Shown: positions 1 through 52,925 of the stretch, piece by piece | Layout of the letters: each line of letters begins with the position of its first letter | How positions within the stretch are numbered: position 1 is the stretch's first letter | The notes under the pieces: generated by a model | Told to the model about the DNA's origin: nothing | Databases searched by the model: none | The model's input: the letters and a program-made list of their open reading frames with translations, nothing else | Program-made: the position numbers and the translations under genes | Origin: Oscillospiraceae bacterium | Lineage (GTDB): Bacteria; Bacillota; Clostridia; Oscillospirales; CAG-272 | Direction: 5' to 3' | DNA: 52,925 bases | NCBI GenBank assembly: GCA_015064525.1 | Contig: SVSC01000002.1 | Coordinates: forward strand, 1 to 52,925

Positions 1-296
1 TCGGCAGAATAATAATCCTCCATATCTTTGGCAGAAGCGGTTGACAACTCTTCGGGCAAATAACCGCATTTATCCAAAGGTAACGCCTGATACAGTTCTT
101 CAAAGTTAGCAAAAATATGCAGCTCTTTAACGATGCACGTTAATGTAGCGGTTTCATCATTGGTATTTTTGAAAATCAATGTATCGCCGACGGAAATCAA
201 TTTCCTTTTTTCGTCTAATAATCGCAATTCAATGGTTTTTAGTCCTTTAGCAATCATTGAAAAGGGTTGTTCACGCAAATTAAGGTAATGTGTCAT
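1..296 (-). CDS. ASCH domain protein, partial (C-terminus lies beyond window start)
   Basis: Absent from the ORF track because it runs off the edge. ATG at 296-294 sits behind a GGAGA SD (acaggagataaacaATG). Translation MTHYLNLREQPFSMIAKGLKTIELRLLDEKRKLISVGDTLIFKN... fits the ASCH pattern G.KT.E.R..D.KR..I..GD.I.F. Confidence 0.55.
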   Translation of the reverse strand, partial: MTHYLNLREQPFSMIAKGLKTIELRLLDEKRKLISVGDTLIFKNTNDETATLTCIVKELHIFANFEELYQALPLDKCGYLPEELSTASAKDMEDYYSA

Positions 297-315
297 TGTT
301 TATCTCCTGTAGTCC

Positions 316-972
316 TCAAATAAGTTCTTTCAGTTTCTTTTCCGCTTCTGCGTACAGCTTGGGAGAGGTTTGGGGATATGTAAGCTCGGCAGGGAGAGTG
401 TCAAATACTTTGATTTCCTTCATTTCGCTTTCGGGAAGATCACCGAGCGAATGAACGACTGCAAGGAACACCATACCGTTTGAGCAAGATTGGCGGTTGA
501 AGCCCCAATAGTCGCACACGGGATAGATGTCTGCATCCTTTATTCCGCTTTCCTCAAAAAGCTCACGCCTTGCACCTTCAAGCGGAGTTTCGCCATTCTC
601 AATGTGACCGCCTTGTGTTTCCCAAGTGTCACGCTTCTTATGCCTTGAAAGTATCCACTTGCCCTGATATGATGTACAGATAACTGTGTACTTATATTTC
701 CCAAGATAGCCGAGGGGAAACAATCTGCATTGAAGCTCCTTGCGAATAACCTCACGGTCAATGAGTGGTGCGTTCAGATCTACGCCTAATTCCTTGCATT
801 TTTGTATTGCAAGCTCGTGTCCTTGCAAAGCTGCTTTTCTATACCAAAAAATTGATTGGTCTATATCAACCTCGTCGGCTTCAAAGTGCTTTGCGATATT
901 GTATTGAGCATCGCTGTCGCCGTTGTAAGCCAACAGGCGCAAAGCGGAGTCGTATAATTTTTCGTTTGCCAT
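316..972 (-). CDS. NUDIX hydrolase with N-terminal Sel1/TPR-like repeat
   Basis: Nudix box GGHIENGETPLEGARRELFEESGI (GX5EX7REUXEEXGU). The first ~60 aa (DAQYNIAKHF...WYRKAALQGHELAIQK) look like one Sel1 repeat. ATG at 972 with an AAGGG SD. Confidence 0.8.
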   Translation of the reverse strand: MANEKLYDSALRLLAYNGDSDAQYNIAKHFEADEVDIDQSIFWYRKAALQGHELAIQKCKELGVDLNAPLIDREVIRKELQCRLFPLGYLGKYKYTVICTSYQGKWILSRHKKRDTWETQGGHIENGETPLEGARRELFEESGIKDADIYPVCDYWGFNRQSCSNGMVFLAVVHSLGDLPESEMKEIKVFDTLPAELTYPQTSPKLYAEAEKKLKELI

Positions 973-1034
973 AATTAACCCTTAAAATAGAAAAGCCATT
1001 CAACAAAAAGGCACAGTACGCCCACGTTAATTAC

Positions 1035-1063
1035 AGTATAGCATATATTCCGGGCATTTTCAA
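1035..1063 (-). promoter_or_regulatory. sigmaA-type promoter for the NUDIX gene
   Basis: Minus strand reads TTGAAA-17 nt-TGcTATACT (extended -10), about 60 nt upstream of the ATG at 972. Confidence 0.55.
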
Positions 1064-1088
1064 TATTTTTCCGAATATTTATTGATAA

Positions 1089-1132
1089 AAGCGGAACAAG
1101 CGAGGAAAATAAACCGCTCGCTTGCTCCGCTT
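1089..1132 (-). terminator. hairpin terminator after the 874-aa surface protein gene
   Basis: 16-bp stem aagcggaacaagcgag / ctcgcttgctccgctt with one mismatch, directly after the stop at 1145. The trailing U tract on the minus strand is short (ttatcaat). Confidence 0.45.
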
Positions 1133-1144
1133 GAATTTCTATTT

Positions 1145-3742
1145 TCAGATGCCCTGCTGTCGCCTGCGACGAACGCAAACAAACATCACAGCAAGAACAA
1201 ACAGCAACCATCCGTAACCGCGCACAGCGCTTCCGCATCCCAATTTTTCCGTAGCAGGAGCATCTGTTTGCTCCTCTGCGGTCGGTTCTCCCGCGCTCGG
1301 GGACGTGACGGGATGTGTTTCCTCCTCGGTGGGGACGCTTTCTCCCGTTACCGCTCCCGTGTTCTCCTCGCTGCCCACAGTTTTCCAGCTGCCAAGATCA
1401 ACGGAAAATTGATTTTCGGTCAGGAAGTGCTTTTCATGAATGGTGGAGTAGGTTTCCACGTAAATCTCTTTGCCGTCCTCGGAAAAATAAAGCATTGTGA
1501 TCATTCCTGTGGCGCCGAGATCACCATCCACACCCTGCGGGTCGATCAGCATTTGCGTTACGGTGTTTCCGTGATCACCCGTGATCTGGGAGGTGATCAC
1601 GTAGTCGCTGGCGATATGACCCGAAATCACCAAAAAAATATTTTCATACTTGGTAATCAGCTTTTGGCGGATATCCTCGCCATTGTTTGCGCCCGGAATA
1701 TAGATCTCGGGTGCATAGGCATCATGCGAATCCAGGGTTGTACCGTCGCCGTAGAGATAGGCATGCGTGGTGACGATCACGCGATGGTTGGGGTGCGCCT
1801 CAATTACCGAGCCTGCCCATTCCAGAACGTCATCCGACGCACCAAAATCCAAGGTGACCATCAAATAATCCACGCCGCCCACGTTGATGGCGCGCCATGA
1901 ATTTTCAATCGTAGATCCATAAAAGCCTCCAAACTGCTTTTTATAGTCATTGTTGTTGAAATAGAAGTTAAAATTCTCGCTACCGTCATGGTTTCCGCGA
2001 ATTATAGAATACGGAACCACTCCGTCCAGTAAGGAAATGGCGTCCTGCGCCACGCCCCACTCCCGCACGTTATCCGTATCGGTGATGTCGCCAAGACCGA
2101 AAACGTACCCGATCTTCTTGGGCTCCACGTTCCGCAGAATCCAGCGATAGAGTGTGTACAGTTTCTCCGAAGCATGATTGGTAACCTTTTGAGTATCTCC
2201 CACCACGCAGAAGGAATAAGCATAATCCGCAACGGACTCATGATCCACAAAATAGACCTTCGGGCTCCAATCGGCATATTCTCCCGATGCTGCGAGACTA
2301 TCGTTTTTGGTTGCAATTGTGAGATCGTCTACCTCAAATTCGCAGGAGCTATAGCGGAAAAGGCGGAACAGATCAATATTATGGAAGCGGATGCCCGCAT
2401 CAACCGTTTGGATCGCTTTCCCATTGATCATTACGGTGTAGGAATCAATGGCGCCCTTCTCTCCCGTGATGGAGTTTACGTTTTTGTTATAATGAAAAGC
2501 GATCTCCATCAGCGTCCATTCGTCCTTTTTGAACTCATACTCGGGATAAGAAACACCGCTGATCCGCAATCGACCGTTCATAATATGCACCCGATCCTCA
2601 GATTTCTGATAGTCGGTATTCCGCCACGAAAACTTCATTTCGATGTTTGACATTTTGGGCTTGACCTTGAAGGAAAGAATAAAATCACGCGCAAGATTCA
2701 GCTCCGTTCCGCTGTTGTTGAAGCGCAGATCAATATAATCATAGCTCAGGCGATCCAAATATTTCAGCGTGCCATCCTCCAGCGTGTAGGTGCTTCCGTT
2801 CTCATTGCAAACGAACAGCCCCTTTGCAGCCGCAATGGATGCGGGAGAACCCGAGGTGTTCACCGAGCCCTTGGAGAAGTCCTCTCGGAACAAAATCTGC
2901 TGCTCGGCAGGCTCCTCATCGGAGGGCTCCTCCGGCTCCGGCTCAGCGGGAGGCGTAAGATCGGTAATATCCATCAACGAGGTGCTTCCAACCGCCACCC
3001 GAACGTCATCAATTTCAAGCTCGCAATCACCGCTATAGCGGAAGCATCGGAAACTCTCGATGTTCTGGAATTTTACTGCCGTTTCCTGGGTATAAAGCGC
3101 AACGCCATTCACCATCACCGTGTAGGAAACGATTGCTCCCTTGCCGATGGAGGGATCGATTGCGTAATAATCGGGAATTGCTTCGGGGTCATAATTGAAG
3201 GCAATTTCAACCAACGACCACTGATTCGCCGGCAATGCCTTTTCCGCTTTGAGGGTGGAGCTTTCACCACGATACGTATAGAAGGAGCCCCCCGCCACAC
3301 GAAGCTGATTGGTTTCATTGCCCGATGAGCCGGATGCGCCCTCGGAATTGCTGTACCAAGCAAATCTGCCAAGGTTTGCCGATTCGTCGGGCTTCACCTT
3401 GAAGGAAAAAATAAAATCACGGCGAAGGTTCAGGACAGAGTTATAAATCGAACGGAATCGAACGTCCAAAAAGTCGTCGTCCTTTTTCGGGGTATATTGC
3501 AGGTAGCCGTTTTTCGTGGTAACAGAGCTTCCCGAGGAAATATTCGCCCACACACCGTTGCTTTCCTTCACTGCGCTATCCTTGGAGCTGGTGTTGATCA
3601 CTCCGGAGAAATCCTCACTCCAAAGAATTCGCTCGGCATTGGGCGTAACCGTTGCGGCAAAAACCGTTACAGATGGAGCTAAAACCGACAGAAAAAGCGC
3701 TAAAACTAAAAATGATAAAATCTTTTTTGTTTTTTTCTTCAT
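1145..3742 (-). CDS. cell-surface protein: signal peptide, 2 LamG/ConA-like modules, calcineurin-like metallophosphoesterase, GCG-type C-terminal anchor
   Basis: Signal peptide MKKKTKKILSFLVLALFLSVLAPSVTVFA. Two ~230-aa paralogous modules carry DFIFSFKVKP/DFILSFKVKP, VEIAF/MEIAF, YTVMVNG/YTVMINGK and FRCFRY/FRLFRY. Metallophosphoesterase motifs are VVGDTQ, GLGDITD, RGNHD, TTHAYL and SGHI. The tail is TEKLGCGSAV + hydrophobic helix + RRRRQQGI. The ORF-track start at 3769 is a TTG; ATG 3742 is preferred. Confidence 0.8.
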   Translation of the reverse strand: MKKKTKKILSFLVLALFLSVLAPSVTVFAATVTPNAERILWSEDFSGVINTSSKDSAVKESNGVWANISSGSSVTTKNGYLQYTPKKDDDFLDVRFRSIYNSVLNLRRDFIFSFKVKPDESANLGRFAWYSNSEGASGSSGNETNQLRVAGGSFYTYRGESSTLKAEKALPANQWSLVEIAFNYDPEAIPDYYAIDPSIGKGAIVSYTVMVNGVALYTQETAVKFQNIESFRCFRYSGDCELEIDDVRVAVGSTSLMDITDLTPPAEPEPEEPSDEEPAEQQILFREDFSKGSVNTSGSPASIAAAKGLFVCNENGSTYTLEDGTLKYLDRLSYDYIDLRFNNSGTELNLARDFILSFKVKPKMSNIEMKFSWRNTDYQKSEDRVHIMNGRLRISGVSYPEYEFKKDEWTLMEIAFHYNKNVNSITGEKGAIDSYTVMINGKAIQTVDAGIRFHNIDLFRLFRYSSCEFEVDDLTIATKNDSLAASGEYADWSPKVYFVDHESVADYAYSFCVVGDTQKVTNHASEKLYTLYRWILRNVEPKKIGYVFGLGDITDTDNVREWGVAQDAISLLDGVVPYSIIRGNHDGSENFNFYFNNNDYKKQFGGFYGSTIENSWRAINVGGVDYLMVTLDFGASDDVLEWAGSVIEAHPNHRVIVTTHAYLYGDGTTLDSHDAYAPEIYIPGANNGEDIRQKLITKYENIFLVISGHIASDYVITSQITGDHGNTVTQMLIDPQGVDGDLGATGMITMLYFSEDGKEIYVETYSTIHEKHFLTENQFSVDLGSWKTVGSEENTGAVTGESVPTEEETHPVTSPSAGEPTAEEQTDAPATEKLGCGSAVRGYGWLLFVLAVMFVCVRRRRQQGI

Positions 3743-3765
3743 TTTAATTCCGAGTGCCTCCAATG

Positions 3766-4614
3766 TCAATATTCATGAAAAAAAGGGCGCTCTTCGTCGG
3801 CAATATTGGGGCGATGAAGCGAGATCATGCGGGTGCCGTCCAGACGTTGAAAAATCATGGCGTGACCACCATCGAAGGAAAATTTGCTTTCCCCATGCTT
3901 CCACTCCCCGCGAAGGGAGTTGCTTTCCGATTCCAGAACAAGATACCGCCCCTGATAGAAGGATGACCAGGTCATACACAGCCGTTCCCCTTCCCGATAC
4001 AGAAAGGGCCCGTCGGTAACGTAAACTCCCGCTCTTCCGCGATGCTCGCTGACACAGGGATGATCCGAGGCGCGAAAGAGCAGAAAATGCTCCCCTGCCG
4101 CCTGCTTCAGATCCTGCGTGAGCGGCATTGCCCAGATCTCTCCGTTGCCAACCTGTGTCCATTCATGGCAAAAAACAATATAGGGGATCCCATCCTCCAC
4201 CCAAAAGGTTCCATCCAAGCACTCCCATTCTCTGGGTGTGATGGGTTGCTCCGTGAGAGGTGTGAATTCACCGTTGGGGGTGTCGCTGACAAAGATCTGC
4301 GTTCCCCTGAGCTGATCAGCAGACCGACAGCTACCGAACAGATAGAACCTTCCGTTATAGAAATGCACCTCCGGCGCCCAGAAATCACGGTCTGCCCAGA
4401 AGCCGATCTTGGCGCCGTCGAAGATCACCTTGGGACCTTCAAAATACTCCAGATCCTTGGAGCGGTAGACCGCGAAGCGCGCGCCCGCCGCAAGGCTCCC
4501 CGGTTCAAGCTCGGTGGTGCCGTACATATAGTAGCATTCCTGCTCATGATCGGTGTAGATAAAAGGATCTCTGATCCTAATGTCATTTCTATGTATCATA
4601 TTGTTTGTCCTCAT
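3766..4614 (-). CDS. glycoside hydrolase family 43 (arabinofuranosidase/xylosidase-like), cytoplasmic
   Basis: IRIRDPFIY, WAPEVHFYNGRFYLF and other GH43 propeller signatures. No signal peptide. ATGA overlap with the upstream GH2 gene. Confidence 0.8.
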   Translation of the reverse strand: MRTNNMIHRNDIRIRDPFIYTDHEQECYYMYGTTELEPGSLAAGARFAVYRSKDLEYFEGPKVIFDGAKIGFWADRDFWAPEVHFYNGRFYLFGSCRSADQLRGTQIFVSDTPNGEFTPLTEQPITPREWECLDGTFWVEDGIPYIVFCHEWTQVGNGEIWAMPLTQDLKQAAGEHFLLFRASDHPCVSEHRGRAGVYVTDGPFLYREGERLCMTWSSFYQGRYLVLESESNSLRGEWKHGESKFSFDGGHAMIFQRLDGTRMISLHRPNIADEERPFFHEY

Positions 4615-6284
4615 TTAATATTCTTCCACCGCTCGCGCAAATATCGCGCGCCTGATTTTGGCTGCCGATCCTTGGTGAAAACGCCCTTGCGATTGCCACG
4701 CACTCTTGTGAGCCCCTGCTTGGTTTTGAAATCGGCAAACGCCCACGGATGCTCACCGATGCAGAAGGGACAAGCATCAAATGCCTTGCCGCACGCTTCA
4801 AAATATGCCCATTGGAACTCCTCGGAAAAGCTCTCGGCAGGAAGAGCGTGCAAGCCCTCCACCGTATCGCATCCGAATTCGGTGACAAGGATCGGCCTTT
4901 GATACCGATCATGCCACCCACAAAGCTCGTTTTTCATTTGCTCCTCGATCACGGAAAGATCGCCGTGGTCATAGTACCATCCAAAGTAGCGATTGATGCA
5001 GATCACATCGGCAAACTGCGAAGCAAGCGTCTCCTCCGCATGATAAAACTCCACAACGGTTATGGGAAGCGCCCAAAGCTCTCGGGCGTAGCCCATCACG
5101 TTTTCAAAATACGCCTTAGCAGGCGCCTCGTTGGTTGCCGCCTCATTGGCAACACTCACCATTACCACCGAGGGGTGGTTTTTATCCCGCGCGTGGAGCC
5201 GTTTGATCAGCTCGCGGTGCAACGCAAGGGTGGTGTCATCAATTCCGTTTTCTCCGTAATTCTCCTCCCACCAGTTCATGCCAACCGCGGGAACCTCATC
5301 AATCACCAAAATACCGTACTCATCTGCCAAGGAAAGAATTTCCTCGCTGTAAGGATAATGGCTGGTACGGATGGAATTGGCGTGAATCCACTTCAAAAGC
5401 TCAAAATTGCGAATATTCACCGCTCCGTTGTTGCCCTTTCCCAACAGGAAAAAGTCCTCATGCATCCCAAAGCCCTTAAAATAGATCGGCTCGCCGTTGA
5501 GCAGGAAGGAATCGCCCTTCACCTCCACCCGCCGAATTCCAAAGCGCTCCTCATAACGGTCTGATTCGGTTTCCACCGCAAGCGTGTAGAGATAAGGGGA
5601 TGCCGGCGACCACAACATGGGCTCGGAGATCCAAAGCTCTCCGCCATCCGATTCGGCAACCGCTTTTCCATCCCGATCCAACACAGTCAGATGCAAGCGC
5701 TTGCAGGAGGTATGAACCTCTGCGCGAACTCTGTGATAGTTGCCTCCCACAACGGTTTGAATGATAACATCCTGAATACAGCGTTTCGGTCGGGTGTAAA
5801 TCAGAACATCACGATGGATGCCTGTGAAATTATAGAAATCATGGTTGATGATCTGCCGCTCCTTCTTCAGGCGACCTGCGGGGAAGGTATGGTTGGTGAG
5901 ACGATTGTCGATCACCACGGTAAGTCGGTTTTTTTCCGAAAGCTTTTCCAGCTGCAGATCAACGGGATCATAACCGTTGATCCCCTCTCCCAGCTTTTCT
6001 CCGTTGAGAAAGACCTCACACCGATGGCTCACAGCGCCCAATCGCAGCCGATACTCACATTCGGGAAGCTGCGGAATTGAGAACTCTCGCTCGTAGACCA
6101 CCCTTCCAACGTGATTGGAAATACTCGGATCGGTAACCAGCTCATTCATGCTGGCGGGAACCGCCGTGAGACCGCCCCCCTGCAAGGGGGTTGCCGGGGA
6201 GTAGGAATCCCCCACTGCCTCGAAACGCCAGATCCCATTCAGATTCGTTACCCAGCGGTAACGGTTGGATTGCGGATATAACAT
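4611..6284 (-). CDS. glycoside hydrolase family 2, beta-glucuronidase-like
   Basis: NHPSVVMVSVANE (acid/base Glu region) and LVTEFG (nucleophile region). The N-terminus MLYPQSNRYRWVTNLNGIWRF resembles UidA-type enzymes. GAGAGG SD. Confidence 0.8.
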   Translation of the reverse strand: MLYPQSNRYRWVTNLNGIWRFEAVGDSYSPATPLQGGGLTAVPASMNELVTDPSISNHVGRVVYEREFSIPQLPECEYRLRLGAVSHRCEVFLNGEKLGEGINGYDPVDLQLEKLSEKNRLTVVIDNRLTNHTFPAGRLKKERQIINHDFYNFTGIHRDVLIYTRPKRCIQDVIIQTVVGGNYHRVRAEVHTSCKRLHLTVLDRDGKAVAESDGGELWISEPMLWSPASPYLYTLAVETESDRYEERFGIRRVEVKGDSFLLNGEPIYFKGFGMHEDFFLLGKGNNGAVNIRNFELLKWIHANSIRTSHYPYSEEILSLADEYGILVIDEVPAVGMNWWEENYGENGIDDTTLALHRELIKRLHARDKNHPSVVMVSVANEAATNEAPAKAYFENVMGYARELWALPITVVEFYHAEETLASQFADVICINRYFGWYYDHGDLSVIEEQMKNELCGWHDRYQRPILVTEFGCDTVEGLHALPAESFSEEFQWAYFEACGKAFDACPFCIGEHPWAFADFKTKQGLTRVRGNRKGVFTKDRQPKSGARYLRERWKNIK

Positions 6285-6307
6285 ACAGAACCTCTCTGAC
6301 TGAAATT

Positions 6308-7483
6308 TTAGGTCAACAAATTCTTTTCCTGCAGAAAAAGCCTCAGCTTTCGCGCGGCGATCAGGTGACCGTCCTCGGTGGGATGTCCGTTCCCCCCCTG
6401 TCGGTCACGGTTCAGCTCGCACAGATAGAGCCCCGCGCCCTCACCGCCCAAGGCTTCGATCGCCTCGCGGATCCACGGGATCACGTTGTTGTCGCCCATC
6501 ATATTGTAAGTCCAAACAATATTCACCCTGCCGTATTTCTCCCGAACCATACCGATCAAACAGGTGACGCCTTCCATCACCGCGGCCTTGGCAGAGCCCT
6601 TGGTTTGATCGTTGGTGCCCAGATTGATCACCACAAGATCGGGGGTTCTTGAAAAATCGTAAACGATTGCGCTGTTGCGGTAGTAGGACTGCATGGGATA
6701 AAAATCGGTTGCCTTGAAGGAGGTAAAGCCCTTGTCAAGCCCTACTCCGCTGCAGCTCACAATTGAGCAATCGGCACCGAGCGCCTCGGAGGTGAGATAG
6801 GCAAAGGCTATGGTTCCGTCCTCATAGAGCGCGGTGCCTTGACCTTGTTCGCCGTTGAGGCAGAGATTCCCATGACCGCAAAGGATGCTGTCGCCAATGA
6901 ACTCAATGTAGGTGTCCGACTCCGCGGGCTTCTCCCCCAGCTCCCCCAAAAAGCTGAGCGATTGGAACAAGCAAAGAGAAAACTGCGCTTCGGTCTGCTT
7001 CAAAACACGAACGGTATGGAATTGTCCGTCGGAGAAGTTGGCAAGCGTCAGCGTTGCGGAGCCCACCGGCGCGTAAAAGCGCTGTTCCTGACGCACGCCA
7101 TCGATCCAAACGGTGAAGTAGGCGTCCTTGGTTGGCTGCACCTTCAATTCAACCGCACCCTCCGCGCAAACCGAAAATTCAATGCCCGACGCGGTAAAGT
7201 CACAAGCAAGACCGCCCGAAACGAGCTGTGTTCTTCCATGCAGCTTCAGCTTGTCATAGATCTCCGAAATGGGATAGGTTACCGCCATCGGTCGGGGCTC
7301 TTCGGTTTGGGGCGCAGTCGTCTGCTCTGTTTTCGGTTCGGTTGCTTGCGTGGGGCTTGAATCGGCAGACGCCGTGGGTTCGGCGTTTTCGTTTGCCCCG
7401 TTGGATGCTCCGCAAGCGGTTGACAACAAAAGAATCAACGCCGTGATCGATAAGCACATGATTCGAAGTAACATTCTTTTCAT
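6308..7483 (-). CDS. SGNH/GDSL esterase lipoprotein with N-terminal beta-sandwich (CE2-like acetyl esterase)
   Basis: Lipobox LLLSTAC. SGNH blocks IEFIGDSILCG, NLGTND and GHPTEDGH sit behind a ~150-aa N-terminal domain, as in carbohydrate esterase family 2. Confidence 0.65.
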   Translation of the reverse strand: MKRMLLRIMCLSITALILLLSTACGASNGANENAEPTASADSSPTQATEPKTEQTTAPQTEEPRPMAVTYPISEIYDKLKLHGRTQLVSGGLACDFTASGIEFSVCAEGAVELKVQPTKDAYFTVWIDGVRQEQRFYAPVGSATLTLANFSDGQFHTVRVLKQTEAQFSLCLFQSLSFLGELGEKPAESDTYIEFIGDSILCGHGNLCLNGEQGQGTALYEDGTIAFAYLTSEALGADCSIVSCSGVGLDKGFTSFKATDFYPMQSYYRNSAIVYDFSRTPDLVVINLGTNDQTKGSAKAAVMEGVTCLIGMVREKYGRVNIVWTYNMMGDNNVIPWIREAIEALGGEGAGLYLCELNRDRQGGNGHPTEDGHLIAARKLRLFLQEKNLLT

Positions 7484-7604
7484 ATCGCAAGATTCTCCTT
7501 TTCAATTGGTGAAAAAGGCAACAGAAGGTCCGAAAAGACACTCTGTTGCCTTTTATACTGCGTATCTTTTTCGATTCGCTCATGGCGCCCCGAAAGCGAC
7601 GCTT

Positions 7605-9134
7605 TTAGCCGGCGTCTTTAAAATATGTTTGTCTGATCTCCGTAAGCTTGGTTTCAGCCTTATCAAAAAGAGATGTGTAGTTGGAGGAAAGGCGGTTGGA
7701 TTCCATCAAGGCGGTGGAAGAGATCAACTTGCCCATACCGCCCGGATTGTAGAGTCCGAAATAGTCCTTCACCGCGGTTCTGAGGATGATATCGATAACC
7801 TGTCCCGCGCGGCTCTCGCGAACGTACTGGAGCTTCAAAGCCTCCTCTAAGAACGGGAGGGTTACGGTGCGGTAGGACTGCGCGCAAAGCGCCTCGATCA
7901 CGATAGAGGTAAATTCGGTGTCTCTACAGGTTGTGGGGATCACCACAAAGGTGGAGGATTCCTGAATTTCGGAGAGATAGTCCTTTTGAGAAAGATCCAG
8001 CTTGGGAGACGGCAGAATACCGAAATTCTCCTCCATGTTACGCATGGGTTCCTGGGAGATCGCCTTGAGCTGTCCTTCATAGAACAGAATGTTACCGTTC
8101 ACAAAGGAAACGCTGGGAACAAGATAATCCGCGGGCTCATAATAAACGCCGGGATTCTCGAAGAGCAATTCGATCATCGCGTCAACAGCTTTGGAGGCTC
8201 TCTCCAGATCAACATCAACGATCACGTAGCCGTTATCATCACGGCTCCAACGGCGAACGTCGAAGCCGTATTCCACAGCCTTGACACGAACGGGGTTACC
8301 AATGGCAAAGCCGATAAAATCTTCTCTCAGATCCAAGCCGTCGCCGTTCAGATCGCTGTAGGATTCCGCCGCCTTTTCAGCCAGCACCTCCATGGTCCAA
8401 CCGCCTGCGATAACCAGGTCGTAGAGTCCGTCCAAGCCTTCCTCATAGCGCTTCGCGTACTCATCGGAGTTCACGTAGAAGGCACCCGCCTTGGTATAGG
8501 TGGTAAGGGTAATATCGCCGCAGAGGTACAGCAGATACTTGCCGTTATAGGACTGCGCCTCCATGGCGTCCCGCTTCCACCAAGGCTCCTCCAGCGAGAG
8601 ATACTCGTATTGGCTCACGTCACTGAAAAACAAATATTCCACGCCGGATGCAATCGCGCTGTTTCCCATGGTATAGATAAAATCAAACTCAGAGGTCTGA
8701 GAGTTTCCGAACACATTCAACTCCTGCGCGTACTCACCGAAACGGGTGGTATCGGACAATTTGTTTTGAATGGTGATATCCAGTCGCTCCTCCACAGCCA
8801 TATTTCGCTTGTAGATCAGGTCGCCAACCTTATCACCGGTAAGTTCACCGTAGCCATTGGTGTCAACCTCAAAATTTTCGTAGAAGGAATACGTGGTGAT
8901 CTCCTCTCCGGAAAATTTGGTACTGACCCATTCGGGAAGATTGTCCTTTTCAAGGGCGCGCAACTCGGCATCCGTCAGCTTTTCGTTGGGATCGCGCTCC
9001 TTGGTGATCGCAGGCTTTGTTTCATTAACAGACCCTTTCTCGTTCCCGCATGCGGTAAACAGAGGCAGGCACAGTACAAGAGCAAGCATCAGAAGCGCAA
9101 TTCTGACAATGACTTTATTTGCGTTCATATTCAA
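7605..9134 (-). CDS. extracellular solute-binding lipoprotein (large family-1 ABC SBP type)
   Basis: Lipobox LPLFTAC. About 500 aa with sugar-SBP-like composition. ATGA overlap with the upstream gene. No permease or ATPase genes anywhere in the window. Confidence 0.6.
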   Translation of the reverse strand: MNMNANKVIVRIALLMLALVLCLPLFTACGNEKGSVNETKPAITKERDPNEKLTDAELRALEKDNLPEWVSTKFSGEEITTYSFYENFEVDTNGYGELTGDKVGDLIYKRNMAVEERLDITIQNKLSDTTRFGEYAQELNVFGNSQTSEFDFIYTMGNSAIASGVEYLFFSDVSQYEYLSLEEPWWKRDAMEAQSYNGKYLLYLCGDITLTTYTKAGAFYVNSDEYAKRYEEGLDGLYDLVIAGGWTMEVLAEKAAESYSDLNGDGLDLREDFIGFAIGNPVRVKAVEYGFDVRRWSRDDNGYVIVDVDLERASKAVDAMIELLFENPGVYYEPADYLVPSVSFVNGNILFYEGQLKAISQEPMRNMEENFGILPSPKLDLSQKDYLSEIQESSTFVVIPTTCRDTEFTSIVIEALCAQSYRTVTLPFLEEALKLQYVRESRAGQVIDIILRTAVKDYFGLYNPGGMGKLISSTALMESNRLSSNYTSLFDKAETKLTEIRQTYFKDAG

Positions 9135-11248
9135 GAAAGCTCCTTTCCGTTATACGTTATATTTTGTGTGTACGAATTGAGAACTGCGTTGAGGCGATCG
9201 GCAGTAACGTCTCTGCCGTTAAAGGATATGTTGGAGATCGACACACTTGCAATCATATGGGTTTCGTCGAAGCCCTGAAAAATGATTCTTCCGAACACAT
9301 CACCAAGAACTTGAATGTTATCAATGGTGATCCGCAGAATTTCTCCGCGTTCCTTATCCTGCGTGTATTGGGTTTCCTTGATGAAAAACTCTATGAGCTT
9401 TCCTGTGGCATCCTCTATACGAATATTTCGGTAGGTAACCTCGGAAACCACCGCGCGGTCGCCCAGATGGATGCTCATGCACGCGCCCTTTACAACGTGA
9501 ATAATGTCGTTTTCTTCAAACAGAATGTCCGAAATGCTTTGTGCGCGCGTCTCGTAGCCGATCTCGATCGCATTTCCGTACTCGTGATTCCAGAACACAC
9601 AATTGCGAACACGAACGGTTTTCACGTTGGTTCCCATTGCCTTAATGGCAATACAGTCATCATTGGTGCGGAAGAAGCAGTTTTCGATGGTCACGTTCTC
9701 CGAGCCAACGATATCCACTCCGTCGCTGTTGATTCTGGTTCCCACCACGCTCACATTGTCCATCACGCAGTTTTTACTTTCGGTAAAGACCGTCATCCAT
9801 TTTCGAGGTCCCGTGAGGAAATAGTCCTTTAGGAGAATATTTGAGCAGCCCTTGAATTCCATCATGCGCGTCTCAACCGCAAAGCTGAAGGTATCAATGA
9901 TCCCGCGACCGCAAATGGTGAAATCGTTTGCCCCCGTTGCGGTAAAGCGCGCGTGCAGGATTGCCCCCTCCGCAACGTAGATAGTAGTGTTCGATGGAAT
10001 ATCCATGGTCTTATCAAGCCAGTACTCACCGGGACCGTAATAGAGCAGCGTTCCCTCAACCGTGTGGGGGTCGAACTCCTCCCGCGTGTGCAAGAACAGC
10101 TGAACGCTATCGGTACTATCCTTGTAGAAATCCTCGAACTCCACCGACAATTTACACGGAAAGGAGGTGACCTGAAAGCTCACCGTTCTTCCGCTGACCT
10201 CCGGCTTAATGCCTGCACTTGCAGGACGGATTTCACATTCCTCAATTGTTGAGGGGCGCTGGATACGAACGTTCATCGCGCTTTCTCCTTCCTTCAGGGA
10301 CGCGATCACGTGGTAGCCTGCTTCGTTATGGTAAACGTCTGCCTCCTCGCCGTTGAGAAAGACCTTAAAGCTGTTAGCGGGAGCGCTGATGATCCTTTCG
10401 GCAAAAACGATCTCGCGATAGCGCGCCACAACAATTCCATCAACCTTAACAGCCAAATTGTCCGCCTTGAGGTCGGGCTCTACGGAAAGCGACCACGCAC
10501 CTGAGGCACCAACCTCCGTTTCTGCGCTTTTCAGCACGGTTTCTCCCTGATAAAGGTCGATCGAGATCTTTTTACCGGGAGATGCCACACCGTAGCAAAG
10601 CGTGCTACTGTTGGCAGGCAAGCACATTTTGTCCATAAACTGATTATAAATCCGAAAATCAAGGAACTCAAAGCGCTCGATTCCTCGGTTAAACAGCTTT
10701 TCGGCATAAAGATTTTTCAGGGTGATGGCATCGCCTTCGAGAACACGGAGCAGGATCTGCTCCAAGCCCTCCATCAAGCCTCCCGCATCGGCATAGCGGA
10801 AGATCATGCGATTCTCAAGAATCTGAATATCGTATTCTCCCTTTTCAAGAGTGATCGGATCAATGGTGTAAACGCTTTCCTCTCGCTTGGTTTTTCCAAT
10901 GATAATCTCGCTATCGGTGACCGGAGAATCCTTCACATAGTCGGTTACAAGCTTGATATCCGTGTAGCCCCTTAACCGTACCACCTCCAAAAAGGAGAGG
11001 AGGATCTTCAGTTCATCGGTCTTCATGGTGTCCGAGCGGACCACCTGAAAATCATTGAGCGTTCCCCGCAGAAGCCCGTCCCAAAAAAGCGCCTCGGTGG
11101 GAGTCTGAGAAACGGTAGGATCAATCCCATCCGTAGGAGCTTCCGCAGCGGGTTCCTTTTCGCCACAAGCGGTCAGCGCAAGCAACAAAAGCACCATAAA
11201 AAACGCCAGCAAGCGTTTACCGCTTCCTTTTAACATACCCTGAATCAT
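9131..11248 (-). CDS. lipoprotein with C-terminal GH28-like parallel beta-helix domain
   Basis: Lipobox LLALTAC. The C-terminal third has NSDGVDIVGSENVTIENCFFRTNDDCIAIKA and YGNAIEIGYE, and is paralogous to the next gene. The ~370-aa N-terminal region is unassigned. Confidence 0.65.
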   Translation of the reverse strand: MIQGMLKGSGKRLLAFFMVLLLLALTACGEKEPAAEAPTDGIDPTVSQTPTEALFWDGLLRGTLNDFQVVRSDTMKTDELKILLSFLEVVRLRGYTDIKLVTDYVKDSPVTDSEIIIGKTKREESVYTIDPITLEKGEYDIQILENRMIFRYADAGGLMEGLEQILLRVLEGDAITLKNLYAEKLFNRGIERFEFLDFRIYNQFMDKMCLPANSSTLCYGVASPGKKISIDLYQGETVLKSAETEVGASGAWSLSVEPDLKADNLAVKVDGIVVARYREIVFAERIISAPANSFKVFLNGEEADVYHNEAGYHVIASLKEGESAMNVRIQRPSTIEECEIRPASAGIKPEVSGRTVSFQVTSFPCKLSVEFEDFYKDSTDSVQLFLHTREEFDPHTVEGTLLYYGPGEYWLDKTMDIPSNTTIYVAEGAILHARFTATGANDFTICGRGIIDTFSFAVETRMMEFKGCSNILLKDYFLTGPRKWMTVFTESKNCVMDNVSVVGTRINSDGVDIVGSENVTIENCFFRTNDDCIAIKAMGTNVKTVRVRNCVFWNHEYGNAIEIGYETRAQSISDILFEENDIIHVVKGACMSIHLGDRAVVSEVTYRNIRIEDATGKLIEFFIKETQYTQDKERGEILRITIDNIQVLGDVFGRIIFQGFDETHMIASVSISNISFNGRDVTADRLNAVLNSYTQNITYNGKELS

Positions 11249-12501
11249 TCTGTTACCTCAAATTCGATTTGTTTTGTGCGCTCTGCAACCATACGGCATT
11301 GCAAAACGCTTTGGATAGGCTCACCGTGAACCGTCACATTCTTGAAGCGGATTCTCTGCACCAACGAATCGTCGGGAGCATAGCCGCTGAGAATGGAAGG
11401 CGGAAAAGCTCCGTCATCCACAGAAATATTTTCCAAAAGAACATCCTCCACACATCCCCTCTGTTCGTCACGGGAATAGTTGGAGCAAAGAACCTTGAAA
11501 TCGAACAGCTTATCCACAGCATCCTCCACGCGAATATCGCGGTAAACGATGCGGTAAATCCGCGCACGATCACCGTTGTGAATGGTAATCGCGCCGCCCG
11601 ATTGCCAACCCTCATGCTCGCAATGGATCAGATCGATATCCGAAAAAGTGACGTCGCAAATCTCATCGCATCGGGTTTCAAAGCCAATTTCAATGCCATT
11701 GCCGGGTTGCGCGTTCCAGCACACGCAATGATGGATATTGATATTATATACGTTACGCAGGCCTGCCTCGCCGCAGTAATCGGTTGCCTTGATGGCAACA
11801 CAGTCGTCGGCGGTACGGAAAAAGCAATTTCGCACCTCGGCATCATGACAGCCAACCAAATCCACACCATCGCCGCACATCATCCATGTCATCACGTTCA
11901 CGCTGTCCATCAGGATGCTCTCGCATCCCCAAAAGGCACAGCACCAGCCGTGGGAGCCTGTGAAAGTAACGTCACGCACCGTGATCCCCTTGCTGTTATA
12001 GAAATGAGTCATTCTGCGGCGCTTGGTGCTGTAATCACCCTCTAAATCAAGAATTCCTCTACCGCATATGGTTACGTTTTCGGCATCAACCACCTGAAGA
12101 TGCGCGTGAACAACGGCACCTTCAGCCAAATAGATCGTTTCATTGGAGGAAACAACCAGCTTATCCATTGCGTATTCTCCGGGTGCAAAGTATCTCACGT
12201 TTTCTCCCGTTGGCTTGACCTCCGGCTCATAGAGAAACAAAAACAACGGCAGGATCTCTTTTTCGGAAAACTCAACGCTTAATTTGCATGGAATTTTTGC
12301 GGTCAGGTTGATCCTTCCATTCTTGATCGTTGACTGAACGCCCAAGGACAGGGGACGAATCGTTGGAGTTGCTTTCGCGCCATCCGGTTCAATTTCCACA
12401 AGTGCCTCTTTCTCCGAAAGCATAGCGGCAGAATAAATAACGTACCTTGCAATGGGATTCTGATGGACAACACAAGGATGCCCATTGATCCGAATGTTCA
12501 T
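11245..12501 (-). CDS. GH28-like parallel beta-helix glycoside hydrolase, cytoplasmic
   Basis: CGDGVDLVGCHDAEVRNCFFRTADDCVAIKA and GNGIEIGFE (polygalacturonase-type NTDG/DD/G.G pattern). No signal peptide. Confidence 0.65.
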   Translation of the reverse strand: MNIRINGHPCVVHQNPIARYVIYSAAMLSEKEALVEIEPDGAKATPTIRPLSLGVQSTIKNGRINLTAKIPCKLSVEFSEKEILPLFLFLYEPEVKPTGENVRYFAPGEYAMDKLVVSSNETIYLAEGAVVHAHLQVVDAENVTICGRGILDLEGDYSTKRRRMTHFYNSKGITVRDVTFTGSHGWCCAFWGCESILMDSVNVMTWMMCGDGVDLVGCHDAEVRNCFFRTADDCVAIKATDYCGEAGLRNVYNINIHHCVCWNAQPGNGIEIGFETRCDEICDVTFSDIDLIHCEHEGWQSGGAITIHNGDRARIYRIVYRDIRVEDAVDKLFDFKVLCSNYSRDEQRGCVEDVLLENISVDDGAFPPSILSGYAPDDSLVQRIRFKNVTVHGEPIQSVLQCRMVAERTKQIEFEVTE

Positions 12502-12569
12502 ATGGAACCTCGCTTTCTGCGCATTTCAACCGCATCTGTTTGAAACGGATGCGGTTGAGCAAAATTAGA

Positions 12570-14252
12570 TCAATCTTCCTTTTTGCGGAGCATCACGCCG
12601 CCAAGAGCGATCACAGCGATAACGCTCAGGGAAACAACCGATGCGCCGCAGCCACCCTTCTCCGTTTTGGGAGCCTCGGTGGTGGAAGCAGAGGTGCCGG
12701 GAGCAGCGGTTTGCTCATTGGTTGCGGGTGCGTTGGTTGCGGGAGCGTCGGTCACAGCGGGATCGGTTACGGTGGGATCACCGGTCACCTCACCCGTCAC
12801 GTCCTCGTTCTCATTGCCATTGCTGTCATCGGGCTTGGGAGTTCCGTAGGACATAGCATAGATGGAGGAGGTATTTCCTGCCAGCACGCAGATCTCGTCA
12901 ATCTCAAAAGTATAGCTCTTGAGGTAACGGAACATACGGAAATGCTTGATTTGGGTGAGAATGGAATCCGAAGAAAGGGCGCCGGTTGCCATTGCTTTAC
13001 CGTTGAGCATCAGCGTGTAGGAGGTAAATTCCTTGAGGGTTTCGTCGTAATCGAACATAACCTCAATCAGCGTCCATTGATCAACGGGAAGCTTACCGCA
13101 GTTTTTATCATCGGCATAAATATAACCGTCGATGATCTGAATATTCTTGGTGTCCATCACCCCCTCAGAGTCACGTCGCCAGTCGATCAGATGCTCTGTG
13201 AAAAGATCTCCTGTGTGGGGCTTGAACTTAAAGGAAAGAACGAAATCCTCCTTTACCTTATAATTTCTGACAATATAGAACTGAAGATCCAGAAATTCCG
13301 CGCCCTTAAAGCCGAGCGTTCCGTTTTCCAGAACCCAGTTGCTATCCAAATTTCCATTGTTCAGCCAAAAACCGTTAGACTCCATCAAGGACGGAGAATC
13401 GGGAGAAGGCGCGGAATAGATGGTTTCACCGGAGAAATCCTCATAGTAGAAATACTCACGCCAGGTCAACTGATCGGGAGCAACCTCGGGAATGGGCTCG
13501 ATCACGGGAATCTGCTCAGCCTCGTTATCGGGAATTGCAATACCGTTGTGCGACTTGGTTCCCTTGATCAGCGCATACTCGTCGATCATAATGGTTCCCA
13601 TCATCACATCATACGCAGCAAACATACGGAACTGGTCAATGGCGGTCAGCTTGGCATCCTCCAGGATCTTTGTGCCAATCTTTTCACCGTTCATGTAGAA
13701 ATCCACGGAAGTAAATACCGTGTCGGTGCTATGGAACATCCACTCCAGCGTGGTGTAGGAATCCAGCGGCAGAACAGGAGTTTGCACCTCTCCGCTATCG
13801 GTGGTCATAGAGATCTTTCCATCAACGGTATTGAACAGATGATGCCAGCTGGAGGACTCAGCCTCATTCCGATAACGGAAGCCGAAGAAATCCTTGTTGG
13901 AGCGATTCCATGTTGCGGTGGGCTTCAAGCGCAAAAACAACGTGAAATCAGTGGAAATCTTTTGAAAATCGGTCACCCAGAACTGCAGATCCAACAACCC
14001 CTGCTCATTGCCGTTGTTCATATACACCAGGTTCAATGCGCCGTTCATCACCGAGGTCATGCTTTTATATGCATTCAGAGGAGTTAAGCCACCCAAGCGC
14101 TTAGGAGCGGGGAGAGAATCCAGGTTGTTAAAGTTTTCCTTGTAAAAGTACTCAAATTCAGATACTTCCTCTGCCGCAATGGCGGTAAAGGAAGAAAGAA
14201 TACCAAGGCACATCAGCGCCGCCAACAAAAGCGAAAAAGCTCTCTTTTTCAT
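12570..14252 (-). CDS. cell-surface protein: signal peptide, 2 LamG/ConA-like modules, Thr/Pro stalk, GCG-type C-terminal anchor
   Basis: The real start is ATG 14252 (aaggagaacc SD), giving MKKRAFSLLLAALMCLGILSSFTAIA. The track start at 14339 adds an implausible 29 aa. Modules carry DFTLFLRLKP/DFVLSFKFKP, LEWMF/IEVMF and FRMFAAY/FRMFRY. The tail is TEKGGCGASV + helix + RKKED. Confidence 0.8.
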   Translation of the reverse strand: MKKRAFSLLLAALMCLGILSSFTAIAAEEVSEFEYFYKENFNNLDSLPAPKRLGGLTPLNAYKSMTSVMNGALNLVYMNNGNEQGLLDLQFWVTDFQKISTDFTLFLRLKPTATWNRSNKDFFGFRYRNEAESSSWHHLFNTVDGKISMTTDSGEVQTPVLPLDSYTTLEWMFHSTDTVFTSVDFYMNGEKIGTKILEDAKLTAIDQFRMFAAYDVMMGTIMIDEYALIKGTKSHNGIAIPDNEAEQIPVIEPIPEVAPDQLTWREYFYYEDFSGETIYSAPSPDSPSLMESNGFWLNNGNLDSNWVLENGTLGFKGAEFLDLQFYIVRNYKVKEDFVLSFKFKPHTGDLFTEHLIDWRRDSEGVMDTKNIQIIDGYIYADDKNCGKLPVDQWTLIEVMFDYDETLKEFTSYTLMLNGKAMATGALSSDSILTQIKHFRMFRYLKSYTFEIDEICVLAGNTSSIYAMSYGTPKPDDSNGNENEDVTGEVTGDPTVTDPAVTDAPATNAPATNEQTAAPGTSASTTEAPKTEKGGCGASVVSLSVIAVIALGGVMLRKKED

Positions 14253-14365
14253 AATGGTTCTCCTTTTCTTGTGAAGAACACAGCGGTCACGTTCCACGGT
14301 CAAAGAAATGTTCGCCGCAAAAAAGACCGCTGTATTCATGAATAACTGATACTTACATTAAAGAA

Positions 14366-14485
14366 TCAAAGCTCAAGACCAAGATCCCAATTCTCTCCCG
14401 AGCCATTGGCGGTTACGGAAATCGTTACGATATCGACGTTTGCCATCTCAATGATTTCCAATTGAGGATTTTGATAGTTCTTCAT
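14366..14485 (-). CDS. unannotated 39-aa ORF (acidic small peptide)
   Basis: Below the ORF-track size cutoff. ATG at 14485 lies 9 nt after GGAGG (14499-14495). Translation is MKNYQNPQLEIIEMANVDIVTISVTANGSGENWDLGLEL with stop TGA at 14368-14366. It starts 1 nt after the upstream stop codon. Confidence 0.45.
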   Translation of the reverse strand: MKNYQNPQLEIIEMANVDIVTISVTANGSGENWDLGLEL

Positions 14486-14486
14486 A

Positions 14487-16412
14487 TTATTTTACCTCCG
14501 TTTGGGGAATATCGGTAGCGGGATCCACCGTGAAGGTCACGGTCTCTCCTGCAACGGTTGCGTTTTCACCCAGCTGATAGTAGGTGGTAACGGTGAAGAT
14601 AATCACACCCTGATCCACGGGAATATTCCTGCAGTTCAAAGCAAAGATATAGGAACCGTTCAGCTCGGCAGCGGTGTACTCCTTGTAGCCCTCCGCGGTT
14701 TCGGTTGCAACGATCTTTTCATAAACAGTGGTAATATCCTGCACCTTGGTGAGGGTCTTATCACCGATCTTCACCTCAACGTCAAAGCCAACCTTGGTGT
14801 AGTCAGAAACGTTGGCATCGGTGGTTACGCCAACCAGACGAAGATCAAACACACCGTTGGTTGCAGCGGTTGTCTGGTAGCCTGCGAAGGTGGTCTTTTC
14901 GGATGCATTGTAAACAGACTCGCACCCCTTTACAACGGTGAGAGAATCCAGCGCAATGCCCTGACCAACGGTGTAGGTCTTGAACATACGGAAGTGGTCG
15001 ATACCTGCCAAGGGATTGGCGATGGTAGCGCTACCCAGCTTCACGCCGTTCACATAGCATTCCAGGGACTCATACTGCGCGGTGGTCTCGTTCCAGTGGA
15101 ACATCACCTCAAGCGTGGTGAAGGAATCGGTGGGCAAAACGCCGCTCAGCACGTCGCCGCCATCCGCCTTCATTCCCAGCTTGCCGTCCTTGGTAAAGAA
15201 ATACTGATAGTTGCTAAGGTTGTTGGAGGGAGCAGATCCCGATTTGTTGTAGCGGAAGGAAAGGAAGTCGGCATCGCTTCTGTTCCACGTTGCGCCGAGG
15301 GGCTTCATTTCCATAGAAAGCGTAAAATCACCGGTGAGGAACTTGGTGTTCGCAAACTCACCCTTGTTCGTCCACGAATTGGAATCCCAATACTGAATAT
15401 CAAAGAATGCCTGAGTACCGGTATTCTTGCCGCTGTTCAGCAGATAAAGCACGCCGTTCTCCACATAGGAAACAGGAGCCTCGGGCGTTGCAACAACAGA
15501 ACCGGGTCTGTAGCTATCCTGCGCCTGTAAACCCTGATAATTCTTCAGATCGGTGTAATTCTCGGAGACCTTGGTCCACTCGGAGAAATCGGTGGTCTGC
15601 CACAGAGAGGGGCCCTGATCAGGTTCTTCCTCTGCCTCGTAGAGAGATACGCAACCCTTTACAACTGCAAGAGAATCCAACGCGATGCCCTGACCTGCAT
15701 CATAGGTGGTGAACATACGAAAATGGTCGATGCTTCTCAAATTTGCATCACTCAGCGTCTTCTCGCCCAAAAGCTCGCCGTTGATGTAGAATTTCGCGTT
15801 AGTGTAAAGACCTGCGGCATTATCGTAACTCAGCATCAGCTCTAACGTGGTGAATTCCATGGTGGAGATCAAGCCGCTGGTAACATCGCCGTTGTTGGTA
15901 GACATCTTGATGGCACCGTTGGAGGTCGAGAAAAGCGATACCCAACCGGATGCAGTTCCGTTTTTATTGTTTCTGAAACGCAAAAAATCGGTGTTGGATC
16001 TATTCCAAGTTTTGCCCAGTGGCTTCAGACTCATGGAGAGTGTAACGTCTCCTGTTACAAACTTGGTGTCGGCAAATTCGCCCTTATTGACCCATTCATT
16101 GCTATCAAAATACTGAATGTCGAAGAATGCCTGTCCGCCGGTGCCCCACAGATTCAGCACACCGTCGCTCACGTTGGAAACAGGCACCTCAGCGGTGGCA
16201 ACCTTATCGCCAACCGTGTAGCTGTTTAAAGCCTGCAGACCGTAATGCGCTTTCAGGTCGGTGAAGGTTTCGGGAACCTTCGTCCAATCGGAAAAATCGG
16301 TCTGATACCAGAATGTCGGATCCTCGGTAGCGGTTACGGTGACAGGAACCAGTGCACTCACGCACACCAACACTGCCAAAAGGAATGGGAGCAATCGTTT
16401 TGTTTGTTTCAT
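14487..16412 (-). CDS. secreted protein with 2 LamG/ConA-like modules plus C-terminal beta-rich domain
   Basis: The real start is ATG 16412 (cggaggataaacgaATG), giving MKQTKRLLPFLLAVLVCVSALVPVTVTA. Two modules carry WNRSNTDFLRFRN/WNRSDADFLSFRY and IDHFRMF. There is no C-terminal anchor. Confidence 0.8.
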   Translation of the reverse strand: MKQTKRLLPFLLAVLVCVSALVPVTVTATEDPTFWYQTDFSDWTKVPETFTDLKAHYGLQALNSYTVGDKVATAEVPVSNVSDGVLNLWGTGGQAFFDIQYFDSNEWVNKGEFADTKFVTGDVTLSMSLKPLGKTWNRSNTDFLRFRNNKNGTASGWVSLFSTSNGAIKMSTNNGDVTSGLISTMEFTTLELMLSYDNAAGLYTNAKFYINGELLGEKTLSDANLRSIDHFRMFTTYDAGQGIALDSLAVVKGCVSLYEAEEEPDQGPSLWQTTDFSEWTKVSENYTDLKNYQGLQAQDSYRPGSVVATPEAPVSYVENGVLYLLNSGKNTGTQAFFDIQYWDSNSWTNKGEFANTKFLTGDFTLSMEMKPLGATWNRSDADFLSFRYNKSGSAPSNNLSNYQYFFTKDGKLGMKADGGDVLSGVLPTDSFTTLEVMFHWNETTAQYESLECYVNGVKLGSATIANPLAGIDHFRMFKTYTVGQGIALDSLTVVKGCESVYNASEKTTFAGYQTTAATNGVFDLRLVGVTTDANVSDYTKVGFDVEVKIGDKTLTKVQDITTVYEKIVATETAEGYKEYTAAELNGSYIFALNCRNIPVDQGVIIFTVTTYYQLGENATVAGETVTFTVDPATDIPQTEVK

Positions 16413-16712
16413 TCGTTTATCCTCCGTTTTTGTTTTTTTGAGCAAAAGCGACCCAACTCGCCCACGCTCTTTCACACTCATTATATCATAGGTTTGAACA
16501 GCTATCAACAGTAAAACGCACCAAAAGATACGTTTTTTATACCCAATCACATTTTTATTTCGTCAAAAAGTAGCAAATCTCAATCAATACTGCTTTATTT
16601 GACAGAACCATCTGCTTCAAAATTGTTAGATTTAACCAAATAATAGTGACAGTTCCTCCCCTATCTTACGCTTTTAAAAGTACAAAAAGAATACAATTTT
16701 TCCAAAAAGCTC

Positions 16713-16741
16713 TTGTTTTTTGTTAGTGATTATGGTAAAAT
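16713..16741 (+). promoter_or_regulatory. candidate promoter of the AraC gene
   Basis: TTGTTT-17 nt-TGgTAAAAT (extended -10), about 35 nt before the start codon. Confidence 0.4.
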
Positions 16742-16777
16742 AAAGACAGATTCATCTGAAATCGGAGGTGATTGACC

Positions 16778-17662
16778 TTGAAAAAGAACAATTTTTTTCA
16801 GGAGTATCATTATAAGGAGGAGCTTTGGTTTATCAACACCGATTCCCAAAGTCCCGTTCTGAACGTGGAGTTAACGGGCATCACCTATGCCGACCCCACC
16901 TACCATATCCGCAGGAAAGCACTTTGGGATATGTACATTCTGGAATACGTGACCGACGGCATCGGATATATTCGTTGCAACGGTCAGAAATATACCGTTG
17001 GAAAGGGTGATTGCTACATCATTCGCAATTTTACCGATCATGAGTACTACGCGGATCCCCAGAACCCCTATCAAAAGGTTTGGGTGAATCTTTCGGGAGC
17101 CTTGGTGGATCATCTTTTGGATGTCTTTAATCTTTCCGAGCCCGTGATCGTTCGCCACGCGGATCTCAGCGATTGCTTTGAACGCCTGCGGCGCCAATTG
17201 GAAATCGAATACAATTTGGAGCAGCTTTCACAGATCATTTTGAATATGATCTTCAAAATCTCCGAAAGCTTCAAGCCACACGAAAAACAGAACCTGCCCC
17301 TGGCTGAAAAAATGAAAATCTTCATTGACAAAAACATTTACAAAAATATTTCCACCGCCGACGTTGCCGAGCATTTTCACATTACGCCACTCTACGCCAG
17401 CCGCGCTTTCAAAAAGCACTATCAGCAAACCATCAATCAGTACATCAACGAATCCGCGCTCAAGCTATCCGCCCAATGGTTAAAAACCAGCGACTACACC
17501 ATTGGCGAGATCTCCGATATGCTGGGCTACTGCAACGACAACTATTTTTCCAACCAGTTCAAGAAGCGTTTTGGATGCTCTCCAAAGCAATATCAGCTTC
17601 AGCACCGCCAAAAGCGAATCTGCAACAATCCCGTTAAGCAGGACGAAAAAGCGCAGAACTAA
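16778..17662 (+). CDS. AraC family transcriptional regulator (cupin sensor + HTH)
   Basis: C-terminal AraC HTH (ISTADVAEHFHITPLYASRAFKK..., ISDMLGYCNDNYFSNQFKKRFGCSPKQY). N-terminal cupin-like domain. GGAGG at 16764-16768 favours TTG 16778 over the track start TTG 16772. Confidence 0.85.
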   Translation: MKKNNFFQEYHYKEELWFINTDSQSPVLNVELTGITYADPTYHIRRKALWDMYILEYVTDGIGYIRCNGQKYTVGKGDCYIIRNFTDHEYYADPQNPYQKVWVNLSGALVDHLLDVFNLSEPVIVRHADLSDCFERLRRQLEIEYNLEQLSQIILNMIFKISESFKPHEKQNLPLAEKMKIFIDKNIYKNISTADVAEHFHITPLYASRAFKKHYQQTINQYINESALKLSAQWLKTSDYTIGEISDMLGYCNDNYFSNQFKKRFGCSPKQYQLQHRQKRICNNPVKQDEKAQN

Positions 17663-17667
17663 CCAAA

Positions 17668-17714
17668 CGAGCCACCCATGGAATTTTCCACAGGTGGCTC
17701 GCCTTCTTATTTTT
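17668..17714. terminator. bidirectional terminator between araC and the CE15-like gene
   Basis: 9-bp stem cgagccacc/ggtggctcg. Followed by ccttcttattttt on plus and tttggtt on minus. Confidence 0.5.
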
Positions 17715-18789
17715 GAATGAAATTCAAGAAAAAGCGCCAATCATCGCGGCTGAAATAGTGGGTTCCGCTTCGCATAAAAAGCCCGATCTGTCCTCGATCG
17801 GAAGACATTCCCGTGGTCATCAAACCAACCTCGGGATCCAATCCCATCACACCCAGCTTTTCGTAGATCACGGAAGCTGCTTCAAGGGAGAGATACTGCG
17901 CCTCGGTGTCTGCCCAGGTATCCTCCTCCGCAGTTGCCACCGACAGCTTACGGGGCGCGATCAGCGCGGTGAGATAGTGCTGGTCGAAGGGCATCTCGTT
18001 CTCCCTGTTCGCATAGCTCGCAAAGCAGGGAGCAAACCAGAACGGGAAAACTCTTGTGATGATCTCCACCGTTTCCCCGCCCTTTTCACGGGCAATGGAA
18101 ACGCCCGAGGCTCCCGAATTATTGGAGTGAACACCTGCAAAATTGGTGTCCAACGCCGCCGCCAAAAGCGCGGTCTTTCCCAAACGAGAGTGCCCTGCAA
18201 CGTAAAGCCGCTCACGGGTGACATACCCCTCCTTCAGAAGATGCTCTCCGATCAAAGAGGCAGCGTATGCCCAAATTCGGAGCTTACCTGCGGAATGGGG
18301 ATCCCGACGATCGGTGAGAAGCGGCGCAATCCCATTCTCGAAATCGTTATCGTCGGAGGTGACATTGGTGTACAGCACGCGGGCAACGGCAACCCCCGCC
18401 TCCATAATTTCCTCAATGGGACAATAGCAGTGTCTTTCGTTGAAGGCAAAATCCAGCGAAACCACAACGGGACAGTTCTCGCCTCCACGAGGCAGATAAA
18501 AATCCACAGGGAAGGAGGCGCTTCTCTCCCCCTTGGCAAGGGTGAACACATATCGGATATGCTTTTTGCATTTTCCCGCATACGATGCAGGCTCACGGAG
18601 CTTTTCCTCCGCCACAGAAACCGATACGCCGCAGGTATCCAGCTTACCGTACTCCTCGGAAAGCAATCGCTCGATGGTGCGCTCCCGATCGAAATTCCCC
18701 TCCCTATCAACGAGAAATTCGGGCAACTCCAGCGCGGGACTATAGCGGGTGGTTTTGGTGAGTAATTCAGATCGAAATTGCAATGCCAT
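17707..18789 (-). CDS. alpha/beta hydrolase resembling CE15 glucuronoyl esterase
   Basis: Nucleophile elbow GHSRLGKTALLAAALD (the CE15 motif is G-x-S-R-x-G-K). No signal peptide. ATG 18789 behind GAGGGGG is preferred to the TTG at 18795. Confidence 0.55.
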   Translation of the reverse strand: MALQFRSELLTKTTRYSPALELPEFLVDREGNFDRERTIERLLSEEYGKLDTCGVSVSVAEEKLREPASYAGKCKKHIRYVFTLAKGERSASFPVDFYLPRGGENCPVVVSLDFAFNERHCYCPIEEIMEAGVAVARVLYTNVTSDDNDFENGIAPLLTDRRDPHSAGKLRIWAYAASLIGEHLLKEGYVTRERLYVAGHSRLGKTALLAAALDTNFAGVHSNNSGASGVSIAREKGGETVEIITRVFPFWFAPCFASYANRENEMPFDQHYLTALIAPRKLSVATAEEDTWADTEAQYLSLEAASVIYEKLGVMGLDPEVGLMTTGMSSDRGQIGLFMRSGTHYFSRDDWRFFLNFIQK

Positions 18790-18804
18790 TTTCAACGCCC
18801 CCTC

Positions 18805-19830
18805 TCAGCGCTTTCCGGAAAACTCACCGTAGATCGGTTGCGACCATGCCGCTCTTCCCCGATCGTCATAAACGGTCACACGGACGTAGCCCGGAAAAAC
18901 ATTTTTCAAATCGAAGCGCGCCTGATTCAAAGGCGTATGCGGACTGTCCGCATAAACCACCTTTGCCTGTCGAACAGCCGTGGTGAGGGTGATCTTGGCG
19001 GCGGGAGAGGTGGTGACGCTGAGAATGTCATCCTCAACGTATAGCTCCTGAATCAACGGGCCTGAGGAGGCATAGAAATCACCTGCCTTCAAGGCGTTGT
19101 AAATGGCGGGCTGGCTCAGCTCCTCGGCGCGGATCATCACAAAGCCACCCAGGGAATCCCAATAGGAGGTTCCCTTTGGATGGTGGTTGTGGTTATCGTC
19201 GGTTGCGGTGCAGAACAAGCGATGCCCGCGGCGCAGAAGTGTGTCGAATACACCGTCGTTGATCTCGTTATAGCCCGCAATATAGCAATCGTGGTTATAA
19301 ACCTCCATGCCAAAGATATTGGTGGTATCCAGATCGCGGTAGTCCTCGGCTGTTTGCTGCGACCAGGTGGGATGGTTGAGCATGGCAATAAAGCCGTGCT
19401 TCGCGTACTCGTTAATCATGAAATTGATATTGTCGTAATCTCTTACAAAATCGGGAGTACCGATATATGGCTGAATTTCCAAGAGATCCCGCCTTTTGCT
19501 CCAAACCGCCTTGTTATAGCAAGGAAGCGCCACCTGATGAGGATCGGAATGATAAAAGTTGATATGGTAGCAGGGACGGAAGGCATTATGTCCCTCTCCT
19601 ACCTTTTCCACGTTAACCTCGGTTGCCGTCATGGCAAGGAAGCTCTCGTCACTCAGCTCGGAGTGGTCGATCAGCACGTTGTGATCACTGTAAGCCAGCA
19701 CGGAATATCCTGCAGATTTATAGATCTCCTTCAACTCCTCCGGAGTCATTTTACCGTCGGAATCGGTGCTGTGGCAATGCAGATTTGCTTTATAATACCG
19801 ATCTCCGCCTGAAATAATATACTGTCTCAT
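18805..19830 (-). CDS. PHP-domain metal-dependent phosphoesterase
   Basis: YKANLHCHSTDSDGKMTPEELKEIYKSAGYSVLAYSDHN is the PHP N-terminal His/Asp signature. GGAGG SD. Confidence 0.75.
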   Translation of the reverse strand: MRQYIISGGDRYYKANLHCHSTDSDGKMTPEELKEIYKSAGYSVLAYSDHNVLIDHSELSDESFLAMTATEVNVEKVGEGHNAFRPCYHINFYHSDPHQVALPCYNKAVWSKRRDLLEIQPYIGTPDFVRDYDNINFMINEYAKHGFIAMLNHPTWSQQTAEDYRDLDTTNIFGMEVYNHDCYIAGYNEINDGVFDTLLRRGHRLFCTATDDNHNHHPKGTSYWDSLGGFVMIRAEELSQPAIYNALKAGDFYASSGPLIQELYVEDDILSVTTSPAAKITLTTAVRQAKVVYADSPHTPLNQARFDLKNVFPGYVRVTVYDDRGRAAWSQPIYGEFSGKR

Positions 19831-19887
19831 TGCTTGTCCTCCGCCTTTTTTCGTTGATGTGCCCGTTGGAATGGTAGAATTACCTTC

Positions 19888-19916
19888 ATTATATCACACA
19901 TAGCCTTCCTTGTCAA
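19888..19916 (-). promoter_or_regulatory. consensus sigmaA promoter (PHP / CE15-like operon)
   Basis: Minus strand reads TTGACA-17 nt-TATAAT with an upstream TGTGa (-16 TRTG) element. Confidence 0.7.
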
Positions 19917-19970
19917 TTATATTTTTCTGACGGAAAGGTACGGATTTGAGGCTCTTTTTCGTTGGGATCA

Positions 19971-19999
19971 TTGACAGCGTTGGGAGAGCGTGATATAAT
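19971..19999 (+). promoter_or_regulatory. consensus sigmaA promoter of the HAD gene
   Basis: TTGACA (19971-19976), 17 nt, TGaTATAAT (TATAAT at 19994-19999). Confidence 0.7.
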
Positions 20000-20031
20000 A
20001 TCTGCAGTCTTTAACCGAAAAGGAGCAAGCT

Positions 20032-20682
20032 ATGAAATTCTCCCACTATCTTTTTGATTTTGACGGCACCTTGGTTGATTCCATGCCCTACTGGTCGCAG
20101 AAGATGCTGAACATCCTGAATGAAACCAAAACGCCTTATCCCGAAAACGTGATCTCAATCATCACTCCCTTGGGCGACGTCGGAACCGCCGTTTATTTTC
20201 GGGATGTGCTTGGCGTTCCGCTAACCAACGCGGAAATGTATGAGAAAATGGATGCCTACGCGCTTCCCTGCTATCGCGATAAAATTCCGCTGAAGGCAGA
20301 CGTGTTGGAATGTTTGAAGCGCCTGCGCGCCAAGGGCTGCAGCCTGAACATTCTCACCGCCAGCCCCCACAAGGCGCTGGATCCCTGCCTGCGCCGCCTG
20401 GGAATTTGGGATCTGTTCGACAATATTTGGAGCAGCGATGATTTCAGGCTTTCCAAATCCAATCCGCAGATCTACCTTGAAGCGGTGAAGCTGATGGGTA
20501 CCGTTGCCGCCGAAACCGCCTTTTTTGACGACAATCTCACCGCCATTCGAACCGCCAAGGAAGCCGGGCTTTATACCGTTGGCGTTTACGATGTCACGGC
20601 CATTGACTTCCGCTGTGAATTGGAAGCCACCGCGGATCGGTATATCACTTCCTTTTCGGAAATCTGTTCGTTAAGCGAATAG
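20032..20682 (+). CDS. HAD-superfamily hydrolase
   Basis: Motif I LFDFDGTLVDS. Later motifs LTASP and FFDDN. AAGGAG SD. Confidence 0.8.
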   Translation: MKFSHYLFDFDGTLVDSMPYWSQKMLNILNETKTPYPENVISIITPLGDVGTAVYFRDVLGVPLTNAEMYEKMDAYALPCYRDKIPLKADVLECLKRLRAKGCSLNILTASPHKALDPCLRRLGIWDLFDNIWSSDDFRLSKSNPQIYLEAVKLMGTVAAETAFFDDNLTAIRTAKEAGLYTVGVYDVTAIDFRCELEATADRYITSFSEICSLSE

Positions 20683-20750
20683 AAGTCGGATTGCCTTTTG
20701 AGGCACTTTTACACTTGCCTTTTCTGTTGTTACTGTTGTTTTACGTTGAG

Positions 20751-20780
20751 AGGCTTCCCGGTGCAAGGGGAGCCTTTTAT
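20751..20780 (+). terminator. candidate terminator after the HAD gene
   Basis: 9-bp stem aggcttccc/ggggagcct (one G-U pair), loop ggtgcaa, then tttat. Confidence 0.4.
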
Positions 20781-20820
20781 CGTGTGCTGATAAACCAATC
20801 ATATATTTTTCGGAAAAGCA

Positions 20821-20849
20821 TTGACTTCGCTTATAAAATATGCTATAAT
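20821..20849 (+). promoter_or_regulatory. consensus sigmaA promoter of the FAD-oxidoreductase gene
   Basis: TTGACT-17 nt-TGcTATAAT. Confidence 0.7.
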
Positions 20850-20873
20850 ATAGACATATGAAATGAGACATTT

Positions 20874-20915
20874 TTTGGGGACGGTTGCCTTCGCTTTGGG
20901 GACGGTTGCCTTCGC
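20874..20915 (+). repeat. perfect 21-bp tandem direct repeat, 2 copies, in a 5' leader
   Basis: TTTGGGGACGGTTGCCTTCGC occurs at 20874-20894 and again at 20895-20915. It lies between the promoter (-10 at 20844) and the ATG at 20974. Confidence 0.9.
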
Positions 20916-20973
20916 CTCTGCCGTGACACAAGCCCCCTGAAATCAAAATGGAAATGTCAGATCGGAGAGTGCC

Positions 20974-22344
20974 ATGCGATACGTAAAAGAGATCACGAAG
21001 ATTCGGAGCTGTCAGGTTGCTGTTTGCGGCGGCGGATTCGCGGGCTTTGCCGCGGCGTATGCCGCCGCGCGGGAGGGTTTGCGTGTTTTGCTGATTGAGC
21101 GGAACGGCGCCCTTGGCGGCGTTGGGACGCTGGGGCTTGTGAACCATTTGCTGGGCGCTCGCGCCTTTGTTGGAAAGGAGTGCAAGACCTGCGTTGGCGG
21201 TCTGTTCGCCCAAATTGAAGATACGCTGCTCAAAAGATGTGCTGCCATCGACTACAAAAGCGTTGATCTTTCTCTCCCCCCTCACGGCTGGTTCAAGGGA
21301 CTTGGCATTGGCTTGGTGTTCGACAACGAGGAAATGAAACGGCTTTTGGAGGAGCTTCTATCGGAGGTGGGAGTGGAGATCCTTTACTACACCGACGTGA
21401 TCGACGTCATTCGCCACGGAGAAAAAGCAGAGAGCTTGGTGATCCACAACAAAAGCGGCTTTTGTGAGGTACGTGCTGACTATTTTGTGGATGCCACGGG
21501 TGACGGTGACATTTACGCCATGGCAGGCTGTCCCTTTGAATTCGGAAACGAGGAGGGCGGTCTTGCGGCTGCCTCCTTGGAAATGCACGTAGAGAACGTG
21601 GATCATCAAGCGTTGATCAACTATATGAAGCGCACAGACGACCGCCGTTTTCGGGCGATCATCGGCACCTTGAAGGAAGCAGGCATCTGGCGCTTCCCCT
21701 ACGAGATCTTTATTTCCGTGATGATGACTCGCCCCGACGTATTCATGATCAACACCATTCGTCAGGTTGGGATCAACGGCACCGATGCCGAGTCGCTTTC
21801 CCGCGGCGTTTTGGAGGGCAGGAAGGAAAGCTTTGCCCTTTTGGAGATTATGCGAAATCACTTTCCCGGCTTTTCCAACGCGCAGATCCGCTCAATCGCG
21901 CCGTCCATCGGTATCCGAGAGACCAGACGCTTGAAAGCCATGCACGTTCTGGGAGTGGAGGATCTGATCAAGGGAGAAAGCTTTCCCGACAGCATTGCTC
22001 TTTCCGGCTACGGTTGGGATATGCCCGATCCCAAGCACCCCAGCTATCAGCCCTACCACGGTGTTGCCCGCCGTTCCCCCTTCACCGAAATCCCATACCG
22101 CTCGCTTCTCCCCTTGGGAGTTGACAATTTAATTGCGGTTGGGCGTTGCATTGGGGCCGAGCGTGAGGCGCTTGGCGCGATTCGCGTGATGGCGCCCTGC
22201 ATTGCCATGGGAGAAGCAGCGGGAATTGCCGCTTCCCTTGCCCTGCGGGAGAATTGCCCCTATCGCCACGTGGATATTTCCGTTCTGCGGGAACGCTTGA
22301 TCCGACACGGTGGCATTGTTTCCAGAAATCAAATCACACAATAA
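20974..22344 (+). CDS. FAD-dependent oxidoreductase (FAD_oxidored/GIDA-like fold)
   Basis: N-terminal dinucleotide-binding motif VAVCGGGFAGFAAAYAAAREG. 456 aa. GGAGAG SD. Confidence 0.7.
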   Translation: MRYVKEITKIRSCQVAVCGGGFAGFAAAYAAAREGLRVLLIERNGALGGVGTLGLVNHLLGARAFVGKECKTCVGGLFAQIEDTLLKRCAAIDYKSVDLSLPPHGWFKGLGIGLVFDNEEMKRLLEELLSEVGVEILYYTDVIDVIRHGEKAESLVIHNKSGFCEVRADYFVDATGDGDIYAMAGCPFEFGNEEGGLAAASLEMHVENVDHQALINYMKRTDDRRFRAIIGTLKEAGIWRFPYEIFISVMMTRPDVFMINTIRQVGINGTDAESLSRGVLEGRKESFALLEIMRNHFPGFSNAQIRSIAPSIGIRETRRLKAMHVLGVEDLIKGESFPDSIALSGYGWDMPDPKHPSYQPYHGVARRSPFTEIPYRSLLPLGVDNLIAVGRCIGAEREALGAIRVMAPCIAMGEAAGIAASLALRENCPYRHVDISVLRERLIRHGGIVSRNQITQ

Positions 22345-22352
22345 CAAATAAT

Positions 22353-22392
22353 AAAAAGGCATCGAAAAGAAACGATTTCCGATGCCTTTTTT
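22353..22392. terminator. bidirectional terminator between the FAD-oxidoreductase gene and polA
   Basis: aaaaaggcatcg...cgatgccttttt: stem flanked by an A-run and a T-run, between convergent stop codons (22344 and 22400). Confidence 0.7.
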
Positions 22393-22399
22393 ATATCAT

Positions 22400-24916
22400 T
22401 CATTTCGCCTCAAACCAGTTTTTGCCCGCGTGGATCTCCACGGTGAGGGGAACGTTCAGCCTTGCCGCCGATTCCATTTCCTCCTGCAAAATGCGGCTTG
22501 CCTGCTCCGCGCAGCTCTTGTTGGCTTCAATGAGCAATTCGTCATGCACCTGCAGAATCAAACGGGCATCCAGACCCTCCTCCCGCAATCTGCGATGAAC
22601 GCGAATCATGGCGAGCTTGATCAGATCCGCGGCAGCCCCCTGAATGGGGCTGTTCATTGCCACACGCTCTCCGAACTTCTGCTGCACCTTGTTTTTTCCC
22701 TTCAGCTCGGGAATATAGCGGCGACGACCGAAAACAGTGGTCACATAGCCGCACTCATATGCCCTTGCAATGGTGTTCTTCAAGTAGGCGTCTACCTGCG
22801 GGAAGCCCGCCAAATACTGATCAATATAGCTTTGCGCCTGCGCGCGGGAAACGCCCAGATCGTCCGAAAGCGAAAAGGCTCCGATTCCGTAGAGGATACC
22901 AAAGTTCACTGCCTTTGCCTTTTTACGCATATCCGAGGTGACCCGGTCGGGCGCAACGCCAAAAACGGTTGCCGCCGTGGAGGTGTGAATGTCCGCCCCT
23001 GACAGAAACGCCTCGGTCATATTTTTATCCTCCGAAACGTGGGCAAGCAGACGAAGCTCAATTTGAGAATAATCGGCGTCGATGATCACGTAATCATCGT
23101 TTTCGGGTAGAAAATACCGCCTCAATTCCCTTCCCATTTCGGTGCGGATCGGAATATTTTGCAGGTTCGGATCCGACGAGGAAAGACGCCCCGTGGCGGT
23201 TCCCGTTTGCTTAAAGGTGGAGTGGATCCTGCCGTTTTCGTCGGCAACCTTCAAAAGCCCGTCGGTGTAGGTGCTTTTCAGCTTGGTGACCTGACGGTAG
23301 TCCAAAATGTCCTGAACAATGGGATGATAGGGGCGCAACCGCTCCAAAATCTCGGCATTGGTGGAATAGCCTGTTTTAGTCTTTTTTTCATGAGGTAAGC
23401 CAAGGGTTTCAAACAGCACCTCCCCCAGCTGCTTGGGAGAATTGACATTGAACACCTTTCCCGCCTGCATATGAATCTGCGCTTCCAACGCCGCGGCAAT
23501 GGCTCCCAGCTGCTCGCCGTATGCCTCAATTCCCTGTCGGTCGATGCGGAAGCCCGCCTCTTCCATGTCTGCCAGCACCAATGCCAAGGGCATTTCCAGC
23601 GTTTCCATCAGCTGCTCCTGACCGTCTGCAGTCAGCTGCTCCAAAATTGCGTCATATAGCTTTTCATAGTAGACAATTGCGGGGATATCGTCGGTCAAAA
23701 CGGTTGCCAGATAGTCCCCCACCAGGGTTTTCAGGCTGTAATTGCTTTTGGAGGAATTGGCAAGATAACCCCCAAGCATCAGATCGAAAACCTTCAATTT
23801 TTTCAGATCTGCCAGCTCGGGGCGCTTATACAGCGATTTGCAATCATAGCAGATCACGGTTTTTCCCACCAAAGCATGGCTGACCGACGAAAGAGACGCA
23901 TCGGATTCCAGCACATGACCGTTCACCAGCCAAAGGAGCCGCTCCTCCGCCTCCAAGCCCACAAGCTTTGCAGCCTCTATTCTTTTACAAAGCTCTTCTC
24001 GGCTTACCCGAAAACGGCCGATCTCTTCAACCTTCTCCGCAACGGCAGGCTCCGCGCTATCCAACCCGAAGCGTTTGAGAAAGCCCGCAAATTCCAAGCG
24101 CAGAAACAGCGCTCGCAGCTCTGCTCTTTGAACCCCCTTGCAGGCAAGATCCTCCAGCGAAAGTCCCAGGGGAACCTCTCGGCAGATCTGCGCCAGCTCG
24201 CGGGAAAGATAGGCGCTTTCCCTGCCGTTTTCCAGCTTTTGCCGCTGGGAGGGGGTGTGCTTTGCGGTTGGCAGGGTCTCATAGACACCATTGAGACTGC
24301 CGTATTCCGCAATCAGCCGCAAGGCGGTCTTTTCACCGATGCCGGGAACCCCCGGAATGTTATCCGAGCTATCGCCCATCAACGCCTTTACGTCCACAAA
24401 CTGAGAGGACGCTACACCGTATTTGGCGAAAAACGCCTCCTCGGTCATATCAATGGTATCCGCGTTGGTGGTGAGAAGCACGTGGGTATTCTTACTGATC
24501 AACTGAAGGGAGTCGCGGTCCCCCGTCATCACAAATGCCTCCACATTCTCCCGCTCGGCAAGATCTGCAAGGGTGCCGAGAATGTCATCCGCCTCGTAGC
24601 CCTCCAGCGCCAGCACATGGTAGCCCATGGCGGATAGCAACTCCTTGGCAACGGGAAGCTGCAACGCAAGCTCCTCCGGCATGGGTTTTCTGCCCGCCTT
24701 ATAAGCGCCGTAGCGAAGGTGGCGGAAGGTTGGCGCCTTCAGGTCAAATGCCACGGCGCAATAGTCAGGCTCCAAACGATCCGCCTGCCGCGCGATCATA
24801 TTTACAAAGCCATACAGCGCGTTGGTGGGAAAGCCATCCTTTGTGGTGAGGGGCTTCACGCCGTAGAAGGCGCGATTCAGAATACTGTTTCCGTCGATGA
24901 CGAGCAATTTTTTCAT
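22400..24916 (-). CDS. polA: DNA polymerase I
   Basis: 5'-3' exonuclease N-terminus (LLVIDGNSILNRAFYG). Pol A motifs DYSQIELRLLA and QVHDELLIE. 838 aa. Confidence 0.95.
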   Translation of the reverse strand: MKKLLVIDGNSILNRAFYGVKPLTTKDGFPTNALYGFVNMIARQADRLEPDYCAVAFDLKAPTFRHLRYGAYKAGRKPMPEELALQLPVAKELLSAMGYHVLALEGYEADDILGTLADLAERENVEAFVMTGDRDSLQLISKNTHVLLTTNADTIDMTEEAFFAKYGVASSQFVDVKALMGDSSDNIPGVPGIGEKTALRLIAEYGSLNGVYETLPTAKHTPSQRQKLENGRESAYLSRELAQICREVPLGLSLEDLACKGVQRAELRALFLRLEFAGFLKRFGLDSAEPAVAEKVEEIGRFRVSREELCKRIEAAKLVGLEAEERLLWLVNGHVLESDASLSSVSHALVGKTVICYDCKSLYKRPELADLKKLKVFDLMLGGYLANSSKSNYSLKTLVGDYLATVLTDDIPAIVYYEKLYDAILEQLTADGQEQLMETLEMPLALVLADMEEAGFRIDRQGIEAYGEQLGAIAAALEAQIHMQAGKVFNVNSPKQLGEVLFETLGLPHEKKTKTGYSTNAEILERLRPYHPIVQDILDYRQVTKLKSTYTDGLLKVADENGRIHSTFKQTGTATGRLSSSDPNLQNIPIRTEMGRELRRYFLPENDDYVIIDADYSQIELRLLAHVSEDKNMTEAFLSGADIHTSTAATVFGVAPDRVTSDMRKKAKAVNFGILYGIGAFSLSDDLGVSRAQAQSYIDQYLAGFPQVDAYLKNTIARAYECGYVTTVFGRRRYIPELKGKNKVQQKFGERVAMNSPIQGAAADLIKLAMIRVHRRLREEGLDARLILQVHDELLIEANKSCAEQASRILQEEMESAARLNVPLTVEIHAGKNWFEAK

Positions 24917-24948
24917 GCCTGGAACTCCCTTTTTTGATATCTGACATT

Positions 24949-24977
24949 ATTATACTATACTTTTCCCCCATTGTCAA
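24949..24977 (-). promoter_or_regulatory. consensus sigmaA promoter of polA
   Basis: Minus strand reads TTGACA-17 nt-TATAAT. Confidence 0.65.
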
Positions 24978-24980
24978 GAA

Positions 24981-25015
24981 AGGAGGACGGAGATTTTTCA
25001 TTTCTCCGTCCTCCT
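24981..25015 (-). terminator. terminator hairpin after the DUF4886-like gene
   Basis: Perfect 13-bp stem aggaggacggaga/tctccgtcctcct. T-rich on both flanks. Confidence 0.6.
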
Positions 25016-25025
25016 TGTTTTTCTT

Positions 25026-26096
25026 TTACTGCTTGACAACGTACTGCGATTGAGTGACCTTTAAGGGCTCCTTGATGGCGTTTTCAACCGATTCAAAAAT
25101 TACATCAAGGGAAGATCGCAGATGAGCATGTTCGGTGGGAACCCAGCTTACAAGTGAAAGCTCTCCCCCCGTGAAATACGCAAACCACGTGAGCGCCAAC
25201 GTGTATCTTCCGAAATCATAGCTCATGTGATATCCGTCTCTGGTAACGGTATCCCCAACATAAGAGGTGCGCAAATTCTGAATAGCAGTTCCCGATGGGA
25301 TCACGCCGCAAATTTCTTTCCTTGTGAGAACCTCCTGCTCCACCGATTCAACAATGCTGTTGTACATGAGCATTTGATCATTGTTATAGAACGGGAACCC
25401 GGAGTGATCGGAATTCCCCTGAAATGCCCACGTCATATGGAAAACGATCGGTGTGTTGGCTTTGGGCTTGTTTGCCTCAAGATACGGCAACAAACGAGAC
25501 AGCGCTGCGTAGGTTTCGGGATCGCCGCTGGCTTCGGGACTTTGCTGGATCACGATCACGTCCCAAGCCTCTTCCTTCAGAATATCGCTTGCCTTGATCC
25601 CTTGGGTCACGTTCCAATTTCCGTCGGTATTTTTGTGGTATTCATACGCCGCTTTATCCCCATTGATATTCGACCAATGGGTGCTCAAGCCCGCGCCACC
25701 GATATAAAGATTGCCCAAAACGATCTGCTCGACGCCACCGTTCTTGCAAACGTGCCACAGATATTGCATGGCATCCTTGCTGAAGCTGTTTCCGATGGCG
25801 AGAATTTTAACCGACTTTGTTGCGGTGTTGGGAACCGTTTCCCAGTAAACATCACCGCAGACAGCGCAAGTGTAGCGCTCCCGACGGTCACTCAACGCCA
25901 ATTCTCCAACGGTTTCGGTGAGCTCATACCGATGGGCGCATTGGGTCTCGGCGTTTTCGTTGGTTGCGGGCTGTGTTTCGACGTGTTCGGCATTGGTTGT
26001 GACATCCGAAACCGACGGTTGACCGTTTTCGCAGGCATTGAAAAACAACACCGTGGCGAGTAACATCAAAAGAAACGTAAGCTTTTTGCCTTTCAT
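25026..26096 (-). CDS. lipoprotein, DUF4886-like (SGNH-fold-like)
   Basis: Lipobox LFFNAC. VKILAIGNSFSKDA block typical of DUF4886 proteins. N-terminal CxH...CxxC stretch (CAHRYELTE...YTCAVCGDVY). Confidence 0.55.
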   Translation of the reverse strand: MKGKKLTFLLMLLATVLFFNACENGQPSVSDVTTNAEHVETQPATNENAETQCAHRYELTETVGELALSDRRERYTCAVCGDVYWETVPNTATKSVKILAIGNSFSKDAMQYLWHVCKNGGVEQIVLGNLYIGGAGLSTHWSNINGDKAAYEYHKNTDGNWNVTQGIKASDILKEEAWDVIVIQQSPEASGDPETYAALSRLLPYLEANKPKANTPIVFHMTWAFQGNSDHSGFPFYNNDQMLMYNSIVESVEQEVLTRKEICGVIPSGTAIQNLRTSYVGDTVTRDGYHMSYDFGRYTLALTWFAYFTGGELSLVSWVPTEHAHLRSSLDVIFESVENAIKEPLKVTQSQYVVKQ

Positions 26097-26122
26097 AGGA
26101 GCCTCCCAAAGTATTTTTCTTC

Positions 26123-26152
26123 ATTATATCACAGCAGACTCGCAACCGTCAA
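26123..26152 (-). promoter_or_regulatory. sigmaA promoter of the DUF4886-like gene
   Basis: Minus strand reads TTGACG-18 nt-TGaTATAAT. Confidence 0.55.
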
Positions 26153-26196
26153 GCAACAAAACCGATCAAAAGGTGCGTTTTTTGAACCTTTTGCGC

Positions 26197-26234
26197 AAAA
26201 AAAGCTCGGAACAGCAAAACCGTTGTTCCGAGCT
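26197..26234 (-). terminator. rho-independent terminator after radC
   Basis: 11-bp stem agctcggaaca/tgttccgagct followed on the minus strand by TTTTTTT. Confidence 0.75.
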
Positions 26235-26238
26235 ACTA

Positions 26239-27051
26239 CTATATTGTATTTTCAGATTCTCCGCGCTCGCATTCGCGCTTGTTCGGCGGAAAGATCGGCG
26301 GGCATCGCCATTGCGCTTCGTCCACATCGTAGAAATTTTGATCAAATCGACTTTCAATGTGGGTTACCTGATCAATACACCGAAAAATCCCGCAATGCTG
26401 CTTCATGATTGGCATGAAACGATCGTCGGCAATCACCAGATGCTCCAGCAGGGTAATTCCCAGCATATGAAAGGCATTGTTCAGATGATCGGTTACGTCC
26501 AAATCGTTGCCCGACGGAATGGCAAGCCCATTGGGATGGTTATGCGCCAGCACAACCGAGGAAGCCTTTTTGGAAAGCGCCAGCTCGGTCATGCGGCGAA
26601 CGGGCACCTCGGAGCAATTGACCGAGCCCTCGGAAATCTTCACGCAATCAATCATATTCATGCGGTTATTGAGAAGCATCATATATAGGCACTCGCGATT
26701 GTCCCCGATGAACCGTCTGACAAAAAAGGTTGCAAGCTTGCTCACCGAATCGTAGCGCTCGGAGGGCTTGCGTTGCTCCTCCGCGTATCTTCTTGTGATG
26801 GCGGGAATCAGCTTCAAAAGGAGCGCCGAATTTTCACCGATCCCCTCCACCTCCGTTAATTCCTCCGCCGATGCCTCAAACAACTCCCGCAGAGAACCGA
26901 ACCGCTCCAAAAGCCCGTGAGCGAGCTTGTTGGTGTCGCTTCTCGGAATAGCGTAGAACAATAGAAATTCCAAAAGCTCGTGGGTTGCGAGATGATCAAA
27001 ATCGCATCCGCGAAGTCGTTCTCTCATTCGTTGTCTGTGATGCTCGTGCAT
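26239..27051 (-). CDS. radC: RadC-family JAB/MPN domain protein
   Basis: N-terminal HhH region (HELLEFLLFYAIPRSDTNKLAHGLLERFGSL). JAMM motif LAHNHPNGLAIPSGNDL. About 45 aa of extra C-terminal tail. Confidence 0.85.
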   Translation of the reverse strand: MHEHHRQRMRERLRGCDFDHLATHELLEFLLFYAIPRSDTNKLAHGLLERFGSLRELFEASAEELTEVEGIGENSALLLKLIPAITRRYAEEQRKPSERYDSVSKLATFFVRRFIGDNRECLYMMLLNNRMNMIDCVKISEGSVNCSEVPVRRMTELALSKKASSVVLAHNHPNGLAIPSGNDLDVTDHLNNAFHMLGITLLEHLVIADDRFMPIMKQHCGIFRCIDQVTHIESRFDQNFYDVDEAQWRCPPIFPPNKRECERGESENTI

Positions 27052-27072
27052 ACGTTCGCTCCGATATCAGAT

Positions 27073-27648
27073 TTAAAGAATTCGGCTCATCAAGCCCTCG
27101 GCATGCCGCTTGATCACCGCGGCGTAGTACGCGGCAACAATGATTTCCAAAGCGGTATTCAAGCGCGCTCTCGCCCCCGCAACCGTTTCCTCATAGTCCA
27201 CGGTCATCTCCTCAATCACCACGGAAAGCTCGTCCAACGCACAGGTGTGACCGTCCATCAAGCGGGACAGGATGCGGCAGATATAATCATAGAGTCGGGA
27301 ATCGCTGATGATATCATCCGAACGATCCTCAACCGATCCGTTGATATAGTGAATCAGATAGGCAATGTGATCCAATTGCATACAGGAACGGAGCATATTG
27401 ATGATGAGAATGTGCGCAACCTGATCAATGTTGTAGCGCTTGAGGCGACTGCTTGCCACCCAGCCTCTCTTGGTCCAGTTCTGCAAAGTGGAGCTGTCGA
27501 TCCCCGAAATATCTCTGATCTGCGTAAGCATAACTCCCTCGGAGATAAAAAAGACCTTTCTCAAAAAATCAAGACCCGTGAGCCCCTCCATATCGCTTCT
27601 TTTCAGCTTGGTTCCGGGGATCAGATCATCGTGAAACTGTAACTTCAT
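27073..27648 (-). CDS. DUF1836-like HTH protein
   Basis: LTQIRDISGIDSSTLQNWTKRGWV...KRYNIDQVAHILIINMLR matches my recollection of DUF1836 proteins. It precedes radC in the same operon. Confidence 0.5.
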   Translation of the reverse strand: MKLQFHDDLIPGTKLKRSDMEGLTGLDFLRKVFFISEGVMLTQIRDISGIDSSTLQNWTKRGWVASSRLKRYNIDQVAHILIINMLRSCMQLDHIAYLIHYINGSVEDRSDDIISDSRLYDYICRILSRLMDGHTCALDELSVVIEEMTVDYEETVAGARARLNTALEIIVAAYYAAVIKRHAEGLMSRIL

Positions 27649-27697
27649 AAAATCGCCCTCGCTTTCTCTTTCTTTAGACTGTCGTTTCTCGTCCTAT

Positions 27698-27726
27698 ATT
27701 ATATCACACAATCATCTGATTGTCAA
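27698..27726 (-). promoter_or_regulatory. consensus sigmaA promoter (DUF1836-radC operon)
   Basis: Minus strand reads TTGACA-17 nt-TATAAT preceded by TGTGa. Confidence 0.7.
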
Positions 27727-27757
27727 TGCTTTTTTCGTGTTTTTTTTAATGTACAAA

Positions 27758-27793
27758 GAAATGATCCGTAAAGTCAACTTTACGGATCATTTC
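27758..27793 (-). terminator. hairpin overlapping the dxs stop codon
   Basis: ~15-bp stem gaaatgatccgtaaag/ctttacggatcatttc, loop tcaa. Followed on minus by tttgtacatt. Confidence 0.45.
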
Positions 27794-29694
27794 ATGCTGT
27801 TCTCGATCGCCCTCACAATGGCTTCGGCATCCAAGCCCGCCGCGCGCAGGCACCCCTCTCCCTTTCCGGGAATCACAAAGGGATCCTCCAGCGCCATCGT
27901 GATCAGCCTTTTATTCTTCATCACGTCGAGCTTCTTCAACTCCTCGGAAAGGAGCATTCCCATGCCGCCGTTGCGGATCTCCTCCTCCAAAAGAAGAACG
28001 GTTGCCGCCTTTTGAGGCAATCTCCTTGCCACCTGCTCGGCGATCATGCCATAGGGCGCCACCTGCTCCAAAAGCAGGATTCCCACCCGAACACTCCGCT
28101 CCCGCAGAAGATCCGAGGCTCGCAACGCTTCCTCCACAATCCTGCCGTGGGTCACGATCACCGCATCGGGAGTGTCGAAGGGCTCATAATTCGGTCGAAC
28201 AACCGTGTCATCCCCCTTCTCGGCTCCGCCGTAAAATTCCTCTGCCACGCGGGGAGACTCGCACCCGTTGGGATAGCGGATCGCCACGGGCCCATCGCTG
28301 TGAAAAGCCCTTTCCATGGCTCGCCGCAGAGCTTGCTCGGTTACGGGAGTGTAGATGGGAAGCTTGGGAATTTGGGAAAGAAAGGCAACGTCGAACACAC
28401 CGTAGTGCGTGGGGCCGTCCCCCAAATTCATACCCGCCCGATCCACTAAAAAAACAACGGGAAGCCCCTGCAGCGCAACGTCGTGAATGATATTATCGTA
28501 GGCTCTTTGCAGGAAGGTAGAATAAATTGCGACTGCGGGACGATAGCCGTTTGCGGCAAGCCCCGCCGCAAAGGTGACCGCATGCTCCTCCGCAATGCCA
28601 ACGTCGAAAAATCTCTCGGGAAACCGCTTGCGGAAGCCGTTCAGTCCCGTGCCGTCTGCCATGGCGGCAGTAATGGCGCAAATATTGGGTTCCTGCTCCG
28701 CCATCGCGCAAAGAGCGTCTCCCATTTGCGCCGAGAAGGTACTTCCCTTCTTTTTTTGAGAAGCGGGAGACATTCCATGAAATTTGTCGGGCTTTTCCTC
28801 CGCCTCGGCATAGCCCTTTCCTTTTTTGGTTTTCAGGTGGATAATGCAGCTCTCTCCGCTTGCCTTTGCCTCGCGGAGCAGCTTTTCCACCGCCGCTTCG
28901 TCGTTGCCGTCCACGGGACCGAAATAAAACAGTCCCAGATTTTCAAACACGTTACTGCCGTACAGCACGGTTTTGAACAATCGCTTGACTCTCTGCAAAA
29001 AGGAGATCATGTGCTTCCCCAAAAAAGGAACGCGGGAAAGCACGCCGGAAACCGTTCGTTTGGTTTTAAAATAGCCCTTGGAGGCTCTCAGGTGGGAAAG
29101 CTCCTTGGCAAATCTTCCGATGTTTTTGGAGATCGACATTTCATTTTCATTCAGAATGATGATCAGCCGCAGATCCTTACTGCAGTTATTCAACGCCTCA
29201 TGAATCATGCCGCCCGTATAGGCTCCGTCCCCCACCACGCAAACGGTGAAGGCATCCGATCCGCTCATGCGATCCGCCTCCGCAAAGCCCAGAGCCGCCG
29301 AAAGAGAGGTGGAGCTATGCCCGGTTCCGAAGCAATCATGCTCGCTCTCACAACGCTTGGGAAAGCCGCTCATGCCGCCGCTCTGCCGCAGGGTTCCGAA
29401 CTGCTCCATGCGTCCTGTCATCAGCTTATGCACATAGCATTGATGCCCCACGTCAAAAATCAAATGATCCTTTGGCGTTTCAAACACACGGTGGATCGCC
29501 AGCGTGAATTCTACCGCGCCCAGGTTGGAGGCAAGGTGTCCTCCGTTTTCCGAAACTCGCTCGATCAAAAAGGAGCGGATCTCCTTGGCAAGGCTTGGAA
29601 TTTGATCATCAGGTAGCACCTTGAGCGCTTGCGGACTGTCAATTTTTTGTAGCAGCGAATATTCCTTCGCGCCTACCGATTCCTCTTTTTTCAC
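27787..29694 (-). CDS. dxs: 1-deoxy-D-xylulose-5-phosphate synthase
   Basis: GGHLASNLGAVEFTLAIHRVF, DVGHQCYVHKLMTGR and the TPP motif GDGAYTGGM. GTG start behind GGAGGG. Confidence 0.95.
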   Translation of the reverse strand: MKKEESVGAKEYSLLQKIDSPQALKVLPDDQIPSLAKEIRSFLIERVSENGGHLASNLGAVEFTLAIHRVFETPKDHLIFDVGHQCYVHKLMTGRMEQFGTLRQSGGMSGFPKRCESEHDCFGTGHSSTSLSAALGFAEADRMSGSDAFTVCVVGDGAYTGGMIHEALNNCSKDLRLIIILNENEMSISKNIGRFAKELSHLRASKGYFKTKRTVSGVLSRVPFLGKHMISFLQRVKRLFKTVLYGSNVFENLGLFYFGPVDGNDEAAVEKLLREAKASGESCIIHLKTKKGKGYAEAEEKPDKFHGMSPASQKKKGSTFSAQMGDALCAMAEQEPNICAITAAMADGTGLNGFRKRFPERFFDVGIAEEHAVTFAAGLAANGYRPAVAIYSTFLQRAYDNIIHDVALQGLPVVFLVDRAGMNLGDGPTHYGVFDVAFLSQIPKLPIYTPVTEQALRRAMERAFHSDGPVAIRYPNGCESPRVAEEFYGGAEKGDDTVVRPNYEPFDTPDAVIVTHGRIVEEALRASDLLRERSVRVGILLLEQVAPYGMIAEQVARRLPQKAATVLLLEEEIRNGGMGMLLSEELKKLDVMKNKRLITMALEDPFVIPGKGEGCLRAAGLDAEAIVRAIENSMK

Positions 29695-29728
29695 GGTCGA
29701 TCCCTCCTTTCACGGTTTTTGCTTCCAT

Positions 29729-29757
29729 ATTATATCACACTTCCCCCTCTTTGTCAA
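29729..29757 (-). promoter_or_regulatory. consensus sigmaA promoter of dxs
   Basis: Minus strand reads TTGACA-17 nt-TATAAT preceded by TGTGa. Confidence 0.7.
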
Positions 29758-29891
29758 CAAAATTCCCTCCTCTTCTCTGTGTTTTTTAACTTTCTTTACA
29801 AAAAGGTCAAAAACGCAAAAAAGTGAGATTTTGTGAGAAAATGACATGATAATCTCTTGTAATCGTCTTTATTTGCTTTTTGATGAACGCC

Positions 29892-29924
29892 TTTGACCTT
29901 CTTTGACTTTGACTTTCTTTGACT
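29892..29924 (-). promoter_or_regulatory. CtsR operator: two abutting CtsR boxes
   Basis: The minus strand reads AGTCAAAGAAAGTCAAA and AGTCAAAGAAGGTCAAA (consensus A/GGTCAAAnanA/GGTCAAA). Heptads lie at 29892-98, 29902-08, 29908-14 and 29918-24. Confidence 0.8.
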
Positions 29925-29937
29925 TTTGATCTATAAT
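29909..29937 (+). promoter_or_regulatory. sigmaA promoter of the ctsR-mcsA-mcsB-clpC operon
   Basis: TTGACT (29909-14), 17 nt, TATAAT (29932-37). The -35 and spacer are embedded in the CtsR boxes. Confidence 0.75.
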
Positions 29938-29978
29938 GAAAGCACAAAGAGAACCACACCACAAAGGAGGGCTACGCG

Positions 29979-30425
29979 ATGCTGGCTGATATGATTGCGA
30001 GAATGATTGAGGAAATGCTCAACGAGGGAGACGGCACGTTGGAGCTGCAACGAAACGAGATGGCGAGCCGCATTGGCTGCGTTCCCAGCCAGATCAGCTA
30101 TGTCATCTCCTCCCGCTTCACTCCCGAGCGCGGCTACGTGATCGAATCGAGACGGGGCGGCGGAGGCTGTATCCGCATTGTTCGCAAGCAAATGAACCGC
30201 GACGAATATCTGATGCACTTCTTTTGCGCCATCGGTGACGAGATTGAGGAAGCGGAAGCCAATGCCTACTTGAAAAATTTAGCCGATCACGCCCTGCTCT
30301 CCGACCACGGCTACCGTGTGGCTCGCGCTGCCCTTTCCAACGCGGCACTGGCATCGGTAATCCCCTCTCAGAGAAACCGTTTGCGCGCCGAGATCTTCAA
30401 GCAAATGGCGCTGGCGCTCATGTAG
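29979..30425 (+). CDS. ctsR: class III stress-gene repressor CtsR
   Basis: ELQRNEMASRIGCVPSQISYVISSRFTPERGYVIESRRGGGGCIRI is the CtsR winged-HTH and glycine-loop signature. Confidence 0.95.
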   Translation: MLADMIARMIEEMLNEGDGTLELQRNEMASRIGCVPSQISYVISSRFTPERGYVIESRRGGGGCIRIVRKQMNRDEYLMHFFCAIGDEIEEAEANAYLKNLADHALLSDHGYRVARAALSNAALASVIPSQRNRLRAEIFKQMALALM

Positions 30426-30578
30426 GGAGATCGGTGACCCCATTTCGGTCGGTTATTTTGAAAAAAACAGTATTTTTCGGACTCCGTACAGATATTGCGA
30501 CAATCTTTTCGTGCATGGAGCGATATAATATTACAAAAGGCTGCCGGCACTTCGGCAACGGAAAGGAAAATAAAAAAA

Positions 30579-31121
30579 ATGTTGTGTGAAAAATGCAAAA
30601 AAAGGACTGCTACAGTCTTTTATAATGAAAATATGAACGGAAAGGTTCGTTCTTATTCTCTTTGCGGTGAATGCGCCGCAAAGCTCCGCGAGCGGGGCGA
30701 GCTTCAGGATATTACCTCTATGACAGGCTCCTTTGCAGATCCCTTCTCCGAACTTCAAGATCACTTCTTTTCGGGCTTTTTCGGGATTTCACCCCAAAAG
30801 GAGATTCGCTCCGAAAAGAAATGCCCGCAATGCGGAACCGTTTACGGGGAAATTGCAAAGCTGGGGCGCGTGGGATGCCCCGAATGCTACTCCGTTTTTG
30901 CCGATGAATTGAGCCGTATGATTCAATCGGTACACGGAACCACTACCCACACGGGCAGTGTTCCCGCCCGTCAGCGCGCGCTGAAGCAACGGGCTGAAAC
31001 CCTCAAGCAACTCCGCACGCTTCAGCAGGATGCCGTTCGTCGGGAGGATTACGAAACCGCTGCCCGACTGCGCGACGAAATTAAACAGCTAGAGCAATCC
31101 AAGGAACAGGAGGACGCTTAA
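30579..31121 (+). CDS. mcsA: McsA (zinc-finger / UVR-motif activator of McsB)
   Basis: CEKCKKR...CGEC and CPQCG...CPEC zinc fingers. C-terminal UVR motif EDYETAARLRDEIKQLE. ATG 30579 behind GAAAGGA; the track start at 30495 is an upstream extension. Confidence 0.85.
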   Translation: MLCEKCKKRTATVFYNENMNGKVRSYSLCGECAAKLRERGELQDITSMTGSFADPFSELQDHFFSGFFGISPQKEIRSEKKCPQCGTVYGEIAKLGRVGCPECYSVFADELSRMIQSVHGTTTHTGSVPARQRALKQRAETLKQLRTLQQDAVRREDYETAARLRDEIKQLEQSKEQEDA

Positions 31122-31122
31122 C

Positions 31123-32160
31123 ATGACATGGTATAATTCTGTTGGAAAAGACGCCGACACCGTGATCAGCTCCCGTGTTCGTCTGGCGAGAAACATCAAC
31201 GGCTATCCCTTTGCCTCCAAGCTGGACGCGTCGGGTGCCAACGAAATTATTGAAAAAGTCAGCGCTCCCTTGGAGCCCGCAGGCTTTCGCAAGATCAATT
31301 TTTCCGATCTTTCCTCTATCATGGCAACCTCCTACGTGGAGCGGCACTACGTGAGTCCCGAATTTTCCACGAAGGAATCCCCTCACGCCCTTTTGCTGCA
31401 GGAAAACGGCGGCATTGCCGTGATGGTATGTGAGGAGGATCACCTGCGGATCCAGAGCATTCTCCCGGGACTCGCCCTGGACGAGGCTTACCTCAACGCC
31501 TCTCGCGTGGAAAAACGCCTGGACGAGGAATTCGACTTTGCCTACAGCGAGCGCTTGGGGTATCTTACCCATTGTCCCACCAATCTGGGAACCGGTATGC
31601 GGGCATCGGTGATGATGTTCCTGCCTGCCCTCACCAAGGGACACTACATGAATTCCCTTGCCAATCAGCTTTCCAAAATCGGACTTACCGTTCGGGGCTT
31701 GTTCGGGGAAGGCAGCGGCTCGGCGGGCTATCTCTACCAGATCTCCAACCAGGTTACTCTTGGGTTGAACGAGGAGGAAACGCTGAAAAAACTCAGCGAC
31801 GCCGTGGCGCAGATCACCGAAAGTGAGAGGCGCGCGCGCCGCTCCATCGTTGGGGAGCCGTTGGAGCGCCTCACCGACAGTATTCTGCGCGCGGAGGGGG
31901 TTTTGAAATATGCCTACCGCCTTTCCTCATCGGAATTTATCAAGCTCTCCGCCGAGGTTCGGTTCGGAATCGCCTTGGGGATCGTGAAGGACGTAACCTA
32001 TGAGCAATTGGGTACTCTTTTGGTGGAGGCAATGCCTGCCACCCTCACCCTTTCCTCCGAAAGCACCCCCAAAAATGAAGCCTCCAGAGACAAGCTCCGT
32101 GCCCAAAAGGTGCAGGCGGTTCTGCGCGGCACCCCTTCCGTGACGGAGAACCCCTCCTGA
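31123..32160 (+). CDS. mcsB: protein arginine kinase McsB
   Basis: ATP:guanido phosphotransferase signature CPTNLGTGMRASVM. Confidence 0.95.
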   Translation: MTWYNSVGKDADTVISSRVRLARNINGYPFASKLDASGANEIIEKVSAPLEPAGFRKINFSDLSSIMATSYVERHYVSPEFSTKESPHALLLQENGGIAVMVCEEDHLRIQSILPGLALDEAYLNASRVEKRLDEEFDFAYSERLGYLTHCPTNLGTGMRASVMMFLPALTKGHYMNSLANQLSKIGLTVRGLFGEGSGSAGYLYQISNQVTLGLNEEETLKKLSDAVAQITESERRARRSIVGEPLERLTDSILRAEGVLKYAYRLSSSEFIKLSAEVRFGIALGIVKDVTYEQLGTLLVEAMPATLTLSSESTPKNEASRDKLRAQKVQAVLRGTPSVTENPS

Positions 32161-32215
32161 GGAAAAAATTTCAAAAAAGGACCGACGGCGCAAGCCCTCG
32201 GACAGGTGATCATAT

Positions 32216-34675
32216 ATGTCAATTCAATTCACAAAAAAAGCGCAAAACGCTTTGAATTTATCCTTGCGTGTTGCCTCCGAGCTGGGACACACCTATATCG
32301 GCTCGGAGCATCTCCTCTTGGGTCTGCTCGGAGAGGAGGACGGCGTGGCGTCGGAATATCTCAGAGAACGGGGCGCCGATCCCCAGCAGATCCGAGAGGC
32401 GTTGATCCGTTTGGCAGGTCAAGGGACACCCGCAGAGGTTTCGGGAGCAGACATGACGCCCCGCACCAAGCGCATCATTGAGGCTGCCCACCATACCGCC
32501 ATCCGCTATCGGCACAATCACATTGGCACCGAGCATTTGTTGGCTGCGCTCCTGGAGGAGCGGGACTGCATGGCGGTTCGGATTCTGGATGCCCTGGACA
32601 TTCCCATCGGAGATCTTCACCGATCCGTTATTGGATTTCTGGAGTCGGGTGAGCCCACCGGTGAGAGACATAGCGGATCCTCTCGCGGCAAGGGTGAGCA
32701 GTCATCCTCCTCTCACAAAAAGGGGCTGGAGTCGGCGCCCACGCTGAAAAGCTACGGCAGAGATCTGACAGCCGCCGCGAAAAACGGCGATATTGACCCC
32801 ATTATCGGCAGAGACAGCGAAACCGAGCGCGTGATCCAAATTCTTTCCCGTCGAACCAAGAACAACCCCTGCCTCATCGGTGAGCCCGGTGTTGGAAAAA
32901 CCGCCGTGGTGGAGGGTCTGGCGCAACGGATTGTGGCAGGCAACGTTCCCGAAAATCTCCGCGACCGCACCATTGTAACGTTGGACATCGCCGCCATGAT
33001 CGCAGGCGCCAAGTACCGCGGAGAATTTGAGGAACGCTTTAAGAACGTGATGGAGGAGGTTCGCCGCGAGCCGTCTCTCATCCTCTTTATCGACGAGATC
33101 CACACCATTGTTGGCGCAGGCGCCGCCGAGGGCGCCGTGGATGCCGCAAACATCATCAAGCCAGCGCTTGCTCGCGGTGAAATGCAGGTGATCGGCGCCA
33201 CCACCGTTTCGGAATATCGCAAGCATATCGAAAAGGACGCCGCGCTGGAGCGACGCTTCCAGTCGGTAACTGTGGGAGAGCCCTCCCCCGAGGAGGCGGT
33301 TCTGATCCTGCAGGGATTGCGGGAAAAGTATGAGGAGCATCACAAGCTCAAGATCACCGATGAAGCGCTGGAGGCCGCTGTGAAGCTTTCGGTTCGCTAC
33401 ATTGCCGACCGCTTTCTTCCCGACAAGGCAATTGATCTGATCGACGAGGCAGCCTCCCGCCTGCGCATCAGCGCTCACACCTCTCCCGATGGCTTAAAGG
33501 AGCTGGAGCAACGGCTGCAAACCCTTGCAAGCGAAAAGGAGCAGGCAATCTCCAATCAGAAATTTGAGGAGGCGGCCCGCTTGCGGGATGAGGAGCAAAC
33601 GCTTCGCGAGGACTACAACAAGCAAAAAGCCGAGTGGGAATCCTCCAACGGAGCCGCTCCCCTTTCGGTGGGAGAAGCCGAGATCGCCGATGTGGTCACC
33701 CAATGGACAGGCATTCCCGTTAACCGCCTTCTGGAGGAGGAGGGCGATAAGCTCTTGCGGCTGGAGGAGCTGCTCCACCGCCGTGTGATCGGTCAGGACG
33801 AAGCGGCATCCGCCGTGAGCCGTGCCATCCGCAGAGGAAGAATGGGACTGAAGGATCCTCGACGTCCCGTTGGCTCCTTCATCTTTATGGGCCCTACGGG
33901 TATCGGAAAAACCGAGCTTGCCAAGGCGCTCTCCGAGGTGATGTTCGGGGATGCCTCCGCCATGATTCGTCTCGATATGTCGGAATATATGGAGAAGCAC
34001 AGCGTTTCCAAGCTGATTGGCTCCCCTCCCGGCTACGTTGGCTTTGAGGAGGGTGGACAGCTTACCGAAAAAATCCGCCGCAAGCCCTATTCCGTGGTTT
34101 TGTTCGATGAGATCGAAAAGGCGCATCCCGACGTGTTCAACATTCTGCTGCAGGTGCTGGAGGACGGCGTTCTCACCGATTCGCAGGGACGCCACGTGGA
34201 TTTCCGCAACACCATTCTGATCCTCACCTCCAACGTGGGCGCCACCGAGCTTCCCACCAAGTCTCTGGGCTTTACCTCGGTAACAGCCGCCGACGACGTT
34301 GGCGCAAAGCGGGATCGGATGACGGATGCCCTCAAGCGCACCTTCCGTCCCGAATTTCTCAATCGAATTGATGACATTATCGTATTCAACAGCCTCACAG
34401 AGGAAAGCATTCGTTCGATTGCCACCCTTATGCTGAACGACGTGCAGAAAAGGATCTCCTCCTTGGGGATTCGGGTTACCTTCGATGAGTCGGTGGCGGC
34501 TCTGCTGGCGCGGGAGGGCTTTGACCCCACCTACGGCGCCCGCCCCCTTCGCCGTGCCGTTGTGCGCTTGGTGGAGGATCGTTTTTCCACCGATATGCTG
34601 GAGGGACGGATCAAGGTTGGCGACACCGTGACCGCCGTGGCGGAGAATGGAGAAATCCTGTTCAGGGTTGGATAA
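32216..34675 (+). CDS. clpC: ATP-dependent Clp protease ATP-binding subunit ClpC
   Basis: Clp N repeats, two Walker A motifs (GEPGVGKTA, GPTGIGKTE) and a UVR motif (FEEAARLRDEE). Confidence 0.95.
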   Translation: MSIQFTKKAQNALNLSLRVASELGHTYIGSEHLLLGLLGEEDGVASEYLRERGADPQQIREALIRLAGQGTPAEVSGADMTPRTKRIIEAAHHTAIRYRHNHIGTEHLLAALLEERDCMAVRILDALDIPIGDLHRSVIGFLESGEPTGERHSGSSRGKGEQSSSSHKKGLESAPTLKSYGRDLTAAAKNGDIDPIIGRDSETERVIQILSRRTKNNPCLIGEPGVGKTAVVEGLAQRIVAGNVPENLRDRTIVTLDIAAMIAGAKYRGEFEERFKNVMEEVRREPSLILFIDEIHTIVGAGAAEGAVDAANIIKPALARGEMQVIGATTVSEYRKHIEKDAALERRFQSVTVGEPSPEEAVLILQGLREKYEEHHKLKITDEALEAAVKLSVRYIADRFLPDKAIDLIDEAASRLRISAHTSPDGLKELEQRLQTLASEKEQAISNQKFEEAARLRDEEQTLREDYNKQKAEWESSNGAAPLSVGEAEIADVVTQWTGIPVNRLLEEEGDKLLRLEELLHRRVIGQDEAASAVSRAIRRGRMGLKDPRRPVGSFIFMGPTGIGKTELAKALSEVMFGDASAMIRLDMSEYMEKHSVSKLIGSPPGYVGFEEGGQLTEKIRRKPYSVVLFDEIEKAHPDVFNILLQVLEDGVLTDSQGRHVDFRNTILILTSNVGATELPTKSLGFTSVTAADDVGAKRDRMTDALKRTFRPEFLNRIDDIIVFNSLTEESIRSIATLMLNDVQKRISSLGIRVTFDESVAALLAREGFDPTYGARPLRRAVVRLVEDRFSTDMLEGRIKVGDTVTAVAENGEILFRVG

Positions 34676-34687
34676 AGCGTTTCCTTT

Positions 34688-34727
34688 GCTGTTGCGGCGT
34701 TCTTTGCCGCAACAGCACTTTTATTTT
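34688..34727 (+). terminator. rho-independent terminator after clpC
   Basis: 11-bp stem gctgttgcggc/gccgcaacagc followed by acttttatttt. Confidence 0.8.
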
Positions 34728-34757
34728 GACAAAAAACAAAAAATTTCTCGGAAAATC

Positions 34758-34786
34758 TCCACAAATCCGAAAAAATGTGGTATAAT
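34758..34786 (+). promoter_or_regulatory. extended -10 promoter of the wall-hydrolase/dat operon
   Basis: TGTGgTATAAT (TATAAT at 34781-86) with a weak -35 TCCACA. Confidence 0.45.
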
Positions 34787-34818
34787 GTATGTAATCGGAC
34801 TAAACAGGAGGATTTTCC

Positions 34819-37035
34819 ATGAAACAGCACGCGAAAAAGCTACCGATCATCCTGGTCTCTGCCATGCTCCTTCTTGGAATCCTTGCAGGCTTGATCATGG
34901 CGATCAGCGGTGGAACACAGCCCTTTACGGGTCAGATCGCCGCTTACTGCGATGCACTTGTGGCACAAGGCTTTCCCGAGGACTATGCTACCGCTCTGAC
35001 AAGGCTCCACCTTCTCCATCCGAATTGGGAGTTTGAGCCTCTTCTGATCACCGAAACCAACAAGGATTACACCTGGGCGCACGTGATCGACAAGGAAACT
35101 GAAAATCCCGCCACAAACCTCATCTCCGCATCCGATACATATTCCGATTATCGTCATCCCTTTAACCGCGAGCTTTATGATTCGGGCTTCTATCAGCCCT
35201 CCCGCTCCGCGGTGGAATATTTTATGGATCCGCGCAACTTCCTCAACGAAGCCGATATTTTTCAGTTCTACGATCTTTCGGGCTCGAAAAATCCCTCGAT
35301 TGATGCTGTTAAGGCGGTTCTCAGCGGAACGTTCATGGAGAACGCCGTATTGGAAAACGGTGTTACCTACGCCGACTATCTGGTGCAGATCGGCGCTGAA
35401 ATCGGAATTGATCCCGTGTACCTTGCGGTCAAGCTCCGCCAGGAGCAGGGCGTTGGCGGCACCTCCCCCATCATTTCGGGGACTTGCGGCGATCTGTTGC
35501 TCAAGTATTACGATCAGCAAACCGAAAAAACCGAGCAAGGAAAGCCGATCAATCCTCCAAAGCCCGGGGACGAGGATCCTTCGGCGCTGACCGATCTCAA
35601 CGGTCTTTACAATCCCTTTAACGTTGGCGCAGGCGGAACGGGCGTTTACCAAATTTATAAAAAAGCCATGATCCGCGCGGAGGAAGGAACCTCCTCCATG
35701 GCGAACGCATGGGGCGATGCCTCCTGGAGCACCATGTGGAAGGGGCTTTACGGCGGCGCGCTGTTCATCAAGGAAAAATATATCGACCGCTATCAGTCCA
35801 CCATCTATCTGCAAAAATTCAACGTGGACGGCAGGATCCCGCAAAACAATTTCTGGAGTCAGTATATGCAGAATTTGACGGGAGCGCTGACCGAGGGACG
35901 CTCCTATTTCCGCTCCTGCGCCGAGATCGGCTCGCTGGACGCTCCCTGCCGTTTTCTCATTCCCGTTTATGCGGAAATGCCGCAGGATGCCTGTTCCGAT
36001 CCCGCCCGCGGAAAATGCACCACCCTCACTCCCGCCTCCAATCGCTTTGAAACCACTTCTCTCCTGACTGCGCCCGAGCGTCTCCGTAGCACCAACGACG
36101 GCGTGTTCTGCTCTGCAACCGTTCAAGCGGGCGCCACCGAATGGAAGCTGGAGGGTAAATTCACCCACAGCTATGGAGTTCAAAGGTTGCAATACTCCTA
36201 CAACGGCGGCGAATGGATCGACTGCTCCGAGGACGGTTCCCTTTCCATTGATCTTTCCGAGAACCTTCCCGACTACGGCGAGCATATACTGGTTATCAGA
36301 GCGGTTGCCGACTACGATCCCAATGACAGCACCAAAAAACTCAGCGCAAACAGTTTGTGCGTCGCCCTGAGCCTCACCGTTCAGCCCCCTCCCTCTGTGA
36401 AGGTCAGTCTGCAAGCAGGCAACACGGTTGCCGATACCATGCACTACGTTGGAACCACACTCACCCTTCCCTCCTGCTCCGATGAAAATTTTGTTGGCTG
36501 GGTCGGCTCCAACGGCACCATTCTTCCCTCCGAGGGGAGCTTTACCGTTCGGGAGGATATTCACTACACCGCCCTTTTTGTGGATTTTCGATTGCTGGAG
36601 GGCGCGGCGCTCTCCCTGAACAGCTCCACTCCCACCCTTCGGTTCTATGCGGTGCTTCCCGAATCCGCCTATCGGATCATTCACAAGCACACGGATTTTG
36701 GTGGACAGCTCCTTGGAAGCGAAGCGATGGCAGAGCTGCAAAGCAGCTGCACCGTTCCATCTCAAAGTGGAACCGACTACCGCAGGCTTTCCTTCACCAC
36801 AGCCCCCATTTCCGAGGAGGACTACAACGCCCCCCTCTCTGCGTCGCTTTCCATGAGGGTGACCTACTCCGACGGAAGCAATAAGCAGATCACCGCCGCA
36901 GGTACCCCCACGCCGAGAAGCGCCGCGCAGCTTGCTTCCGCCGCGCTGTCCGATCCTCTTGCACATCACACGCCCGCCCAACGCGCCACGCTGGAAACCA
37001 TTTTAACCTCATCCCGAAAGGATCTCACAACATGA
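34819..37035 (+). CDS. membrane-anchored exported protein with glucosaminidase-like (GH73-like) wall-hydrolase region
   Basis: N-terminal anchor LPIILVSAMLLLGILAGLIMAI. PNWEFEPL...DPRNFLNEADIFQFYDL...IGIDPVYLAVKLRQEQG resembles the N-acetylglucosaminidase/FlgJ-type region. The C-terminal half is beta-rich and unassigned. Confidence 0.5.
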   Translation: MKQHAKKLPIILVSAMLLLGILAGLIMAISGGTQPFTGQIAAYCDALVAQGFPEDYATALTRLHLLHPNWEFEPLLITETNKDYTWAHVIDKETENPATNLISASDTYSDYRHPFNRELYDSGFYQPSRSAVEYFMDPRNFLNEADIFQFYDLSGSKNPSIDAVKAVLSGTFMENAVLENGVTYADYLVQIGAEIGIDPVYLAVKLRQEQGVGGTSPIISGTCGDLLLKYYDQQTEKTEQGKPINPPKPGDEDPSALTDLNGLYNPFNVGAGGTGVYQIYKKAMIRAEEGTSSMANAWGDASWSTMWKGLYGGALFIKEKYIDRYQSTIYLQKFNVDGRIPQNNFWSQYMQNLTGALTEGRSYFRSCAEIGSLDAPCRFLIPVYAEMPQDACSDPARGKCTTLTPASNRFETTSLLTAPERLRSTNDGVFCSATVQAGATEWKLEGKFTHSYGVQRLQYSYNGGEWIDCSEDGSLSIDLSENLPDYGEHILVIRAVADYDPNDSTKKLSANSLCVALSLTVQPPPSVKVSLQAGNTVADTMHYVGTTLTLPSCSDENFVGWVGSNGTILPSEGSFTVREDIHYTALFVDFRLLEGAALSLNSSTPTLRFYAVLPESAYRIIHKHTDFGGQLLGSEAMAELQSSCTVPSQSGTDYRRLSFTTAPISEEDYNAPLSASLSMRVTYSDGSNKQITAAGTPTPRSAAQLASAALSDPLAHHTPAQRATLETILTSSRKDLTT

Positions 37036-37871
37036 AAACCCTTGGATATTACGACGGAAGGATCGACGAGCTGGATCGCATCAGCGTTCCCATGCTGGAT
37101 CGTGCCTGCTATTTCGGTGACGGTGTTTACGACGTGACCTACAGCCGCAACTATCACATTTTCGCGCTGGAGGGGCATATTGATCACTTTTTTCAGAGCG
37201 CCGAGCTGATCTCCATTCGGCCTCCCTTCACCAAGGGCGAGCTGGCTGAATTGTTGGAGAGCTTGGTGAAAAGGATGGACAATGGCAATCTTTGGGTCTA
37301 TTTTCAGTTGAGTCGCTCCGCCGACCCTCGTACCCATGCTTTTCCCGCCACCCCCAAGCCTCGGCTCTGGGTGATGCTGAAGCCTGCGGAAATACGGGAT
37401 ACATACGCCCCCATGCGTTGCATCAGCATGGAGGACACCCGCTTCTATCATTGCAACGTAAAATCCCTCAATCTGCTCCCCAACGTGCTTGCCACGCAAG
37501 CGGCAACCGCCGCGGGTGCGGATGAATGTATCCTCCACCGAGGCAGCACCGTGACCGAATGCGCCCACTCCAATCTTTCCATTCTGAAAAACGGCGCTCT
37601 CATCACTCACCCCGCCAACGAAATGATCTATGCGGGAACGGGTCGAGCGCACCTGATCGAGCAATGCGTTTCCCATGGAATTGCCGTGGAGGAGCGCACC
37701 TACACCATGGAGGAGCTTTGGAATGCCGACGAGGTGCTGGTGACCTCTGCTTCTGCCCTTTGCGCTCCCGTGATCCAACTGGACGGAAAGCCCATCGGCG
37801 GCAAAGCTCCACACACAGTGCGTCTTTTGCAGGACGCGCTTCTGCGGGAGTATCTGGAGCAAACCAAATAA
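37032..37871 (+). CDS. dat: D-amino-acid (class IV) aminotransferase
   Basis: GYYDGRIDELDRISVPMLDRACYFGDGVYDV plus the class IV fold pattern. ATGA overlap with the upstream gene. Confidence 0.8.
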   Translation: MKTLGYYDGRIDELDRISVPMLDRACYFGDGVYDVTYSRNYHIFALEGHIDHFFQSAELISIRPPFTKGELAELLESLVKRMDNGNLWVYFQLSRSADPRTHAFPATPKPRLWVMLKPAEIRDTYAPMRCISMEDTRFYHCNVKSLNLLPNVLATQAATAAGADECILHRGSTVTECAHSNLSILKNGALITHPANEMIYAGTGRAHLIEQCVSHGIAVEERTYTMEELWNADEVLVTSASALCAPVIQLDGKPIGGKAPHTVRLLQDALLREYLEQTK

Positions 37872-37907
37872 CAGAAACCCATCCTCACACAAACAATTTT
37901 ATAATCA

Positions 37908-37955
37908 ATCAAAGCGGTTGCTCCATGCTGAAAAGCATGGAGCAACCGCTTTGAT
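37908..37955. terminator. long perfect hairpin after dat
   Basis: ~21-bp stem atcaaagcggttgctccatgc/gcatggagcaaccgctttgat, loop tgaaaa. The T tract is weak (cttta). Confidence 0.6.
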
Positions 37956-37969
37956 CTTTAGCAATAGGA

Positions 37970-38248
37970 TTATTCGATTTCTATAAACCAACTGATATCA
38001 AGATTCAAAGATTCCGCATCGCAGAAATAGCCTCGATAGCGGAAGGGGTTATACAGCTCAAGCAGATTGGTTTCAAAGGCGCTGTTGCCGCTTACACCTT
38101 GCGCGGTGCAAACGCCCCACACATCATAGCTCATGCTGATGCCCGATTGGTTCAGCATGGTTTCGCTATTGTAGGTATAGGACGAATCCAATCTGCCCGT
38201 GCGGTCGTACTTGTACACCGTTACTTCATCGTTGCGGTGGTCGGTGAC
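37970..38248 (-). pseudogene. rhs relic (orphan C): two fused fragments of the RHS shell, no toxin tip
   Basis: Encodes SVTDHRNDEVTVYKYDRTGRLDSSYTYNSETMLNQSGISMSYD fused to VWGVCTAQGVSGNSAFETNLLELYNPFRYRGYF. These match the main gene around 44285-44420 and 43085-43190. It ends 19 aa later (CDAESLNLDISWFIEIE). Confidence 0.8.
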
Positions 38249-38327
38249 GGAAAGCCACAATATGTAGATCGGCTTGTCCAATGTGCGAACCATCGGGTTC
38301 ACATCCTTTCTTTGTTGTTTCGGCGCT

Positions 38328-38357
38328 CCCCGCGCCGCAATCAACAGCGGCGCGGGG
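38328..38357. repeat. GC-only palindrome, copy C (cassette boundary)
   Basis: CCCCGCGCCGC-aatcaaca-GCGGCGCGGGG, an 11-bp perfect stem. Confidence 0.9.
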
Positions 38358-38389
38358 AATGGTCGAACACCTACACCTTTTTAAAATCC

Positions 38390-39169
38390 TCATTTTCCTG
38401 TATTTTTGATCATCTTTCGGTTTTTCAATAAAGGATACAAACACCCCAAAAGCCACACGACAAGAAGCCCTATTATGATTCTGTTTATTGACATCATATC
38501 TTCAAATTGCAAAATCGTATTGTAGCTTTGAGTCACAAGCAAAACAGTCATCACAAGAGCAACAATCCAATAAAAAGCATTATCTCTTTTTAGTCTTTTA
38601 ATTAAGTAGGACTGTATTTGATTTGATACTTTCCCGTACTGTTTCACCTCAAATTCGTTCATCAGAAAGCGATTTACATTTTGATGCCAAAAGTATCCCA
38701 CGCCCCACATAATTGAAACCAACGAGACTGTTTTCACAGCACGATCTACATCGCTCCCACCGAAAAAGCCCAAAAAGAATAAGCAAGGAAGTAAAACAGT
38801 TCCCAAACAGATCAAAATCAACGCTGCAAGATCTTCATTTTTCAAATTTTGTATTTTTTTGAAATACTTTTCGCTTGATATTTTTTGTTTTTTTATCTCT
38901 TTGCCCTTCTGCTTTTGGTCAATCCGCAATTGCTCATCATAACTCACCTCGCGGTGACATGAAGGGCAAATATATGAATAAGTAGTCAGTTCATACTGAC
39001 TCATTCCGATATATATCGTACTTCCATGCGTGCTTGAAAAATCCTTGTCTCCCTTTTTTATGAGCCTTGTGCTTTTTTTGATCTTCAATCTCGTGCCGCA
39101 TTTGCCACAGTACATTTTTTTCAACAACATTCCTATTGGCATTTCGGCTTTGGATCCTGTCCATCCCAT
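38390..39169 (-). CDS. zinc-ribbon membrane protein (immunity-gene position of orphan B)
   Basis: ATG 39169 behind GGAGAGGAGG. CGKCG...CPSCH zinc ribbon, Lys-rich linker, then about 4 hydrophobic helices. AT-rich. Confidence 0.65.
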   Translation of the reverse strand: MGWTGSKAEMPIGMLLKKMYCGKCGTRLKIKKSTRLIKKGDKDFSSTHGSTIYIGMSQYELTTYSYICPSCHREVSYDEQLRIDQKQKGKEIKKQKISSEKYFKKIQNLKNEDLAALILICLGTVLLPCLFFLGFFGGSDVDRAVKTVSLVSIMWGVGYFWHQNVNRFLMNEFEVKQYGKVSNQIQSYLIKRLKRDNAFYWIVALVMTVLLVTQSYNTILQFEDMMSINRIIIGLLVVWLLGCLYPLLKNRKMIKNTGK

Positions 39170-39203
39170 AGCTTATTCCTCCTCTCCATATAACAGTCGC
39201 TTG

Positions 39204-39495
39204 GAACAAATTATATTTCTTTGAATCGATCTTAGAGATATTGTCTGAATTAAGAAACCTTCCCCACTGAGGATAATAATACCTACTTTGGAGATAATTG
39301 CATTCAATTTCCCAATCATAGAAATATCCACGATAGCGGAAGGGGTTATACGTCTCTACCAAAATCTACTCAAATGCGGAAACACCGCTGGCAACTTCGG
39401 GAGGCGCGCATACGCCCCACGCATCATAGCTCATGCGAATGCCCGATTGGTTCAGCATAGTTTCGCTATCGTAGGTGTAGGACGAATCCAATCTG
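39204..39495 (-). pseudogene. rhs relic (orphan B) with in-frame stop and truncated tip
   Basis: Reads GRLDSSYTYDSETMLNQSGIRMSYDAWGVCAPPEVASGVSAFE-stop(TAG)-ILVETYNPFRYRGYFYDWEIECNYLQSRYYYPQWGRFLNSDNISKIDSKKYNLF. It has the same fragment-fusion junction as orphan C. Confidence 0.75.
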
Positions 39496-39524
39496 CCCGC
39501 ACCGCTGTTGATTGCGGCGCGGGG
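39496..39524. repeat. GC-rich palindrome, copy B (loop inverted relative to copy C)
   Basis: CCCGCACCGC-tgttgatt-GCGGCGCGGG. The loop is the reverse complement of the copy C loop. There is one stem mismatch. Confidence 0.85.
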
Positions 39525-39540
39525 GAACGAAAAGGCTTGG

Positions 39541-40179
39541 TTACGGTTCCGTCACGTGCGTGGACACAGGCTCGGTGATATTGGAAGAGATGGGTGTGGT
39601 TGTAACAGTAGTGCTGTTTGTAGTGGTGGTATCTTCCCCGCGCTCAATTTTCACTTCTTCAAAGTTGAAGAAGGGGAAGTAGGTTGCCATATACTCACCA
39701 AGCGTGATATAGGTGTATGGTTCCCCCACACGTGTTCCAACAGCAAGCAAGACACGATGCTCGTCGGAATAAGCAAAGTATATTCTCATATCGTTATGAT
39801 GTTGATCAGGAGATATGTTTTTTTTGAATACAAATGTTTTGTATGTCTCCGAGTGAATTTCGTCTTCCGGCATATGCTCGAAAAAATATTCTTTGGCTTG
39901 AACATACGTTTCTTCATCATACACCATATAAATCAGTGCTGTTTCATAACGATTGTAAGAATAGGTCATTTTTTTGTGCTGGTCAATATAGTCGTAATCC
40001 CCTCTTTCATACGGAAACATGGTTAAAAAATCCTGCGGAATCAAGGATTGAGTCAATCCGCATTGTGAATGTCCAAGGTGAAAATTTTCAATTCCTTGAG
40101 CCTGATATAAAGTGCAGGATGTCAAGAAAAGACTTATCACCATAGACAAAATCACAAAAATTCTCTTCTTCATGCTCAT
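39541..40179 (-). CDS. lipoprotein, putative immunity protein of orphan A toxin tip
   Basis: MSMKKRIFVILSMVISLFLTSC (lipobox LTSC). It starts 1 nt after the orphan A stop. AT-rich. Confidence 0.6.
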   Translation of the reverse strand: MSMKKRIFVILSMVISLFLTSCTLYQAQGIENFHLGHSQCGLTQSLIPQDFLTMFPYERGDYDYIDQHKKMTYSYNRYETALIYMVYDEETYVQAKEYFFEHMPEDEIHSETYKTFVFKKNISPDQHHNDMRIYFAYSDEHRVLLAVGTRVGEPYTYITLGEYMATYFPFFNFEEVKIERGEDTTTTNSTTVTTTPISSNITEPVSTHVTEP

Positions 40180-40180
40180 A

Positions 40181-41494
40181 TCACCATCCCTTTTCTGCGA
40201 TAAAGCGCGCAGGTAATCTCACATGCCAGCGATCATCAGGGAACGGAATAAACTCTGCTTTCCTACAATCATCCGCAAGCTCACTTAGCACAGGTATCCC
40301 CCGTTTATCAGCCCAACTTAACGCAAACCATCCGTACATATGCAAGGTATACTCTCCGTAATACATCTTAGCATAATCATCGTAATACTTATGTCCCGTT
40401 TCATGTTTTGCGTGTTTCAAGCGATCCCATCTACTTATATACCCCTGATTCACATATGCTGAGACTTCGCCGGATTCATCAAGCCCCGTGGATCCGTCCG
40501 CAAAATAGTAGTATGCTTTATTTACCGCATTGTTCAAAGAACTGTCAACGTTCTTTTTCGTGCGACGCCCTTCTTTTATTGCTTCAGATAGGTTACCGTT
40601 TTCCTCATAAACGCGATCTGCCGCAGCTAAACCTGCCATGGTTGCAATAAAATCAGTTACTACACGAGTAACAATTTCCAAAAACACACCCCAATCCCAT
40701 TCACCGGTAGGATCATACCCCATTACCGGATTATTGCCACAATATGTGAACAAATTATAGGATAAGATTTCACCATCCATTCCCAAATTAGACAAGCCAT
40801 CCGCATTGAGGAATCTACACCATTCGGGATTATAATACCTGCTTTGGAGATAGTAGTATTTTGTTTCCGCATCGTAGAAGTAGCCTCTGTAGCGGAAGGG
40901 GTTATACAACTCAAGCAGATTGGTTTCAAAGGCGCTGTTTCCGCTTACACCTTGCGCGTTGCAAACGCCCCACGCATCATAGGTGTAGGCGCCGATCTTT
41001 CTGCCGGTCGAATCGTAAATGGCAACAATATCACCCTGCAAATTCTTTTCGAAGAAATAGCAACTGAAGGTTTGGGCGGGATCGGTTGATTTTCTGTACT
41101 TGATGCCTATGGGTGCCCCCGTTTCATCATAGACGAACAGCATCAAATGCTCGACATCTCTACGAACCCACTTTTGCCCTATCACCTGACTGCCGTTGAG
41201 AATATACTCATAGGTGGTCCCTTGGGCGGTCTTGCTTGTGCGGATGCCATCGGCGTTGTAGGTGAAGATGCATTCATCGGAGCTTTCATAGTACTCGCCG
41301 TACTCCGAAAAGTAGCAGTACCACATGGAAACAAGCTGTCTGCCTTCCCATTCAAACACGTAGCCCGCGCCGCTGTAGTAATCGGGATCATAATAGCCCA
41401 TGAAAATGGGGTTTCCGATCTCGTCGTAGATGATCTCATCTCCGTTGTAGATGGTTAAAAGATCGCCCCAACCGGTGGGATCACCAACAACCAA
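40181..41494 (-). CDS. orphan RHS C-terminal cassette A (shell end plus alternative toxin tip; no own start signal)
   Basis: 266 aa are near-identical to the main RHS C-terminal shell through YYYLQSRYYNPEWCRFLNADG. This is followed by NNPVMGYDPTGEW and a distinct 171-aa tip containing HETGH. The track start is TTG without an SD. Confidence 0.8.
   Translation of the reverse strand: MVVGDPTGWGDLLTIYNGDEIIYDEIGNPIFMGYYDPDYYSGAGYVFEWEGRQLVSMWYCYFSEYGEYYESSDECIFTYNADGIRTSKTAQGTTYEYILNGSQVIGQKWVRRDVEHLMLFVYDETGAPIGIKYRKSTDPAQTFSCYFFEKNLQGDIVAIYDSTGRKIGAYTYDAWGVCNAQGVSGNSAFETNLLELYNPFRYRGYFYDAETKYYYLQSRYYNPEWCRFLNADGLSNLGMDGEILSYNLFTYCGNNPVMGYDPTGEWDWGVFLEIVTRVVTDFIATMAGLAAADRVYEENGNLSEAIKEGRRTKKNVDSSLNNAVNKAYYYFADGSTGLDESGEVSAYVNQGYISRWDRLKHAKHETGHKYYDDYAKMYYGEYTLHMYGWFALSWADKRGIPVLSELADDCRKAEFIPFPDDRWHVRLPARFIAEKGW
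40795..41485. repeat. direct repeat of main rhs 43000-43690 (offset 2205 nt)
   Basis: 41147-41485 is identical to 43352-43690, shown by identical 103-aa and 85-aa antisense ORFs in the track. 40795-41146 carries scattered substitutions. Confidence 0.9.
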
Positions 41495-41532
41495 TCACAA
41501 AAAGCAGATTGGCTTGTCCTTTTTTCGGGGTT

Positions 41533-41558
41533 CCCCGCGCCGCCGAAGCGGCGCGGGG
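41533..41558. repeat. GC-only palindrome, copy A (cassette boundary)
   Basis: CCCCGCGCCGC-cgaa-GCGGCGCGGGG, 6 nt after the ankyrin gene stop. Confidence 0.9.
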
Positions 41559-41564
41559 GAAAGT

Positions 41565-42401
41565 TTAAGCTTGTTGCTTCAGTAGATCCGCGATCTCGGT
41601 ATGACCTCTTTCCACGGCGTAGTCGTAGGCGGTTTTGCCATATTTATCCTGAACATCCGGTTGCGCACCGTTCTCCAACAGCAATCTAACAATACGAATA
41701 TCTGCATGGGTCCTTTGAACCGCACAAATCAAAATCGTATCTGAATACCAACGATATTGATCTACATCAATTGAGTACATTTGAAACAGAATTTCCATGG
41801 ATGCTACATCTCTGAGCATTTCATTAAGCAAGCCGGCAAAGTCATAGGTTTCCGGATCAATACCGGAGAGCATCTTTTTTAATAAAGCTTCTCCTGAAGA
41901 TCTATCTGTCTCGCCCACCATTCCCGCAACACAAGCCCCCATGGCATCAAAAATACCGTTAGAGCTACGTTGCAACGTGACATCAGCGCCATTTTGAAGC
42001 AAAACTTCTGCTATTTGATACTTGCTTTCGTGGGTAGTTAGTAAACAAATGATCAAAGGAGTTTGGGTTAGCATTGGTTCTTGGAAGTTTACATCTGCCC
42101 CCTTGGAAATCAATAGCTCAACCATTTCCAAATTTCCGCTCGAACAAGCCGCACATAGCGGATTAAAGCTATAGGAACCCCAAACATCCAATATGGTCAA
42201 TAACCATGCAGGAAGAAAAGTTGGAATCTCATCGATCGCTTCGGGATATTTTTCTATCAGACGCTCGACTTCTGATATATCATCTTTCTGTACGGCCTTT
42301 ACAATTTGCCTTGAATGATATACATCCGAGCAAAGGAACGACACTGTGATTCCTATGAACAGGAGCACAACAACAGCTACCAACAAGAGTTTTTTTCTCA
42401 T
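41565..42401 (-). CDS. membrane-anchored ankyrin-repeat protein, putative cognate immunity of the main RHS toxin
   Basis: ATG 42401 overlaps the rhs stop (ATGA) and follows GGAGG. Signal anchor MRKKLLLVAVVVLLFIGITVSF. Ankyrin repeats (NPLCAACSSGNLEMVELLISKGADVN, TPLIICLL...AEVLLQNGADV, TILICAVQRTHADIRIVRLLLENGAQPD, KTAYDYAVERGHTEIADLL). Confidence 0.75.
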   Translation of the reverse strand: MRKKLLLVAVVVLLFIGITVSFLCSDVYHSRQIVKAVQKDDISEVERLIEKYPEAIDEIPTFLPAWLLTILDVWGSYSFNPLCAACSSGNLEMVELLISKGADVNFQEPMLTQTPLIICLLTTHESKYQIAEVLLQNGADVTLQRSSNGIFDAMGACVAGMVGETDRSSGEALLKKMLSGIDPETYDFAGLLNEMLRDVASMEILFQMYSIDVDQYRWYSDTILICAVQRTHADIRIVRLLLENGAQPDVQDKYGKTAYDYAVERGHTEIADLLKQQA

Positions 42402-45400
42402 GCAAATACCTCCTCGCACCACTTAATCGGATAGTTTATAAGCGGCCCGGGATCTTCATCATTGTTTCCAAAGATAAAATACGGAATCACATCAACAAAG
42501 GTATGCCCGATCAACCCTACAATTCCATCAGCATTGACAAAATTATAGGTGCCTATATCACGCGCATCAGTTACAAGCTCCCCACCGGATCCATAGACTC
42601 CTTCTTGACCGTTGCGCCACGTAACCTTTTTGTTTCGTTTCTCACCGGCAGAAAATTGATGGAAATCATCCTTAACATTTGGGATAATGTCATCCTTATT
42701 GGTTTGCTCAGCAGTACTGAGATCATTGGGTACACCTTCATTTTTTGCAGCACGAACATCATAATGCCAAGTTTGAACTGCAAGCGCAGTGGTTGCAACT
42801 GTTGCGACTTTCCATGCAACACAAGTTAATGCCACATTTCCAGTTACAAGTCCTACACCGCAAGCCAACAGAGCACCAACCGCAACAGCCTCGGTAATCC
42901 ATCTAGGCCATGTTCCCTGTGAATCCGATTGATTGATAGGATCATTATTACAATATGCAAACATATTGTAGCTCAAGAGCCCTTGCCCTGTGCTTACATA
43001 TCCATCCGCATTGAGGAATCTGCACCATTCGGGATTATAGTACCTACTTTGGAGATAGTAGTATTTTGTTTCCGCATCGTAGAAGTAGCCTCTGTAGCGG
43101 AAGGGGTTATACAACTCAACCAGATTGGTTTCAAAGGCGCTGTTTCCGCTTACACCTTGCGCGGTGCAAACGCCCCAAGCATTATAGGTGTAGGTGCCGA
43201 TCTTTCTGCCGGTCGAATCGTAAACGGCAACAATATCCCCTTGCAGATTCTTCTCAAAGAAATAGCAATCAAACACATCTGCGGTATAATCGGATGTACG
43301 GTATTTAATACCGATGGGAGCGCCCATTTCGTCATAGACGAACAGCATCAAATGCTCGACATCTCTACGAACCCACTTTTGCCCTATCACCTGACTGCCG
43401 TTGAGAATATACTCATAGGTGGTCCCTTGGGCGGTCTTGCTTGTGCGGATGCCATCGGCGTTGTAGGTGAAGATGCATTCATCGGAGCTTTCATAGTACT
43501 CGCCGTACTCCGAAAAGTAGCAGTACCACATGGAAACAAGCTGTCTGCCTTCCCATTCAAACACGTAGCCCGCGCCGCTGTAGTAATCGGGATCATAATA
43601 GCCCATGAAAATGGGGTTTCCGATCTCGTCGTAGATGATCTCATCTCCGTTGTAGATGGTTAAAAGATCGCCCCAACCGGTGGAATCACCATAAAGGAAC
43701 ATGGAGTAATCCTGCGCTGAGCCAAGGGCTCCGGTAGTGAACGCATACTGCTTCTTTTCCAGTATATTCCCTGCGTTGTCGTAAATATACTCATAGCTGC
43801 AGTTCAACGGACGATTATCCTCGCGGATCAGCTGACCGAGGTTATCATACGCATACCGATACTGCACCACGCCGTTGGAATCGGTGATCTGCGTGATGTT
43901 ACCGCGGGAATCGTAGGTATAGTTATAGGTAGTAGCGGAAAGCACCGATGTGCCTGCCCCCACACGGATCTCGCTGGTCACTTGGGAGACCAAATGGGTG
44001 AGCTTATAGCCGTCATCAATCAGATACTCATAATTTACGTAGTTGTAGAAAGCATCCGCGTCGGAGGCGTTGAGATCAATGGTTTTATAGTCGGTTCTGC
44101 CGAACACGTCGTACTGCGGGTTGATGGTTCCCGTGATCCCGTCACCCGAAAGAGACACACGCTCCAGGTAGCCTGTTTCGTTACCGTAGGAATAATAGTA
44201 ATAGCTATCCGCACTGTAGTCGTCCCCATGGTAGTTTCCCGTGGGGCAGGCATAATCCACGCTTTGAGAAAGCCACACCAGCCGAGAGGATTCATCATAG
44301 CTCATGCGGATGCCCGATTGGTTCAGCATGGTTTCGCTATTGTAGGTATAGGAGGTGTCAAATCTTCCCGCGCGGTCGTACTTGTACACCGTTACTTCAT
44401 CGTTGCGGTGGTCGGTGACCGACGAAAGGTTGCCGCGAGAATCGTAGGCATAGGAGTAAACGGTTTCATAAGCGCCGTTTACACCTGTATTATAGCAGAT
44501 TTCTTCCACTCTGTCAAGCATATCGTACAAATATTTTACGCTTAATCCGTTTCCATAGTTCAAAACGCTTAATTTTCCGTTGTTTGCGTTGTACTCGTAG
44601 CTTGCCAGCTCATATCCACCAACGGTGACTCCCGTTGTGTTGCCGAAGGCATCGTAGGCGAAGAAATAGCTTGAGGATTCGGTGTAAATTCCCGTAAGCC
44701 GCTGGGTGACGGCATCGTAGTCGTAGTCCACCGACGCACTGTTGGTGACCTGACTATAGCTGTAGATTGGCTGGTCGGTGTTGGGATCGGTGGTGACTGT
44801 GAGCCTTGCGGGCAGCGTATGCACCAGATTCCCAATGGCGTCGTACTCATAATAAACGCCGTTGTTATCGGGTGTGGTTGCCGAGGCGATCAGCCGCCCG
44901 TTCTTTTCGTTGCGGAAATACAGCGTGACGTTGGAGCGGGTGTCCTCCTCCAAATATACCGCTCCAAAAATATGCGGAGAGTTGGAAAGATAATATTCTG
45001 TACGCTGATTGAACTGCTGATTGGTTCCATCGCTATTTTGCGTAACGGTGTTCGTTAGCAAACCATAGTCATCATAGGCGTAGGTTGTGAAATACATCTC
45101 CTGAATGTCATTTTCCGAAATGCTGTTAGGATTATAGATTCTGCCGCGCACATACCGCTTGGTGCGCTCACAAATAACACGGTTATTGGAATCATATTCG
45201 TATTCCATCACGGTTCCGCCGGAGGAAGCCGAACGAATCACGTTGTGATTTCCATCGTAAGCATTCCAAGCCCGATTATGCCCCGACATGGAGCTTGCAA
45301 GATAGCCATACTCATTGTAGCTATAAACAGCGGAGCCTGTGGAATCCACCACAAGAGAAATGTTATCGAAGGATCCCACCCCGGGGTTTTTGAGATACAG

Positions 45401-48400
45401 AAGCTTCACCGTGATGGTATCCACAATTCCTTTGCCCGGATCGGTTACAAAGGTGTTGCTCATGAACTGCCAATCGGTGATTTCCTTGTTGAAATGGAAG
45501 GTGTGGGTTTCGGTTGGCGCATCGGAGGTGCCGTTATAATACTTTACAATCACCTCAATGCCGAACACACTGCTTTCCGATTGACTTTGCGCCGTTCCCT
45601 TTGCAAAGCCGGACAGCGTGAAGAGAATCGGATCCCATTCCGCATAGAAATCATTGTCGTAATTCTGCTTTCGATCATTGTTTGCAACCGCAATTTGCTG
45701 TTGCGGAATCACGGAGGAGGTGAGGCTTTGAGAAACACGCAACACGTTACCGAACACGCCGATACCGGAGGCTCCCACAGAAACCGCGTTGGTGTTCACA
45801 TTGCTCCAAACCGAAGAAGGATTCGCTCCCGTGGTTTCAAAATGACCCATTTCGAGCATATCATACTCGGCAGTTCCCGTTGTTTTGGATAGCATGAGGT
45901 TACCCACTTCCACAACAATTTCTTGCGCAGGTGATCCCGTTACCACAACGGAAATTTTGTAGGTCTCGTTGCCTCCCGAAGCAGGCACAGTGAAATCCAG
46001 ATTTGCGAAAACGGTGGTAACGGTGGCGTAATATTCATTTACGGGAACCTCTTTCACAAAGCGATTCTGTGAATTGGTTACCGATTCGGCCTTCAAATAA
46101 ATCTGTGCCCCCTCGGCTTCAAACGTATTCACCACCATGGAAAGCGAATAGGTTCCTTCGCTGAGCGCAACATTTTGATAAATGGAAGAAGAATTCACAT
46201 TTTGATTTACCTTCAACTCTGCCCAGGAATGGCCGACATCATATCTATCCACAAGTAAGGTAGCAATACGGCGCACGGAGCCCGTGGTTTGCCAAACGTT
46301 CAACGTGGAGCCTGTATATTGCTCAAACCCACCGTTAAGCAGATAATTGGAGGAGCTTTGGGTGGTTTGCACCGAGGATTTGAGGTTGTTTTTCGCTTTT
46401 TCGTTTTCCTCGCCCACGTACTGTCCGCTTGAAGCGCCGTAGAGTCTTGTTCCATCGCTGTCGGTTGTGTAGCAGCTAACGGTTCTGCCCTCGTAGTCGA
46501 ACACGTAGGTGGTGCGAAGATCATCGTCGATGCCGCTGTAGTCCGAGGCTTCGGGATCGTCTAACACGTCGTTGGAGCCGCTTGTGGTGATCACGGTGCT
46601 GTCGGTGTTGTATTCGATCCCAATCTGCTGGCCGCTTACGTATCTCGTGCCGTTGTATGCCGACTCGGCAACGTTGATCACGCGGTTGTAGTGATCCAGC
46701 GTGTAATACAAACGGTAGCCGGTCATACCGTTTTTCACGGAATAGAGATAGCCGTTGGAATCGTAGGAATAGTCGGCAACGGCATCCACCACGAGACTGC
46801 CGTGGTTGGCGTTGGCATTGGTGTTGTAGAACGCCAGCAGCTCCGACTGGGTGAGGGTGGACTCGGTGCTCTTATGCAGGCGCACCGTTTGACGGAGATA
46901 GTTGCTGCCCGAGGTGGAAATGCTACCCGTTGGCGTTGCGGAATGGCGGAAGATCACCGCCTCGCCCGAGGTGGGATTCCACACCGCGTAGAGCAGGTAG
47001 TTGCTGTCGTACGCCAGCTTTAGCTGCTCGATGGGGGTGGTGGAGTCATTGGGATAGAGGTTGACGCCGATCGGGCGCGGACCGTAGTCGAAGGTGAACA
47101 CCACGCGGTTGCCGCTCCGATCCTCGATGGAGGTGAGATACCAGCCCGAAACCGTTCCCGCCGGCGTGCCGCCAAGATTGGTGAAATGCCGCACAGTCTC
47201 GCTTGAATCGGTAATGGTGACGGCGGTGTTTGTTTTGGCAAGGGTGAGGAGAAGACCGTCCTCATCGTCGTAGTACTTGACGTTATCCACTTCTTCACGA
47301 AGCAGGAAATAATGCTCGGTGCCGTCGGCATCCGCCCAGATCATGTAGGTGCCGATGGAGCCGTCCTTCTTCACGTAGTTCTTTTCCAGAACGGTTTCAT
47401 GAATGTTCTGCTTGAAGCCAATGGCAACGTCCGAGCCCCAATAAGAGGTTTGCACGTTGGGATACTGATATTTTTGCCCTGCCATGGAGGAATTGTAGAT
47501 CACAGTGGGCGTGTAGGGCATGAGGGCATCGGTGGAGGTGAGGGTTGGAATGGCAAACACCAAATTGCCTGTTGCGTGGTTCACCGAGCCTGCTCCCGCA
47601 AAGCCCGCGCTTTGGGAGGAATACGTCCAATAATCCTCCAGCCCCTTCATGTCTCTATACTCGATGCAAAGCACGGGACGCTCACTCACAGTGGCGCTAT
47701 CGTTGGAGCAAAAGATCGCGTCACCTACAGCAATGGTATCGGTGGCGGGGCCGAACATCATGCCGTAGTTTACGCCTGTGTACCATTTTTTCACGATGGG
47801 AGTGATATTCCATGTACAAGTGATATCCTTTGGAATATAGGTTTCTATATTGTCTCTGTAGACGGTTTCCACGTGGAAAAAATCGGTATAATTTGCCGCG
47901 GGCTTCCCCATGGAATTGGAGGTTGCCACCGTGTTGTTCCAGTTCAGGTATTGATCCCACGAGCTTGTGACGTCATACACAGCCACGTACTGAGAGACCT
48001 CCTCTGAGCTGACACACCGCATGGAGAAGGTGGCGTTGGTGATATAGGCGGAGCTCGGAAGGGTTGGCAGCGTGTTCATCCTCCAATATGTCCGCCAATG
48101 GGTGCCAACTGTCAGCTCGGCGCCGCTGAGATAGGTGGTGGTGGGCTCGGTGTAGTGAATGGAAAGATCCAGAATTGAGGAGTTATTGATCGAATAAATG
48201 GGTGGGTCGATGGTAACGGGATATGCCCGCTCGGTGTCATTCATCCATTCGCGGTCTGCGGTAATGGTAATGGTGTAGCTACCGTTACCGTGATCGACCA
48301 GCGACATGGCTACAGCTTCGGAGGTAACACCCGCTGCGTCCACAACGGTGGGGGCGGGAATTTGATAGAGCGGCGCCATGGTTTCGGGATTTGCCAGCAG

Positions 48401-49090
48401 AATGCCGCCATCCTCCGAGGCAACGGCAATCAGATTATTTAGGGAAAGGGCGAAGGCATAGGAATAGTCTTCGCCACGTGCTTTCACAATAATGTTCTCT
48501 TTGATATGCAGTCCGTTCAGAACGTACTCCAAATCAACGTTTTCCAAAATATCTTTGTATTGAACAGTTGCGCAAAGATTTTCCAAAAAGGTCATCTTTT
48601 GCAGCTCGGTCATTTCGGATTCGTCCTCCGCAGGTGCAAGAATCTCTCCGCGCACCTTCTTTTGGGCGCCGATCAGAGAAAGCTCCAGCTTGCGGTTGGC
48701 ATCATGCAGGGTGAACAAGCTTCCGCTTCCACCCGTTTTCTTTACAAACTTGACGCGAGCGTTGGAGGTGGTGATTTCACTTCCCTCCACTTGCAGGCGG
48801 TTGTCGATCTCCTTCCAATCGCCGTTTTCGTCGAGTGCGTGAACGGGAGACTCATATTGCGCCAGATAGTAGGAGCCGTTCTCCAAACGGAAGGTTTTGG
48901 AATCGGCGGTTCTCAGCTCGGTGAGCTCCATGATCTCCTCGGACTCCGCCGAGAGGGCCTCCCCACCGTTTTGGGCAAGGGCTTGCCGAATATCCTCGGC
49001 AAACACAGAAAGGGGCAAGGAAAGCAACACCAACAGAAGGGATAAAAAGACAGACAATGTTTTCACGGATAACTTCCTGATTTTTTTCAT
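42398..49090 (-). CDS. RHS/YD-repeat polymorphic toxin with Sec signal peptide
   Basis: Signal peptide MKKIRKLSVKTLSVFLSLLLVLLSLPLSVFA. Many YD repeats. RHS core end YYYLQSRYYNPEWCRFLNADG plus PINQSDSQGTW. 169-aa variable tip. GGAG SD. Confidence 0.9.
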   Translation of the reverse strand: MKKIRKLSVKTLSVFLSLLLVLLSLPLSVFAEDIRQALAQNGGEALSAESEEIMELTELRTADSKTFRLENGSYYLAQYESPVHALDENGDWKEIDNRLQVEGSEITTSNARVKFVKKTGGSGSLFTLHDANRKLELSLIGAQKKVRGEILAPAEDESEMTELQKMTFLENLCATVQYKDILENVDLEYVLNGLHIKENIIVKARGEDYSYAFALSLNNLIAVASEDGGILLANPETMAPLYQIPAPTVVDAAGVTSEAVAMSLVDHGNGSYTITITADREWMNDTERAYPVTIDPPIYSINNSSILDLSIHYTEPTTTYLSGAELTVGTHWRTYWRMNTLPTLPSSAYITNATFSMRCVSSEEVSQYVAVYDVTSSWDQYLNWNNTVATSNSMGKPAANYTDFFHVETVYRDNIETYIPKDITCTWNITPIVKKWYTGVNYGMMFGPATDTIAVGDAIFCSNDSATVSERPVLCIEYRDMKGLEDYWTYSSQSAGFAGAGSVNHATGNLVFAIPTLTSTDALMPYTPTVIYNSSMAGQKYQYPNVQTSYWGSDVAIGFKQNIHETVLEKNYVKKDGSIGTYMIWADADGTEHYFLLREEVDNVKYYDDEDGLLLTLAKTNTAVTITDSSETVRHFTNLGGTPAGTVSGWYLTSIEDRSGNRVVFTFDYGPRPIGVNLYPNDSTTPIEQLKLAYDSNYLLYAVWNPTSGEAVIFRHSATPTGSISTSGSNYLRQTVRLHKSTESTLTQSELLAFYNTNANANHGSLVVDAVADYSYDSNGYLYSVKNGMTGYRLYYTLDHYNRVINVAESAYNGTRYVSGQQIGIEYNTDSTVITTSGSNDVLDDPEASDYSGIDDDLRTTYVFDYEGRTVSCYTTDSDGTRLYGASSGQYVGEENEKAKNNLKSSVQTTQSSSNYLLNGGFEQYTGSTLNVWQTTGSVRRIATLLVDRYDVGHSWAELKVNQNVNSSSIYQNVALSEGTYSLSMVVNTFEAEGAQIYLKAESVTNSQNRFVKEVPVNEYYATVTTVFANLDFTVPASGGNETYKISVVVTGSPAQEIVVEVGNLMLSKTTGTAEYDMLEMGHFETTGANPSSVWSNVNTNAVSVGASGIGVFGNVLRVSQSLTSSVIPQQQIAVANNDRKQNYDNDFYAEWDPILFTLSGFAKGTAQSQSESSVFGIEVIVKYYNGTSDAPTETHTFHFNKEITDWQFMSNTFVTDPGKGIVDTITVKLLYLKNPGVGSFDNISLVVDSTGSAVYSYNEYGYLASSMSGHNRAWNAYDGNHNVIRSASSGGTVMEYEYDSNNRVICERTKRYVRGRIYNPNSISENDIQEMYFTTYAYDDYGLLTNTVTQNSDGTNQQFNQRTEYYLSNSPHIFGAVYLEEDTRSNVTLYFRNEKNGRLIASATTPDNNGVYYEYDAIGNLVHTLPARLTVTTDPNTDQPIYSYSQVTNSASVDYDYDAVTQRLTGIYTESSSYFFAYDAFGNTTGVTVGGYELASYEYNANNGKLSVLNYGNGLSVKYLYDMLDRVEEICYNTGVNGAYETVYSYAYDSRGNLSSVTDHRNDEVTVYKYDRAGRFDTSYTYNSETMLNQSGIRMSYDESSRLVWLSQSVDYACPTGNYHGDDYSADSYYYYSYGNETGYLERVSLSGDGITGTINPQYDVFGRTDYKTIDLNASDADAFYNYVNYEYLIDDGYKLTHLVSQVTSEIRVGAGTSVLSATTYNYTYDSRGNITQITDSNGVVQYRYAYDNLGQLIREDNRPLNCSYEYIYDNAGNILEKKQYAFTTGALGSAQDYSMFLYGDSTGWGDLLTIYNGDEIIYDEIGNPIFMGYYDPDYYSGAGYVFEWEGRQLVSMWYCYFSEYGEYYESSDECIFTYNADGIRTSKTAQGTTYEYILNGSQVIGQKWVRRDVEHLMLFVYDEMGAPIGIKYRTSDYTADVFDCYFFEKNLQGDIVAVYDSTGRKIGTYTYNAWGVCTAQGVSGNSAFETNLVELYNPFRYRGYFYDAETKYYYLQSRYYNPEWCRFLNADGYVSTGQGLLSYNMFAYCNNDPINQSDSQGTWPRWITEAVAVGALLACGVGLVTGNVALTCVAWKVATVATTALAVQTWHYDVRAAKNEGVPNDLSTAEQTNKDDIIPNVKDDFHQFSAGEKRNKKVTWRNGQEGVYGSGGELVTDARDIGTYNFVNADGIVGLIGHTFVDVIPYFIFGNNDEDPGPLINYPIKWCEEVFA

Positions 49091-49248
49091 GGGTAGCTCC
49101 TTTCTTTTTTTGCGTGACGGCTACAGCCGTTTTTTTGTGGTGGAATTTGAAGCAATCGGCTTCGCATTCCACCTGAGTCCCTGCAATCTCCTTTGAGTGT
49201 AGGCGGGCTCAAAGGAGATCACATGGGGTTCACAATCATTTGCAAGGA

Positions 49249-49677
49249 TTAGTTGCTGGGGCAGGTTCTGTAAATCGTTTTTTCAACGCTTTCACCAATA
49301 CCGTTTTTATACACAGTTACATTTAGAACTGCTTTATATTCTGCCCCTGGTACTGCTGCGAATTCTGTATACACAATCATTGTCATTTCAGTAGTGCTGT
49401 TGTACGCAGAAGAAACCACAAACCAATCACCGCCAACATTAATGTACACCGTGATAGTAGCTTCAATCAAATCTGATGCAGATTTTTTCACTATTTGTCC
49501 ATAAGCTGAAGCAGGATTGGTTCCAAATCCCATGTTAGAACTTATAGAAAAGATGTTGTCCCACATAGGAACCACCACATCGTCATCCGGCAGCGCCGCG
49601 TAGGAAGGGATAGAGAAAAGCAAGCACAGGCTCAAAACAGCTAAGAGTAACGAACACAGTCTTTTCGTCTTTTTCAT
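49249..49677 (-). CDS. small secreted protein of unknown function, immediately upstream of rhs
   Basis: ATG 49677 behind AAGGA (the track start at 49683 is a TTG). Signal peptide MKKTKRLCSLLLAVLSLCLLFSIPSYA. About 115 aa of beta-rich mature part. AT-rich. Confidence 0.7.
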   Translation of the reverse strand: MKKTKRLCSLLLAVLSLCLLFSIPSYAALPDDDVVVPMWDNIFSISSNMGFGTNPASAYGQIVKKSASDLIEATITVYINVGGDWFVVSSAYNSTTEMTMIVYTEFAAVPGAEYKAVLNVTVYKNGIGESVEKTIYRTCPSN

Positions 49678-49824
49678 AATCAAAATCCTTTCTGAATAAA
49701 CTTCTGCCTACACCTTATATAACAGAAAAAGATGGCAAACATTACACCAATTTCAAAAAAGCAACTGAAATTCCATTTTTTGCACAAATGAAAAAGATCG
49801 GTTTTGTAAATTCTGACGTGATTT

Positions 49825-49863
49825 AAAAAAACAAGAGAATGCCTGCGGGATGCGGACATTCTC
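49825..49863 (-). terminator. rho-independent terminator after the HTH/83-aa gene pair
   Basis: Stem gagaatg..cattctc plus 4 inner pairs, followed on minus by TTGTTTTTTTAAAT. Confidence 0.7.
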
Positions 49864-49947
49864 GATAGAATGGAGCTCGGTTTGCTCTTTGGAGTCTCCT
49901 TTCTGAATTTTTAATCGCGTTGGCGACGGTTGATCAAAGGGATTCTA

Positions 49948-50199
49948 TCATCCTTTCAAAATCGGTCTCTGCAAAAAATCCTCCGCCACCTCACGCAAAT
50001 GAACGGGATCTAACCGCAGGCTGTTGCAGAGCGCAACCAGTTCCGTCATGCGTGTTCGATCGGTGGTCAGGTCTCGGGCGGATGCAACAATGGTGGCGCT
50101 TCCCTCCTCCGCCGCGTTGGCGCAGGCAACAATTCCATAGGAAACGCGAATGTAATGATTGAGAACATAAATTTCCTTCACAAGCCCATAGGTGATCAT
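49948..50199 (-). CDS. 83-aa conserved-looking hypothetical protein
   Basis: AGGAGG SD, 33 nt after the HTH gene. Translation MITYGLVKEIYVLNHYIRVSYGIVA...LCNSLRLDPVHLREVAEDFL. I cannot assign a family with certainty. Confidence 0.6.
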   Translation of the reverse strand: MITYGLVKEIYVLNHYIRVSYGIVACANAAEEGSATIVASARDLTTDRTRMTELVALCNSLRLDPVHLREVAEDFLQRPILKG

Positions 50200-50232
50200 G
50201 CTTGGGCTTCACCTCCTTTCAAGAGTTACGGT

Positions 50233-50487
50233 TCATTGATCTGATGTTTTTTCAAAGTCCTGCTTCAGTTGCAGCAAAAAGGCATCGGCGCTGGGGAGGC
50301 GCATCAAAAGCAGAACCGTGGTGAGCGCGCTGCAAGCGTTTACGCCACATTCAATGTCCGCATAGGAGCGCTTGCTCATGAACAATGCCTCCGCCATTTT
50401 TTCTTGAGTGGATCCCTCCTTTTCTCGCTCCCGCAACGCCAGCGAGCGGGTTGCGCTTTTTAAGATCAGCTTCATTTCCTCTCTCAT
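50233..50487 (-). CDS. XRE-type helix-turn-helix protein (84 aa)
   Basis: STQEKMAEALFMSKRSYADIECG is an HTH_3-like core. Confidence 0.6.
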   Translation of the reverse strand: MREEMKLILKSATRSLALREREKEGSTQEKMAEALFMSKRSYADIECGVNACSALTTVLLLMRLPSADAFLLQLKQDFEKTSDQ

Positions 50488-50516
50488 GCAGTTTTTCCTA
50501 AGAGCAAACCGAGAAC

Positions 50517-50545
50517 ATTCTACCCGCTCTCTCGGCTTCTCTCAA
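50517..50545 (-). promoter_or_regulatory. candidate promoter of the HTH gene
   Basis: Minus strand reads TTGAGA-17 nt-TAGAAT. Confidence 0.35.
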
Positions 50546-50643
50546 TGAGGCATACCTCGCAAATTGGAAGAAATTGTCACATTTTGGGAGTTTCGCGAGA
50601 GGGGTGGCGCATACGCTTTTTTCGCATCTGCCCTTAGTTATTA

Positions 50644-50680
50644 CAAAAAAGAGACCGAAACATTACACTGTTCGATCTCT
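50644..50680 (-). terminator. rho-independent terminator after the anti-sigma gene
   Basis: 10-bp stem (agagaucgaa/uucggucucu, one G-U pair) followed by TTTTTT on minus. Confidence 0.7.
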
Positions 50681-50707
50681 TTTTAAGAAAAAATTTTCAA
50701 TTAAGCC

Positions 50708-51481
50708 TTATTTAACGCTTTCGGCAAAGGAAATTAAATCTGATTTTGCTAAAAAGCCCTGTATTTTATAGACATATTCGCCGTCAAACCAAGTAATAGC
50801 ATTAAATTCATTCTCGCCATAAAACAATATAACGGCGGGGTTACCATTTATTTCCATATGTTTTAAATTAAGTTCCGAATTATCATACCACATTTCATCC
50901 TTTAGTAGCGACTGAGTAAAGGTAAAACACCATTCATCTTCTTGACTGAAATCCAGTGTATAAACCAAACCACTAACAAATGTTTCCACACCAATATACC
51001 CCTCCGGCAATCCCTGCGGCTTGCGGTACTCCAGAATAACGGTGGGAACCTCCGCGGCGGGCGGCTGAGGCTCGGTGACACTTGGTTCCGTTGGTGTTCC
51101 AAGGCTTTCGGCAGGCGGTGCCTGCGTTTCAGCGGCATCCTCCGAGGGTGACGGTACAAAGCTTACAGAAACAAAATCCTCATACCACGAAACAATGCTT
51201 CTCCAAATGGTTTTTCCCAAGCCCGAAACGCTCAACGTCAGCACGATCATGGCGGTAATGATTGCGGCAATTGCCAGCACGCGGGCGGGCGATTTTCTGC
51301 GAACCGCTCCGAATTTCGGCGTATGGCTTTCAATGGTCTTGCGCACCTTTTCGTCGATCCAATCGGGGCGAACCACCGAGGATGTATCCATGGCGGCAAT
51401 GGAGGCTGCCGTCTTTTTTGCATGCTCCTCCAGCGCCAAACAAAGCAACGTATCCAGTTGCTTTTCAACGCTTCTTCTCAT
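50708..51481 (-). CDS. single-pass membrane protein, anti-sigma-factor-like (DUF4367-like C-terminal domain)
   Basis: ATG 51481 overlaps the sigma stop (ATGA). Cytoplasmic N-terminal region, TM VLAIAAIITAMIVLTLSVSGL, Pro-rich linker, and a C-terminal ~120-aa exported domain. Confidence 0.5.
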   Translation of the reverse strand: MRRSVEKQLDTLLCLALEEHAKKTAASIAAMDTSSVVRPDWIDEKVRKTIESHTPKFGAVRRKSPARVLAIAAIITAMIVLTLSVSGLGKTIWRSIVSWYEDFVSVSFVPSPSEDAAETQAPPAESLGTPTEPSVTEPQPPAAEVPTVILEYRKPQGLPEGYIGVETFVSGLVYTLDFSQEDEWCFTFTQSLLKDEMWYDNSELNLKHMEINGNPAVILFYGENEFNAITWFDGEYVYKIQGFLAKSDLISFAESVK

Positions 51482-52044
51482 AGCCAATTCTCCTTTCTCA
51501 ATTCCGCAAACAACCTTTTTCTCATGCGGGAAATGCAAACACGGTAGGTATTCGGTGTGATTCCAAGGATTTTTGCTGCATCAGCATCGGAAAAGCCATA
51601 GATGAACCGCAAATAAAGCATATCCACATAGCGCGCTCCCATGCCGCTAACGATCTGCTCCGCCCGCGCGATCAGCTCTTTTGAGAATACAATACGGTTC
51701 ACGTCGGCGGAATAATCCACAATGTCAAACTCCATGCCATCCTCATCGCGTAAGGTTGACGCTTCATGTTGCATTCTCCGCTTGATTTTATGATACCGAT
51801 TGAGGGCATTGTTCCGACAGCACATGTGCAGAAAACAGCTTTGATGCGTTGCGTCCATTTCACGGAAGGACTGCAAGCTGTCGATCAGAATAACCACGGT
51901 ATCATGAACGCAATCCCAGCAATCATCCGCCAGCTCCAAAATCCGATTAGCGGTTTCAAAAAGCTGATTGCAATTTTCACGATAAATGCCATCCACGTAA
52001 TCCCTGTCGTTTTCATCTCGAATTGCCGCTATGATCGGTAGCAT
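51478..52044 (-). CDS. sigma-70 family (ECF-like) RNA polymerase sigma factor
   Basis: Region 4 HTH YLRFIYGFSDADAAKILGITPNTYRVCISRMRKRL. Region 2-like DCVHDTVVILIDSL. ATG 52044 behind AGAGGGA. The track start at 52077 lies about 6 nt from the -10 box. Confidence 0.7.
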   Translation of the reverse strand: MLPIIAAIRDENDRDYVDGIYRENCNQLFETANRILELADDCWDCVHDTVVILIDSLQSFREMDATHQSCFLHMCCRNNALNRYHKIKRRMQHEASTLRDEDGMEFDIVDYSADVNRIVFSKELIARAEQIVSGMGARYVDMLYLRFIYGFSDADAAKILGITPNTYRVCISRMRKRLFAELRKENWL

Positions 52045-52082
52045 TTTTATCTTTCCCTCTTTCATTGTTTTTTTCATTGTTC

Positions 52083-52111
52083 ATTATAACATGAAAAAAT
52101 AATCTTTTCAA
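52083..52111 (-). promoter_or_regulatory. sigmaA promoter of the sigma/anti-sigma operon
   Basis: Minus strand reads TTGAAA-17 nt-TGtTATAAT. Confidence 0.6.
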
Positions 52112-52232
52112 GTACTTTTTTGATACTTTGCGTCAAAAAAAGCTATATTTTTACTAAAGATCATTTCAAGAATTTCTGTTTTACATACTCAAACAAAGAA
52201 AAAACATTCGCGCTTTTCAAAAAAAATTCGCC

Positions 52233-52340
52233 GTGGCGATGACCTCTGCCCATTGCGTTCCCGTGATCCGATTGAAAGCCCATCGGCGGCAAAGCCCCAC
52301 ACACGGTGTGTCTTTGGTAGGACGCACCGGCGGGATAGTT
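52233..52340 (+). pseudogene. decayed copy of the dat 3' end
   Basis: Aligns to dat nt ~37733-37838 at roughly four fifths identity by eye, with a 6-nt and a 5-nt deletion. The 5-nt deletion shifts the frame. The core aaagcccatcggcggcaaagc is identical. Confidence 0.75.
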
Positions 52341-52369
52341 TTCCCTGCGTTTCATACGTCATCAATGAC

Positions 52370-52407
52370 AAAAAAGGAACTTTTCCGCAGAAAAGTTCCT
52401 TTTTTTT
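52370..52407. terminator. bidirectional terminator after rpsA
   Basis: aaaaaaggaacttttc-cgca-gaaaagttcctttttttt. The 10-bp stem is flanked by A and T runs. Confidence 0.8.
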
Positions 52408-52414
52408 ATTCGAA

Positions 52415-52925
52415 TTACTCCTCGATAGGAGCCTCTTCGGTTTCCTCAACGGGCATAGCCTCTGCCTCTGCAACCTGCTCCTCCAGGATGGAACGGATGG
52501 AAAGGCTGATCTTCTGGCGCTCGTCGTCGATATCAATGATGCGAGCGTCCACAACCTGTCCGATCTCCAGAACGTCGGCAGGACGAGCGATTCTCTGCAG
52601 AGCGATCTGAGAAATGTGGATCAAGCCGTCCACACCGTCGATCACCTCAGCGAACGCGCCAAAGGGCATCATGTTCACGATCTTCACGGATGCGATGTCT
52701 CCAATGGCATACTGAGACTTGAAGATGTTCCAGGGGTTGGTCTCCTCGGTCTTGTAGCCCAGAGAAATTCTCTTCTTTTCGGGATCGAAGCTCTTTACGA
52801 ACACGGTCAGCTCATCGCCAACGGAAACAACCTCTGCGGGGTTCTTGATGCGCTTCCAAGAAAGCTCGGTCAGGTGAACCATGCCGTCCACGCCGCCAAG
52901 GTCAACGAACGCGCCGTAGGAGGTC
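52415..52925 (-). CDS. rpsA: ribosomal protein S1-type protein, C-terminal part (gene continues beyond window end)
   Basis: Two S1 domains (GMVHLTELSWKRIKNPAEVVSVGDELTVFV...; GAFAEVIDGVDGLIHISQIALQRIARPADVLEIGQVVDARII), then an acidic tail. The frame stays open to 52925. Confidence 0.8.
   Translation of the reverse strand, partial: TSYGAFVDLGGVDGMVHLTELSWKRIKNPAEVVSVGDELTVFVKSFDPEKKRISLGYKTEETNPWNIFKSQYAIGDIASVKIVNMMPFGAFAEVIDGVDGLIHISQIALQRIARPADVLEIGQVVDARIIDIDDERQKISLSIRSILEEQVAEAEAMPVEETEEAPIEE

Follow-up and report, generated by a model that had tools for sequence, protein, structure and literature searches.

A portable cysteine-containing C-terminal tail on surface proteins of uncultured Clostridia, a candidate sorting or anchoring signal

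Two tail-bearing LamG-like proteins and a tail-less paralog

The window, the whole 52,925-nucleotide stretch of DNA analysed here, encodes two secreted proteins that end in the same kind of C-terminal tail and a third protein that shares their modules and lacks the tail (Table 1). Translation of both open reading frames confirmed what a sequence-only reading of this DNA had noticed: each of the two proteins ends in TEKxGCG[AS][SA]V, followed by a helix and a basic tail, behind a stalk rich in Thr, Glu, Pro and Ala. The 560-residue protein ends in ...TTEAPKTEKGGCGASVVSLSVIAVIALGGVMLRKKED, and the minus strand at 12573–12665 translates exactly to TEKGGCGASVVSLSVIAVIALGGVMLRKKED; a plus-strand reading of this interval was rejected as a nonsense translation, placing the feature on the minus strand. 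We took the ATG at 14252 as the true start of this protein and rejected an upstream ATG at 14339, because homologs begin at the equivalent MKK. The 865-residue protein ends in ...DAPATEKLGCGSAVRGYGWLLFVLAVMFVCVRRRRQQGI.

Table 1. Coordinates of the tail-bearing genes, their features and the tail-less paralog in the window
Feature	Position	Strand	Basis
865-aa secreted protein gene: two LamG-like modules, calcineurin-like phosphoesterase, stalk, GCG tail	1145–3742	−	
Stop codon, 865-aa gene	1145–1147	−	
Basic cluster RRRRQQGI, aa 858–865, 865-aa protein	1148–1171	−	sequence
Membrane segment GSAVRGYGWLLFVLAVMFVCV, aa 837–857, 865-aa protein	1172–1234	−	sequence
Collar and signature motif TEKLGCGSAV, aa 831–840, 865-aa protein	1223–1252	−	sequence
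Cys836 codon, 865-aa protein	1235–1237	−	
Stalk, Glu/Thr/Pro-rich, aa 790–830, 865-aa protein	1253–1375	−	sequence
Sec signal peptide, ...SVTVFA/ATV, SPase-I type, 865-aa protein	3656–3742	−	sequence
560-aa secreted protein gene: two LamG/concanavalin-like modules, stalk, GCG tail	12570–14252	−	ORF and translation
Stop codon, 560-aa gene	12570–12572	−	
Basic cluster and acidic end RKKED, aa 556–560, predicted cytoplasmic, 560-aa protein	12573–12587	−	sequence
Membrane-spanning segment GASVVSLSVIAVIALGGVML, uncharged, aa 536–555, 560-aa protein	12588–12647	−	sequence
Collar and signature motif TEKGGCGASV, aa 530–539, 560-aa protein	12636–12665	−	sequence
Invariant Cys535 codon, 560-aa protein	12648–12650	−	
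Stalk, low-complexity Thr/Pro/Ala/Asp/Glu, aa 470–529, 560-aa protein	12666–12845	−	sequence; AF2
Sec signal peptide, MKKRAFSLLLAALMCLGILSSFTAIA/AEE, SPase-I type without lipobox, 560-aa protein	14175–14252	−	sequence
Tail-less paralog, 641 aa, same LamG-like modules	14487–16412	−	

The 560-residue protein matched Laminin_G_3 weakly. Its AF2 model consists of two beta-sandwiches with Foldseek matches to BT3469, laminin LG4-5 and a CBM22 tandem, of which the fold class alone was taken, given the low confidence of the model (pLDDT 54.5); from residue 466 onward, pLDDT drops below 30. In this protein, no polar spacer separates the Cys from the membrane segment. In the 865-residue protein, the phosphoesterase module was matched by Metallophos (E=3.3e-8), and the membrane segment is atypical in carrying an Arg at +5 and aromatic residues. 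PDB sequence searches with both passengers returned no match.

Both passengers in the window are lectin-like (LamG) and belong to a pectin-type utilisation locus, whose enzymes and binding protein are anchored as lipoproteins. The third protein, correctly described before as lacking the tail, ends instead in a soluble domain of ~140 aa that has no Pfam or NCBIfam match and recurs in L002_835 and P0108–P0111; it serves as a natural comparison for the tail-bearing pair. LamG-like modules are common to all tail-bearers of the window and of loci L001 and L002, which thus form one paralogous superfamily. These common modules would fit an explanation by chance or shared ancestry alone, with the window pair being paralogs that inherited an ordinary tail.

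Spread and conservation of the tail

A profile built from six tails and searched against 1.84 billion (1.84e9) proteins matched 92 of them at E≤1e-3. All 92 matches end 0–7 residues from the protein C-terminus (87/92 within 0–2), on proteins of 42–2457 aa. The passengers are unrelated secreted proteins, including LRR_5/BspA proteins, GDSL lipases/esterases, CBM9, Big_1, FIVAR/M26_N adhesins, Zn-ribbon repeats, LamG and Metallophos proteins, and many have no Pfam domain. The portability of the tail across unrelated secreted proteins thus held up, and its presence on LRR_5, GDSL, CBM9, Big_1 and FIVAR proteins, with every profile match C-terminal, refutes chance or common descent of the window pair, to which we attach almost no probability. 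The tail probably represents a surface-anchoring device that has not been described before, used by about a hundred unrelated surface proteins. A longer tail alignment searched against a word-indexed collection of 5.8 billion proteins, an index unsuited to 35-aa motifs, gave six small proteins, annotated at best as 'hypothetical protein'. Small proteins that combine a lipobox with the tail were also seen, all on contigs shorter than 1.5 kb.

Across 103 unique tails, the general form is E-[KE]-[KGS]-G-C-G-S-x-[IV]-[GS]-[GS], followed by an end of the type [RK]KK[ED][DN]. The exact motif TEK-x-GCG-[AS][SA]-V proposed earlier is present in both window proteins, but its 'TEK-x' collar belongs to this genome alone and does not extend to the family, whose collar is E-[KE]-[KGS]. 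The Cys that had been called invariant on the strength of two proteins is so in the larger set: G-C occurs in all 103 tails and the Gly at +1 in 94%, a Cys frequency of 100% that is partly circular, as both the search profile and the regular expression reward G-C-G. The tripartite, non-LPXTG architecture also recurs, with collar and motif, an uncharged span (median 22 residues) that begins at Cys+1, and 2–5 K/R at the end. The tail runs for 24–30 residues after the Cys (median 27). Its helix is rich in Ala, Val, Gly and Ile, has a recurrent G/A/S pattern and lacks a conserved Pro, and positions +5 to +7 are Gly/Ser-rich and helix-destabilising. Linkers preceding the 103 tails are composed mainly of T (20%), A (16%), E (13%), P (10%) and D (9%).

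SPI-type signals were found in 53 of the 66 tail-bearers with an intact N-terminus; large tail-bearers carry such signals, and the enzymes encoded next to them use lipoboxes. Tail genes occur at least five times in one Clostridia genome (MAG11), three in a row in locus L010, and in pairs in L009, L022 and the window. Within 190 kb of loci, 14 of the 16 ORFs that end in a helix and a basic cluster have G-C-[GT]. Locus searches with two sub-family alignments, A3 and A5, gave only five and nine loci. Every carrier is either an uncultured MAG or a metagenome contig; the titles read uncultured Clostridia, Eubacteriales or Clostridiales, and the genes SpoIIE, SpoIIGA, SpoIVB and cohesin are present.

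Orthologs of the 865-residue protein, found via the passenger and hence without search bias, show 100% identity in G-C-G, 18% in the helix and 17% in the collar. This shows that the constraint on G-C-G(S) is much stronger than that on the helix or the collar. The orthologs P0104, P0106 and P0005 of this protein retain the tail; GCG is likewise kept in all orthologs of the 560-residue protein, and in every ortholog with a homologous tail. The sequence-only reading had allowed that the motif might be confined to these two proteins and unconserved; the tail is conserved in orthologs, and that possibility is therefore rejected. One ortholog, P0107, ends in a Cys-less plain helix tail that matches no sorting model; its 'GLDTG' was rejected as a variant of GVDTG-CTERM or LPXTG (7.4 and 7.7 bits). 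The same passenger can thus end in a GCG tail, a Cys-less helix tail or a soluble domain, showing that the tail module is gained or lost independently of its passenger; the tail-less paralog and orthologs count in this way, too, against shared ancestry alone.

Comparison with known sorting signals

We scanned 27 tail or protein sequences against NCBIfam r20 at E≤10, and also against Pfam. The earlier reading had named existing C-terminal sorting models as the comparison to make; nothing among the 27 sequences scored at or above a cutoff, and membership in any curated sorting-signal family was rejected. MYXO-CTERM, Synerg-CTERM and Rumino_NPXTG were the nearest models, all sub-threshold. Against MYXO-CTERM (TIGR03901.2), the best tail was that of the 865-residue protein (15.9 bits, cutoff 20), for which no curated model scored higher, and the best score against GC_trans_RRR (TIGR03382) was 12.4 bits (cutoff 15.85); most tails had no match to the MYXO-CTERM models. 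A single tail reached 17.2 bits against Synerg-CTERM (TIGR04564; cutoff 22.5), with no match for the others. Scores were at most 15.6 bits for cyano_PEP (cutoff 21.6) and 16 for GVDTG (cutoff 29); PEP-CTERM, GVDTG_CTERM, PVV_CTERM and 'lipo-invert' (NF058595) gave nothing above cutoff among the 27 sequences. Firmicu-CTERM and GlyGly-CTERM had no match at E≤10, the JDVT and CGP models did not match the tails, and the one match of invert_tail was to the signal peptide at the N-terminus of P0018. In the literature, we found no paper describing the signal and no named Clostridial or Firmicutes Cys-type C-terminal signal.

The tail resembles MYXO-CTERM in being tripartite, with a G-C-G-type signature, an invariant Cys, a spacer-less helix and a basic cluster; both are carried by dozens of unrelated secreted proteins and sit behind disordered linkers. 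The tail differs in having a single Cys where MYXO-CTERM frequently has GCGC, a conserved acidic/basic collar (E-[KE]-K) before the motif, and a Lys-rich, acid-terminated end (KKKED) in place of an Arg-rich one. MYXO-CTERM is restricted to Myxococcota and depends on MrtX/MrtC/MrtP and the type II secretion system (T2SS), whereas the carriers here are sporulating Clostridia, with no outer membrane or T2SS step. Synerg-CTERM (MrtS), JDVT-CTERM (MrtJ) and CGP-CTERM (TIGR04288/MrtA) are, like the tail, lineage-restricted, Cys-containing, tripartite and spacer-less. Their respective hallmarks, an invariant mid-helix Pro, DP and CGP, are absent from the tail; Synerg-CTERM has a Leu-rich helix and Synergistota carriers, in contrast to the Ala/Val/Gly/Ile-rich helix here, and CGP-CTERM spans ~20 residues in total, fewer than the tail has after its Cys alone. 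GlyGly-CTERM, the rhombosortase signal, is also tripartite, and likewise has a small-residue (Gly/Ser) motif directly against its helix, but it lacks an invariant Cys; in the T2SS-bearing Gram-negative bacteria from which it is known, an intramembrane protease cleaves it and a lipid is then attached.

Sortase signals of the LPXTG/NPXTG type occur, like the tail, in monoderm Firmicutes, and they resemble it in the length of the helix and in an ending of the '...KKKED/KRKEEN' type. The tail could accordingly be an unusual sortase substrate in which K-G-C/G-S replaces LPXT/G, Cys standing for Thr and Gly for Gly, with transfer to the cell wall; its carriers are monoderm Clostridia, and sub-threshold matches were obtained to Rumino_NPXTG (NF033846; ≤18.6 bits, cutoff 23.5), LPXTG_anchor (TIGR01167; 12–13 bits, ≤12.9, cutoff 15.9) and Pfam Gram_pos_anchor (PF00746; 12–13 bits, ≤12.9, cutoff 20). 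These matches, however, cover the helix and tail part alone and leave the motif positions of the models unmatched. The tail has no LPXTG-like pentapeptide, its motif contains neither Pro nor Thr, the invariant residue is Cys, and no polar spacer precedes the helix. In addition, 190 kb of loci contained neither the TLxTC signature of sortases nor any LPXTG-like substrate. We regard a sortase substrate as very improbable.

Proposed mechanism and a rival membrane anchor

On balance, we favour reading the tail as a portable tripartite C-terminal sorting or anchoring signal of uncultured Clostridia that belongs to the class of MYXO-, Synerg-, JDVT- and CGP-CTERM and forms a separate, uncatalogued family within it. 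Modification of the Cys and intramembrane cleavage are what we infer from MYXO-CTERM, which the myxosortase MrtX (CPBP/Rce1 family) cleaves in a Cys-dependent manner, with lipidation proposed (mBio 2025). By this analogy, the exported protein would be held in the cytoplasmic membrane by its helix, with the Lys/Arg residues inside and the Cys at the outer face. The thiol, flanked on both sides by residues that resemble a mirrored lipobox, would then be modified, most likely by acylation or diacylglycerylation. A membrane-embedded endopeptidase, for which we consider a CPBP/Rce1-type 'myxosortase' the first candidate and a rhomboid the second, would cut distal to the Cys and remove the helix. 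The passenger would stay tethered to the outer leaflet via its C-terminus, and the LamG passengers of the window would be displayed at the surface beside the lipoprotein-anchored enzymes and binding protein. Signals without a polar spacer are, in contrast to LPXTG, those cleaved by membrane-embedded enzymes (Haft preprint). The tight length of 24–30 residues, the missing spacer, the Gly/Ser helix-breaker zone and the sub-threshold Cys-type matches point to recognition by an enzyme. Counting against a sorting signal in monoderms, the known bacterial Cys-type systems are all diderm and coupled to a type II secretion system; archaeal CGP-CTERM, which Thr/Ser-rich linkers precede, is an example of such signals working in cells without an outer membrane.

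The features that point to enzyme recognition also argue against a serious rival, an uncleaved type-I membrane anchor whose helix stays in the mature protein, a reading we consider possible but rather doubtful. A signal peptide, a C-terminal helix and a basic cluster suffice on their own for stop-transfer, and the Cys-less helix tail of P0107 suggests that simple membrane anchoring may be enough, which speaks against cleavage and lipidation. The G-C-G-S motif and the small-residue helix could then act, for example, in S-acylation without cleavage, in disulfide or helix-helix dimerisation, or in docking to a membrane partner; the recurrent G/A/S pattern, in particular, could serve helix-helix packing in an uncleaved anchor. 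Plain anchors, however, seldom keep an invariant motif of 3–4 residues across unrelated passengers while the helix drifts to 18% identity. The disulfide version is further weakened by the carriers being anaerobes, in which extracytoplasmic disulfides are unlikely.

Within the favoured reading, a more specific pathway for monoderm Clostridia is suggested by the N-terminal lipobox. Both place a Cys at the outer membrane face, with small residues on its membrane side and a helix whose far end carries cytoplasmic Lys/Arg, and on the passenger side of the Cys stand Gly and then Lys/Glu. Written as mirror images, 12 real lipoproteins of the same loci give [LFV][TVA][SGA]-C-G-[KE] and the tail gives E-[KE]-[KGS]-G-C-G-S-[VSA]-[IV]. 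The tail, by contrast, lies at the C-terminus with the chain direction reversed and is far more invariant than a lipobox. We did not assign the tails to bacterial lipoproteins, which are defined by a lipobox Cys ending an N-terminal signal peptide; here, the Cys precedes a C-terminal helix, and the resemblance is one of mirror image alone. As a tentative proposal that we think could well be wrong, such a 'retro-lipoprotein' pathway would have Lgt, the general lipoprotein diacylglyceryl transferase, or a paralog lipidate the tail Cys in inverted orientation and a CPBP/Rce1-type intramembrane protease, drawn from the many orphan CPBP paralogs that Firmicutes have, remove the helix, leaving a lipidated C-terminal Cys as the tether. 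Lgt has been raised for the MYXO-CTERM Cys as a hypothesis alone (mBio 2025). Should this pathway exist, a lipid would anchor each end of the tiny lipobox-linker-tail proteins, and Gram-positive bacteria would have their first myxosortase-like sorting system.

In Clostridia of the gut and rumen, the choice of polysaccharides captured and the mode of cell adhesion depend on surface display. Proteins bearing the tail include large adhesins of up to 2457 aa and BspA-type LRR proteins, together with esterases and lectin-like proteins from loci for carbohydrate utilisation. Its defined signature offers a simple predictor of the surface proteome in uncultured Clostridia. Cys-type C-terminal sorting has so far been reported from Myxococcota, the mainly proteobacterial JDVT-CTERM lineages, Synergistota and Thermococcales, and the favoured reading would extend it to monoderm Firmicutes. 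For the CPBP intramembrane proteases of Firmicutes, which are abundant and functionally poorly understood, the tail proteins would be natural substrate candidates. They would also make testable a question that MYXO-CTERM has raised, namely what enzyme adds the lipid when the Cys lies ahead of its helix instead of behind it.

Consistent with what had been stated for the window, no sortase, CPBP or rhomboid gene was found there, nor in the ~285 kb of related context. This result would weigh against processing and favour an uncleaved anchor, but it carries no information, since genes for housekeeping sorting enzymes do not lie beside those of their substrates. The multi-pass membrane proteins encoded in the neighbourhood comprised an Na/Ala symporter, a Gate-domain protein, an MFS protein, a VTT-domain protein, SpoIIGA, SpoIIE, a cation-efflux protein and Lnt.

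The GCG tail on two window proteins

The segment that closes the 560-aa protein translates on the minus strand as TEKGGCGASVVSLSVIAVIALGGVMLRKKED, an exact match to the sequence previously read there; a plus-strand reading gave a nonsense translation and was discarded. The 865-aa protein ends in …TEKLGCGSAVRGYGWLLFVLAVMFVCVRRRRQQGI. Both proteins start with an SPase-I-type signal peptide, and in both a Thr/Glu/Pro/Ala-rich stalk precedes the G-C-G motif, whereas a third paralog (641 aa, LamG-type) has a soluble domain at its end in place of the tail. Every descriptive statement of the sequence-only reading on these tails proved correct, including the tail-less end of the third paralog.

The tail-bearers are housed in a pectin/rhamnogalacturonan-type utilisation locus, syntenic in three related loci (L001, L002 and L021), which encodes two GH28-type enzymes (one a lipoprotein), GH43, GH2, a GDSL/CE2-like lipoprotein esterase, a CE15-like (GCE_fung) esterase, a solute-binding lipoprotein, a PHP-domain protein, an AraC regulator and three LamG-module proteins. 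For the 560-aa protein, AF2 gives a model of low overall confidence (pLDDT 54.5) with two beta-sandwich modules (pLDDT 70-85) and a non-globular chain from residue 466 on; Foldseek neighbours of the modules were BT3469, laminin LG4-5, neurotoxin Hc lectin domains and tandem CBM22. These folds and their placement suggest that the window's tail-bearers are probably surface glycan-binding proteins, the 865-aa protein having an additional calcineurin-like phosphoesterase. Elsewhere in the window, a set of housekeeping markers, namely a McsA/McsB/ClpC stress operon with PolA, DXS and RadC nearby, is consistent with a Firmicutes/Clostridia chromosome of about 50% GC.

Coordinates of the tail-bearers, their neighbours and other features in the window and related loci
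Feature	Sequence	Positions	Strand
Pectin/rhamnogalacturonan-type locus	window	1145-19830	
865-aa tail-bearer	window	1145-3742	-
560-aa tail-bearer	window	12570-14252	-
C-terminal segment of 560-aa protein	window	12573-12665	-
Third paralog, no tail	window	14487-16412	-
~140-aa C-terminal domain	window	14487-14960	-
PolA	window	22400-24916	
DXS	window	27787-29694	
McsA/McsB/ClpC operon	window	30495-34675	
RHS region	window	40181-49090	
437-aa RHS C-terminal cassette	window	40181-41494	-
285-aa helical-repeat protein	window	41565-42422	-
2230-aa RHS/YD-repeat toxin	window	42398-49090	-
~140-aa C-terminal domain	L002	7277-9784	
Two cohesin-domain proteins	L003	4345-9382	
Three consecutive tail genes	L010	1245-10093	
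Lnt-type acyltransferase	L020	9873-11468	

Conservation across unrelated passengers

LamG-like modules are common to all tail-bearers of the window and the syntenic contigs L001 and L002, and on that alone the tail could be a family heirloom. Full-length homology searches, which are not biased toward the tail, found only four relatives of the 560-aa protein among 5.8 billion proteins (identity 73-29%), and each of the four closes with G-C-G-[SA] followed by a helix and a basic cluster. For the 865-aa protein, orthologs at 68, 57 and 43% identity likewise retain G-C-G-[SG]; in this family G-C-G identity is 100%, whereas helices fall to 18% and collars to 17%, a pattern that indicates purifying selection specific to the motif. 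The decisive test was an exhaustive search of 1.84 billion representative proteins with a profile of six tails (A1, 36 positions). At E≤1e-3 it matched 92 proteins of 42 to 2457 aa, all 92 matches ending 0-7 residues from the C-terminus (87 of them 0-2 residues). Their passengers are mutually unrelated, including BspA-type LRR_5, GDSL esterase, CBM9, Big_1, FIVAR/M26_N-type adhesin repeats and Cys-rich zinc-ribbon repeats, and many are without any Pfam domain. The motif is therefore kept beyond the two window proteins, both in orthologs found through their passengers and in the profile matches.

We compared 27 tails or proteins with NCBIfam release 20 (June 2026) at E≤10, a release that already holds very recent sorting models (GVDTG_CTERM, PVV_CTERM and a 'lipo-invert' tail). 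No model reached its curated cutoff: the best scores were 15.9 bits for MYXO-CTERM (cutoff 20), 12.4 for GC_trans_RRR (15.85), 17.2 for Synerg-CTERM (22.5), 18.6 for Rumino_NPXTG (23.5) and 12.9 for LPXTG_anchor (15.9), with zero matches to Firmicu-CTERM and GlyGly-CTERM. The tail thus lies outside existing sorting HMMs. In Pfam, Gram_pos_anchor alone matched, below threshold and over the helix part; source-database names offered nothing beyond 'hypothetical protein', and our literature searches turned up no Firmicutes C-terminal signal of the Cys type. By sequence, the tail is a real, widespread and uncatalogued C-terminal module, which protein-sorting specialists would want modelled and profiled.

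In species-representative genomes and metagenomes, scans located the tail on gut-type metagenome contigs and in three MAGs, titled uncultured Clostridia bacterium (MAG11), Eubacteriales bacterium and Clostridiales bacterium UBA6330. Adjoining genes include SpoIVB, SpoIIGA, SpoIIE and cohesin proteins, identifying the carriers as sporulating, cellulosome-type Firmicutes. MAG11 has at least five tail genes, three of them consecutive in locus L010; pairs occur in L009, L022 and the window, and three in L001. Tails are 43% identical within a genome versus 29% between genomes (permutation p about 0.002), as expected under signal-enzyme co-evolution; another possible explanation is that paralogous passengers duplicated recently. 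In L003, the genes immediately upstream of a 951-aa tail-bearer encode two cohesin-domain proteins, one of which has a Cys-less helix as its C-terminal anchor, so the tail system and cellulosome-type surface assemblies occur together.

Anatomy and proposed processing of the tail

Position statistics were taken from 103 unique tails, numbered relative to the Cys. The collar favours E at -4 (69%), K (55%) or E (30%) at -3 and K (41%), G (25%) or S (20%) at -2. G at -1 and C at 0 are both 100%, a value that is partly circular because the search profile rewards these residues, the unbiased support being the ortholog result. They are followed by G at +1 (94%), S (84%) or A (11%) at +2, V, S or A at +3, I (50%) or V (43%) at +4, G (47%) or S (25%) at +5, G at +6 (57%) and A at +8 (61%). 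After the Cys come 24-30 residues (median 27), with an uncharged span (median 22) beginning right at Cys+1 and an end bearing 2-5 Lys/Arg, typically [RK]KK[ED][DN]. The 30 residues upstream are rich in T (20%), A (16%), E (13%), P (10%) and D (9%), and 53 of the matches with an intact N-terminus have SPI-type signal peptides. About ten tail-bearers from metagenomes are tiny (65-123 aa; P0011, P0018, P0038, P0049, P0053, P0054, P0063, P0066, P0068 and P0076), with nothing besides a lipobox signal peptide, a Thr/Glu/Pro linker and a GCGS tail; all lie on contigs under 1.5 kb, a sampling that inflates their frequency. Lipidation of the tail Cys, if it occurs, would give them an anchor at each end. 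A regular-expression survey of 190 kb of loci covered ORFs of 200 aa or more whose C-terminus is a hydrophobic stretch plus basic cluster; 14 of the 16 have G-C-[GT] directly before the helix, the exceptions being a cohesin protein and a polytopic transporter. The middle of the three adjacent L010 genes has the variant G-C-T-G (…GEIELGCTGLVGGGAIVLTAIIALATGTAKRRKED).

The sequences show predicted Sec export signals, a predicted topology that puts the Cys on the outer face and keeps the Lys/Arg cluster inside, an enzyme-like constraint on G-C-G-S with no spacer ahead of the helix, and a putative Gly/Ser helix-breaker zone at +5 to +7. MYXO-CTERM undergoes Cys-dependent cleavage by MrtX, a CPBP/Rce1-type intramembrane protease, and prior lipidation of its Cys has been proposed, with Lgt the leading candidate; signals cut by membrane-embedded enzymes have no spacer, unlike LPXTG (Haft preprint). 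Lipoproteins of the same loci read [LFV][TVA][SGA]-C-G-[KE][KD][EN] and the tail E-[KE]-[KGS]-G-C-G-S-[VSA]-[IV], so that the Cys surroundings mirror each other on both sides. These analogies and the mirrored lipobox favour a sequence in which the tail Cys would be lipidated on its thiol, an intramembrane cleavage distal to the Cys would follow, and the surface protein would be left C-terminally lipid-tethered; we consider this whole sequence somewhat probable. The sorting-signal interpretation is thereby supported as far as sequence analysis reaches, while cleavage, lipidation and the enzyme's identity are what we infer. CPBP, rhomboid and sortase genes are absent from the window, in agreement with the sequence-only reading, and from about 285 kb of loci related to it, an uninformative result because, according to the Haft preprint, the genes of housekeeping myxosortases never neighbour those of their substrates. 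One human-gut contig (L020) encodes an Lnt-type apolipoprotein N-acyltransferase (LNT_N + CN_hydrolase) about 6 kb from a tail-bearing gene, a single instance that is relevant to lipidation and may be coincidence.

The tail would work like the MYXO-CTERM class but belongs to no catalogued family, differing in its acidic/basic collar, single Cys and Lys-rich, acid-terminated end, and its hosts are monoderm Clostridia, without the outer membrane and type II secretion step. Should processing be confirmed, the tail would represent the first Gram-positive system of the myxosortase kind, and the tail-bearers would be natural substrates for orphan CPBP proteases.

Choice of anchor

In the window locus, neighbouring enzymes and the binding protein have N-terminal lipoboxes, whereas the lectin-like proteins combine an SPI signal with the C-terminal tail, giving one anchor per protein. 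The same passenger occurs with a GCG tail (window, P0104, P0106 and P0005), with a Cys-less helix tail matching no sorting model (P0107) and with a soluble C-terminal domain (P0108-P0111 and the window's third paralog), which by sequence shows the tail to be a swappable anchoring module. P0107 likewise shows that a plain helix appears able to replace the GCG tail, and this substitution keeps alive the alternative of an uncleaved membrane anchor, in which the helix stays in the protein. The domain found in place of the tail is conserved over ~140 aa (also in P0108-P0111), reads …TFTVDPATDIPQTEVK or …FTFTVSPATNANQGGVN, has no match in Pfam or NCBIfam, and could be an alternative attachment module.

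The window also encodes an RHS/YD-repeat toxin followed by a helical-repeat protein, putatively ankyrin-like, and then an orphan RHS C-terminal cassette. About 300 aa from the end of the RHS core recur in the cassette before it diverges, and the region looks like a toxin-tip and immunity array.

Follow-up and report, generated by a model that had tools for sequence, protein, structure and literature searches.

[quoted passage not shown] The window, i.e. the whole stretch of 52,925 nucleotides that was analysed, belongs to a metagenome-assembled genome (MAG; 82% complete, 149 contigs) of an Oscillospiraceae bacterium. The truncated cassette, orphan A, is located downstream of the main rhs gene and its immunity gene, in the same orientation:

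41565-42401, minus strand: ankyrin-repeat membrane protein, the main-tip immunity, its gene sharing an ATGA overlap with the rhs stop
41495-41564, minus strand: inter-cassette spacer with a GC hairpin (41533-41558, 11-bp stem, no U-tract) and the leader AGGACAAGCCAATCT (41506-41520)
40181-41494, minus strand: orphan A rhs C-terminal ORF (P0001), 437 aa, comprising the shell end, a divergent core end and the toxin tip

The original prediction of an orphan rhs C-terminal cassette was borne out, as the TIGR03696 RHS core domain was found at residues 172-264 (E 3.7e-17, 62.6 bits at a cut-off of 32.5), and the N-terminal delivery region is missing from the 437 residues of orphan A, compared with 2230 in the main Rhs. 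The start is indeed a TTG (41494) without a Shine-Dalgarno (SD) sequence, with a TGA in frame immediately upstream; the earliest ATG is codon 32, common to the main rhs gene. No internal SD-plus-start was found within orphan A, none of the start codons near the tip has a convincing SD, and there is no promoter signal above chance. The GC content is lower in the tips and immunity genes (0.37-0.44) than in the shell (0.51).

The relation of orphan A to the main rhs gene is defined by a shared repeat and its borders:

43002-43692, minus strand: partner repeat in the main rhs gene (42398-49090, 2230 aa)
41127-41478, minus strand: perfect tract of 352 nt, matched base for base by 43332-43683 in the main rhs gene, a likely substrate for crossover or gene conversion
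40797-41126, minus strand: diverged shared shell end, composed of a 77-nt patch (41050-41126) of 65% identity and 253 nt (40797-41049) of 95% identity
40697-40796, minus strand: cassette-specific RHS core end, running to the DPTGEW cleavage-type motif, with no nucleotide homology to the main gene

The repeat covers 691 nt (40797-41487 against 43002-43692) at an offset of 2205 nt, or 735 codons, and is in frame; counted over 699 nt, the two copies differ by 21 synonymous and 17 non-synonymous codons. In gene orientation, the 65% patch and then the 95% stretch lie 3' of the perfect tract. The claim of 266 nearly identical residues was overstated: 233 aa are 93% identical to residues 1798-2030 of the main Rhs, and the similarity is only loose over the 33 aa that follow, as far as DPTGEW; the final part of this core end (40697-40735) reads NNPVMGYDPTGEW. 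Homology does stop after RFLNADG (40796-40816), as had been noted, since identity below 40796 is random (24/97). The interval 41147-41485, described as base-for-base identical to the main gene, is nearly so (338/339), because of a mismatch at 41479. If the tract had diverged by 5%, like the flanking 253 nt, an unbroken run of 352 matches would, by our own arithmetic, arise with a probability of ~1e-8, so the perfect tract is not due to chance, and the longest exact repeats between main and orphan genes in five related arrays reach only 40-162 nt. The tract, as far as the sequence goes, thus fits recent gene conversion or recombination between the main gene and orphan A, and the earlier suggestion of recent gene conversion is compatible with these data.

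Exact repeats favour mis-joins, and in a MAG of this completeness and number of contigs the array might have arisen if a single rhs 3' end, present as different alleles in two strains, had been stitched in tandem. However, contigs from several runs and studies span both unique orphan junctions, the ankyrin/hairpin/orphan junction being covered by X3 (41216-41604), X6 (41362-41512) and X13 (41074-41387), and the shell/tip junction by X2 (40628-40837 and 40812-40962) and X5 (40767-40954). Because these contigs are independent and come from other runs, the tandem arrangement is not a MAG artefact, and the same main-plus-orphans architecture is present in congeners; an assembly error is barely credible. 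The junction that would result from the deletion of 2205 nt was found in none of 12 public runs, for which only short Logan contigs at 2-6x depth were available, unable to span the 352-nt exact repeat. One contig, X4, joins the 5' flank of orphan A, the tract and the main continuation, with a depth of 3.6x across the exact repeat; this is the junction expected of an unequal-crossover duplication product, a weak hint given that it may be an assembly chimera. Joints at 42338/40823, with ~9 letters between, were dismissed as short 90%-likeness matches from other rhs genes.

The second question concerns the tip:

40184-40696, minus strand: toxin tip, 171 aa, of an unannotated all-helical Rhs-CT family, with invariant E381 (40352-40354) and H385 (40340-40342)
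40391-40405, minus strand: HETGH, a chance HExxH string kept in 1/97 aligned homologues

As predicted, the tip differs from that of the main gene, no relation between the two being detected with the tip profile, and carries HETGH at this position. The family consists of 102 clusters, every member being located at the C-terminus of RHS proteins, and RHS repeats are present in nine of ten long members. It occupies the main slot in L004 (at least 2129 aa), L026 (at least 1488 aa) and the congener G331, where the same pair is found on a full-length Rhs of 2177 aa (~45% identity in the tip and 47% in the lipoprotein). A word-indexed homologue search with the tip returned only the tip itself, and the tip profile gave no further match among 300 same-family genomes, G331 having surfaced later by a shell search.

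Because of HETGH the tip had been thought to be a zincin-like metallopeptidase, with conservation of the motif as a test set beforehand, and this test the zincin reading fails. The likeness to zincin toxin domains, such as Tox-MPTase, consists of this one five-residue string in the window sequence only. In the homologues, the position of the first His is taken by K, Q, S or A and that of the last His by E, D or S, G331 having AQTKE at this site, and no further zinc ligand is conserved. The AlphaFold model (pLDDT 91.4) consists of seven helices without strands. The mixed alpha/beta zincin fold with its active-site helix finds no support, the model being all-alpha and both profile and structure searches empty: no peptidase match was found in Pfam, NCBIfam or PDB even at E<=10, profile searches of PDB that started from alignments of the tip and of the immunity protein gave nothing meaningful, and a Foldseek comparison of the tip model with PDB and BFVD gave nothing at E<0.01 or TM>0.35 (best PDB E 1.0). 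Judged from the alignment and the predicted fold, HETGH is a coincidental match, and the tip does not belong to the metallopeptidases; a zincin mechanism deserves next to no credence. No fold or profile match indicates a biochemical activity of the tip. The hairpin preceding the toxin domain is hydrophobic and Gly/Ala-rich in most homologues; its mean Kyte-Doolittle value is -0.16 in the window copy versus +0.6 to +1.8 in the family.

The partner of the tip is encoded immediately downstream:

39541-40179, minus strand: lipoprotein immunity candidate (P0002), 212 aa, with lipobox LTSC, an alpha+beta domain and a disordered Thr/Ser/Pro tail

As originally described, this ORF begins 1 nt past the TGA of orphan A and has the lipobox LTSC; its own SD is weak. 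The signal peptide and lipobox (MSMKKRIFVILSMVISLFLTSC) fit, by inspection, the pattern [LVI][ASTVI][GAS]C, and comparable lipobox cysteines were seen, also by inspection, in P0107, L004, L005, L006, G331, L024, L025, L027 and L028. Of 11 loci with the tip family, 10 have a homologue of the lipoprotein as the following gene, most of these with a lipobox cysteine, so that its proposed role as the cognate immunity candidate of tip A is well supported by gene neighbourhood. Neither protein has a match in Pfam, NCBIfam or PHROGs, and Foldseek of the immunity model against PDB gave nothing at E<0.01 or TM>0.35; the two form an undescribed putative toxin-immunity pair, which is listed in no curated database.

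In WapA/WapI of Bacillus subtilis, too, a YD/Rhs polymorphic toxin of a monoderm is exported in a Sec-dependent way and has its immunity gene downstream, but WapA tips are tRNases with cytoplasmic immunity, whereas here the immunity candidate is a lipoprotein outside the cytoplasm and the predicted all-helical tip has a membrane-type hairpin. Immunity proteins tethered to the outer side of the membrane are known for TelC-TipC (a lipid II phosphatase of the LXG/T7SS type) and for LanI lipoproteins such as NisI; orphan A differs from these in its delivery scaffold, and no sequence or fold similarity to them was detected. In all of these cases an immunity protein in this position implies an envelope target for the toxin. 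An envelope-acting toxin that is neutralised outside the membrane by the lipoprotein is the most likely arrangement, with toxicity, target and immunity read from context.

The localisation of the immunity protein also bears on another possible use of orphan A, as an internally expressed toxin-antitoxin-like module in which the tip would be made in the producer from an internal start and restrained by the immunity protein. Such a use has a precedent among Salmonella orphan Rhs (PMC7043789), and the 5' end of orphan A may be transcribed: a contig from an RNA run is identical to 41221-41536 and therefore extends through the spacer into orphan A, a weak hint, as it may be contaminating DNA. The tip and the lipoprotein were found in none of the RNA runs. 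An exported lipoprotein is in the wrong compartment for neutralising a cytoplasmic toxin, and with no promoter above chance and no convincing start near the tip, this reading is highly improbable.

A weightier alternative is that orphan A is a displaced former C-terminus whose silent toxin part is decaying and does not come back to the main slot, with the lipoprotein, as an orphan immunity protein, alone under selection. Two further orphans downstream in the same array, B and C, are truncated, stop-containing relics, so orphans in this array can simply rot; orphan A itself has the in-frame stop and lacks an SD at its 5' end, no recombinant junction was seen in the 12 runs of short, 2-6x contigs, and immunity to this tip family would be useful because the congener uses it on its main Rhs. 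On the other hand, orphan A still has an uninterrupted frame of 437 aa in which all invariant and near-invariant residues of the tip family are preserved, the perfect tract points to continuing exchange of sequence with the main gene, and the lipoprotein gene, with its weak SD, starts 1 nt from the stop of an untranslated toxin gene. A relic with immunity-only value is therefore rather unlikely.

The explanation that we prefer, with a probability of roughly 0.7, is that orphan A is an untranslated reserve cassette with cognate immunity, capable of crossover with the main gene and carrying an envelope-acting, non-metallopeptidase tip. It lies behind the expressed, Sec-exported main Rhs toxin and its ankyrin immunity gene. 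A chimeric Rhs of 2234 aa displaying tip A would result from crossover within the shared tract, with deletion of the main tip and the ankyrin gene; by analogy with Salmonella, this is probably tolerated only after duplication of the locus. The perfect tract may be a record of recent gene conversion or crossover between both copies. Before any switch, the selectable function would be that of the lipoprotein, guarding against neighbours that deploy tip A, and transcripts reading through as far as the terminator at 37909-37954 may include its gene. The tip itself might act on the outer side of the membrane or on the envelope of monoderm targets: after cleavage at DPTGEW, its N-terminal helical hairpin would engage the membrane, the damage would be done by the conserved domain with its invariant Glu/His and a cluster of Arg, Lys, Asn, Tyr and Trp, and the lipid-anchored immunity protein would block the tip outside the cell.

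[quoted passage not shown] In Salmonella Typhimurium LT2, likewise, a full-length rhs and its immunity gene stand upstream of a 5'-truncated rhs-CT that is paired with an immunity gene of its own (STM0291/STM0292 and rhsI), and recombination between orphan and main genes over 522 bp of homology at 95% identity was shown experimentally (PMC3967940). Both loci share several hundred bp of core homology (522 there, 691 with a 352-bp perfect tract here), and the predicted chimera loses the main immunity gene as there. The differences are that here the Rhs is of a Gram-positive type, Sec-exported and without T6SS, the immunity protein is an exported lipoprotein, two further relics are present in the array and recombination is a prediction only. 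Orphan cdiA-CT/cdiI and rhs-CT/rhsI modules of E. coli, Dickeya and others (PMC3150448), on which a cassette recombination model of polymorphic toxins bears (PMC3482391), are also tandem promoterless arrays that keep a conserved piece upstream of a variable tip and have lower GC in the tip and immunity modules. In contrast to these, the boundary here does not coincide with the DPxG cleavage motif but is situated ~33 aa upstream of it, and the cassettes are separated by array-specific GC palindromes, one of which follows the lipoprotein gene:

39496-39523, minus strand: copy of the spacer GC hairpin, abutting relic orphan B

Such palindromes close every cassette; three are present in the window array and five in genome G311, and none elsewhere in either genome; the stem is species-specific. 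They are followed by the leader GGACAAGCC in the window and by GGACAAGCC or GGCAAACC in G311, and the leader AGGACAAGCCAATCT is common to the orphan A spacer and orphan C. Only one strong terminator was found, after orphan C (37909-37954). It is conceivable that these palindromes are sites of exchange or shuffling of rhs-CT/immunity cassettes and not mere terminators, and that the tip represents a new fold class of envelope-acting Rhs toxin, but this combined proposal is decidedly unlikely. As a fold class it would be described by an all-helical domain with an invariant Glu/His pair, inserted by means of a Gly/Ala-rich hairpin and blocked extracellularly by a dedicated lipoprotein family.

Orphan rhs-CT arrays are well described in Gram-negative bacteria, and the layout as such is already well known; here the same reserve-cassette logic is met in a Sec-exported Rhs of gut Clostridia. 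As its perfect tract is unusually long, the orphan A locus is a good natural case for measuring tip switching. The tip family, about a hundred clusters whose fold is predicted with confidence but lacks structural relatives and whose partner is an exported lipoprotein, may offer a concrete way into the question of how monoderm envelopes are attacked from outside by Rhs toxins, E381 and H385, and not HETGH, being the residues to mutate.

The rhs locus holds an orphan Rhs-CT/immunity array, a kind of array that is already known, here within a Sec-type Rhs of gut Clostridia. A tblastn search of the window with the main protein recovered an orphan fragment (orphan A) and two relics (orphans B and C), and the array reads as follows.

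42398-49090, minus strand: main RHS/YD protein, 2230 aa, with a signal peptide
41565-42401, minus strand: ankyrin-repeat membrane protein, its start overlapping the main rhs stop (ATGA)
between the ankyrin gene and ORF 40181-41494, minus strand: spacer of 70 nt
40181-41494, minus strand: orphan A ORF, 437 aa
beginning 1 nt past the orphan A stop, minus strand: 212-aa ORF with a lipoprotein signal, MSMKKRIFVILSMVISLFLTSC (P0002)
39243-39500, downstream of orphan A: short relic orphan with stops (orphan B)
38009-38251, downstream of orphan A: short relic orphan with stops (orphan C)
37909-37954, minus strand: intrinsic terminator with a 20-bp stem and a T-rich tail, directly 3' of orphan C

This terminator is the only strong intrinsic one in the whole array, and a promoter scan of the array gave signal no better than chance; thus, the array is probably a single read-through unit. 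The tips and immunity genes have a GC content of 37-44% vs 51% for the shell, which is typical of exchanged modules. In the expected place of an immunity gene for orphan B lies a 259-aa ORF (38390-39169, minus strand) encoding a zinc ribbon and membrane helices, with the lowest GC in the array (0.365) and only weak zinc-ribbon matches in Pfam. Both relics fuse main-gene residues ~1557-1599 directly to ~1957-2029, one internal deletion common to the two, and orphan B also carries an in-frame stop.

In orphan A, the RHS repeat-associated core domain (NCBIfam) occupies aa 172-264 and ends at NNPVMGYDPTGEW, as the core of the main protein ends at its own DSQGTW. The TGA immediately upstream of the TTG start closes the frame, and no Shine-Dalgarno sequence was found ahead of this TTG or of internal start codons close to the tip; strong ones precede both the main gene (AAAGGAG) and the ankyrin-repeat gene (GAGGAGG). 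Together with the array layout, the core domain and the missing start signals uphold the original prediction of an orphan rhs cassette. Internal expression as a toxin-antitoxin-like module, for which there is precedent in Salmonella (PMC7043789), is unlikely, given the missing start signals and an exported immunity protein. An assembly artefact is excluded, independent contigs spanning both unique orphan junctions.

Orphan modules of Salmonella and E. coli have the same layout (PMC3150448). RHS shells occur in 13 of 41 genomes of the same genus, in several of which the main gene is followed by one to three orphans, so that the main-plus-orphan architecture of the window is met repeatedly. Two orphans of the congener G311 (L020 7734-9098 and 9497-10840) share the shell start position of orphan A, residues 267/268 of the 501-aa probe used as query; judging from these sequences, orphan 5' boundaries may cluster at preferred sites.

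An 11-bp GC palindrome (41533-41558, 39496-39523 and 38328-38357) follows every immunity-type gene of the array, with an identical 11-bp stem and the loop in either orientation, and is found nowhere else in the same genome. G311 has a different palindrome in five copies, all within its rhs array (L020, G311:C3:174395-181458). A similar leader, GGGGAA[GC]CCC...AAGGACAAGCC, follows the palindrome in both species and adjoins orphans whose shell start positions differ. A nearly identical hairpin is carried by L027, an unrelated metagenomic contig encoding the same tip and lipoprotein. Since most copies are without a U-tract, the palindrome may serve to delimit or exchange cassettes instead of being a plain terminator. 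In orphan B, its 3' arm continues straight into rhs-coding AGRLD, suggesting that the two were joined at a microhomology. A near-match to the leader, CGGACAAGCCGATCT, on a separate contig of the genome (G000:C36:41954-41968) may be due to chance, as a control pattern likewise matched once.

A 316-nt contig of metatranscriptome X11, exact to 41221-41536, crosses the spacer into orphan A, with its end at the 3' foot of the hairpin. This contig hints at read-through transcription or processed RNA, and could also be carry-over of contaminating DNA; neither tip A (40184-40696) nor P0002 was present in the RNA runs searched.

Aligned to the main gene, orphan A keeps a constant offset of 2205 nt, that is 735 codons, and the repeat is therefore in frame. 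Identity along it varies.

41487-41480: matching
41479: single mismatch
41478-41127: identical, 352 nt
41126-41050: 65%, changes mostly third-position and clustered
41049-40797: 95%
below 40796: random (24/97)

The perfect tract of ~340 bp originally described is thus real and slightly longer, though the interval quoted for it holds one mismatch. By our arithmetic, 352 straight matches at the flanking 5% divergence have a chance of ~1e-8, and the longest exact main-orphan repeats in five related arrays reach only 40-162 nt; the tract would therefore record a recent exchange between orphan A and the main copy. The proposed recombination substrate, an in-frame repeat with a long identical tract, is accordingly present. 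In Salmonella LT2, 522 bp at 95% identity recombine and thereby give the main gene the orphan tip, in most cases following a duplication that keeps the main immunity gene (PMC3967940).

Public runs with the organism were available as Logan contigs of 2-6x depth, few of which exceed the 352-nt repeat, and none of these short contigs joined main-specific sequence to tip A. One 628-nt contig of run X4 (depth 3.6) joins 41529..41127 to 43331..43107, going back 2205 nt from the orphan A 5' flank through the identical tract into the main gene's continuation. For that sample, this fits a tandem duplication by unequal crossover or a more extended conversion tract, and at that depth may equally be a de Bruijn assembly chimera across the exact repeat. 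Tip switching between the main gene and orphan A is a well-grounded prediction.

With the 171-aa tip A as query, HMMER was run exhaustively on 1.84 billion representatives and gave 102 clusters. The conserved part (tip residues 52-162) is C-terminal in every case, and 9 of 10 long members carry RHS repeats. The HETGH string (40391-40405) had been taken as a zincin signature; HExxH is not conserved in homologues, since it occurs in 1 of 97 aligned sequences, the window's own, the first His being K/Q/S/A and the last E/D/S elsewhere. The AlphaFold2 model (37-sequence alignment; pLDDT 91.4, pTM 0.81) has seven helices and no strand. With no peptidase match either, a zincin metallopeptidase was ruled out. 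Foldseek found no match to the model in PDB (best E 1.0, TM<0.3) or BFVD, Pfam, NCBIfam, PHROGs and PDB profile searches with tip A were empty, and comparison with the main tip gave no relationship. The toxin-immunity pair is unannotated, with a tip fold confidently predicted and unmatched among solved structures.

Invariant or near-invariant residues (ORF numbering) are N322, N325, Y328, Y329, Y347, R355, W356, R358, L359, K363, Y371, E381, Y382, H385 and W389; the invariant Glu/His with the basic and aromatic cluster might form an active or ligand-binding site. The main rival explanation, a relic retained for immunity only, draws on the decay visible in orphans B and C, but is less likely for orphan A, with its intact frame, full set of family invariants and sequence exchange with the main gene.

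In most homologues, ~50 Gly/Ala/Val-rich hydrophobic residues (mean Kyte-Doolittle +0.6 to +1.8), modelled as a helical hairpin, separate a cleavage-type motif (DPxGxW) from the conserved domain. The hairpin of the window is less hydrophobic (-0.16), as in its nearest relatives, including the main-slot copy of the congener G331, and this is probably a trait of the subfamily and not a sign of decay. Such a hairpin, along with an immunity protein anchored on the outside of the membrane, suggests that tip A acts from outside, on the membrane or the envelope.

The gene that follows the tip was inspected in ten loci (species genomes L004-L007, metagenomes L024-L028 and G331). It is a P0002 homologue in nine (BLASTP E 1e-45 to 4e-7), or 10 of 11 with the window, nearly all with a Cys after the signal helix; P0002 is thus a good immunity candidate on this genomic evidence, as predicted. 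The exception, L026, has the tip family on a full-length main-slot Rhs of at least 1488 aa, followed by a different lipoprotein-like gene. The P0002 model (pLDDT 77) has an alpha+beta domain and a disordered Thr/Ser/Pro tail, and a search found no structural relatives.

The tip and lipoprotein are in the main slot, on a full-length Rhs, in L004 (at least 2129 aa) and in G331, of the same genus (2177 aa; L023, G331:C5:1-9000), where AQTKE stands at the HETGH position and the following lipoprotein is 47% identical; the pair would therefore be a working module elsewhere. In G331, a 779-aa orphan with another tip comes after them. As a congener deploys the tip A family, P0002 would have obvious protective value for the organism of the window.

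Follow-up and report, generated by a model that had tools for sequence, protein, structure and literature searches.

WapA of Bacillus subtilis has three CWB2 repeats for wall binding, its tip is a tRNase, and its immunity is cytoplasmic; it is reportedly a Sec-dependent Rhs/YD toxin with WapI as its immunity protein, as Koskiniemi et al. are said to have described in 2013. TelC of Streptococcus intermedius, an LXG protein exported by a T7SS, has lipid II phosphatase activity and, with TipC, is said to form an envelope-acting toxin with surface-exposed immunity, a description credited to Whitney et al. in 2017. WapA-CT1 of Streptococcus suis (3158 aa) combines LysM repeats, DUF6531 and a nuclease tip, its Rhs region is reported as two Rhs domains, and srtB and secF-like partner genes lie upstream (PMC12704120). 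Bacterial teneurin-like proteins (BiTLP; PDB 9pt5, 9ifo) are defined by an FN-plug, an NHL beta-propeller and a YD shell (PMC13018210).

In the window analysed here, the whole stretch of 52,925 nucleotides, a gene of the Rhs type (rhs, 42398..49090, minus strand like all features below) encodes a protein of 2230 aa. Read from sequence, the locus is, with high probability for the explanation as a whole, a Sec-dependent Rhs polymorphic toxin system. Like B. subtilis WapA, it combines a Sec signal, a YD shell with Rhs core, a polymorphic tip and an adjacent immunity gene with no T6SS or T7SS, whereas the rhs product lacks CWB2 in a profile search, has CBM-type modules, including two within the shell, and ends in an undescribed tip whose immunity protein is predicted to face outward. 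It shares with S. suis WapA-CT1 the order of Sec signal, N-terminal domain, DNRLRE, Rhs region and C-terminal toxin as well as a downstream cassette, there a truncated WapA-CT2 (PMC12704120), but LysM, DUF6531, srtB, secF-like partners and a nuclease tip are absent here, and the CBM pair present here is not described for WapA-CT1 (PMC12704120). Shell and core are homologous to those of T6SS Rhs effectors (8h8a, 7q97, Tse5 8cp6, Tse15 8uy4, 8qja), with E-values of 1e-27 to 1e-37 for the family profile against the solved shells (best quoted 9e-37), and an aspartyl autoprotease motif, an encapsulated tip (predicted here) and orphan cassettes are also common to both. Those effectors, however, have N-termini of the PAAR, VgrG, DUF6531 or prePAAR type and depend on a T6SS for firing, where a Sec signal and CBM-type modules characterize the rhs product, and none of the solved ones contains a CBM pair in its shell. 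BiTLPs resemble it in the Sec/SPI signal in Gram-positives, the YD shell with PxxxxDPxG cleavage, the polymorphic tip (~15 kDa in BiTLP) hidden in the shell and the adhesion-type N-terminal domains (PMC13018210). Unlike BiTLP, the protein has CBM-like sandwiches as its extra domains, inserted ~420 residues after the shell begins; NHL and FN-plug were not detected in the rhs product, and BiTLP structures aligned to its core region only. Tc toxin TcB-TcC (4o9x, 6h6e), with which the rhs core aligned at E 1e-8 to 1e-14, likewise has an Rhs cocoon, repeats interrupted by a foreign domain and a core protease, but the Tc cocoon consists of two polypeptides, docks to a TcA injector, acts on a eukaryotic target and has a beta-propeller as insert instead of CBM-like domains.

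The rhs gene, its family and its export

The rhs ORF begins with ATG, occupies exactly 42398-49090 and is preceded by an AAAGGAG ribosome-binding site 7 nt 5' of the start; as the initial annotation had stated, it is the largest in the ORF list of the window. Its identification there as an Rhs/YD polymorphic toxin was borne out by Pfam RHS_repeat (E 4.6e-16) and TIGR03696 Rhs_assc_core (aa 1969-2059, E 1.7e-15), and YD_repeat_2x also matched. The motifs quoted for the end of the Rhs core were recovered, with YYYLQSRYY at aa 2010 and PINQSDSQGTW at aa 2051-2061. Among the scored candidates, 338 proteins were related at E<=1e-10; most of the 120 relatives listed measure ~2100-2350 aa and cover at least 90% of the query, relatives are encoded in hundreds of species representatives, and of the best 80 loci the majority are full length. 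Past ~90%+ of query coverage the tips of the homologues differ, with REase, GHH, AHH, GH-E and PT-HINT Pfams in most of those listed. In gut Clostridia, proteins built in this way form a large family. Family members come from gut and rumen habitats. The host of this locus is read as a Gram-positive gut anaerobe of the Bacillota, most likely of the Clostridia: the Gram-positive context assumed initially agrees with the Bacillota housekeeping genes McsA/McsB/ClpC, PolA and Dxs in the window, which is also rich in GH43, GH2, GH28, CE2 and glucuronyl esterase genes.

Hydrophobicity scanning and conservation placed a predicted signal peptide at aa 1-31 (48998..49090; MKKIRKLSVK, hydrophobic core, SVFA/ED), with 5 basic residues within the first 10, a Kyte-Doolittle value of 2.51 over aa 6-34, and a cleavage site V-F-A/E-D at which P26 and A31 hardly vary among 53 aligned homologues. 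The Sec signal proposed earlier thus appears canonical and family-conserved; the precursor would pass through Sec, and signal peptidase I would cut after A31. No T6SS, T7SS/LXG, PAAR or VgrG genes were found by the Pfam scan of window ORFs, in agreement with the earlier statement, the scan having covered gene-like ORFs of at least 150 aa, above WXG100 size, in 1-38.5 kb (with few of the opposite-strand ORFs that overlap others) and the genes beside the rhs locus. A dedicated export machine whose genes lie beyond the window (a T7SS or a sortase/SecF-like pair) might be considered, with the N-terminal hydrophobic segment as an anchor only, as the genome stretch covered amounts to 53 kb only and S. 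suis WapA-CT1 requires SecF-like and SrtB partners (PMC12704120). We regard it as very unlikely, given that such genes were not found among the window ORFs scanned, that the surroundings (8 kb) of three homologues on contigs of 110-186 kb contain no T7SS, sortase or SecF-like genes, that the rhs product has no LXG, WXG or LPXTG features, and that the V-F-A site after the hydrophobic core is conserved. The description "WapA-like" holds for the Sec export route but not otherwise; neither CWB2 nor LysM, sortase or a SecF-like partner was found at the rhs locus.

N-terminal modules and the interrupted shell

The mature protein is predicted to start with a DUF7948-like module (aa 32-300; 48191..48997) with an invariant I-D-N-x-L at aa 95-99. 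Its own DUF7948 match is weak and below threshold (aa 134-206, E 0.009), and the homologues P0090 and P0092 matched significantly at the aligned position. A divergent DNRLRE/CBM96-type module follows at aa ~301-480 (47651..48190). There the window protein itself scored below the DNRLRE HMM threshold, and the assignment comes from aligned homologues, of which P0088, P0120 and P0090 matched NF033679 DNRLRE_dom (aa ~308-490, E 1e-20 to 1e-23) and P0088 and P0120 also Pfam CBM96 over aa ~308-490. On these matches, a third CBM-type module precedes the shell in the family.

The first half of the protein had been described as non-repeat, which was not upheld. Part A of the shell (aa 485-905; 46376..47638) opens with the Rhs N-terminal start motif GSVNHATGNL...IYNSS and continues in divergent YD repeats: hhalign of aa ~495-905 against the post-insert shell gave 94.6% probability (E 6.6e-8) in several registers, compared with less than 3% against every other domain of the rhs product. 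This profile-profile similarity is the support for part A, as solved Rhs structures did not match the pre-insert shell and all PDB profile matches to Rhs shells fell in part B (aa 1256-2060; 42911..45325), which consists of canonical YD repeats, as expected for the half noted earlier as dense in YD repeats, and ends in the Rhs core identified by TIGR03696 (aa 1969-2059). The 53 aligned homologues all retain R2016, D2029, D2056 and G2059, and autocleavage after T2060 is predicted. From what is known of the family, the repeats of aa ~495-905 and 1256-2060 would form one shell around the last 170 residues outside the cell, and the aspartyl protease of the core (R2016, D2029, D2056) would cut after T2060; the conservation of the motif is the observed part.

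Between both parts lie two CBM-like beta-sandwiches, the first (aa ~912-1072; 45875..46357) identified by a CBM61 profile match, AF2 and Foldseek, and the second (aa ~1073-1250; 45341..45874) by AF2 and Foldseek. As YD repeats flank the pair (aa ~912-1250) on both sides, it is an insert in the shell and not, as first proposed, part of a non-repeat N-terminal half. The quoted motifs were located as NGGFEQ at aa 919 and EMGHFE at aa 1080 (GHFE at aa 1082). The profile of sandwich 1 matched CBM61 modules in the PDB (9fli, 3.2e-9; 2xom, 5.7e-9), whereas sandwich 2 gave weak sequence matches to CBMs only, with an AF2 pLDDT of 80-94 over its length; hhalign related the two sandwiches at 66% probability. 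The AF2 model of the pair showed tandem beta-sandwiches (pLDDT 83.8), and Foldseek retrieved tandem CBM22 (4xup, E 4.5e-11), CBM61 and CBM16 (TM ~0.75) and also glycan-binding-type domains of Vip3 and Cry protoxins. F922, W933, Q972, G1082, F1084, W1095, W1207, Q1208, F1241 and D1242 are invariant family-wide. The pair thus resembles CBM61, CBM22 and CBM16 (2xom, 9fli, 4xup, 2zew) in its beta-sandwich, with TM ~0.75 to single modules, and in the N-terminal NGGFE strand, and its tandem arrangement is that of Xyn10C CBM22-1/2, but the modules are not on a glycoside hydrolase and the similarity of the second is at fold level only. Of the initial assignment as CBM4/9/22-like, the CBM-like folds (CBM22, CBM61, CBM16) were confirmed, but CBM61 is nearest by sequence and Pfam CBM_4_9 did not match the rhs product; neither did Pfam PT-TG, which had also been suggested. 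The DNRLRE/CBM96-type module and the CBM61/16/22-like pair, whose fold the model shows, would bind a surface glycan, for which the producer wall, target cells or a shared substrate are candidates.

The toxin tip and its ankyrin-repeat partner

The tip, the ankyrin gene and the orphan cassette array were not commented on in the initial annotation. The C-terminal toxin comprises aa 2061-2230 (170 aa; 42401..42910), in which a helical hairpin with a hydrophobic core (aa ~2064-2093) precedes a conserved ~120-aa domain; the AF2 model (pLDDT 95.9) showed a confident hairpin and a compact domain. A search with the tip domain led to 925 cluster representatives at E<=1e-3, with H84, K95, G101, E103, G120, N123, H136, D140, P143 and G148 (toxin numbering) invariant. 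Pfam, NCBIfam and PADLOC gave no match for the domain, PHROG one weak match to an uncharacterized family, and Foldseek with the tip model no significant match in PDB or BFVD, the sole PDB resemblance being weak and to the metazoan AMOP domain. By these searches, the tip is a previously undescribed toxin domain outside Pfam.

Directly behind the tip, Ank_2 (E 7.9e-23), a TM scan and the start context identified the putative immunity gene (41565..42401), whose product, an ankyrin-repeat protein of 278 aa, has a membrane anchor at its N-terminus (~aa 4-30 from the ATG at 42401; segment 4-36, KD 3.07, when the 7-residue-longer GTG ORF was scanned). Its ATG and the rhs stop share an ATGA, and its strong RBS (GAGGAGG) is located within the 3' end of rhs, by which it is translationally coupled to rhs. 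The same order of toxin domain and ankyrin gene was found in all eight non-phage contexts (the window, L024, L036, L081, L085, L089, L090 and L091), and each of the eight cognate ankyrin proteins begins with basic residues followed by a hydrophobic membrane or signal segment (for L085 after extension of the ORF to an upstream TTG), even where the toxin has no hairpin (L036) or the carrier is not an Rhs protein (L085, L090). These N-terminal segments point to an action of the tip at the envelope; it probably acts outside the cytoplasm on a component of the outer face. In many family members, the toxin domain follows a linker that is hydrophobic or strongly basic.

A cytoplasm-acting enzyme on the same Rhs carrier, such as an RNase-like H/K/H toxin that uses the hairpin for crossing the target membrane and is caught by surface ankyrin before entry, appears unlikely. 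In its favour, small nucleases typically have H, K, E and H residues such as those invariant here, nucleases are carried by sister Rhs proteins of the family, and the database protein P0171 joins the toxin domain to ankyrin repeats, with no hydrophobic stretch between the two apparent when the sequence is read; but the searches revealed no resemblance to a nuclease fold, and the membrane or signal segments in eight of eight ankyrins, which persist without hairpin or Rhs carrier, speak against it. As those sister nucleases need the cytoplasm, the carrier is therefore not limited to envelope-acting tips. For the envelope-acting tip, the hydrophobic hairpin would, on release, tether the H/K/E/N/H/D domain to the target membrane, and our leading guess is a hydrolase of a wall precursor, a wall polymer or a lipid head group. 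The arrangement resembles TelC/TipC in the proposed action outside the cytoplasmic membrane and the membrane-anchored, outward-facing (here predicted) immunity, but differs in that a Sec-exported Rhs protein is the carrier and an ankyrin-repeat protein the immunity.

Orphan cassettes and the target of the system

Downstream of the ankyrin gene, blastn and Rhs_assc_core (E 3.7e-17) identified orphan cassette 1 (40181..41494), in which a 690-nt piece of rhs 3' core with 94% identity to main aa 1800-2030 is joined to a different tip of 204 aa with no match in families, PDB or PHROG. The next gene (39541..40179), recognized from its sequence and hydrophobic segment, encodes a lipoprotein (lipobox LTSC) without family match and is the probable immunity gene of orphan 1. 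Orphan remnant 2 (39249..39500; blastn and translation of ORF 38991-39362) has an internal deletion that joins main aa ~1574-1600 directly to ~1968-2027, and is diverged and without the DPxG end; the polytopic membrane protein behind it (38390..39169; TM scan and sequence), with two CxxC pairs and weak zinc-ribbon matches only, is possibly its immunity protein. Orphan remnant 3 (38012..38251; blastn identity 92-94%, ORF 37970-38344) is truncated and shares this deletion junction (main aa ~1557-1600 joined to ~1968-2007), and a terminator-like perfect hairpin of 20 bp (37909..37954; terminator scan) closes the array. As read from these alignments, the array 3' of rhs comprises three orphan toxin cassettes, of which one is intact and two have decayed.

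Alternatively, the rhs product might mainly serve a polysaccharide degrader as an adhesin for fibre or mucin, with the Rhs shell as scaffold and a tip that is no weapon; this would be in line with three CBM-type modules and the many GH43, GH2, GH28, CE2 and glucuronyl esterase genes. We consider it extremely improbable and prefer a toxin system, as the intact protease residues, the tips polymorphic across the family, the translationally coupled immunity gene and the orphan toxin/immunity cassettes are hallmarks of the latter. A eukaryotic host or protist as target, in the Tc/Vip3 manner with the CBM pair binding host glycans, is suggested by the Vip3 and Cry protoxin resemblance and the gut and rumen habitats, yet is highly improbable: a TcA-like partner is absent, and cognate and orphan immunity genes imply a risk of self-intoxication, which argues for a bacterial target.

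In such an antibacterial system, the CBM-type modules would take the place that CWB2 or LysM anchors have in other WapA-type proteins, and sister cells would be protected by the ankyrin protein exposed at the outward side of their membrane. As orphan and main gene share core DNA of 94% identity, tip swapping is possible, and homologous recombination would exchange toxin tips while each immunity gene is kept.

The rhs gene and the domains of its product

The gene at 42398-49090 (minus strand) is a single ORF with an ATG start and 2230 aa, the longest in the ORF listing of the window as the initial annotation had claimed, with the ribosome-binding site AAAGGAG 7 nt 5' of the ATG. All motifs quoted in that annotation, including PINQSDSQGTW, were located in the protein by sequence search (aa 919, 1080, 2010 and 2051-2061). 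The proposed Rhs/YD toxin with an RHS core was borne out by matches to RHS_repeat in Pfam (PF05593, E 4.6e-16) and to Rhs_assc_core (TIGR03696, aa 1969-2059, E 1.7e-15) and YD_repeat_2x (TIGR01643, E 4e-6) in NCBIfam. When a profile of 53 full-length homologues was searched against the PDB, solved T6SS Rhs cocoons were matched at E 1e-27 to 9e-37, and teneurins and TcB/TcC were matched as well. The protein is an Rhs/YD polymorphic toxin, an assignment far above chance; YD repeats, a core with the catalytic Arg and two Asp, and a constant carrier with a variable tip and an adjoining immunity gene were all found. At the N-terminus, five basic residues and a hydrophobic core (Kyte-Doolittle 2.51) are followed by V-F-A/E-D, giving n-, h- and c-regions, and P26 and A31 hardly vary within the family. 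These are the features of the Sec-type signal proposed for the protein, which would be cut after A31.

In the core, R2016, D2029, D2056 and G2059 are invariant in 53 of 53 homologues, and we take the Arg and the two Asp to be those of the Rhs/TcC aspartyl autoprotease. The same catalytic triad has been described for BiTLP (PMC13018210). The core ends with PINQSDSQGT/W, a PxxxxDPxG-type motif with Ser replacing Pro after Asp, and the predicted released tip therefore comprises aa 2061-2230 (170 aa, ~18.5 kDa).

Upstream of the core, the mature protein appears to open with a DUF7948-like module (aa 32-300) bearing an invariant I-D-N-x-L motif (aa 95-99), for which the match is below threshold here (E 0.009) and significant in homologues. 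The following putative DNRLRE/CBM96-type module (aa 301-480) gave no NF033679 (DNRLRE) match in NCBIfam at E<=1, and was assigned by its alignment with a homologue region that matches NF033679 (1e-20 to 1e-23) and Pfam CBM96. An Rhs start motif, GSVNHATGNL...IYNSS, is read in the sequence from aa ~485 onward. The first half of the protein had been described as non-repeat, which did not hold, as aa ~615-868 consist of YD repeats: hhalign aligned them to the later shell in several registers with 94.6% probability (E 6.6e-8), and to every other domain of the protein with less than 3%. No solved Rhs structure aligned to this first part of the shell by sequence in the profile search of the PDB. Canonical YD repeats, with profile matches to solved Rhs shells, occupy aa 1256-2060.

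Between the two repeat regions lie two predicted beta-sandwiches (aa ~912-1250). AlphaFold2 modelling of the pair from a 21-sequence alignment led to a pLDDT of 83.8 and a pTM of 0.86, and Foldseek related the model to the tandem CBM22-1/CBM22-2 of Xyn10C (E 4.5e-11), to CBM61 and CBM16 (TM 0.73-0.77 normalised to the target) and to the CBM-like domains of Vip3 and Cry protoxins. When the family profile was compared with the PDB, module 1 matched CBM61 structures by sequence (E 3e-9 to 6e-9) and module 2 gave no significant match, only hits at E>=0.1. From the AlphaFold2 model, the Foldseek neighbours and the CBM61 matches, the earlier reading of the two NGGFE stretches as CBM-like is right at the level of the fold, a modelled beta-sandwich (jelly-roll), but the Pfam family that had been named, CBM_4_9, was not matched by the whole protein or its 500-aa pieces at E<=10. 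Nor was PT-TG, another expected Pfam match, found under the same settings. Judged by the repeats on either side, the pair is an insertion inside the YD shell. Its motif residues are invariant in 53 of 53 aligned members, so that the insert is a trait of the whole rhs family. A foreign domain interrupting a cocoon has a precedent in TcB; no account of an Rhs shell harbouring a CBM pair was found in the open-access literature searched.

Toxin tip, ankyrin protein and probable site of action

Only three relatives of the tip were retrieved by a word-indexed search. When 1.84 billion representatives were searched exhaustively with a profile, 925 cluster representatives were obtained at E<=1e-3 and 200 at 1e-10. 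The conserved unit corresponds to tip residues ~45-165 (~120 aa), with the motifs HY.RN ... HQF ... N.KYVSPDG..E ... GTYN ... GH...DV.PW ... GN and, in tip numbering, the invariant residues H84, K95, G101, E103, G120, N123, H136, D140, P143 and G148. It is carried at the C-termini of Gram-positive Rhs proteins and of T6SS-type Rhs proteins with DUF6531, by an alpha/beta-hydrolase-containing protein, and by proteins with a DUF7211 'MKWGVRR' N-terminus. No Pfam family was recurrent among 49 members scanned, NCBIfam and PADLOC contain no family for the domain, and PHROGs gave one weak match (E 0.0013) to a family of unknown function. When toxin, immunity and orphan proteins were compared with PHROGs and PADLOC, nothing informative was obtained besides the phage-associated DUF7211 N-termini, and none of the sources searched offered a functional name.

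AlphaFold2 gave a very confident model of the tip (pLDDT 95.9), in which a long helical hairpin (tip residues 3-56, the first 33 hydrophobic) precedes a compact alpha/beta domain. Foldseek searches of the PDB and BFVD returned no significant structural neighbour, with nothing below E 0.5. The conserved set of His, Lys, Glu and Asp suggests an enzyme. Three known types were considered and rejected: a Cys-His peptidase, as the Cys that commonly precedes H84 in the family is Phe in the window protein; a phospholipase-D-type (PLD) HKD motif, for which the spacing in the tip is wrong; and an ADP-ribosyltransferase fold, as the model is mostly helical.

Among the DUF7211 carriers, a metagenome contig (k141_403123, L083:1957-7742) encodes seven consecutive DUF7211 genes, broken by a phage connector gene, with a portal gene at the end and a glucosaminidase lysin upstream. 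One 214-aa 'MKWGVRR' protein of this run bears the toxin domain, and the DUF7211 N-termini have many PHROG matches, to families of unknown function. The arrangement resembles an array of polymorphic effectors carried by a phage.

The only PDB sequence match of the toxin profile was to human Isthmin-1 (ISM1, 9c6t), weak (E 0.0054), within the AMOP domain and covering ~40 residues around GT.N...H..VDVLPW. It persisted at E 0.0084 when the profile was built from a subset of 25 more distant toxin members, and the same chain was the top, non-significant Foldseek match of the tip model (E 0.63, TM 0.25). Pfam AMOP was matched by none of 49 family members. We consider it possible but unlikely that the AMOP domain of metazoans (Isthmin, MUC4, SUSD2) and this bacterial domain are related. 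An origin from a bacterial polymorphic-toxin module has been proposed for teneurins. A true link would be relevant to how an enigmatic animal domain arose: AMOP would then be a further animal extracellular domain derived from such a module, and the conserved His, Lys, Glu and Asp would suggest that an enzymatic activity on cell-surface molecules has been lost or overlooked.

Directly downstream lies the proposed immunity gene (41565-42401, minus strand), whose ATG overlaps the stop codon of rhs in the sequence ATGA and has GAGGAGG in front of it. The 278-aa product starts with MRKK and a 20-residue hydrophobic segment, followed by ankyrin repeats (Ank_2, 7.9e-23), which by the positive-inside rule would face outward. 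An ankyrin gene directly follows the toxin domain in all eight non-phage contexts examined (the window and the public loci L024, L036, L081, L085, L089, L090 and L091), among them two toxins on non-Rhs carriers and an Rhs tip that lacks the hairpin. Basic residues and a hydrophobic segment open each of the eight ankyrin proteins, in L085 once the ORF is extended to an upstream TTG, and in many family members a hydrophobic or strongly basic linker precedes the toxin domain. Because of the ankyrin pairing, these N-terminal segments and the linkers, an extracytoplasmic, membrane-proximal site is the best reading, and the tip probably acts there. At odds with a surface-located immunity protein is P0171, a database protein of 468 aa that joins the toxin domain at aa 82-182 to ankyrin repeats at aa 360-463 in one chain and shows, on reading its sequence, no evident hydrophobic segment between the two; the fusion may be genuine or an artefact of gene calling.

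Displaced cassettes and genomic surroundings

Downstream of the ankyrin gene, blastn uncovered three partial copies of rhs. Orphan 1 (40797-41486) is 94% identical to aa 1800-2030 of the main protein, retains a Rhs_assc_core match (3.7e-17), and then continues into a different 204-aa tip for which no PDB sequence match was found. In the decayed remnant 2 (39249-39500), aa ~1574-1600 are fused directly to ~1968-2027, and in the truncated remnant 3 (38012-38251), aa ~1557-1600 to ~1968-2007, so that both have the internal deletion junction in common. A lipoprotein gene with the lipobox LTSC (39541-40179, minus strand) follows orphan 1, a gene for a Zn-ribbon polytopic membrane protein (38390-39169, minus strand) lies between remnants 2 and 3, and a 20-bp perfect hairpin (37909-37954) closes the array. 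A main rhs gene with displaced tips is a classical arrangement, and by its sequence the array follows this layout; main gene and orphans would recombine through the core segments that they share. The G+C content is 42-46% over 38-44 kb versus ~47-58% through most of the window, and no tRNA gene was found at the island border. The three candidate immunity proteins, i.e. the anchored ankyrin protein, the lipoprotein and the Zn-ribbon protein, are all of membrane or surface type, which suggests that the stored orphan tips may also act on the envelope.

Inside rhs, near aa 1525, a perfect 12/12 sigma-70 consensus (TTGACA, 17 nt, TG-TATAAT) is found at 44489-44517 (minus strand), shortly before the stretch that recurs in the orphan remnants. 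The site may drive the 3' end of rhs and the immunity genes as a promoter within the gene, or have arisen by chance; the promoter scan revealed no excess over the shuffled expectation.

Immediately upstream of rhs, a small secreted protein of 144 aa with a signal-like N-terminal segment is encoded (49249-49683, minus strand), of which a 32%-identical copy lies at L001:12546-12962, within the span of that locus's Rhs match (10001-19209); a small gene just 5' of rhs was also seen in other homologues. For an 83-aa ORF further upstream (49948-50199, minus strand), copies of 56% and 37% identity were seen close to the Rhs gene in L002 and in L006; in L002 at least, copy and Rhs gene are on opposite strands. 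Adjoining the locus at 50708-52077 (minus strand) is a pair of genes for a sigma-70 region 4 protein and a DUF4367 (anti-sigma-like) partner, and the same pair occurs at L088:5978-7190, beside a 36%-identical Rhs homologue on an unrelated contig; a regulatory link to rhs is possible.

Elsewhere, the window encodes PolA, Dxs, McsA/McsB/ClpC and a class IV aminotransferase. At 1145-19830, a plant-polysaccharide enzyme cluster comprises GH43, GH2, CE2, two GH28, a glucuronyl esterase and a metallophosphoesterase with an AraC regulator; four large ORFs of the cluster (7605-9134, 12570-14339, 14487-16550 and 18805-19830) gave no Pfam match. The host appears to degrade pectin/hemicellulose. Two ORFs of more than 700 aa, situated between clpC and the gene for the aminotransferase, overlap on opposite strands (34819-37035, plus, and 34840-36981, minus); neither had a PDB sequence match, and the plus-strand ORF had no Pfam match.

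Family distribution and relation to known Rhs systems

A homologue search with rhs as query led to 338 proteins at E<=1e-10 among 8000 scored candidates. Most of the 120 listed homologues are ~2100-2350 aa long and 35-51% identical over at least 90% of the query, after which their toxin Pfams differ (REase-7, GHH, AHH, GH-E and PT-HINT). In GTDB species representatives, 574 stretches encode relatives, and most of the best 80 loci extend over almost the full protein. Bacillota MAGs of human, ruminant and other guts account for nearly all, with assignments to Oscillospiraceae, Acutalibacteraceae, Ruminococcus, Lachnospiraceae and some Bacilli.

For export, the initial annotation had pointed to a WapA-like route. 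B. subtilis WapA is exported by Sec, and its CWB2 repeats define wall anchoring. The export logic of the rhs protein is similar, both proteins having a Sec signal, but the CWB2 repeats of WapA are absent: neither CWB2 nor SLH or LysM was matched in Pfam by the whole protein or its 500-aa segments at E up to 10, and the same scan gave no NHL, PAAR or LXG match. The reported lack of T6SS, T7SS/LXG, PAAR and VgrG genes was upheld among the scanned window ORFs (gene-like ORFs of at least 150 aa in 1-38.5 kb and the genes beside rhs), which likewise included no sortase or SecF-like gene, and PAAR, VgrG, DUF6531 and LXG were found neither there nor in the rhs protein itself. T6SS, T7SS, sortase and SecF-like genes were also not found within 8 kb of three homologues on contigs of 110-186 kb. 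The observation made in the initial annotation is real and its interpretation essentially correct.

The nearest characterised relative in architecture is S. suis WapA-CT1, with a Sec signal, an unknown domain, DNRLRE, 'two Rhs domains', a tip and a truncated second cassette (PMC12704120). In contrast to the rhs protein and the scanned window ORFs, it has LysM, DUF6531 and SrtB/SecF-like partners; LysM, DUF6531, srtB and secF-like genes were also not found next to the three homologues. Bacterial teneurin-like proteins, defined by FN-plug, NHL and YD, combine Sec export with an encapsulated tip (PMC13018210), and the rhs protein shares with them a Sec signal and a tip predicted to lie in the shell. 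A teneurin-like protein was rejected, as neither NHL nor FN-plug was matched in Pfam; teneurin-like PDB entries aligned to the rhs core only (profile positions 1941-2020).

The locus is within the Sec-dependent Rhs/WapA class and not a new kind of system. What makes it worth following up are the CBM-type modules in the predicted cocoon, the widespread undescribed toxin domain with its surface-anchored ankyrin immunity, and the likely action at the envelope. The toxin-ankyrin pair, for which no description was found in the searched open-access literature, represents a widespread toxin/immunity family that is not in Pfam and has no name in the databases searched, and its toxin domain is also found on phage virion-module proteins. 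As the tip is predicted to act at the outer face of the cell membrane and its antidote to be on the surface, no membrane crossing would have to be explained, and the locus offers a simple test case for how a Sec-exported Gram-positive Rhs toxin reaches its target without an injection machine. The ~2200-aa Rhs family is abundant in gut and rumen Clostridia, and the sugar-binding-type module pair in its predicted cocoon suggests that glycans direct the targeting, which could influence how fibre degraders compete.

Follow-up and report, generated by a model that had tools for sequence, protein, structure and literature searches.

The window analysed here, i.e., the whole stretch of 52,925 nucleotides, carries an rhs gene on its reverse strand and, directly downstream of it, a gene for an ankyrin-repeat protein. 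The features of this locus are as follows.

42398..49090, minus strand: rhs/YD-repeat polymorphic toxin gene, open reading frame of 2230 aa
About 48998-49090, minus strand: N-terminal Sec signal peptide of the Rhs protein, MKKIRKLSVKTLSVFLSLLLVLLSLPLSVFA/ED, read from the sequence
42908..42949, minus strand: end of the Rhs core, NNDPINQSDSQGTW, residues 2048-2061, a conserved motif at the junction of shell and tip
42398..42413, minus strand: translational coupling signals, GGAGG and ATGA, read from the sequence
41565..42401, minus strand: ankyrin-repeat immunity gene, open reading frame of 278 aa with a Pfam Ank_2 match
42327-42401, minus strand: signal anchor of the ankyrin protein, residues 1-25, from N-region/h-region analysis
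41568-42326, minus strand: predicted ankyrin ectodomain, from the sequence
41534..41557, no strand: GC-rich palindrome CCCGCGCCGC...GCGGCGCGGG, directly after the immunity gene, from a pattern search

The rhs gene and its coupled ankyrin gene

The 2230-aa protein contains the YD/RHS repeat shell (RHS_repeat PF05593, E=4.6e-16 in Pfam), and its variable tip begins past the core-end motif NNPxNxxDxxGxW, as do the tips of its homologues. This motif stands directly ahead of the tip in homologues P0001-P0006 and at loci L005-L010, and it also occurs in an orphan module of the window but with a different tip. The core end is presumed to be a site of autoproteolysis. The original prediction took the last 169 aa after PINQSDSQGTW as the tip, and we place it at nearly the same position, i.e., about 169-170 aa following PINQSDSQGT/WPRWIT (42401-42910). 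The tip consists of a hydrophobic helical hairpin and a polar domain of 127 aa.

The predicted coupling of the two genes is borne out, with the ankyrin ATG (42401-42399) overlapping the rhs TGA (42400-42398) and the Shine-Dalgarno sequence GGAGG at 42409-42413, 7 nt upstream of the ankyrin start. The ankyrin reading frame begins with MRKKLLLVAVVVLLFIGITVSFLCS. A signal anchor and at least four ankyrin repeats had also been proposed for its product, and we find MRKK followed by a 21-residue core without charge, and Pfam matches to Ank_2 (E=7e-23) and Ank (E=9e-22) in four stretches. In keeping with an Rhs/YD system, the immunity gene lies directly downstream, here as the ATGA-coupled ankyrin gene, and is accompanied by orphan rhs-CT modules, which lie downstream in the window with the repeats D1-D3. 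The palindrome also occurs at the junctions of these orphan modules (7 matches in the pattern search, against 0.18 expected). A tblastn search of the window with both proteins found no second copy of either the tip or the ankyrin protein.

Architecture, conservation and fold of the tip

The two parts of the tip are located as follows.

42776..42904, minus strand: hydrophobic helical hairpin, residues 2063-2105, from AlphaFold2 and hydropathy
42401..42781, minus strand: polar toxin domain, residues 2104-2230, an undescribed family, from profile search, conservation and modelling

The polar domain is the conserved unit of the tip. An exhaustive profile search (E<=1e-3) returned 1118 representatives of clusters at 50% identity, and the domain is widespread in gut Clostridia and beyond. 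In an alignment of 74 diverse sequences, with a mean column identity of 27%, six residues are invariant (H2144, K2155, E2163, N2183, P2203 and N2209) and 12 polar or Gly residues are nearly so; kept in at least 90% are H2109, R2113, N2153, D2160, G2161, G2180-T-Y, H2196, D2200, G2208 and D2213. An invariant pattern of His, Lys, Glu, Asn and Asp over such divergent sequences looks like that typical of active sites. The domain is carried by Rhs, LXG/WXG100, MafB, PT-HINT and phage-tagged proteins, nearly always at the C-terminus, and Rhs carriers make up 13 of the 51 long family members. Its C-terminal placement on Rhs, LXG, WXG100, PT-HINT and MafB carriers marks it as a predicted polymorphic-toxin tip.

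The original prediction recognised no catalytic motif in the tip, and this still stands. Pfam, NCBIfam and PHROGs gave no match and hold no curated model for the tip or its polar domain, a Pfam scan of the 74 members and Foldseek matched the polar domain to neither a known catalytic motif nor a solved enzyme fold, and neither PDB sequence profiles nor fold searches gave a confident match to a nuclease, deaminase or ADP-ribosyltransferase. Three candidate assignments were set aside. A 6-sequence profile gave matches at E=0.11-0.5, with seminal RNase at E=0.11, hinting at the RNase A superfamily as in Yersinia kristensenii CdiA-CT; this was rejected because the alignment covered a non-catalytic loop, the match was lost with a 74-sequence profile, and it was absent from the Foldseek results. 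The resemblance of N-x-K-x4-D to the HKD motif of PLD is treated as a coincidence, in that 111 of 119 sequences have Asn at the first position and no PLD fold was matched. For the sPLA2-like reading of YGSGG and H...D, the elements of sPLA2 come in a different order from that in the polar domain, and Foldseek gave no PLA2 fold match.

The two hydrophobic helices of the original prediction are recovered both by Kyte-Doolittle analysis (19-mers at 1.6 or above) and by AlphaFold2, which models them as a hairpin (tip residues 3-23 and 26-57, block pLDDT 81-95). Both helices are rich in Ala, Val, Gly and Thr, an uncharged TGN turn connects them, aromatic residues stand on either side (WPRW ... TWHY), and the second helix has a Lys at its middle in the protein of the window. 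In the model, this second helix passes without a break into the first polar-domain helix, the one with the conserved H and R. The suggestion that the TG belongs to a pre-toxin TG module does not hold, since the tip has no PT-TG match in Pfam at E<=1 and the TG of the turn is unconserved, being missing in several close homologues (P0003, P0004 and P0006). Only about 27 of the 101 evaluable family representatives, about a quarter, have a hairpin. Its place in relatives is taken by other membrane-affine modules, such as a Lys-rich amphipathic linker (L011), and in P0141 a lipase domain is fused upstream, in the position of the hairpin. The hairpin is an accessory of the toxin rather than its core.

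The first AlphaFold2 model of the tip, built with 6 sequences, reached a pLDDT of 75 and its Foldseek matches were noise. The polar domain was modelled as a compact fold with a pLDDT of 95.3, comprising three long helices (2-13, 86-104 and 113-126) and a three-stranded sheet. A fold search of BFVD gave no match, and the PDB gave none for the polar domain barring a weak similarity, in which sequence and fold agree, to the AMOP domain of human Isthmin-1 (ISM1, 9C6T). This domain was the best and only PDB match by profile (hmmsearch, a weak E=0.1) and the top Foldseek match (again weak, E=0.54, TM 0.42). With hhalign, the polar domain matched ISM1 AMOP, whose sequence we checked against 9C6T, at 90.7% probability and P=1.3e-6 over 42 columns, and the score of 40.6 compares with a maximum of 20.6 among 400 shuffles. 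The aligned stretch is IYxxxGxLVT...GT(Y/P)N...HxxVDVLPWII, and a fainter collinear similarity reaches the N-x-LP and Trp positions. Matches to the Pfam AMOP model PF03782 stayed below threshold, with one of the 74 family members matching at E=0.11, and a homologue search with the 41-aa ISM1 fragment found none. Both domains are extracellular. However, AMOP (PF03782) is found in eukaryotes, exceeds the toxin domain by about 50 residues and is rich in disulfides, while the toxin lacks those cysteines, and the invariant Glu of the toxin is aligned with a His of ISM1. The alignment of 74 sequences has no conserved Cys column, and the polar domain of the window has a single Cys. ISM1 AMOP itself is stabilised by disulfides, and AMOP is described with five central strands (PMC12000326).

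The polar domain may be distantly related to AMOP of animals. A bolder reading, which we regard as possible yet doubtful, is that it founds a large, as yet unnamed superfamily of toxin enzymes directed at the envelope, with at least 1100 clusters (50% identity), on Rhs, T7SS, MafB, MuF and phage-tag systems, and is the bacterial homologue, possibly the progenitor, of metazoan AMOP (Isthmin, MUC4, SUSD2). If the tentative link to AMOP is true, an animal extracellular domain of obscure mechanism would gain a bacterial, probably enzymatic, relative, and its function could be approached through the active-site-like constellation GT-x-N, H-x3-D-V-L-P-W. The same similarity can be turned around. The sole detectable relative of the polar domain, Isthmin-1 AMOP, is extracellular and to our knowledge has no enzymatic role, so the tip could be a non-catalytic, AMOP-like adhesion or ligand-binding module that blocks an essential target on the surface simply by binding to it. 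We consider this very unlikely, since the invariant residues (His, Lys, Glu, Asn and Asp) form an active-site-like pattern and the domain, which is always found where the toxin tip sits, comes with immunity genes of its own.

Downstream partners and the predicted site of action

The original prediction paired the toxin tip with an anchored ankyrin protein, and we find that this gene pair recurs at 10 further independent loci. Related loci were searched with a 13-sequence alignment of the family, and the topology of the partners was read from N-region/h-region rules and lipoboxes. Among the 19 downstream partners that could be assigned, 11 are ankyrin proteins of a single collinear family that have a signal anchor or are lipoproteins, four are small polytopic membrane proteins (L016, L017, L025 and L026), three are other exported proteins with a signal peptide or lipoprotein signal, and one is a cytoplasmic ankyrin protein with no anchor (L024). 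Altogether, 18 of the 19 are exported or embedded in the membrane. The ankyrin orthologues downstream of related toxins are collinear with the same architecture, at 22-32% identity and with Ank matches of E=1e-15 to 1e-31. An N-region with 2-4 K/R followed by an uncharged core of 18-21 residues was present in all 10 anchored ankyrin partners examined, the partner at L023 is an eleventh by inspection, and that at L012 has a clear lipobox, LGGC. This mix of exported and membrane partners resembles that of the colicin M family and supports a toxin that works on the outer side of the membrane. The predicted action on the membrane or envelope from outside is thus supported by the partners, and the toxin is probably an enzyme that acts on a membrane-associated substrate.

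Three other modes of action need to be weighed against this. In the first, the hairpin would translocate the polar domain across the target membrane to act as an enzyme in the cytoplasm, with the ankyrin protein intercepting it before entry. The cytoplasmic ankyrin partner at L024 and the toxin-ankyrin fusion P0050 fit this idea, and Imm-ank immunity proteins were found alongside nucleases and deaminases in the 2012 survey of polymorphic toxins (PMC3482391). Because the L024 partner lacks an anchor and the P0050 fusion lacks a signal, the inhibitor can meet the toxin in the cytoplasm in some lineages. Nevertheless, we judge a cytoplasmic target to be highly improbable, given that 18 of the 19 partners are exported or membrane proteins, a nuclease, deaminase or ART was suggested neither by profile nor by fold, the RNase A hint (E=0.11) was lost once the profile was deepened and did not turn up in the fold search, and the majority of the family has no hairpin.

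A second mode is pore formation or membrane depolarisation, in which the Ala/Gly/Val-rich hairpin would oligomerise in the manner of the glycine-zipper toxins TelE, EsxX and Tse5-CT, and the polar domain would only target or regulate. In favour of this, the hairpin has a hydrophobic character, small-residue spacing and a turn free of charge, and four related loci have polytopic membrane immunity proteins, as is usual for pore formers. There is also a documented precedent in glycine-zipper LXG toxins with membrane immunity. However, about 74 of the 101 representatives have no hydrophobic segment, yet keep all the invariant polar residues. Moreover, ankyrin partners are equally frequent beside hairpin-less toxins (L010, L011, L012, L015, L019 and L023), and the polytopic partners are all found with hairpin-less toxins. 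We thus view a pore former as unlikely.

In the third mode, the polar domain would act as a hydrolase within the wall zone, with peptidoglycan or wall teichoic acid as its substrate. Exported immunity proteins would be just as compatible with a peptidoglycan amidase or peptidase, and the conserved His, Asp and Glu could bind metal. We find this rather unlikely, since searches of PDB folds and Pfam gave no similarity to a known peptidoglycan hydrolase fold, and the polytopic immunity proteins, the cytoplasmic ankyrin variant and the membrane-anchoring accessories fit a membrane substrate better.

Proposed mechanism and relation to known systems

We favor, at slightly better than even confidence, an Rhs-delivered antibacterial toxin-immunity pair in which the tip, from a large undescribed family, is an envelope-acting enzyme at the membrane surface and protection comes from an anchored ankyrin protein. 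The Rhs protein would be exported by Sec, with the shell probably enclosing the tip, which would start after the ...DxxGxW junction. At a neighbouring cell, the hydrophobic hairpin with its uncharged turn, once freed by cleavage, would enter the outer leaflet of the cytoplasmic membrane, leaving both ends outside. Because the second hairpin helix runs into the His/Arg helix of the polar domain, the catalytic-looking constellation of His, Arg, His, Asn-x-Lys, Asp-Gly-x-x-Glu, GTYN, His-x3-Asp, Gly-Asn and Asp would be held at the membrane surface. There the polar domain would most likely hydrolyse or modify a membrane-associated envelope substrate, for which the candidates are a lipid-linked cell-wall precursor (lipid II or undecaprenyl-PP) and a phospholipid or lipoteichoic head group. 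In sibling cells, the ankyrin protein, anchored as a type-II membrane protein with its repeats toward the wall zone, would sequester the polar domain by direct binding.

Rhs toxin-immunity pairs are well known. What is new here is the tip domain, for which Pfam, NCBIfam, PHROGs and the PDB have no entry. Since its partners are consistently exported or membrane-embedded, it joins a small number of toxin families whose killing is predicted to occur from outside the cytoplasm, and is thus a candidate for a new enzymatic activity on the assembly line of the cell envelope. Activities of this kind, e.g., those of colicin M and TelC, are relevant to antibiotic targets. If the bolder, superfamily reading given above is true, the toxin would also represent new chemistry against membrane-linked cell-wall precursors or lipids.

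The overall organization is that of the Gram-positive WapA-type Rhs/YD toxins, which have a Sec signal peptide, YD/RHS repeats, a core-end motif followed by a variable tip, an immunity gene directly downstream, and downstream orphan CT and immunity modules with common recombinogenic repeats. WapA tips are tRNases and their immunity proteins are cytoplasmic, whereas in the window the tip is a domain not described before and its immunity protein is predicted to lie outside the membrane.

The system also resembles the pair formed by the T6SS lipase Tle6 (Tle of E. cloacae) and Tli, in which an exported ankyrin-repeat immunity protein counters an effector that targets membrane lipids. Tle6 lipase genes are always paired with ankyrin-repeat immunity genes (PMC11470151), and Tli is also found in a cytosolic form, much like the L024 ankyrin partner that has no anchor. 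The differences are that Tle6 is an alpha/beta-hydrolase with a Ser nucleophile, while the tip in the window has no GxSxG and a different fold, and that Tle6 is delivered by a T6SS and the tip by a Sec/Rhs system in a monoderm. The exported ankyrin family would carry the Tle6/Tli precedent over to single-membrane bacteria.

Lipocone toxins (TelC/TipC and others) cleave lipid head groups and, like the polar domain, occur as tips of polymorphic toxins with Rhs, LXG and MuF carriers. TelC is active only outside the cell. The immunity proteins of TelC and of the other Lipocone toxins are all TM proteins or lipoproteins, and the paper describing them mentions neither ankyrin immunity nor AMOP (PMC12419801). 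They are built around a cone of four helices that has conserved His on H2, Glu on H3 and Asp on H4 (PMC12419801), whereas the polar domain model has three long helices and a three-stranded sheet. We set the domain apart from the Lipocone families (TelC, Min-Wnt, CapCone) by this published definition, Pfam and Foldseek. The Pfam matches contained no Lipocone-family model and Foldseek gave no match to TelC, Wnt or SAA. Membership of Lipocone, TelC or ColM was rejected, as it has no support from Pfam or fold, and the helix count and residue order speak against the published definition.

A parallel in the arrangement of partners is with colicin M. The lipid II-degrading ColM family has mixed immunity proteins, i.e., anchored-periplasmic proteins and integral proteins with 3-4 TMH (Cmi, PmiA and BmiA; PMC5821083). 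As in the present family, a single toxin domain is met by assorted anchored extracytoplasmic and integral membrane immunity proteins. ColM is absent from the Pfam matches listed for the 74 members at E<=10 and from the Foldseek matches. The conserved residues of the polar domain are unlike the ColM motif, DxYDx5HR, and the immunity fold is ankyrin. Even so, both would share the logic of acting on the outer side of the cytoplasmic membrane.

The rhs locus and its orphan modules

The feature at this locus is real, and the original prediction described it correctly: its coordinates and gene layout were accurate, and the ORFs, the ATGA overlap, the GGAGG and the Ank matches were all found. An Rhs toxin with its immunity protein is a system of a known kind. 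The toxin domain belongs to an undescribed, widespread family whose fold has essentially no match, and this family has a dedicated ankyrin immunity family that is predicted to be exported. A relationship to AMOP, an animal extracellular domain, is possible. The features of the locus are as follows.

42398-49090, minus strand: rhs ORF, 2230 aa, with an N-terminal Sec signal peptide (MKKIRKLSVKTLSVFLSLLLVLLSLPLSVFA/ED); Pfam finds RHS repeats in it (PF05593, E=4.6e-16)
41565-42401, minus strand: ankyrin-protein ORF (Ank_2, E=7e-23; four Ank stretches in Pfam)
40181-41494, minus strand: first orphan rhs C-terminal fragment, repeats 89-93% identical with the main rhs gene; the tip is different and also unrecognised
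39541-40179, minus strand: partner of the first orphan, a 212-aa lipoprotein with lipobox LTSC
38991-39362 and 37970-38344, minus strand: two more degraded rhs fragments, C-terminal remnants
38390-39169, minus strand: partner of the second orphan, 259 aa, with two CxxC zinc-ribbon motifs and several hydrophobic helices (multi-TM)
41534-41557, 39514-39523 and 38329-38356: GC-rich palindrome (CCCGCGCCGC ... GCGGCGCGGG), present wherever an immunity gene meets the following orphan rhs fragment
37909-37954: strong terminator with a 20-bp stem, closing the orphan array

Read from sequence, the signal peptide of the Rhs protein is of the typical Sec type. The core ends in ...YCNNDPINQSDSQGTW/PRWIT..., and about 170 residues of tip follow. 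The ATG of the ankyrin ORF overlaps the rhs TGA as ATGA and is preceded by GGAGG at 7 nt; the encoded protein starts with MRKK and LLLVAVVVLLFIGITVSFLCS, followed by the ankyrin repeats. The ankyrin gene is followed on its 3' side by two or three orphan fragments of rhs C-termini, with repeats 89-94% identical to the main gene. Because the LTSC lipoprotein comes after the first orphan, this second toxin of the locus also appears to have an exported partner. The palindrome pattern occurs 7 times where 0.18 matches are expected; a terminator is one possible role, a recombination or boundary element another.

The flanking genes encode ClpC, a McsB-type kinase, Dxs and an ECF sigma factor with a DUF4367 anti-sigma, which places the locus on the chromosome of a Bacillota (Gram-positive) bacterium. 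The ECF-type sigma factor (Sigma70_r4_2) and the DUF4367 anti-sigma-like protein (50708-51538 and 51478-52077, minus strand) are directly upstream of rhs on the same strand and may regulate the toxin locus. Adjoining the array is a 738-aa protein (34819-37035, plus strand) that has no Pfam match and carries a membrane anchor or signal sequence at its N-terminus; the next gene encodes a class IV (D-amino-acid-type) aminotransferase (37032-37871).

The polar domain family and its fold

The tip has two parts. For the first, AlphaFold2 predicts a hairpin of hydrophobic helices at tip residues 3-57 (block pLDDT 81-95), in agreement with the two hydrophobic helices that had been described; the second is a polar domain of 127 residues. 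A word-index search with the tip gave only six relatives, all with the junction NNPxNxxDxxGxW. A profile of these relatives, searched against 1.84 billion representatives, yielded 1118 proteins at E<=1e-3 and 278 at E<=1e-10. Nearly all matches cover the polar domain alone (profile positions ~45-163), almost always at the extreme C-terminus. Only 27 of the 101 representatives with sufficient upstream sequence have a hydrophobic segment before it; thus, the polar domain is the conserved unit and the hairpin an accessory of one subgroup.

The carriers of the domain are those of polymorphic toxins. RHS repeats occur in 13 of 51 long members, and other carriers have LXG, WXG100, PT-HINT or MafB N-terminal domains. 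One relative has an adjacent MuF fragment, and in the homolog P0141 the domain is fused to a class-3 lipase with GHSLGG. A further carrier type is a short N-terminal DUF7211 tag, which heads at least seven consecutive ORFs by a phage connector gene on one contig. On this 76-kb metagenomic contig (L022, 192-6645), the homolog P0210 is among the ORFs, which start with the motif HYGxKGMKWGxR and look like phage-borne tagged cargo proteins with variable C-termini. The 17 genomic loci are mostly from gut Clostridia MAGs, with others from Paenibacillus, Sphingomonas, Phycisphaerae, Emcibacteraceae and Kuenenia.

In an alignment of 74 diverse sequences with a mean column identity of 27%, the invariant positions are H41, K52, E60, N80, P100 and N106. 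Conservation reaches at least 90% at H6, R10, N50, D57, G58, V70, G77, T78, Y79, H93, D97, G105 and D110. Positions are numbered on the polar domain; the Rhs residue number is 2103 higher. The consensus is HYxRN..N..LP..EA..GW....(C)HQF....NxKYVSPDGxxE(A/V)IYDxxGxLVTDPxDxGTYNF.P....GHxxxDVxPWxxWGNSxxDxT....R. A non-catalytic binder is very unlikely, since active sites typically show such a pattern of invariant polar residues. A pore driven by the hairpin is also quite unlikely, as hairpin-less relatives keep the same invariant residues.

The AlphaFold2 model of the polar domain from this alignment is very confident (pLDDT 95.3, pTM 0.86), with helices 2-13 and 21-26, long helices 86-104 and 113-126, strands 51-55 and 60-63, and a short third strand at ~68-69. 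The tip is unrecognised, as had been claimed: Pfam, NCBIfam and PHROGs contain no model covering the domain or family, the database names of its members are all "hypothetical", and Foldseek with the model gave no match at E<=0.001 among 350,542 PDB chains or in BFVD.

The best PDB match of a deeper profile is the AMOP domain of human Isthmin-1 (ISM1; 9C6T, E=0.1, GTpN...HykVDVLPWII), and the top two Foldseek matches are both 9C6T (E=0.54, TM 0.42). With the ISM1 sequence checked against the PDB chain, hhalign of the family put the probability at 90.7% (P=1.3e-6) for an alignment of 42 columns, which lengthened collinearly to 104 columns at relaxed settings. The real ISM1 scored 40.6, versus 11.5 +/- 2.3 (maximum 20.6) for 400 shuffles. 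Each database-level statistic is marginal by itself. Because sequence and fold searches agree on one entry, the domain is probably a distant homolog of AMOP. It does not count as a member of AMOP itself, since the Pfam AMOP model is below threshold and the AMOP cysteines are absent. AMOP was called a distinct fold of unknown mechanism in the structure paper (PMC12000326), and no link to bacterial toxins was found in the searchable literature.

Partner proteins and the side of action

The gene immediately downstream was assigned in 19 loci, including the window.

Partner classes among the 19 loci
Ankyrin with N-terminal signal anchor or lipobox: 11/19 (window, L005, L006, L007, L008, L010, L011, L012, L015, L019, L023); 2-4 K/R, then 18-21 uncharged residues; LGGC in L012
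Polytopic membrane protein, 90-270 aa: 4/19 (L016, L017, L025, L026)
Signal-peptide or lipoprotein, other fold: 3/19 (L018, L020, L021)
Ankyrin without anchor: 1/19 (L024)

The anchored ankyrin partners are collinear and make up a single family, with 22-32% identity to the ankyrin protein of the window. Ankyrin partners accompany hairpin-bearing and hairpin-less toxins alike. Polytopic partners replace them in Paenibacillus, a Sphingomonas Rhs protein, a Lentisphaeria MuF-type toxin and a metagenome (L016 4417-4752, L017 4276-4548, L025 3520-4332, L026 2289-2597). The predicted outward-facing ankyrin partner, originally argued from the positive-inside rule, is thus also supported by comparison across loci. 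Since the immunity protein would face outward, the toxin would act from outside, which the exported or membrane partners in 18 of 19 loci also support. The same count makes a cytoplasm-acting enzyme with a translocating hairpin highly improbable. At L024 (3001-4480), a signal-less toxin relative is followed 19 nt later by a same-family ankyrin protein with no N-terminal anchor, and P0050 is such a pair fused in one 468-aa ORF.

Candidate mechanism and known systems

We favor, at slightly better than even, a model in which the polar domain would be an enzyme held at the outer surface of the membrane, where its target would be an envelope molecule associated with the membrane, be it a lipid-linked precursor or the head group of a lipid; our confidence in any particular substrate is lower. 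A wall hydrolase would fit the exported immunity, but has no fold support and is unlikely. A substrate in the membrane, and not in the wall alone, is suggested by four features. In the AlphaFold2 model of the window's protein, the second helix of the hairpin runs on without a break into the one bearing conserved H6 and R10. The uncharged TGN turn and the aromatic residues on both flanks suit insertion from outside with both ends staying outside. In L011 a Lys-rich amphipathic linker takes the place of the hairpin, and in P0141 the lipase domain accompanies it. Finally, the rare cytoplasmic ankyrin variant is consistent with a substrate that can be reached from either leaflet.

TelC and Lipocone toxins, which cleave lipid head groups, as a rule have immunity proteins that are exported or TM proteins (PMC12419801). 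For Tle6 phospholipases the usual immunity protein is an exported ankyrin (PMC11470151), and the cytosolic form of Tli in that system resembles the anchor-less ankyrin of L024 and P0050. In the colicin M family, which degrades lipid II, immunity proteins are either anchored and extracytoplasmic (Cmi, BmiB) or have 3-4 TMHs (PmiA, BmiA) (PMC5821083), the same mixture as in the toxin family of the window.
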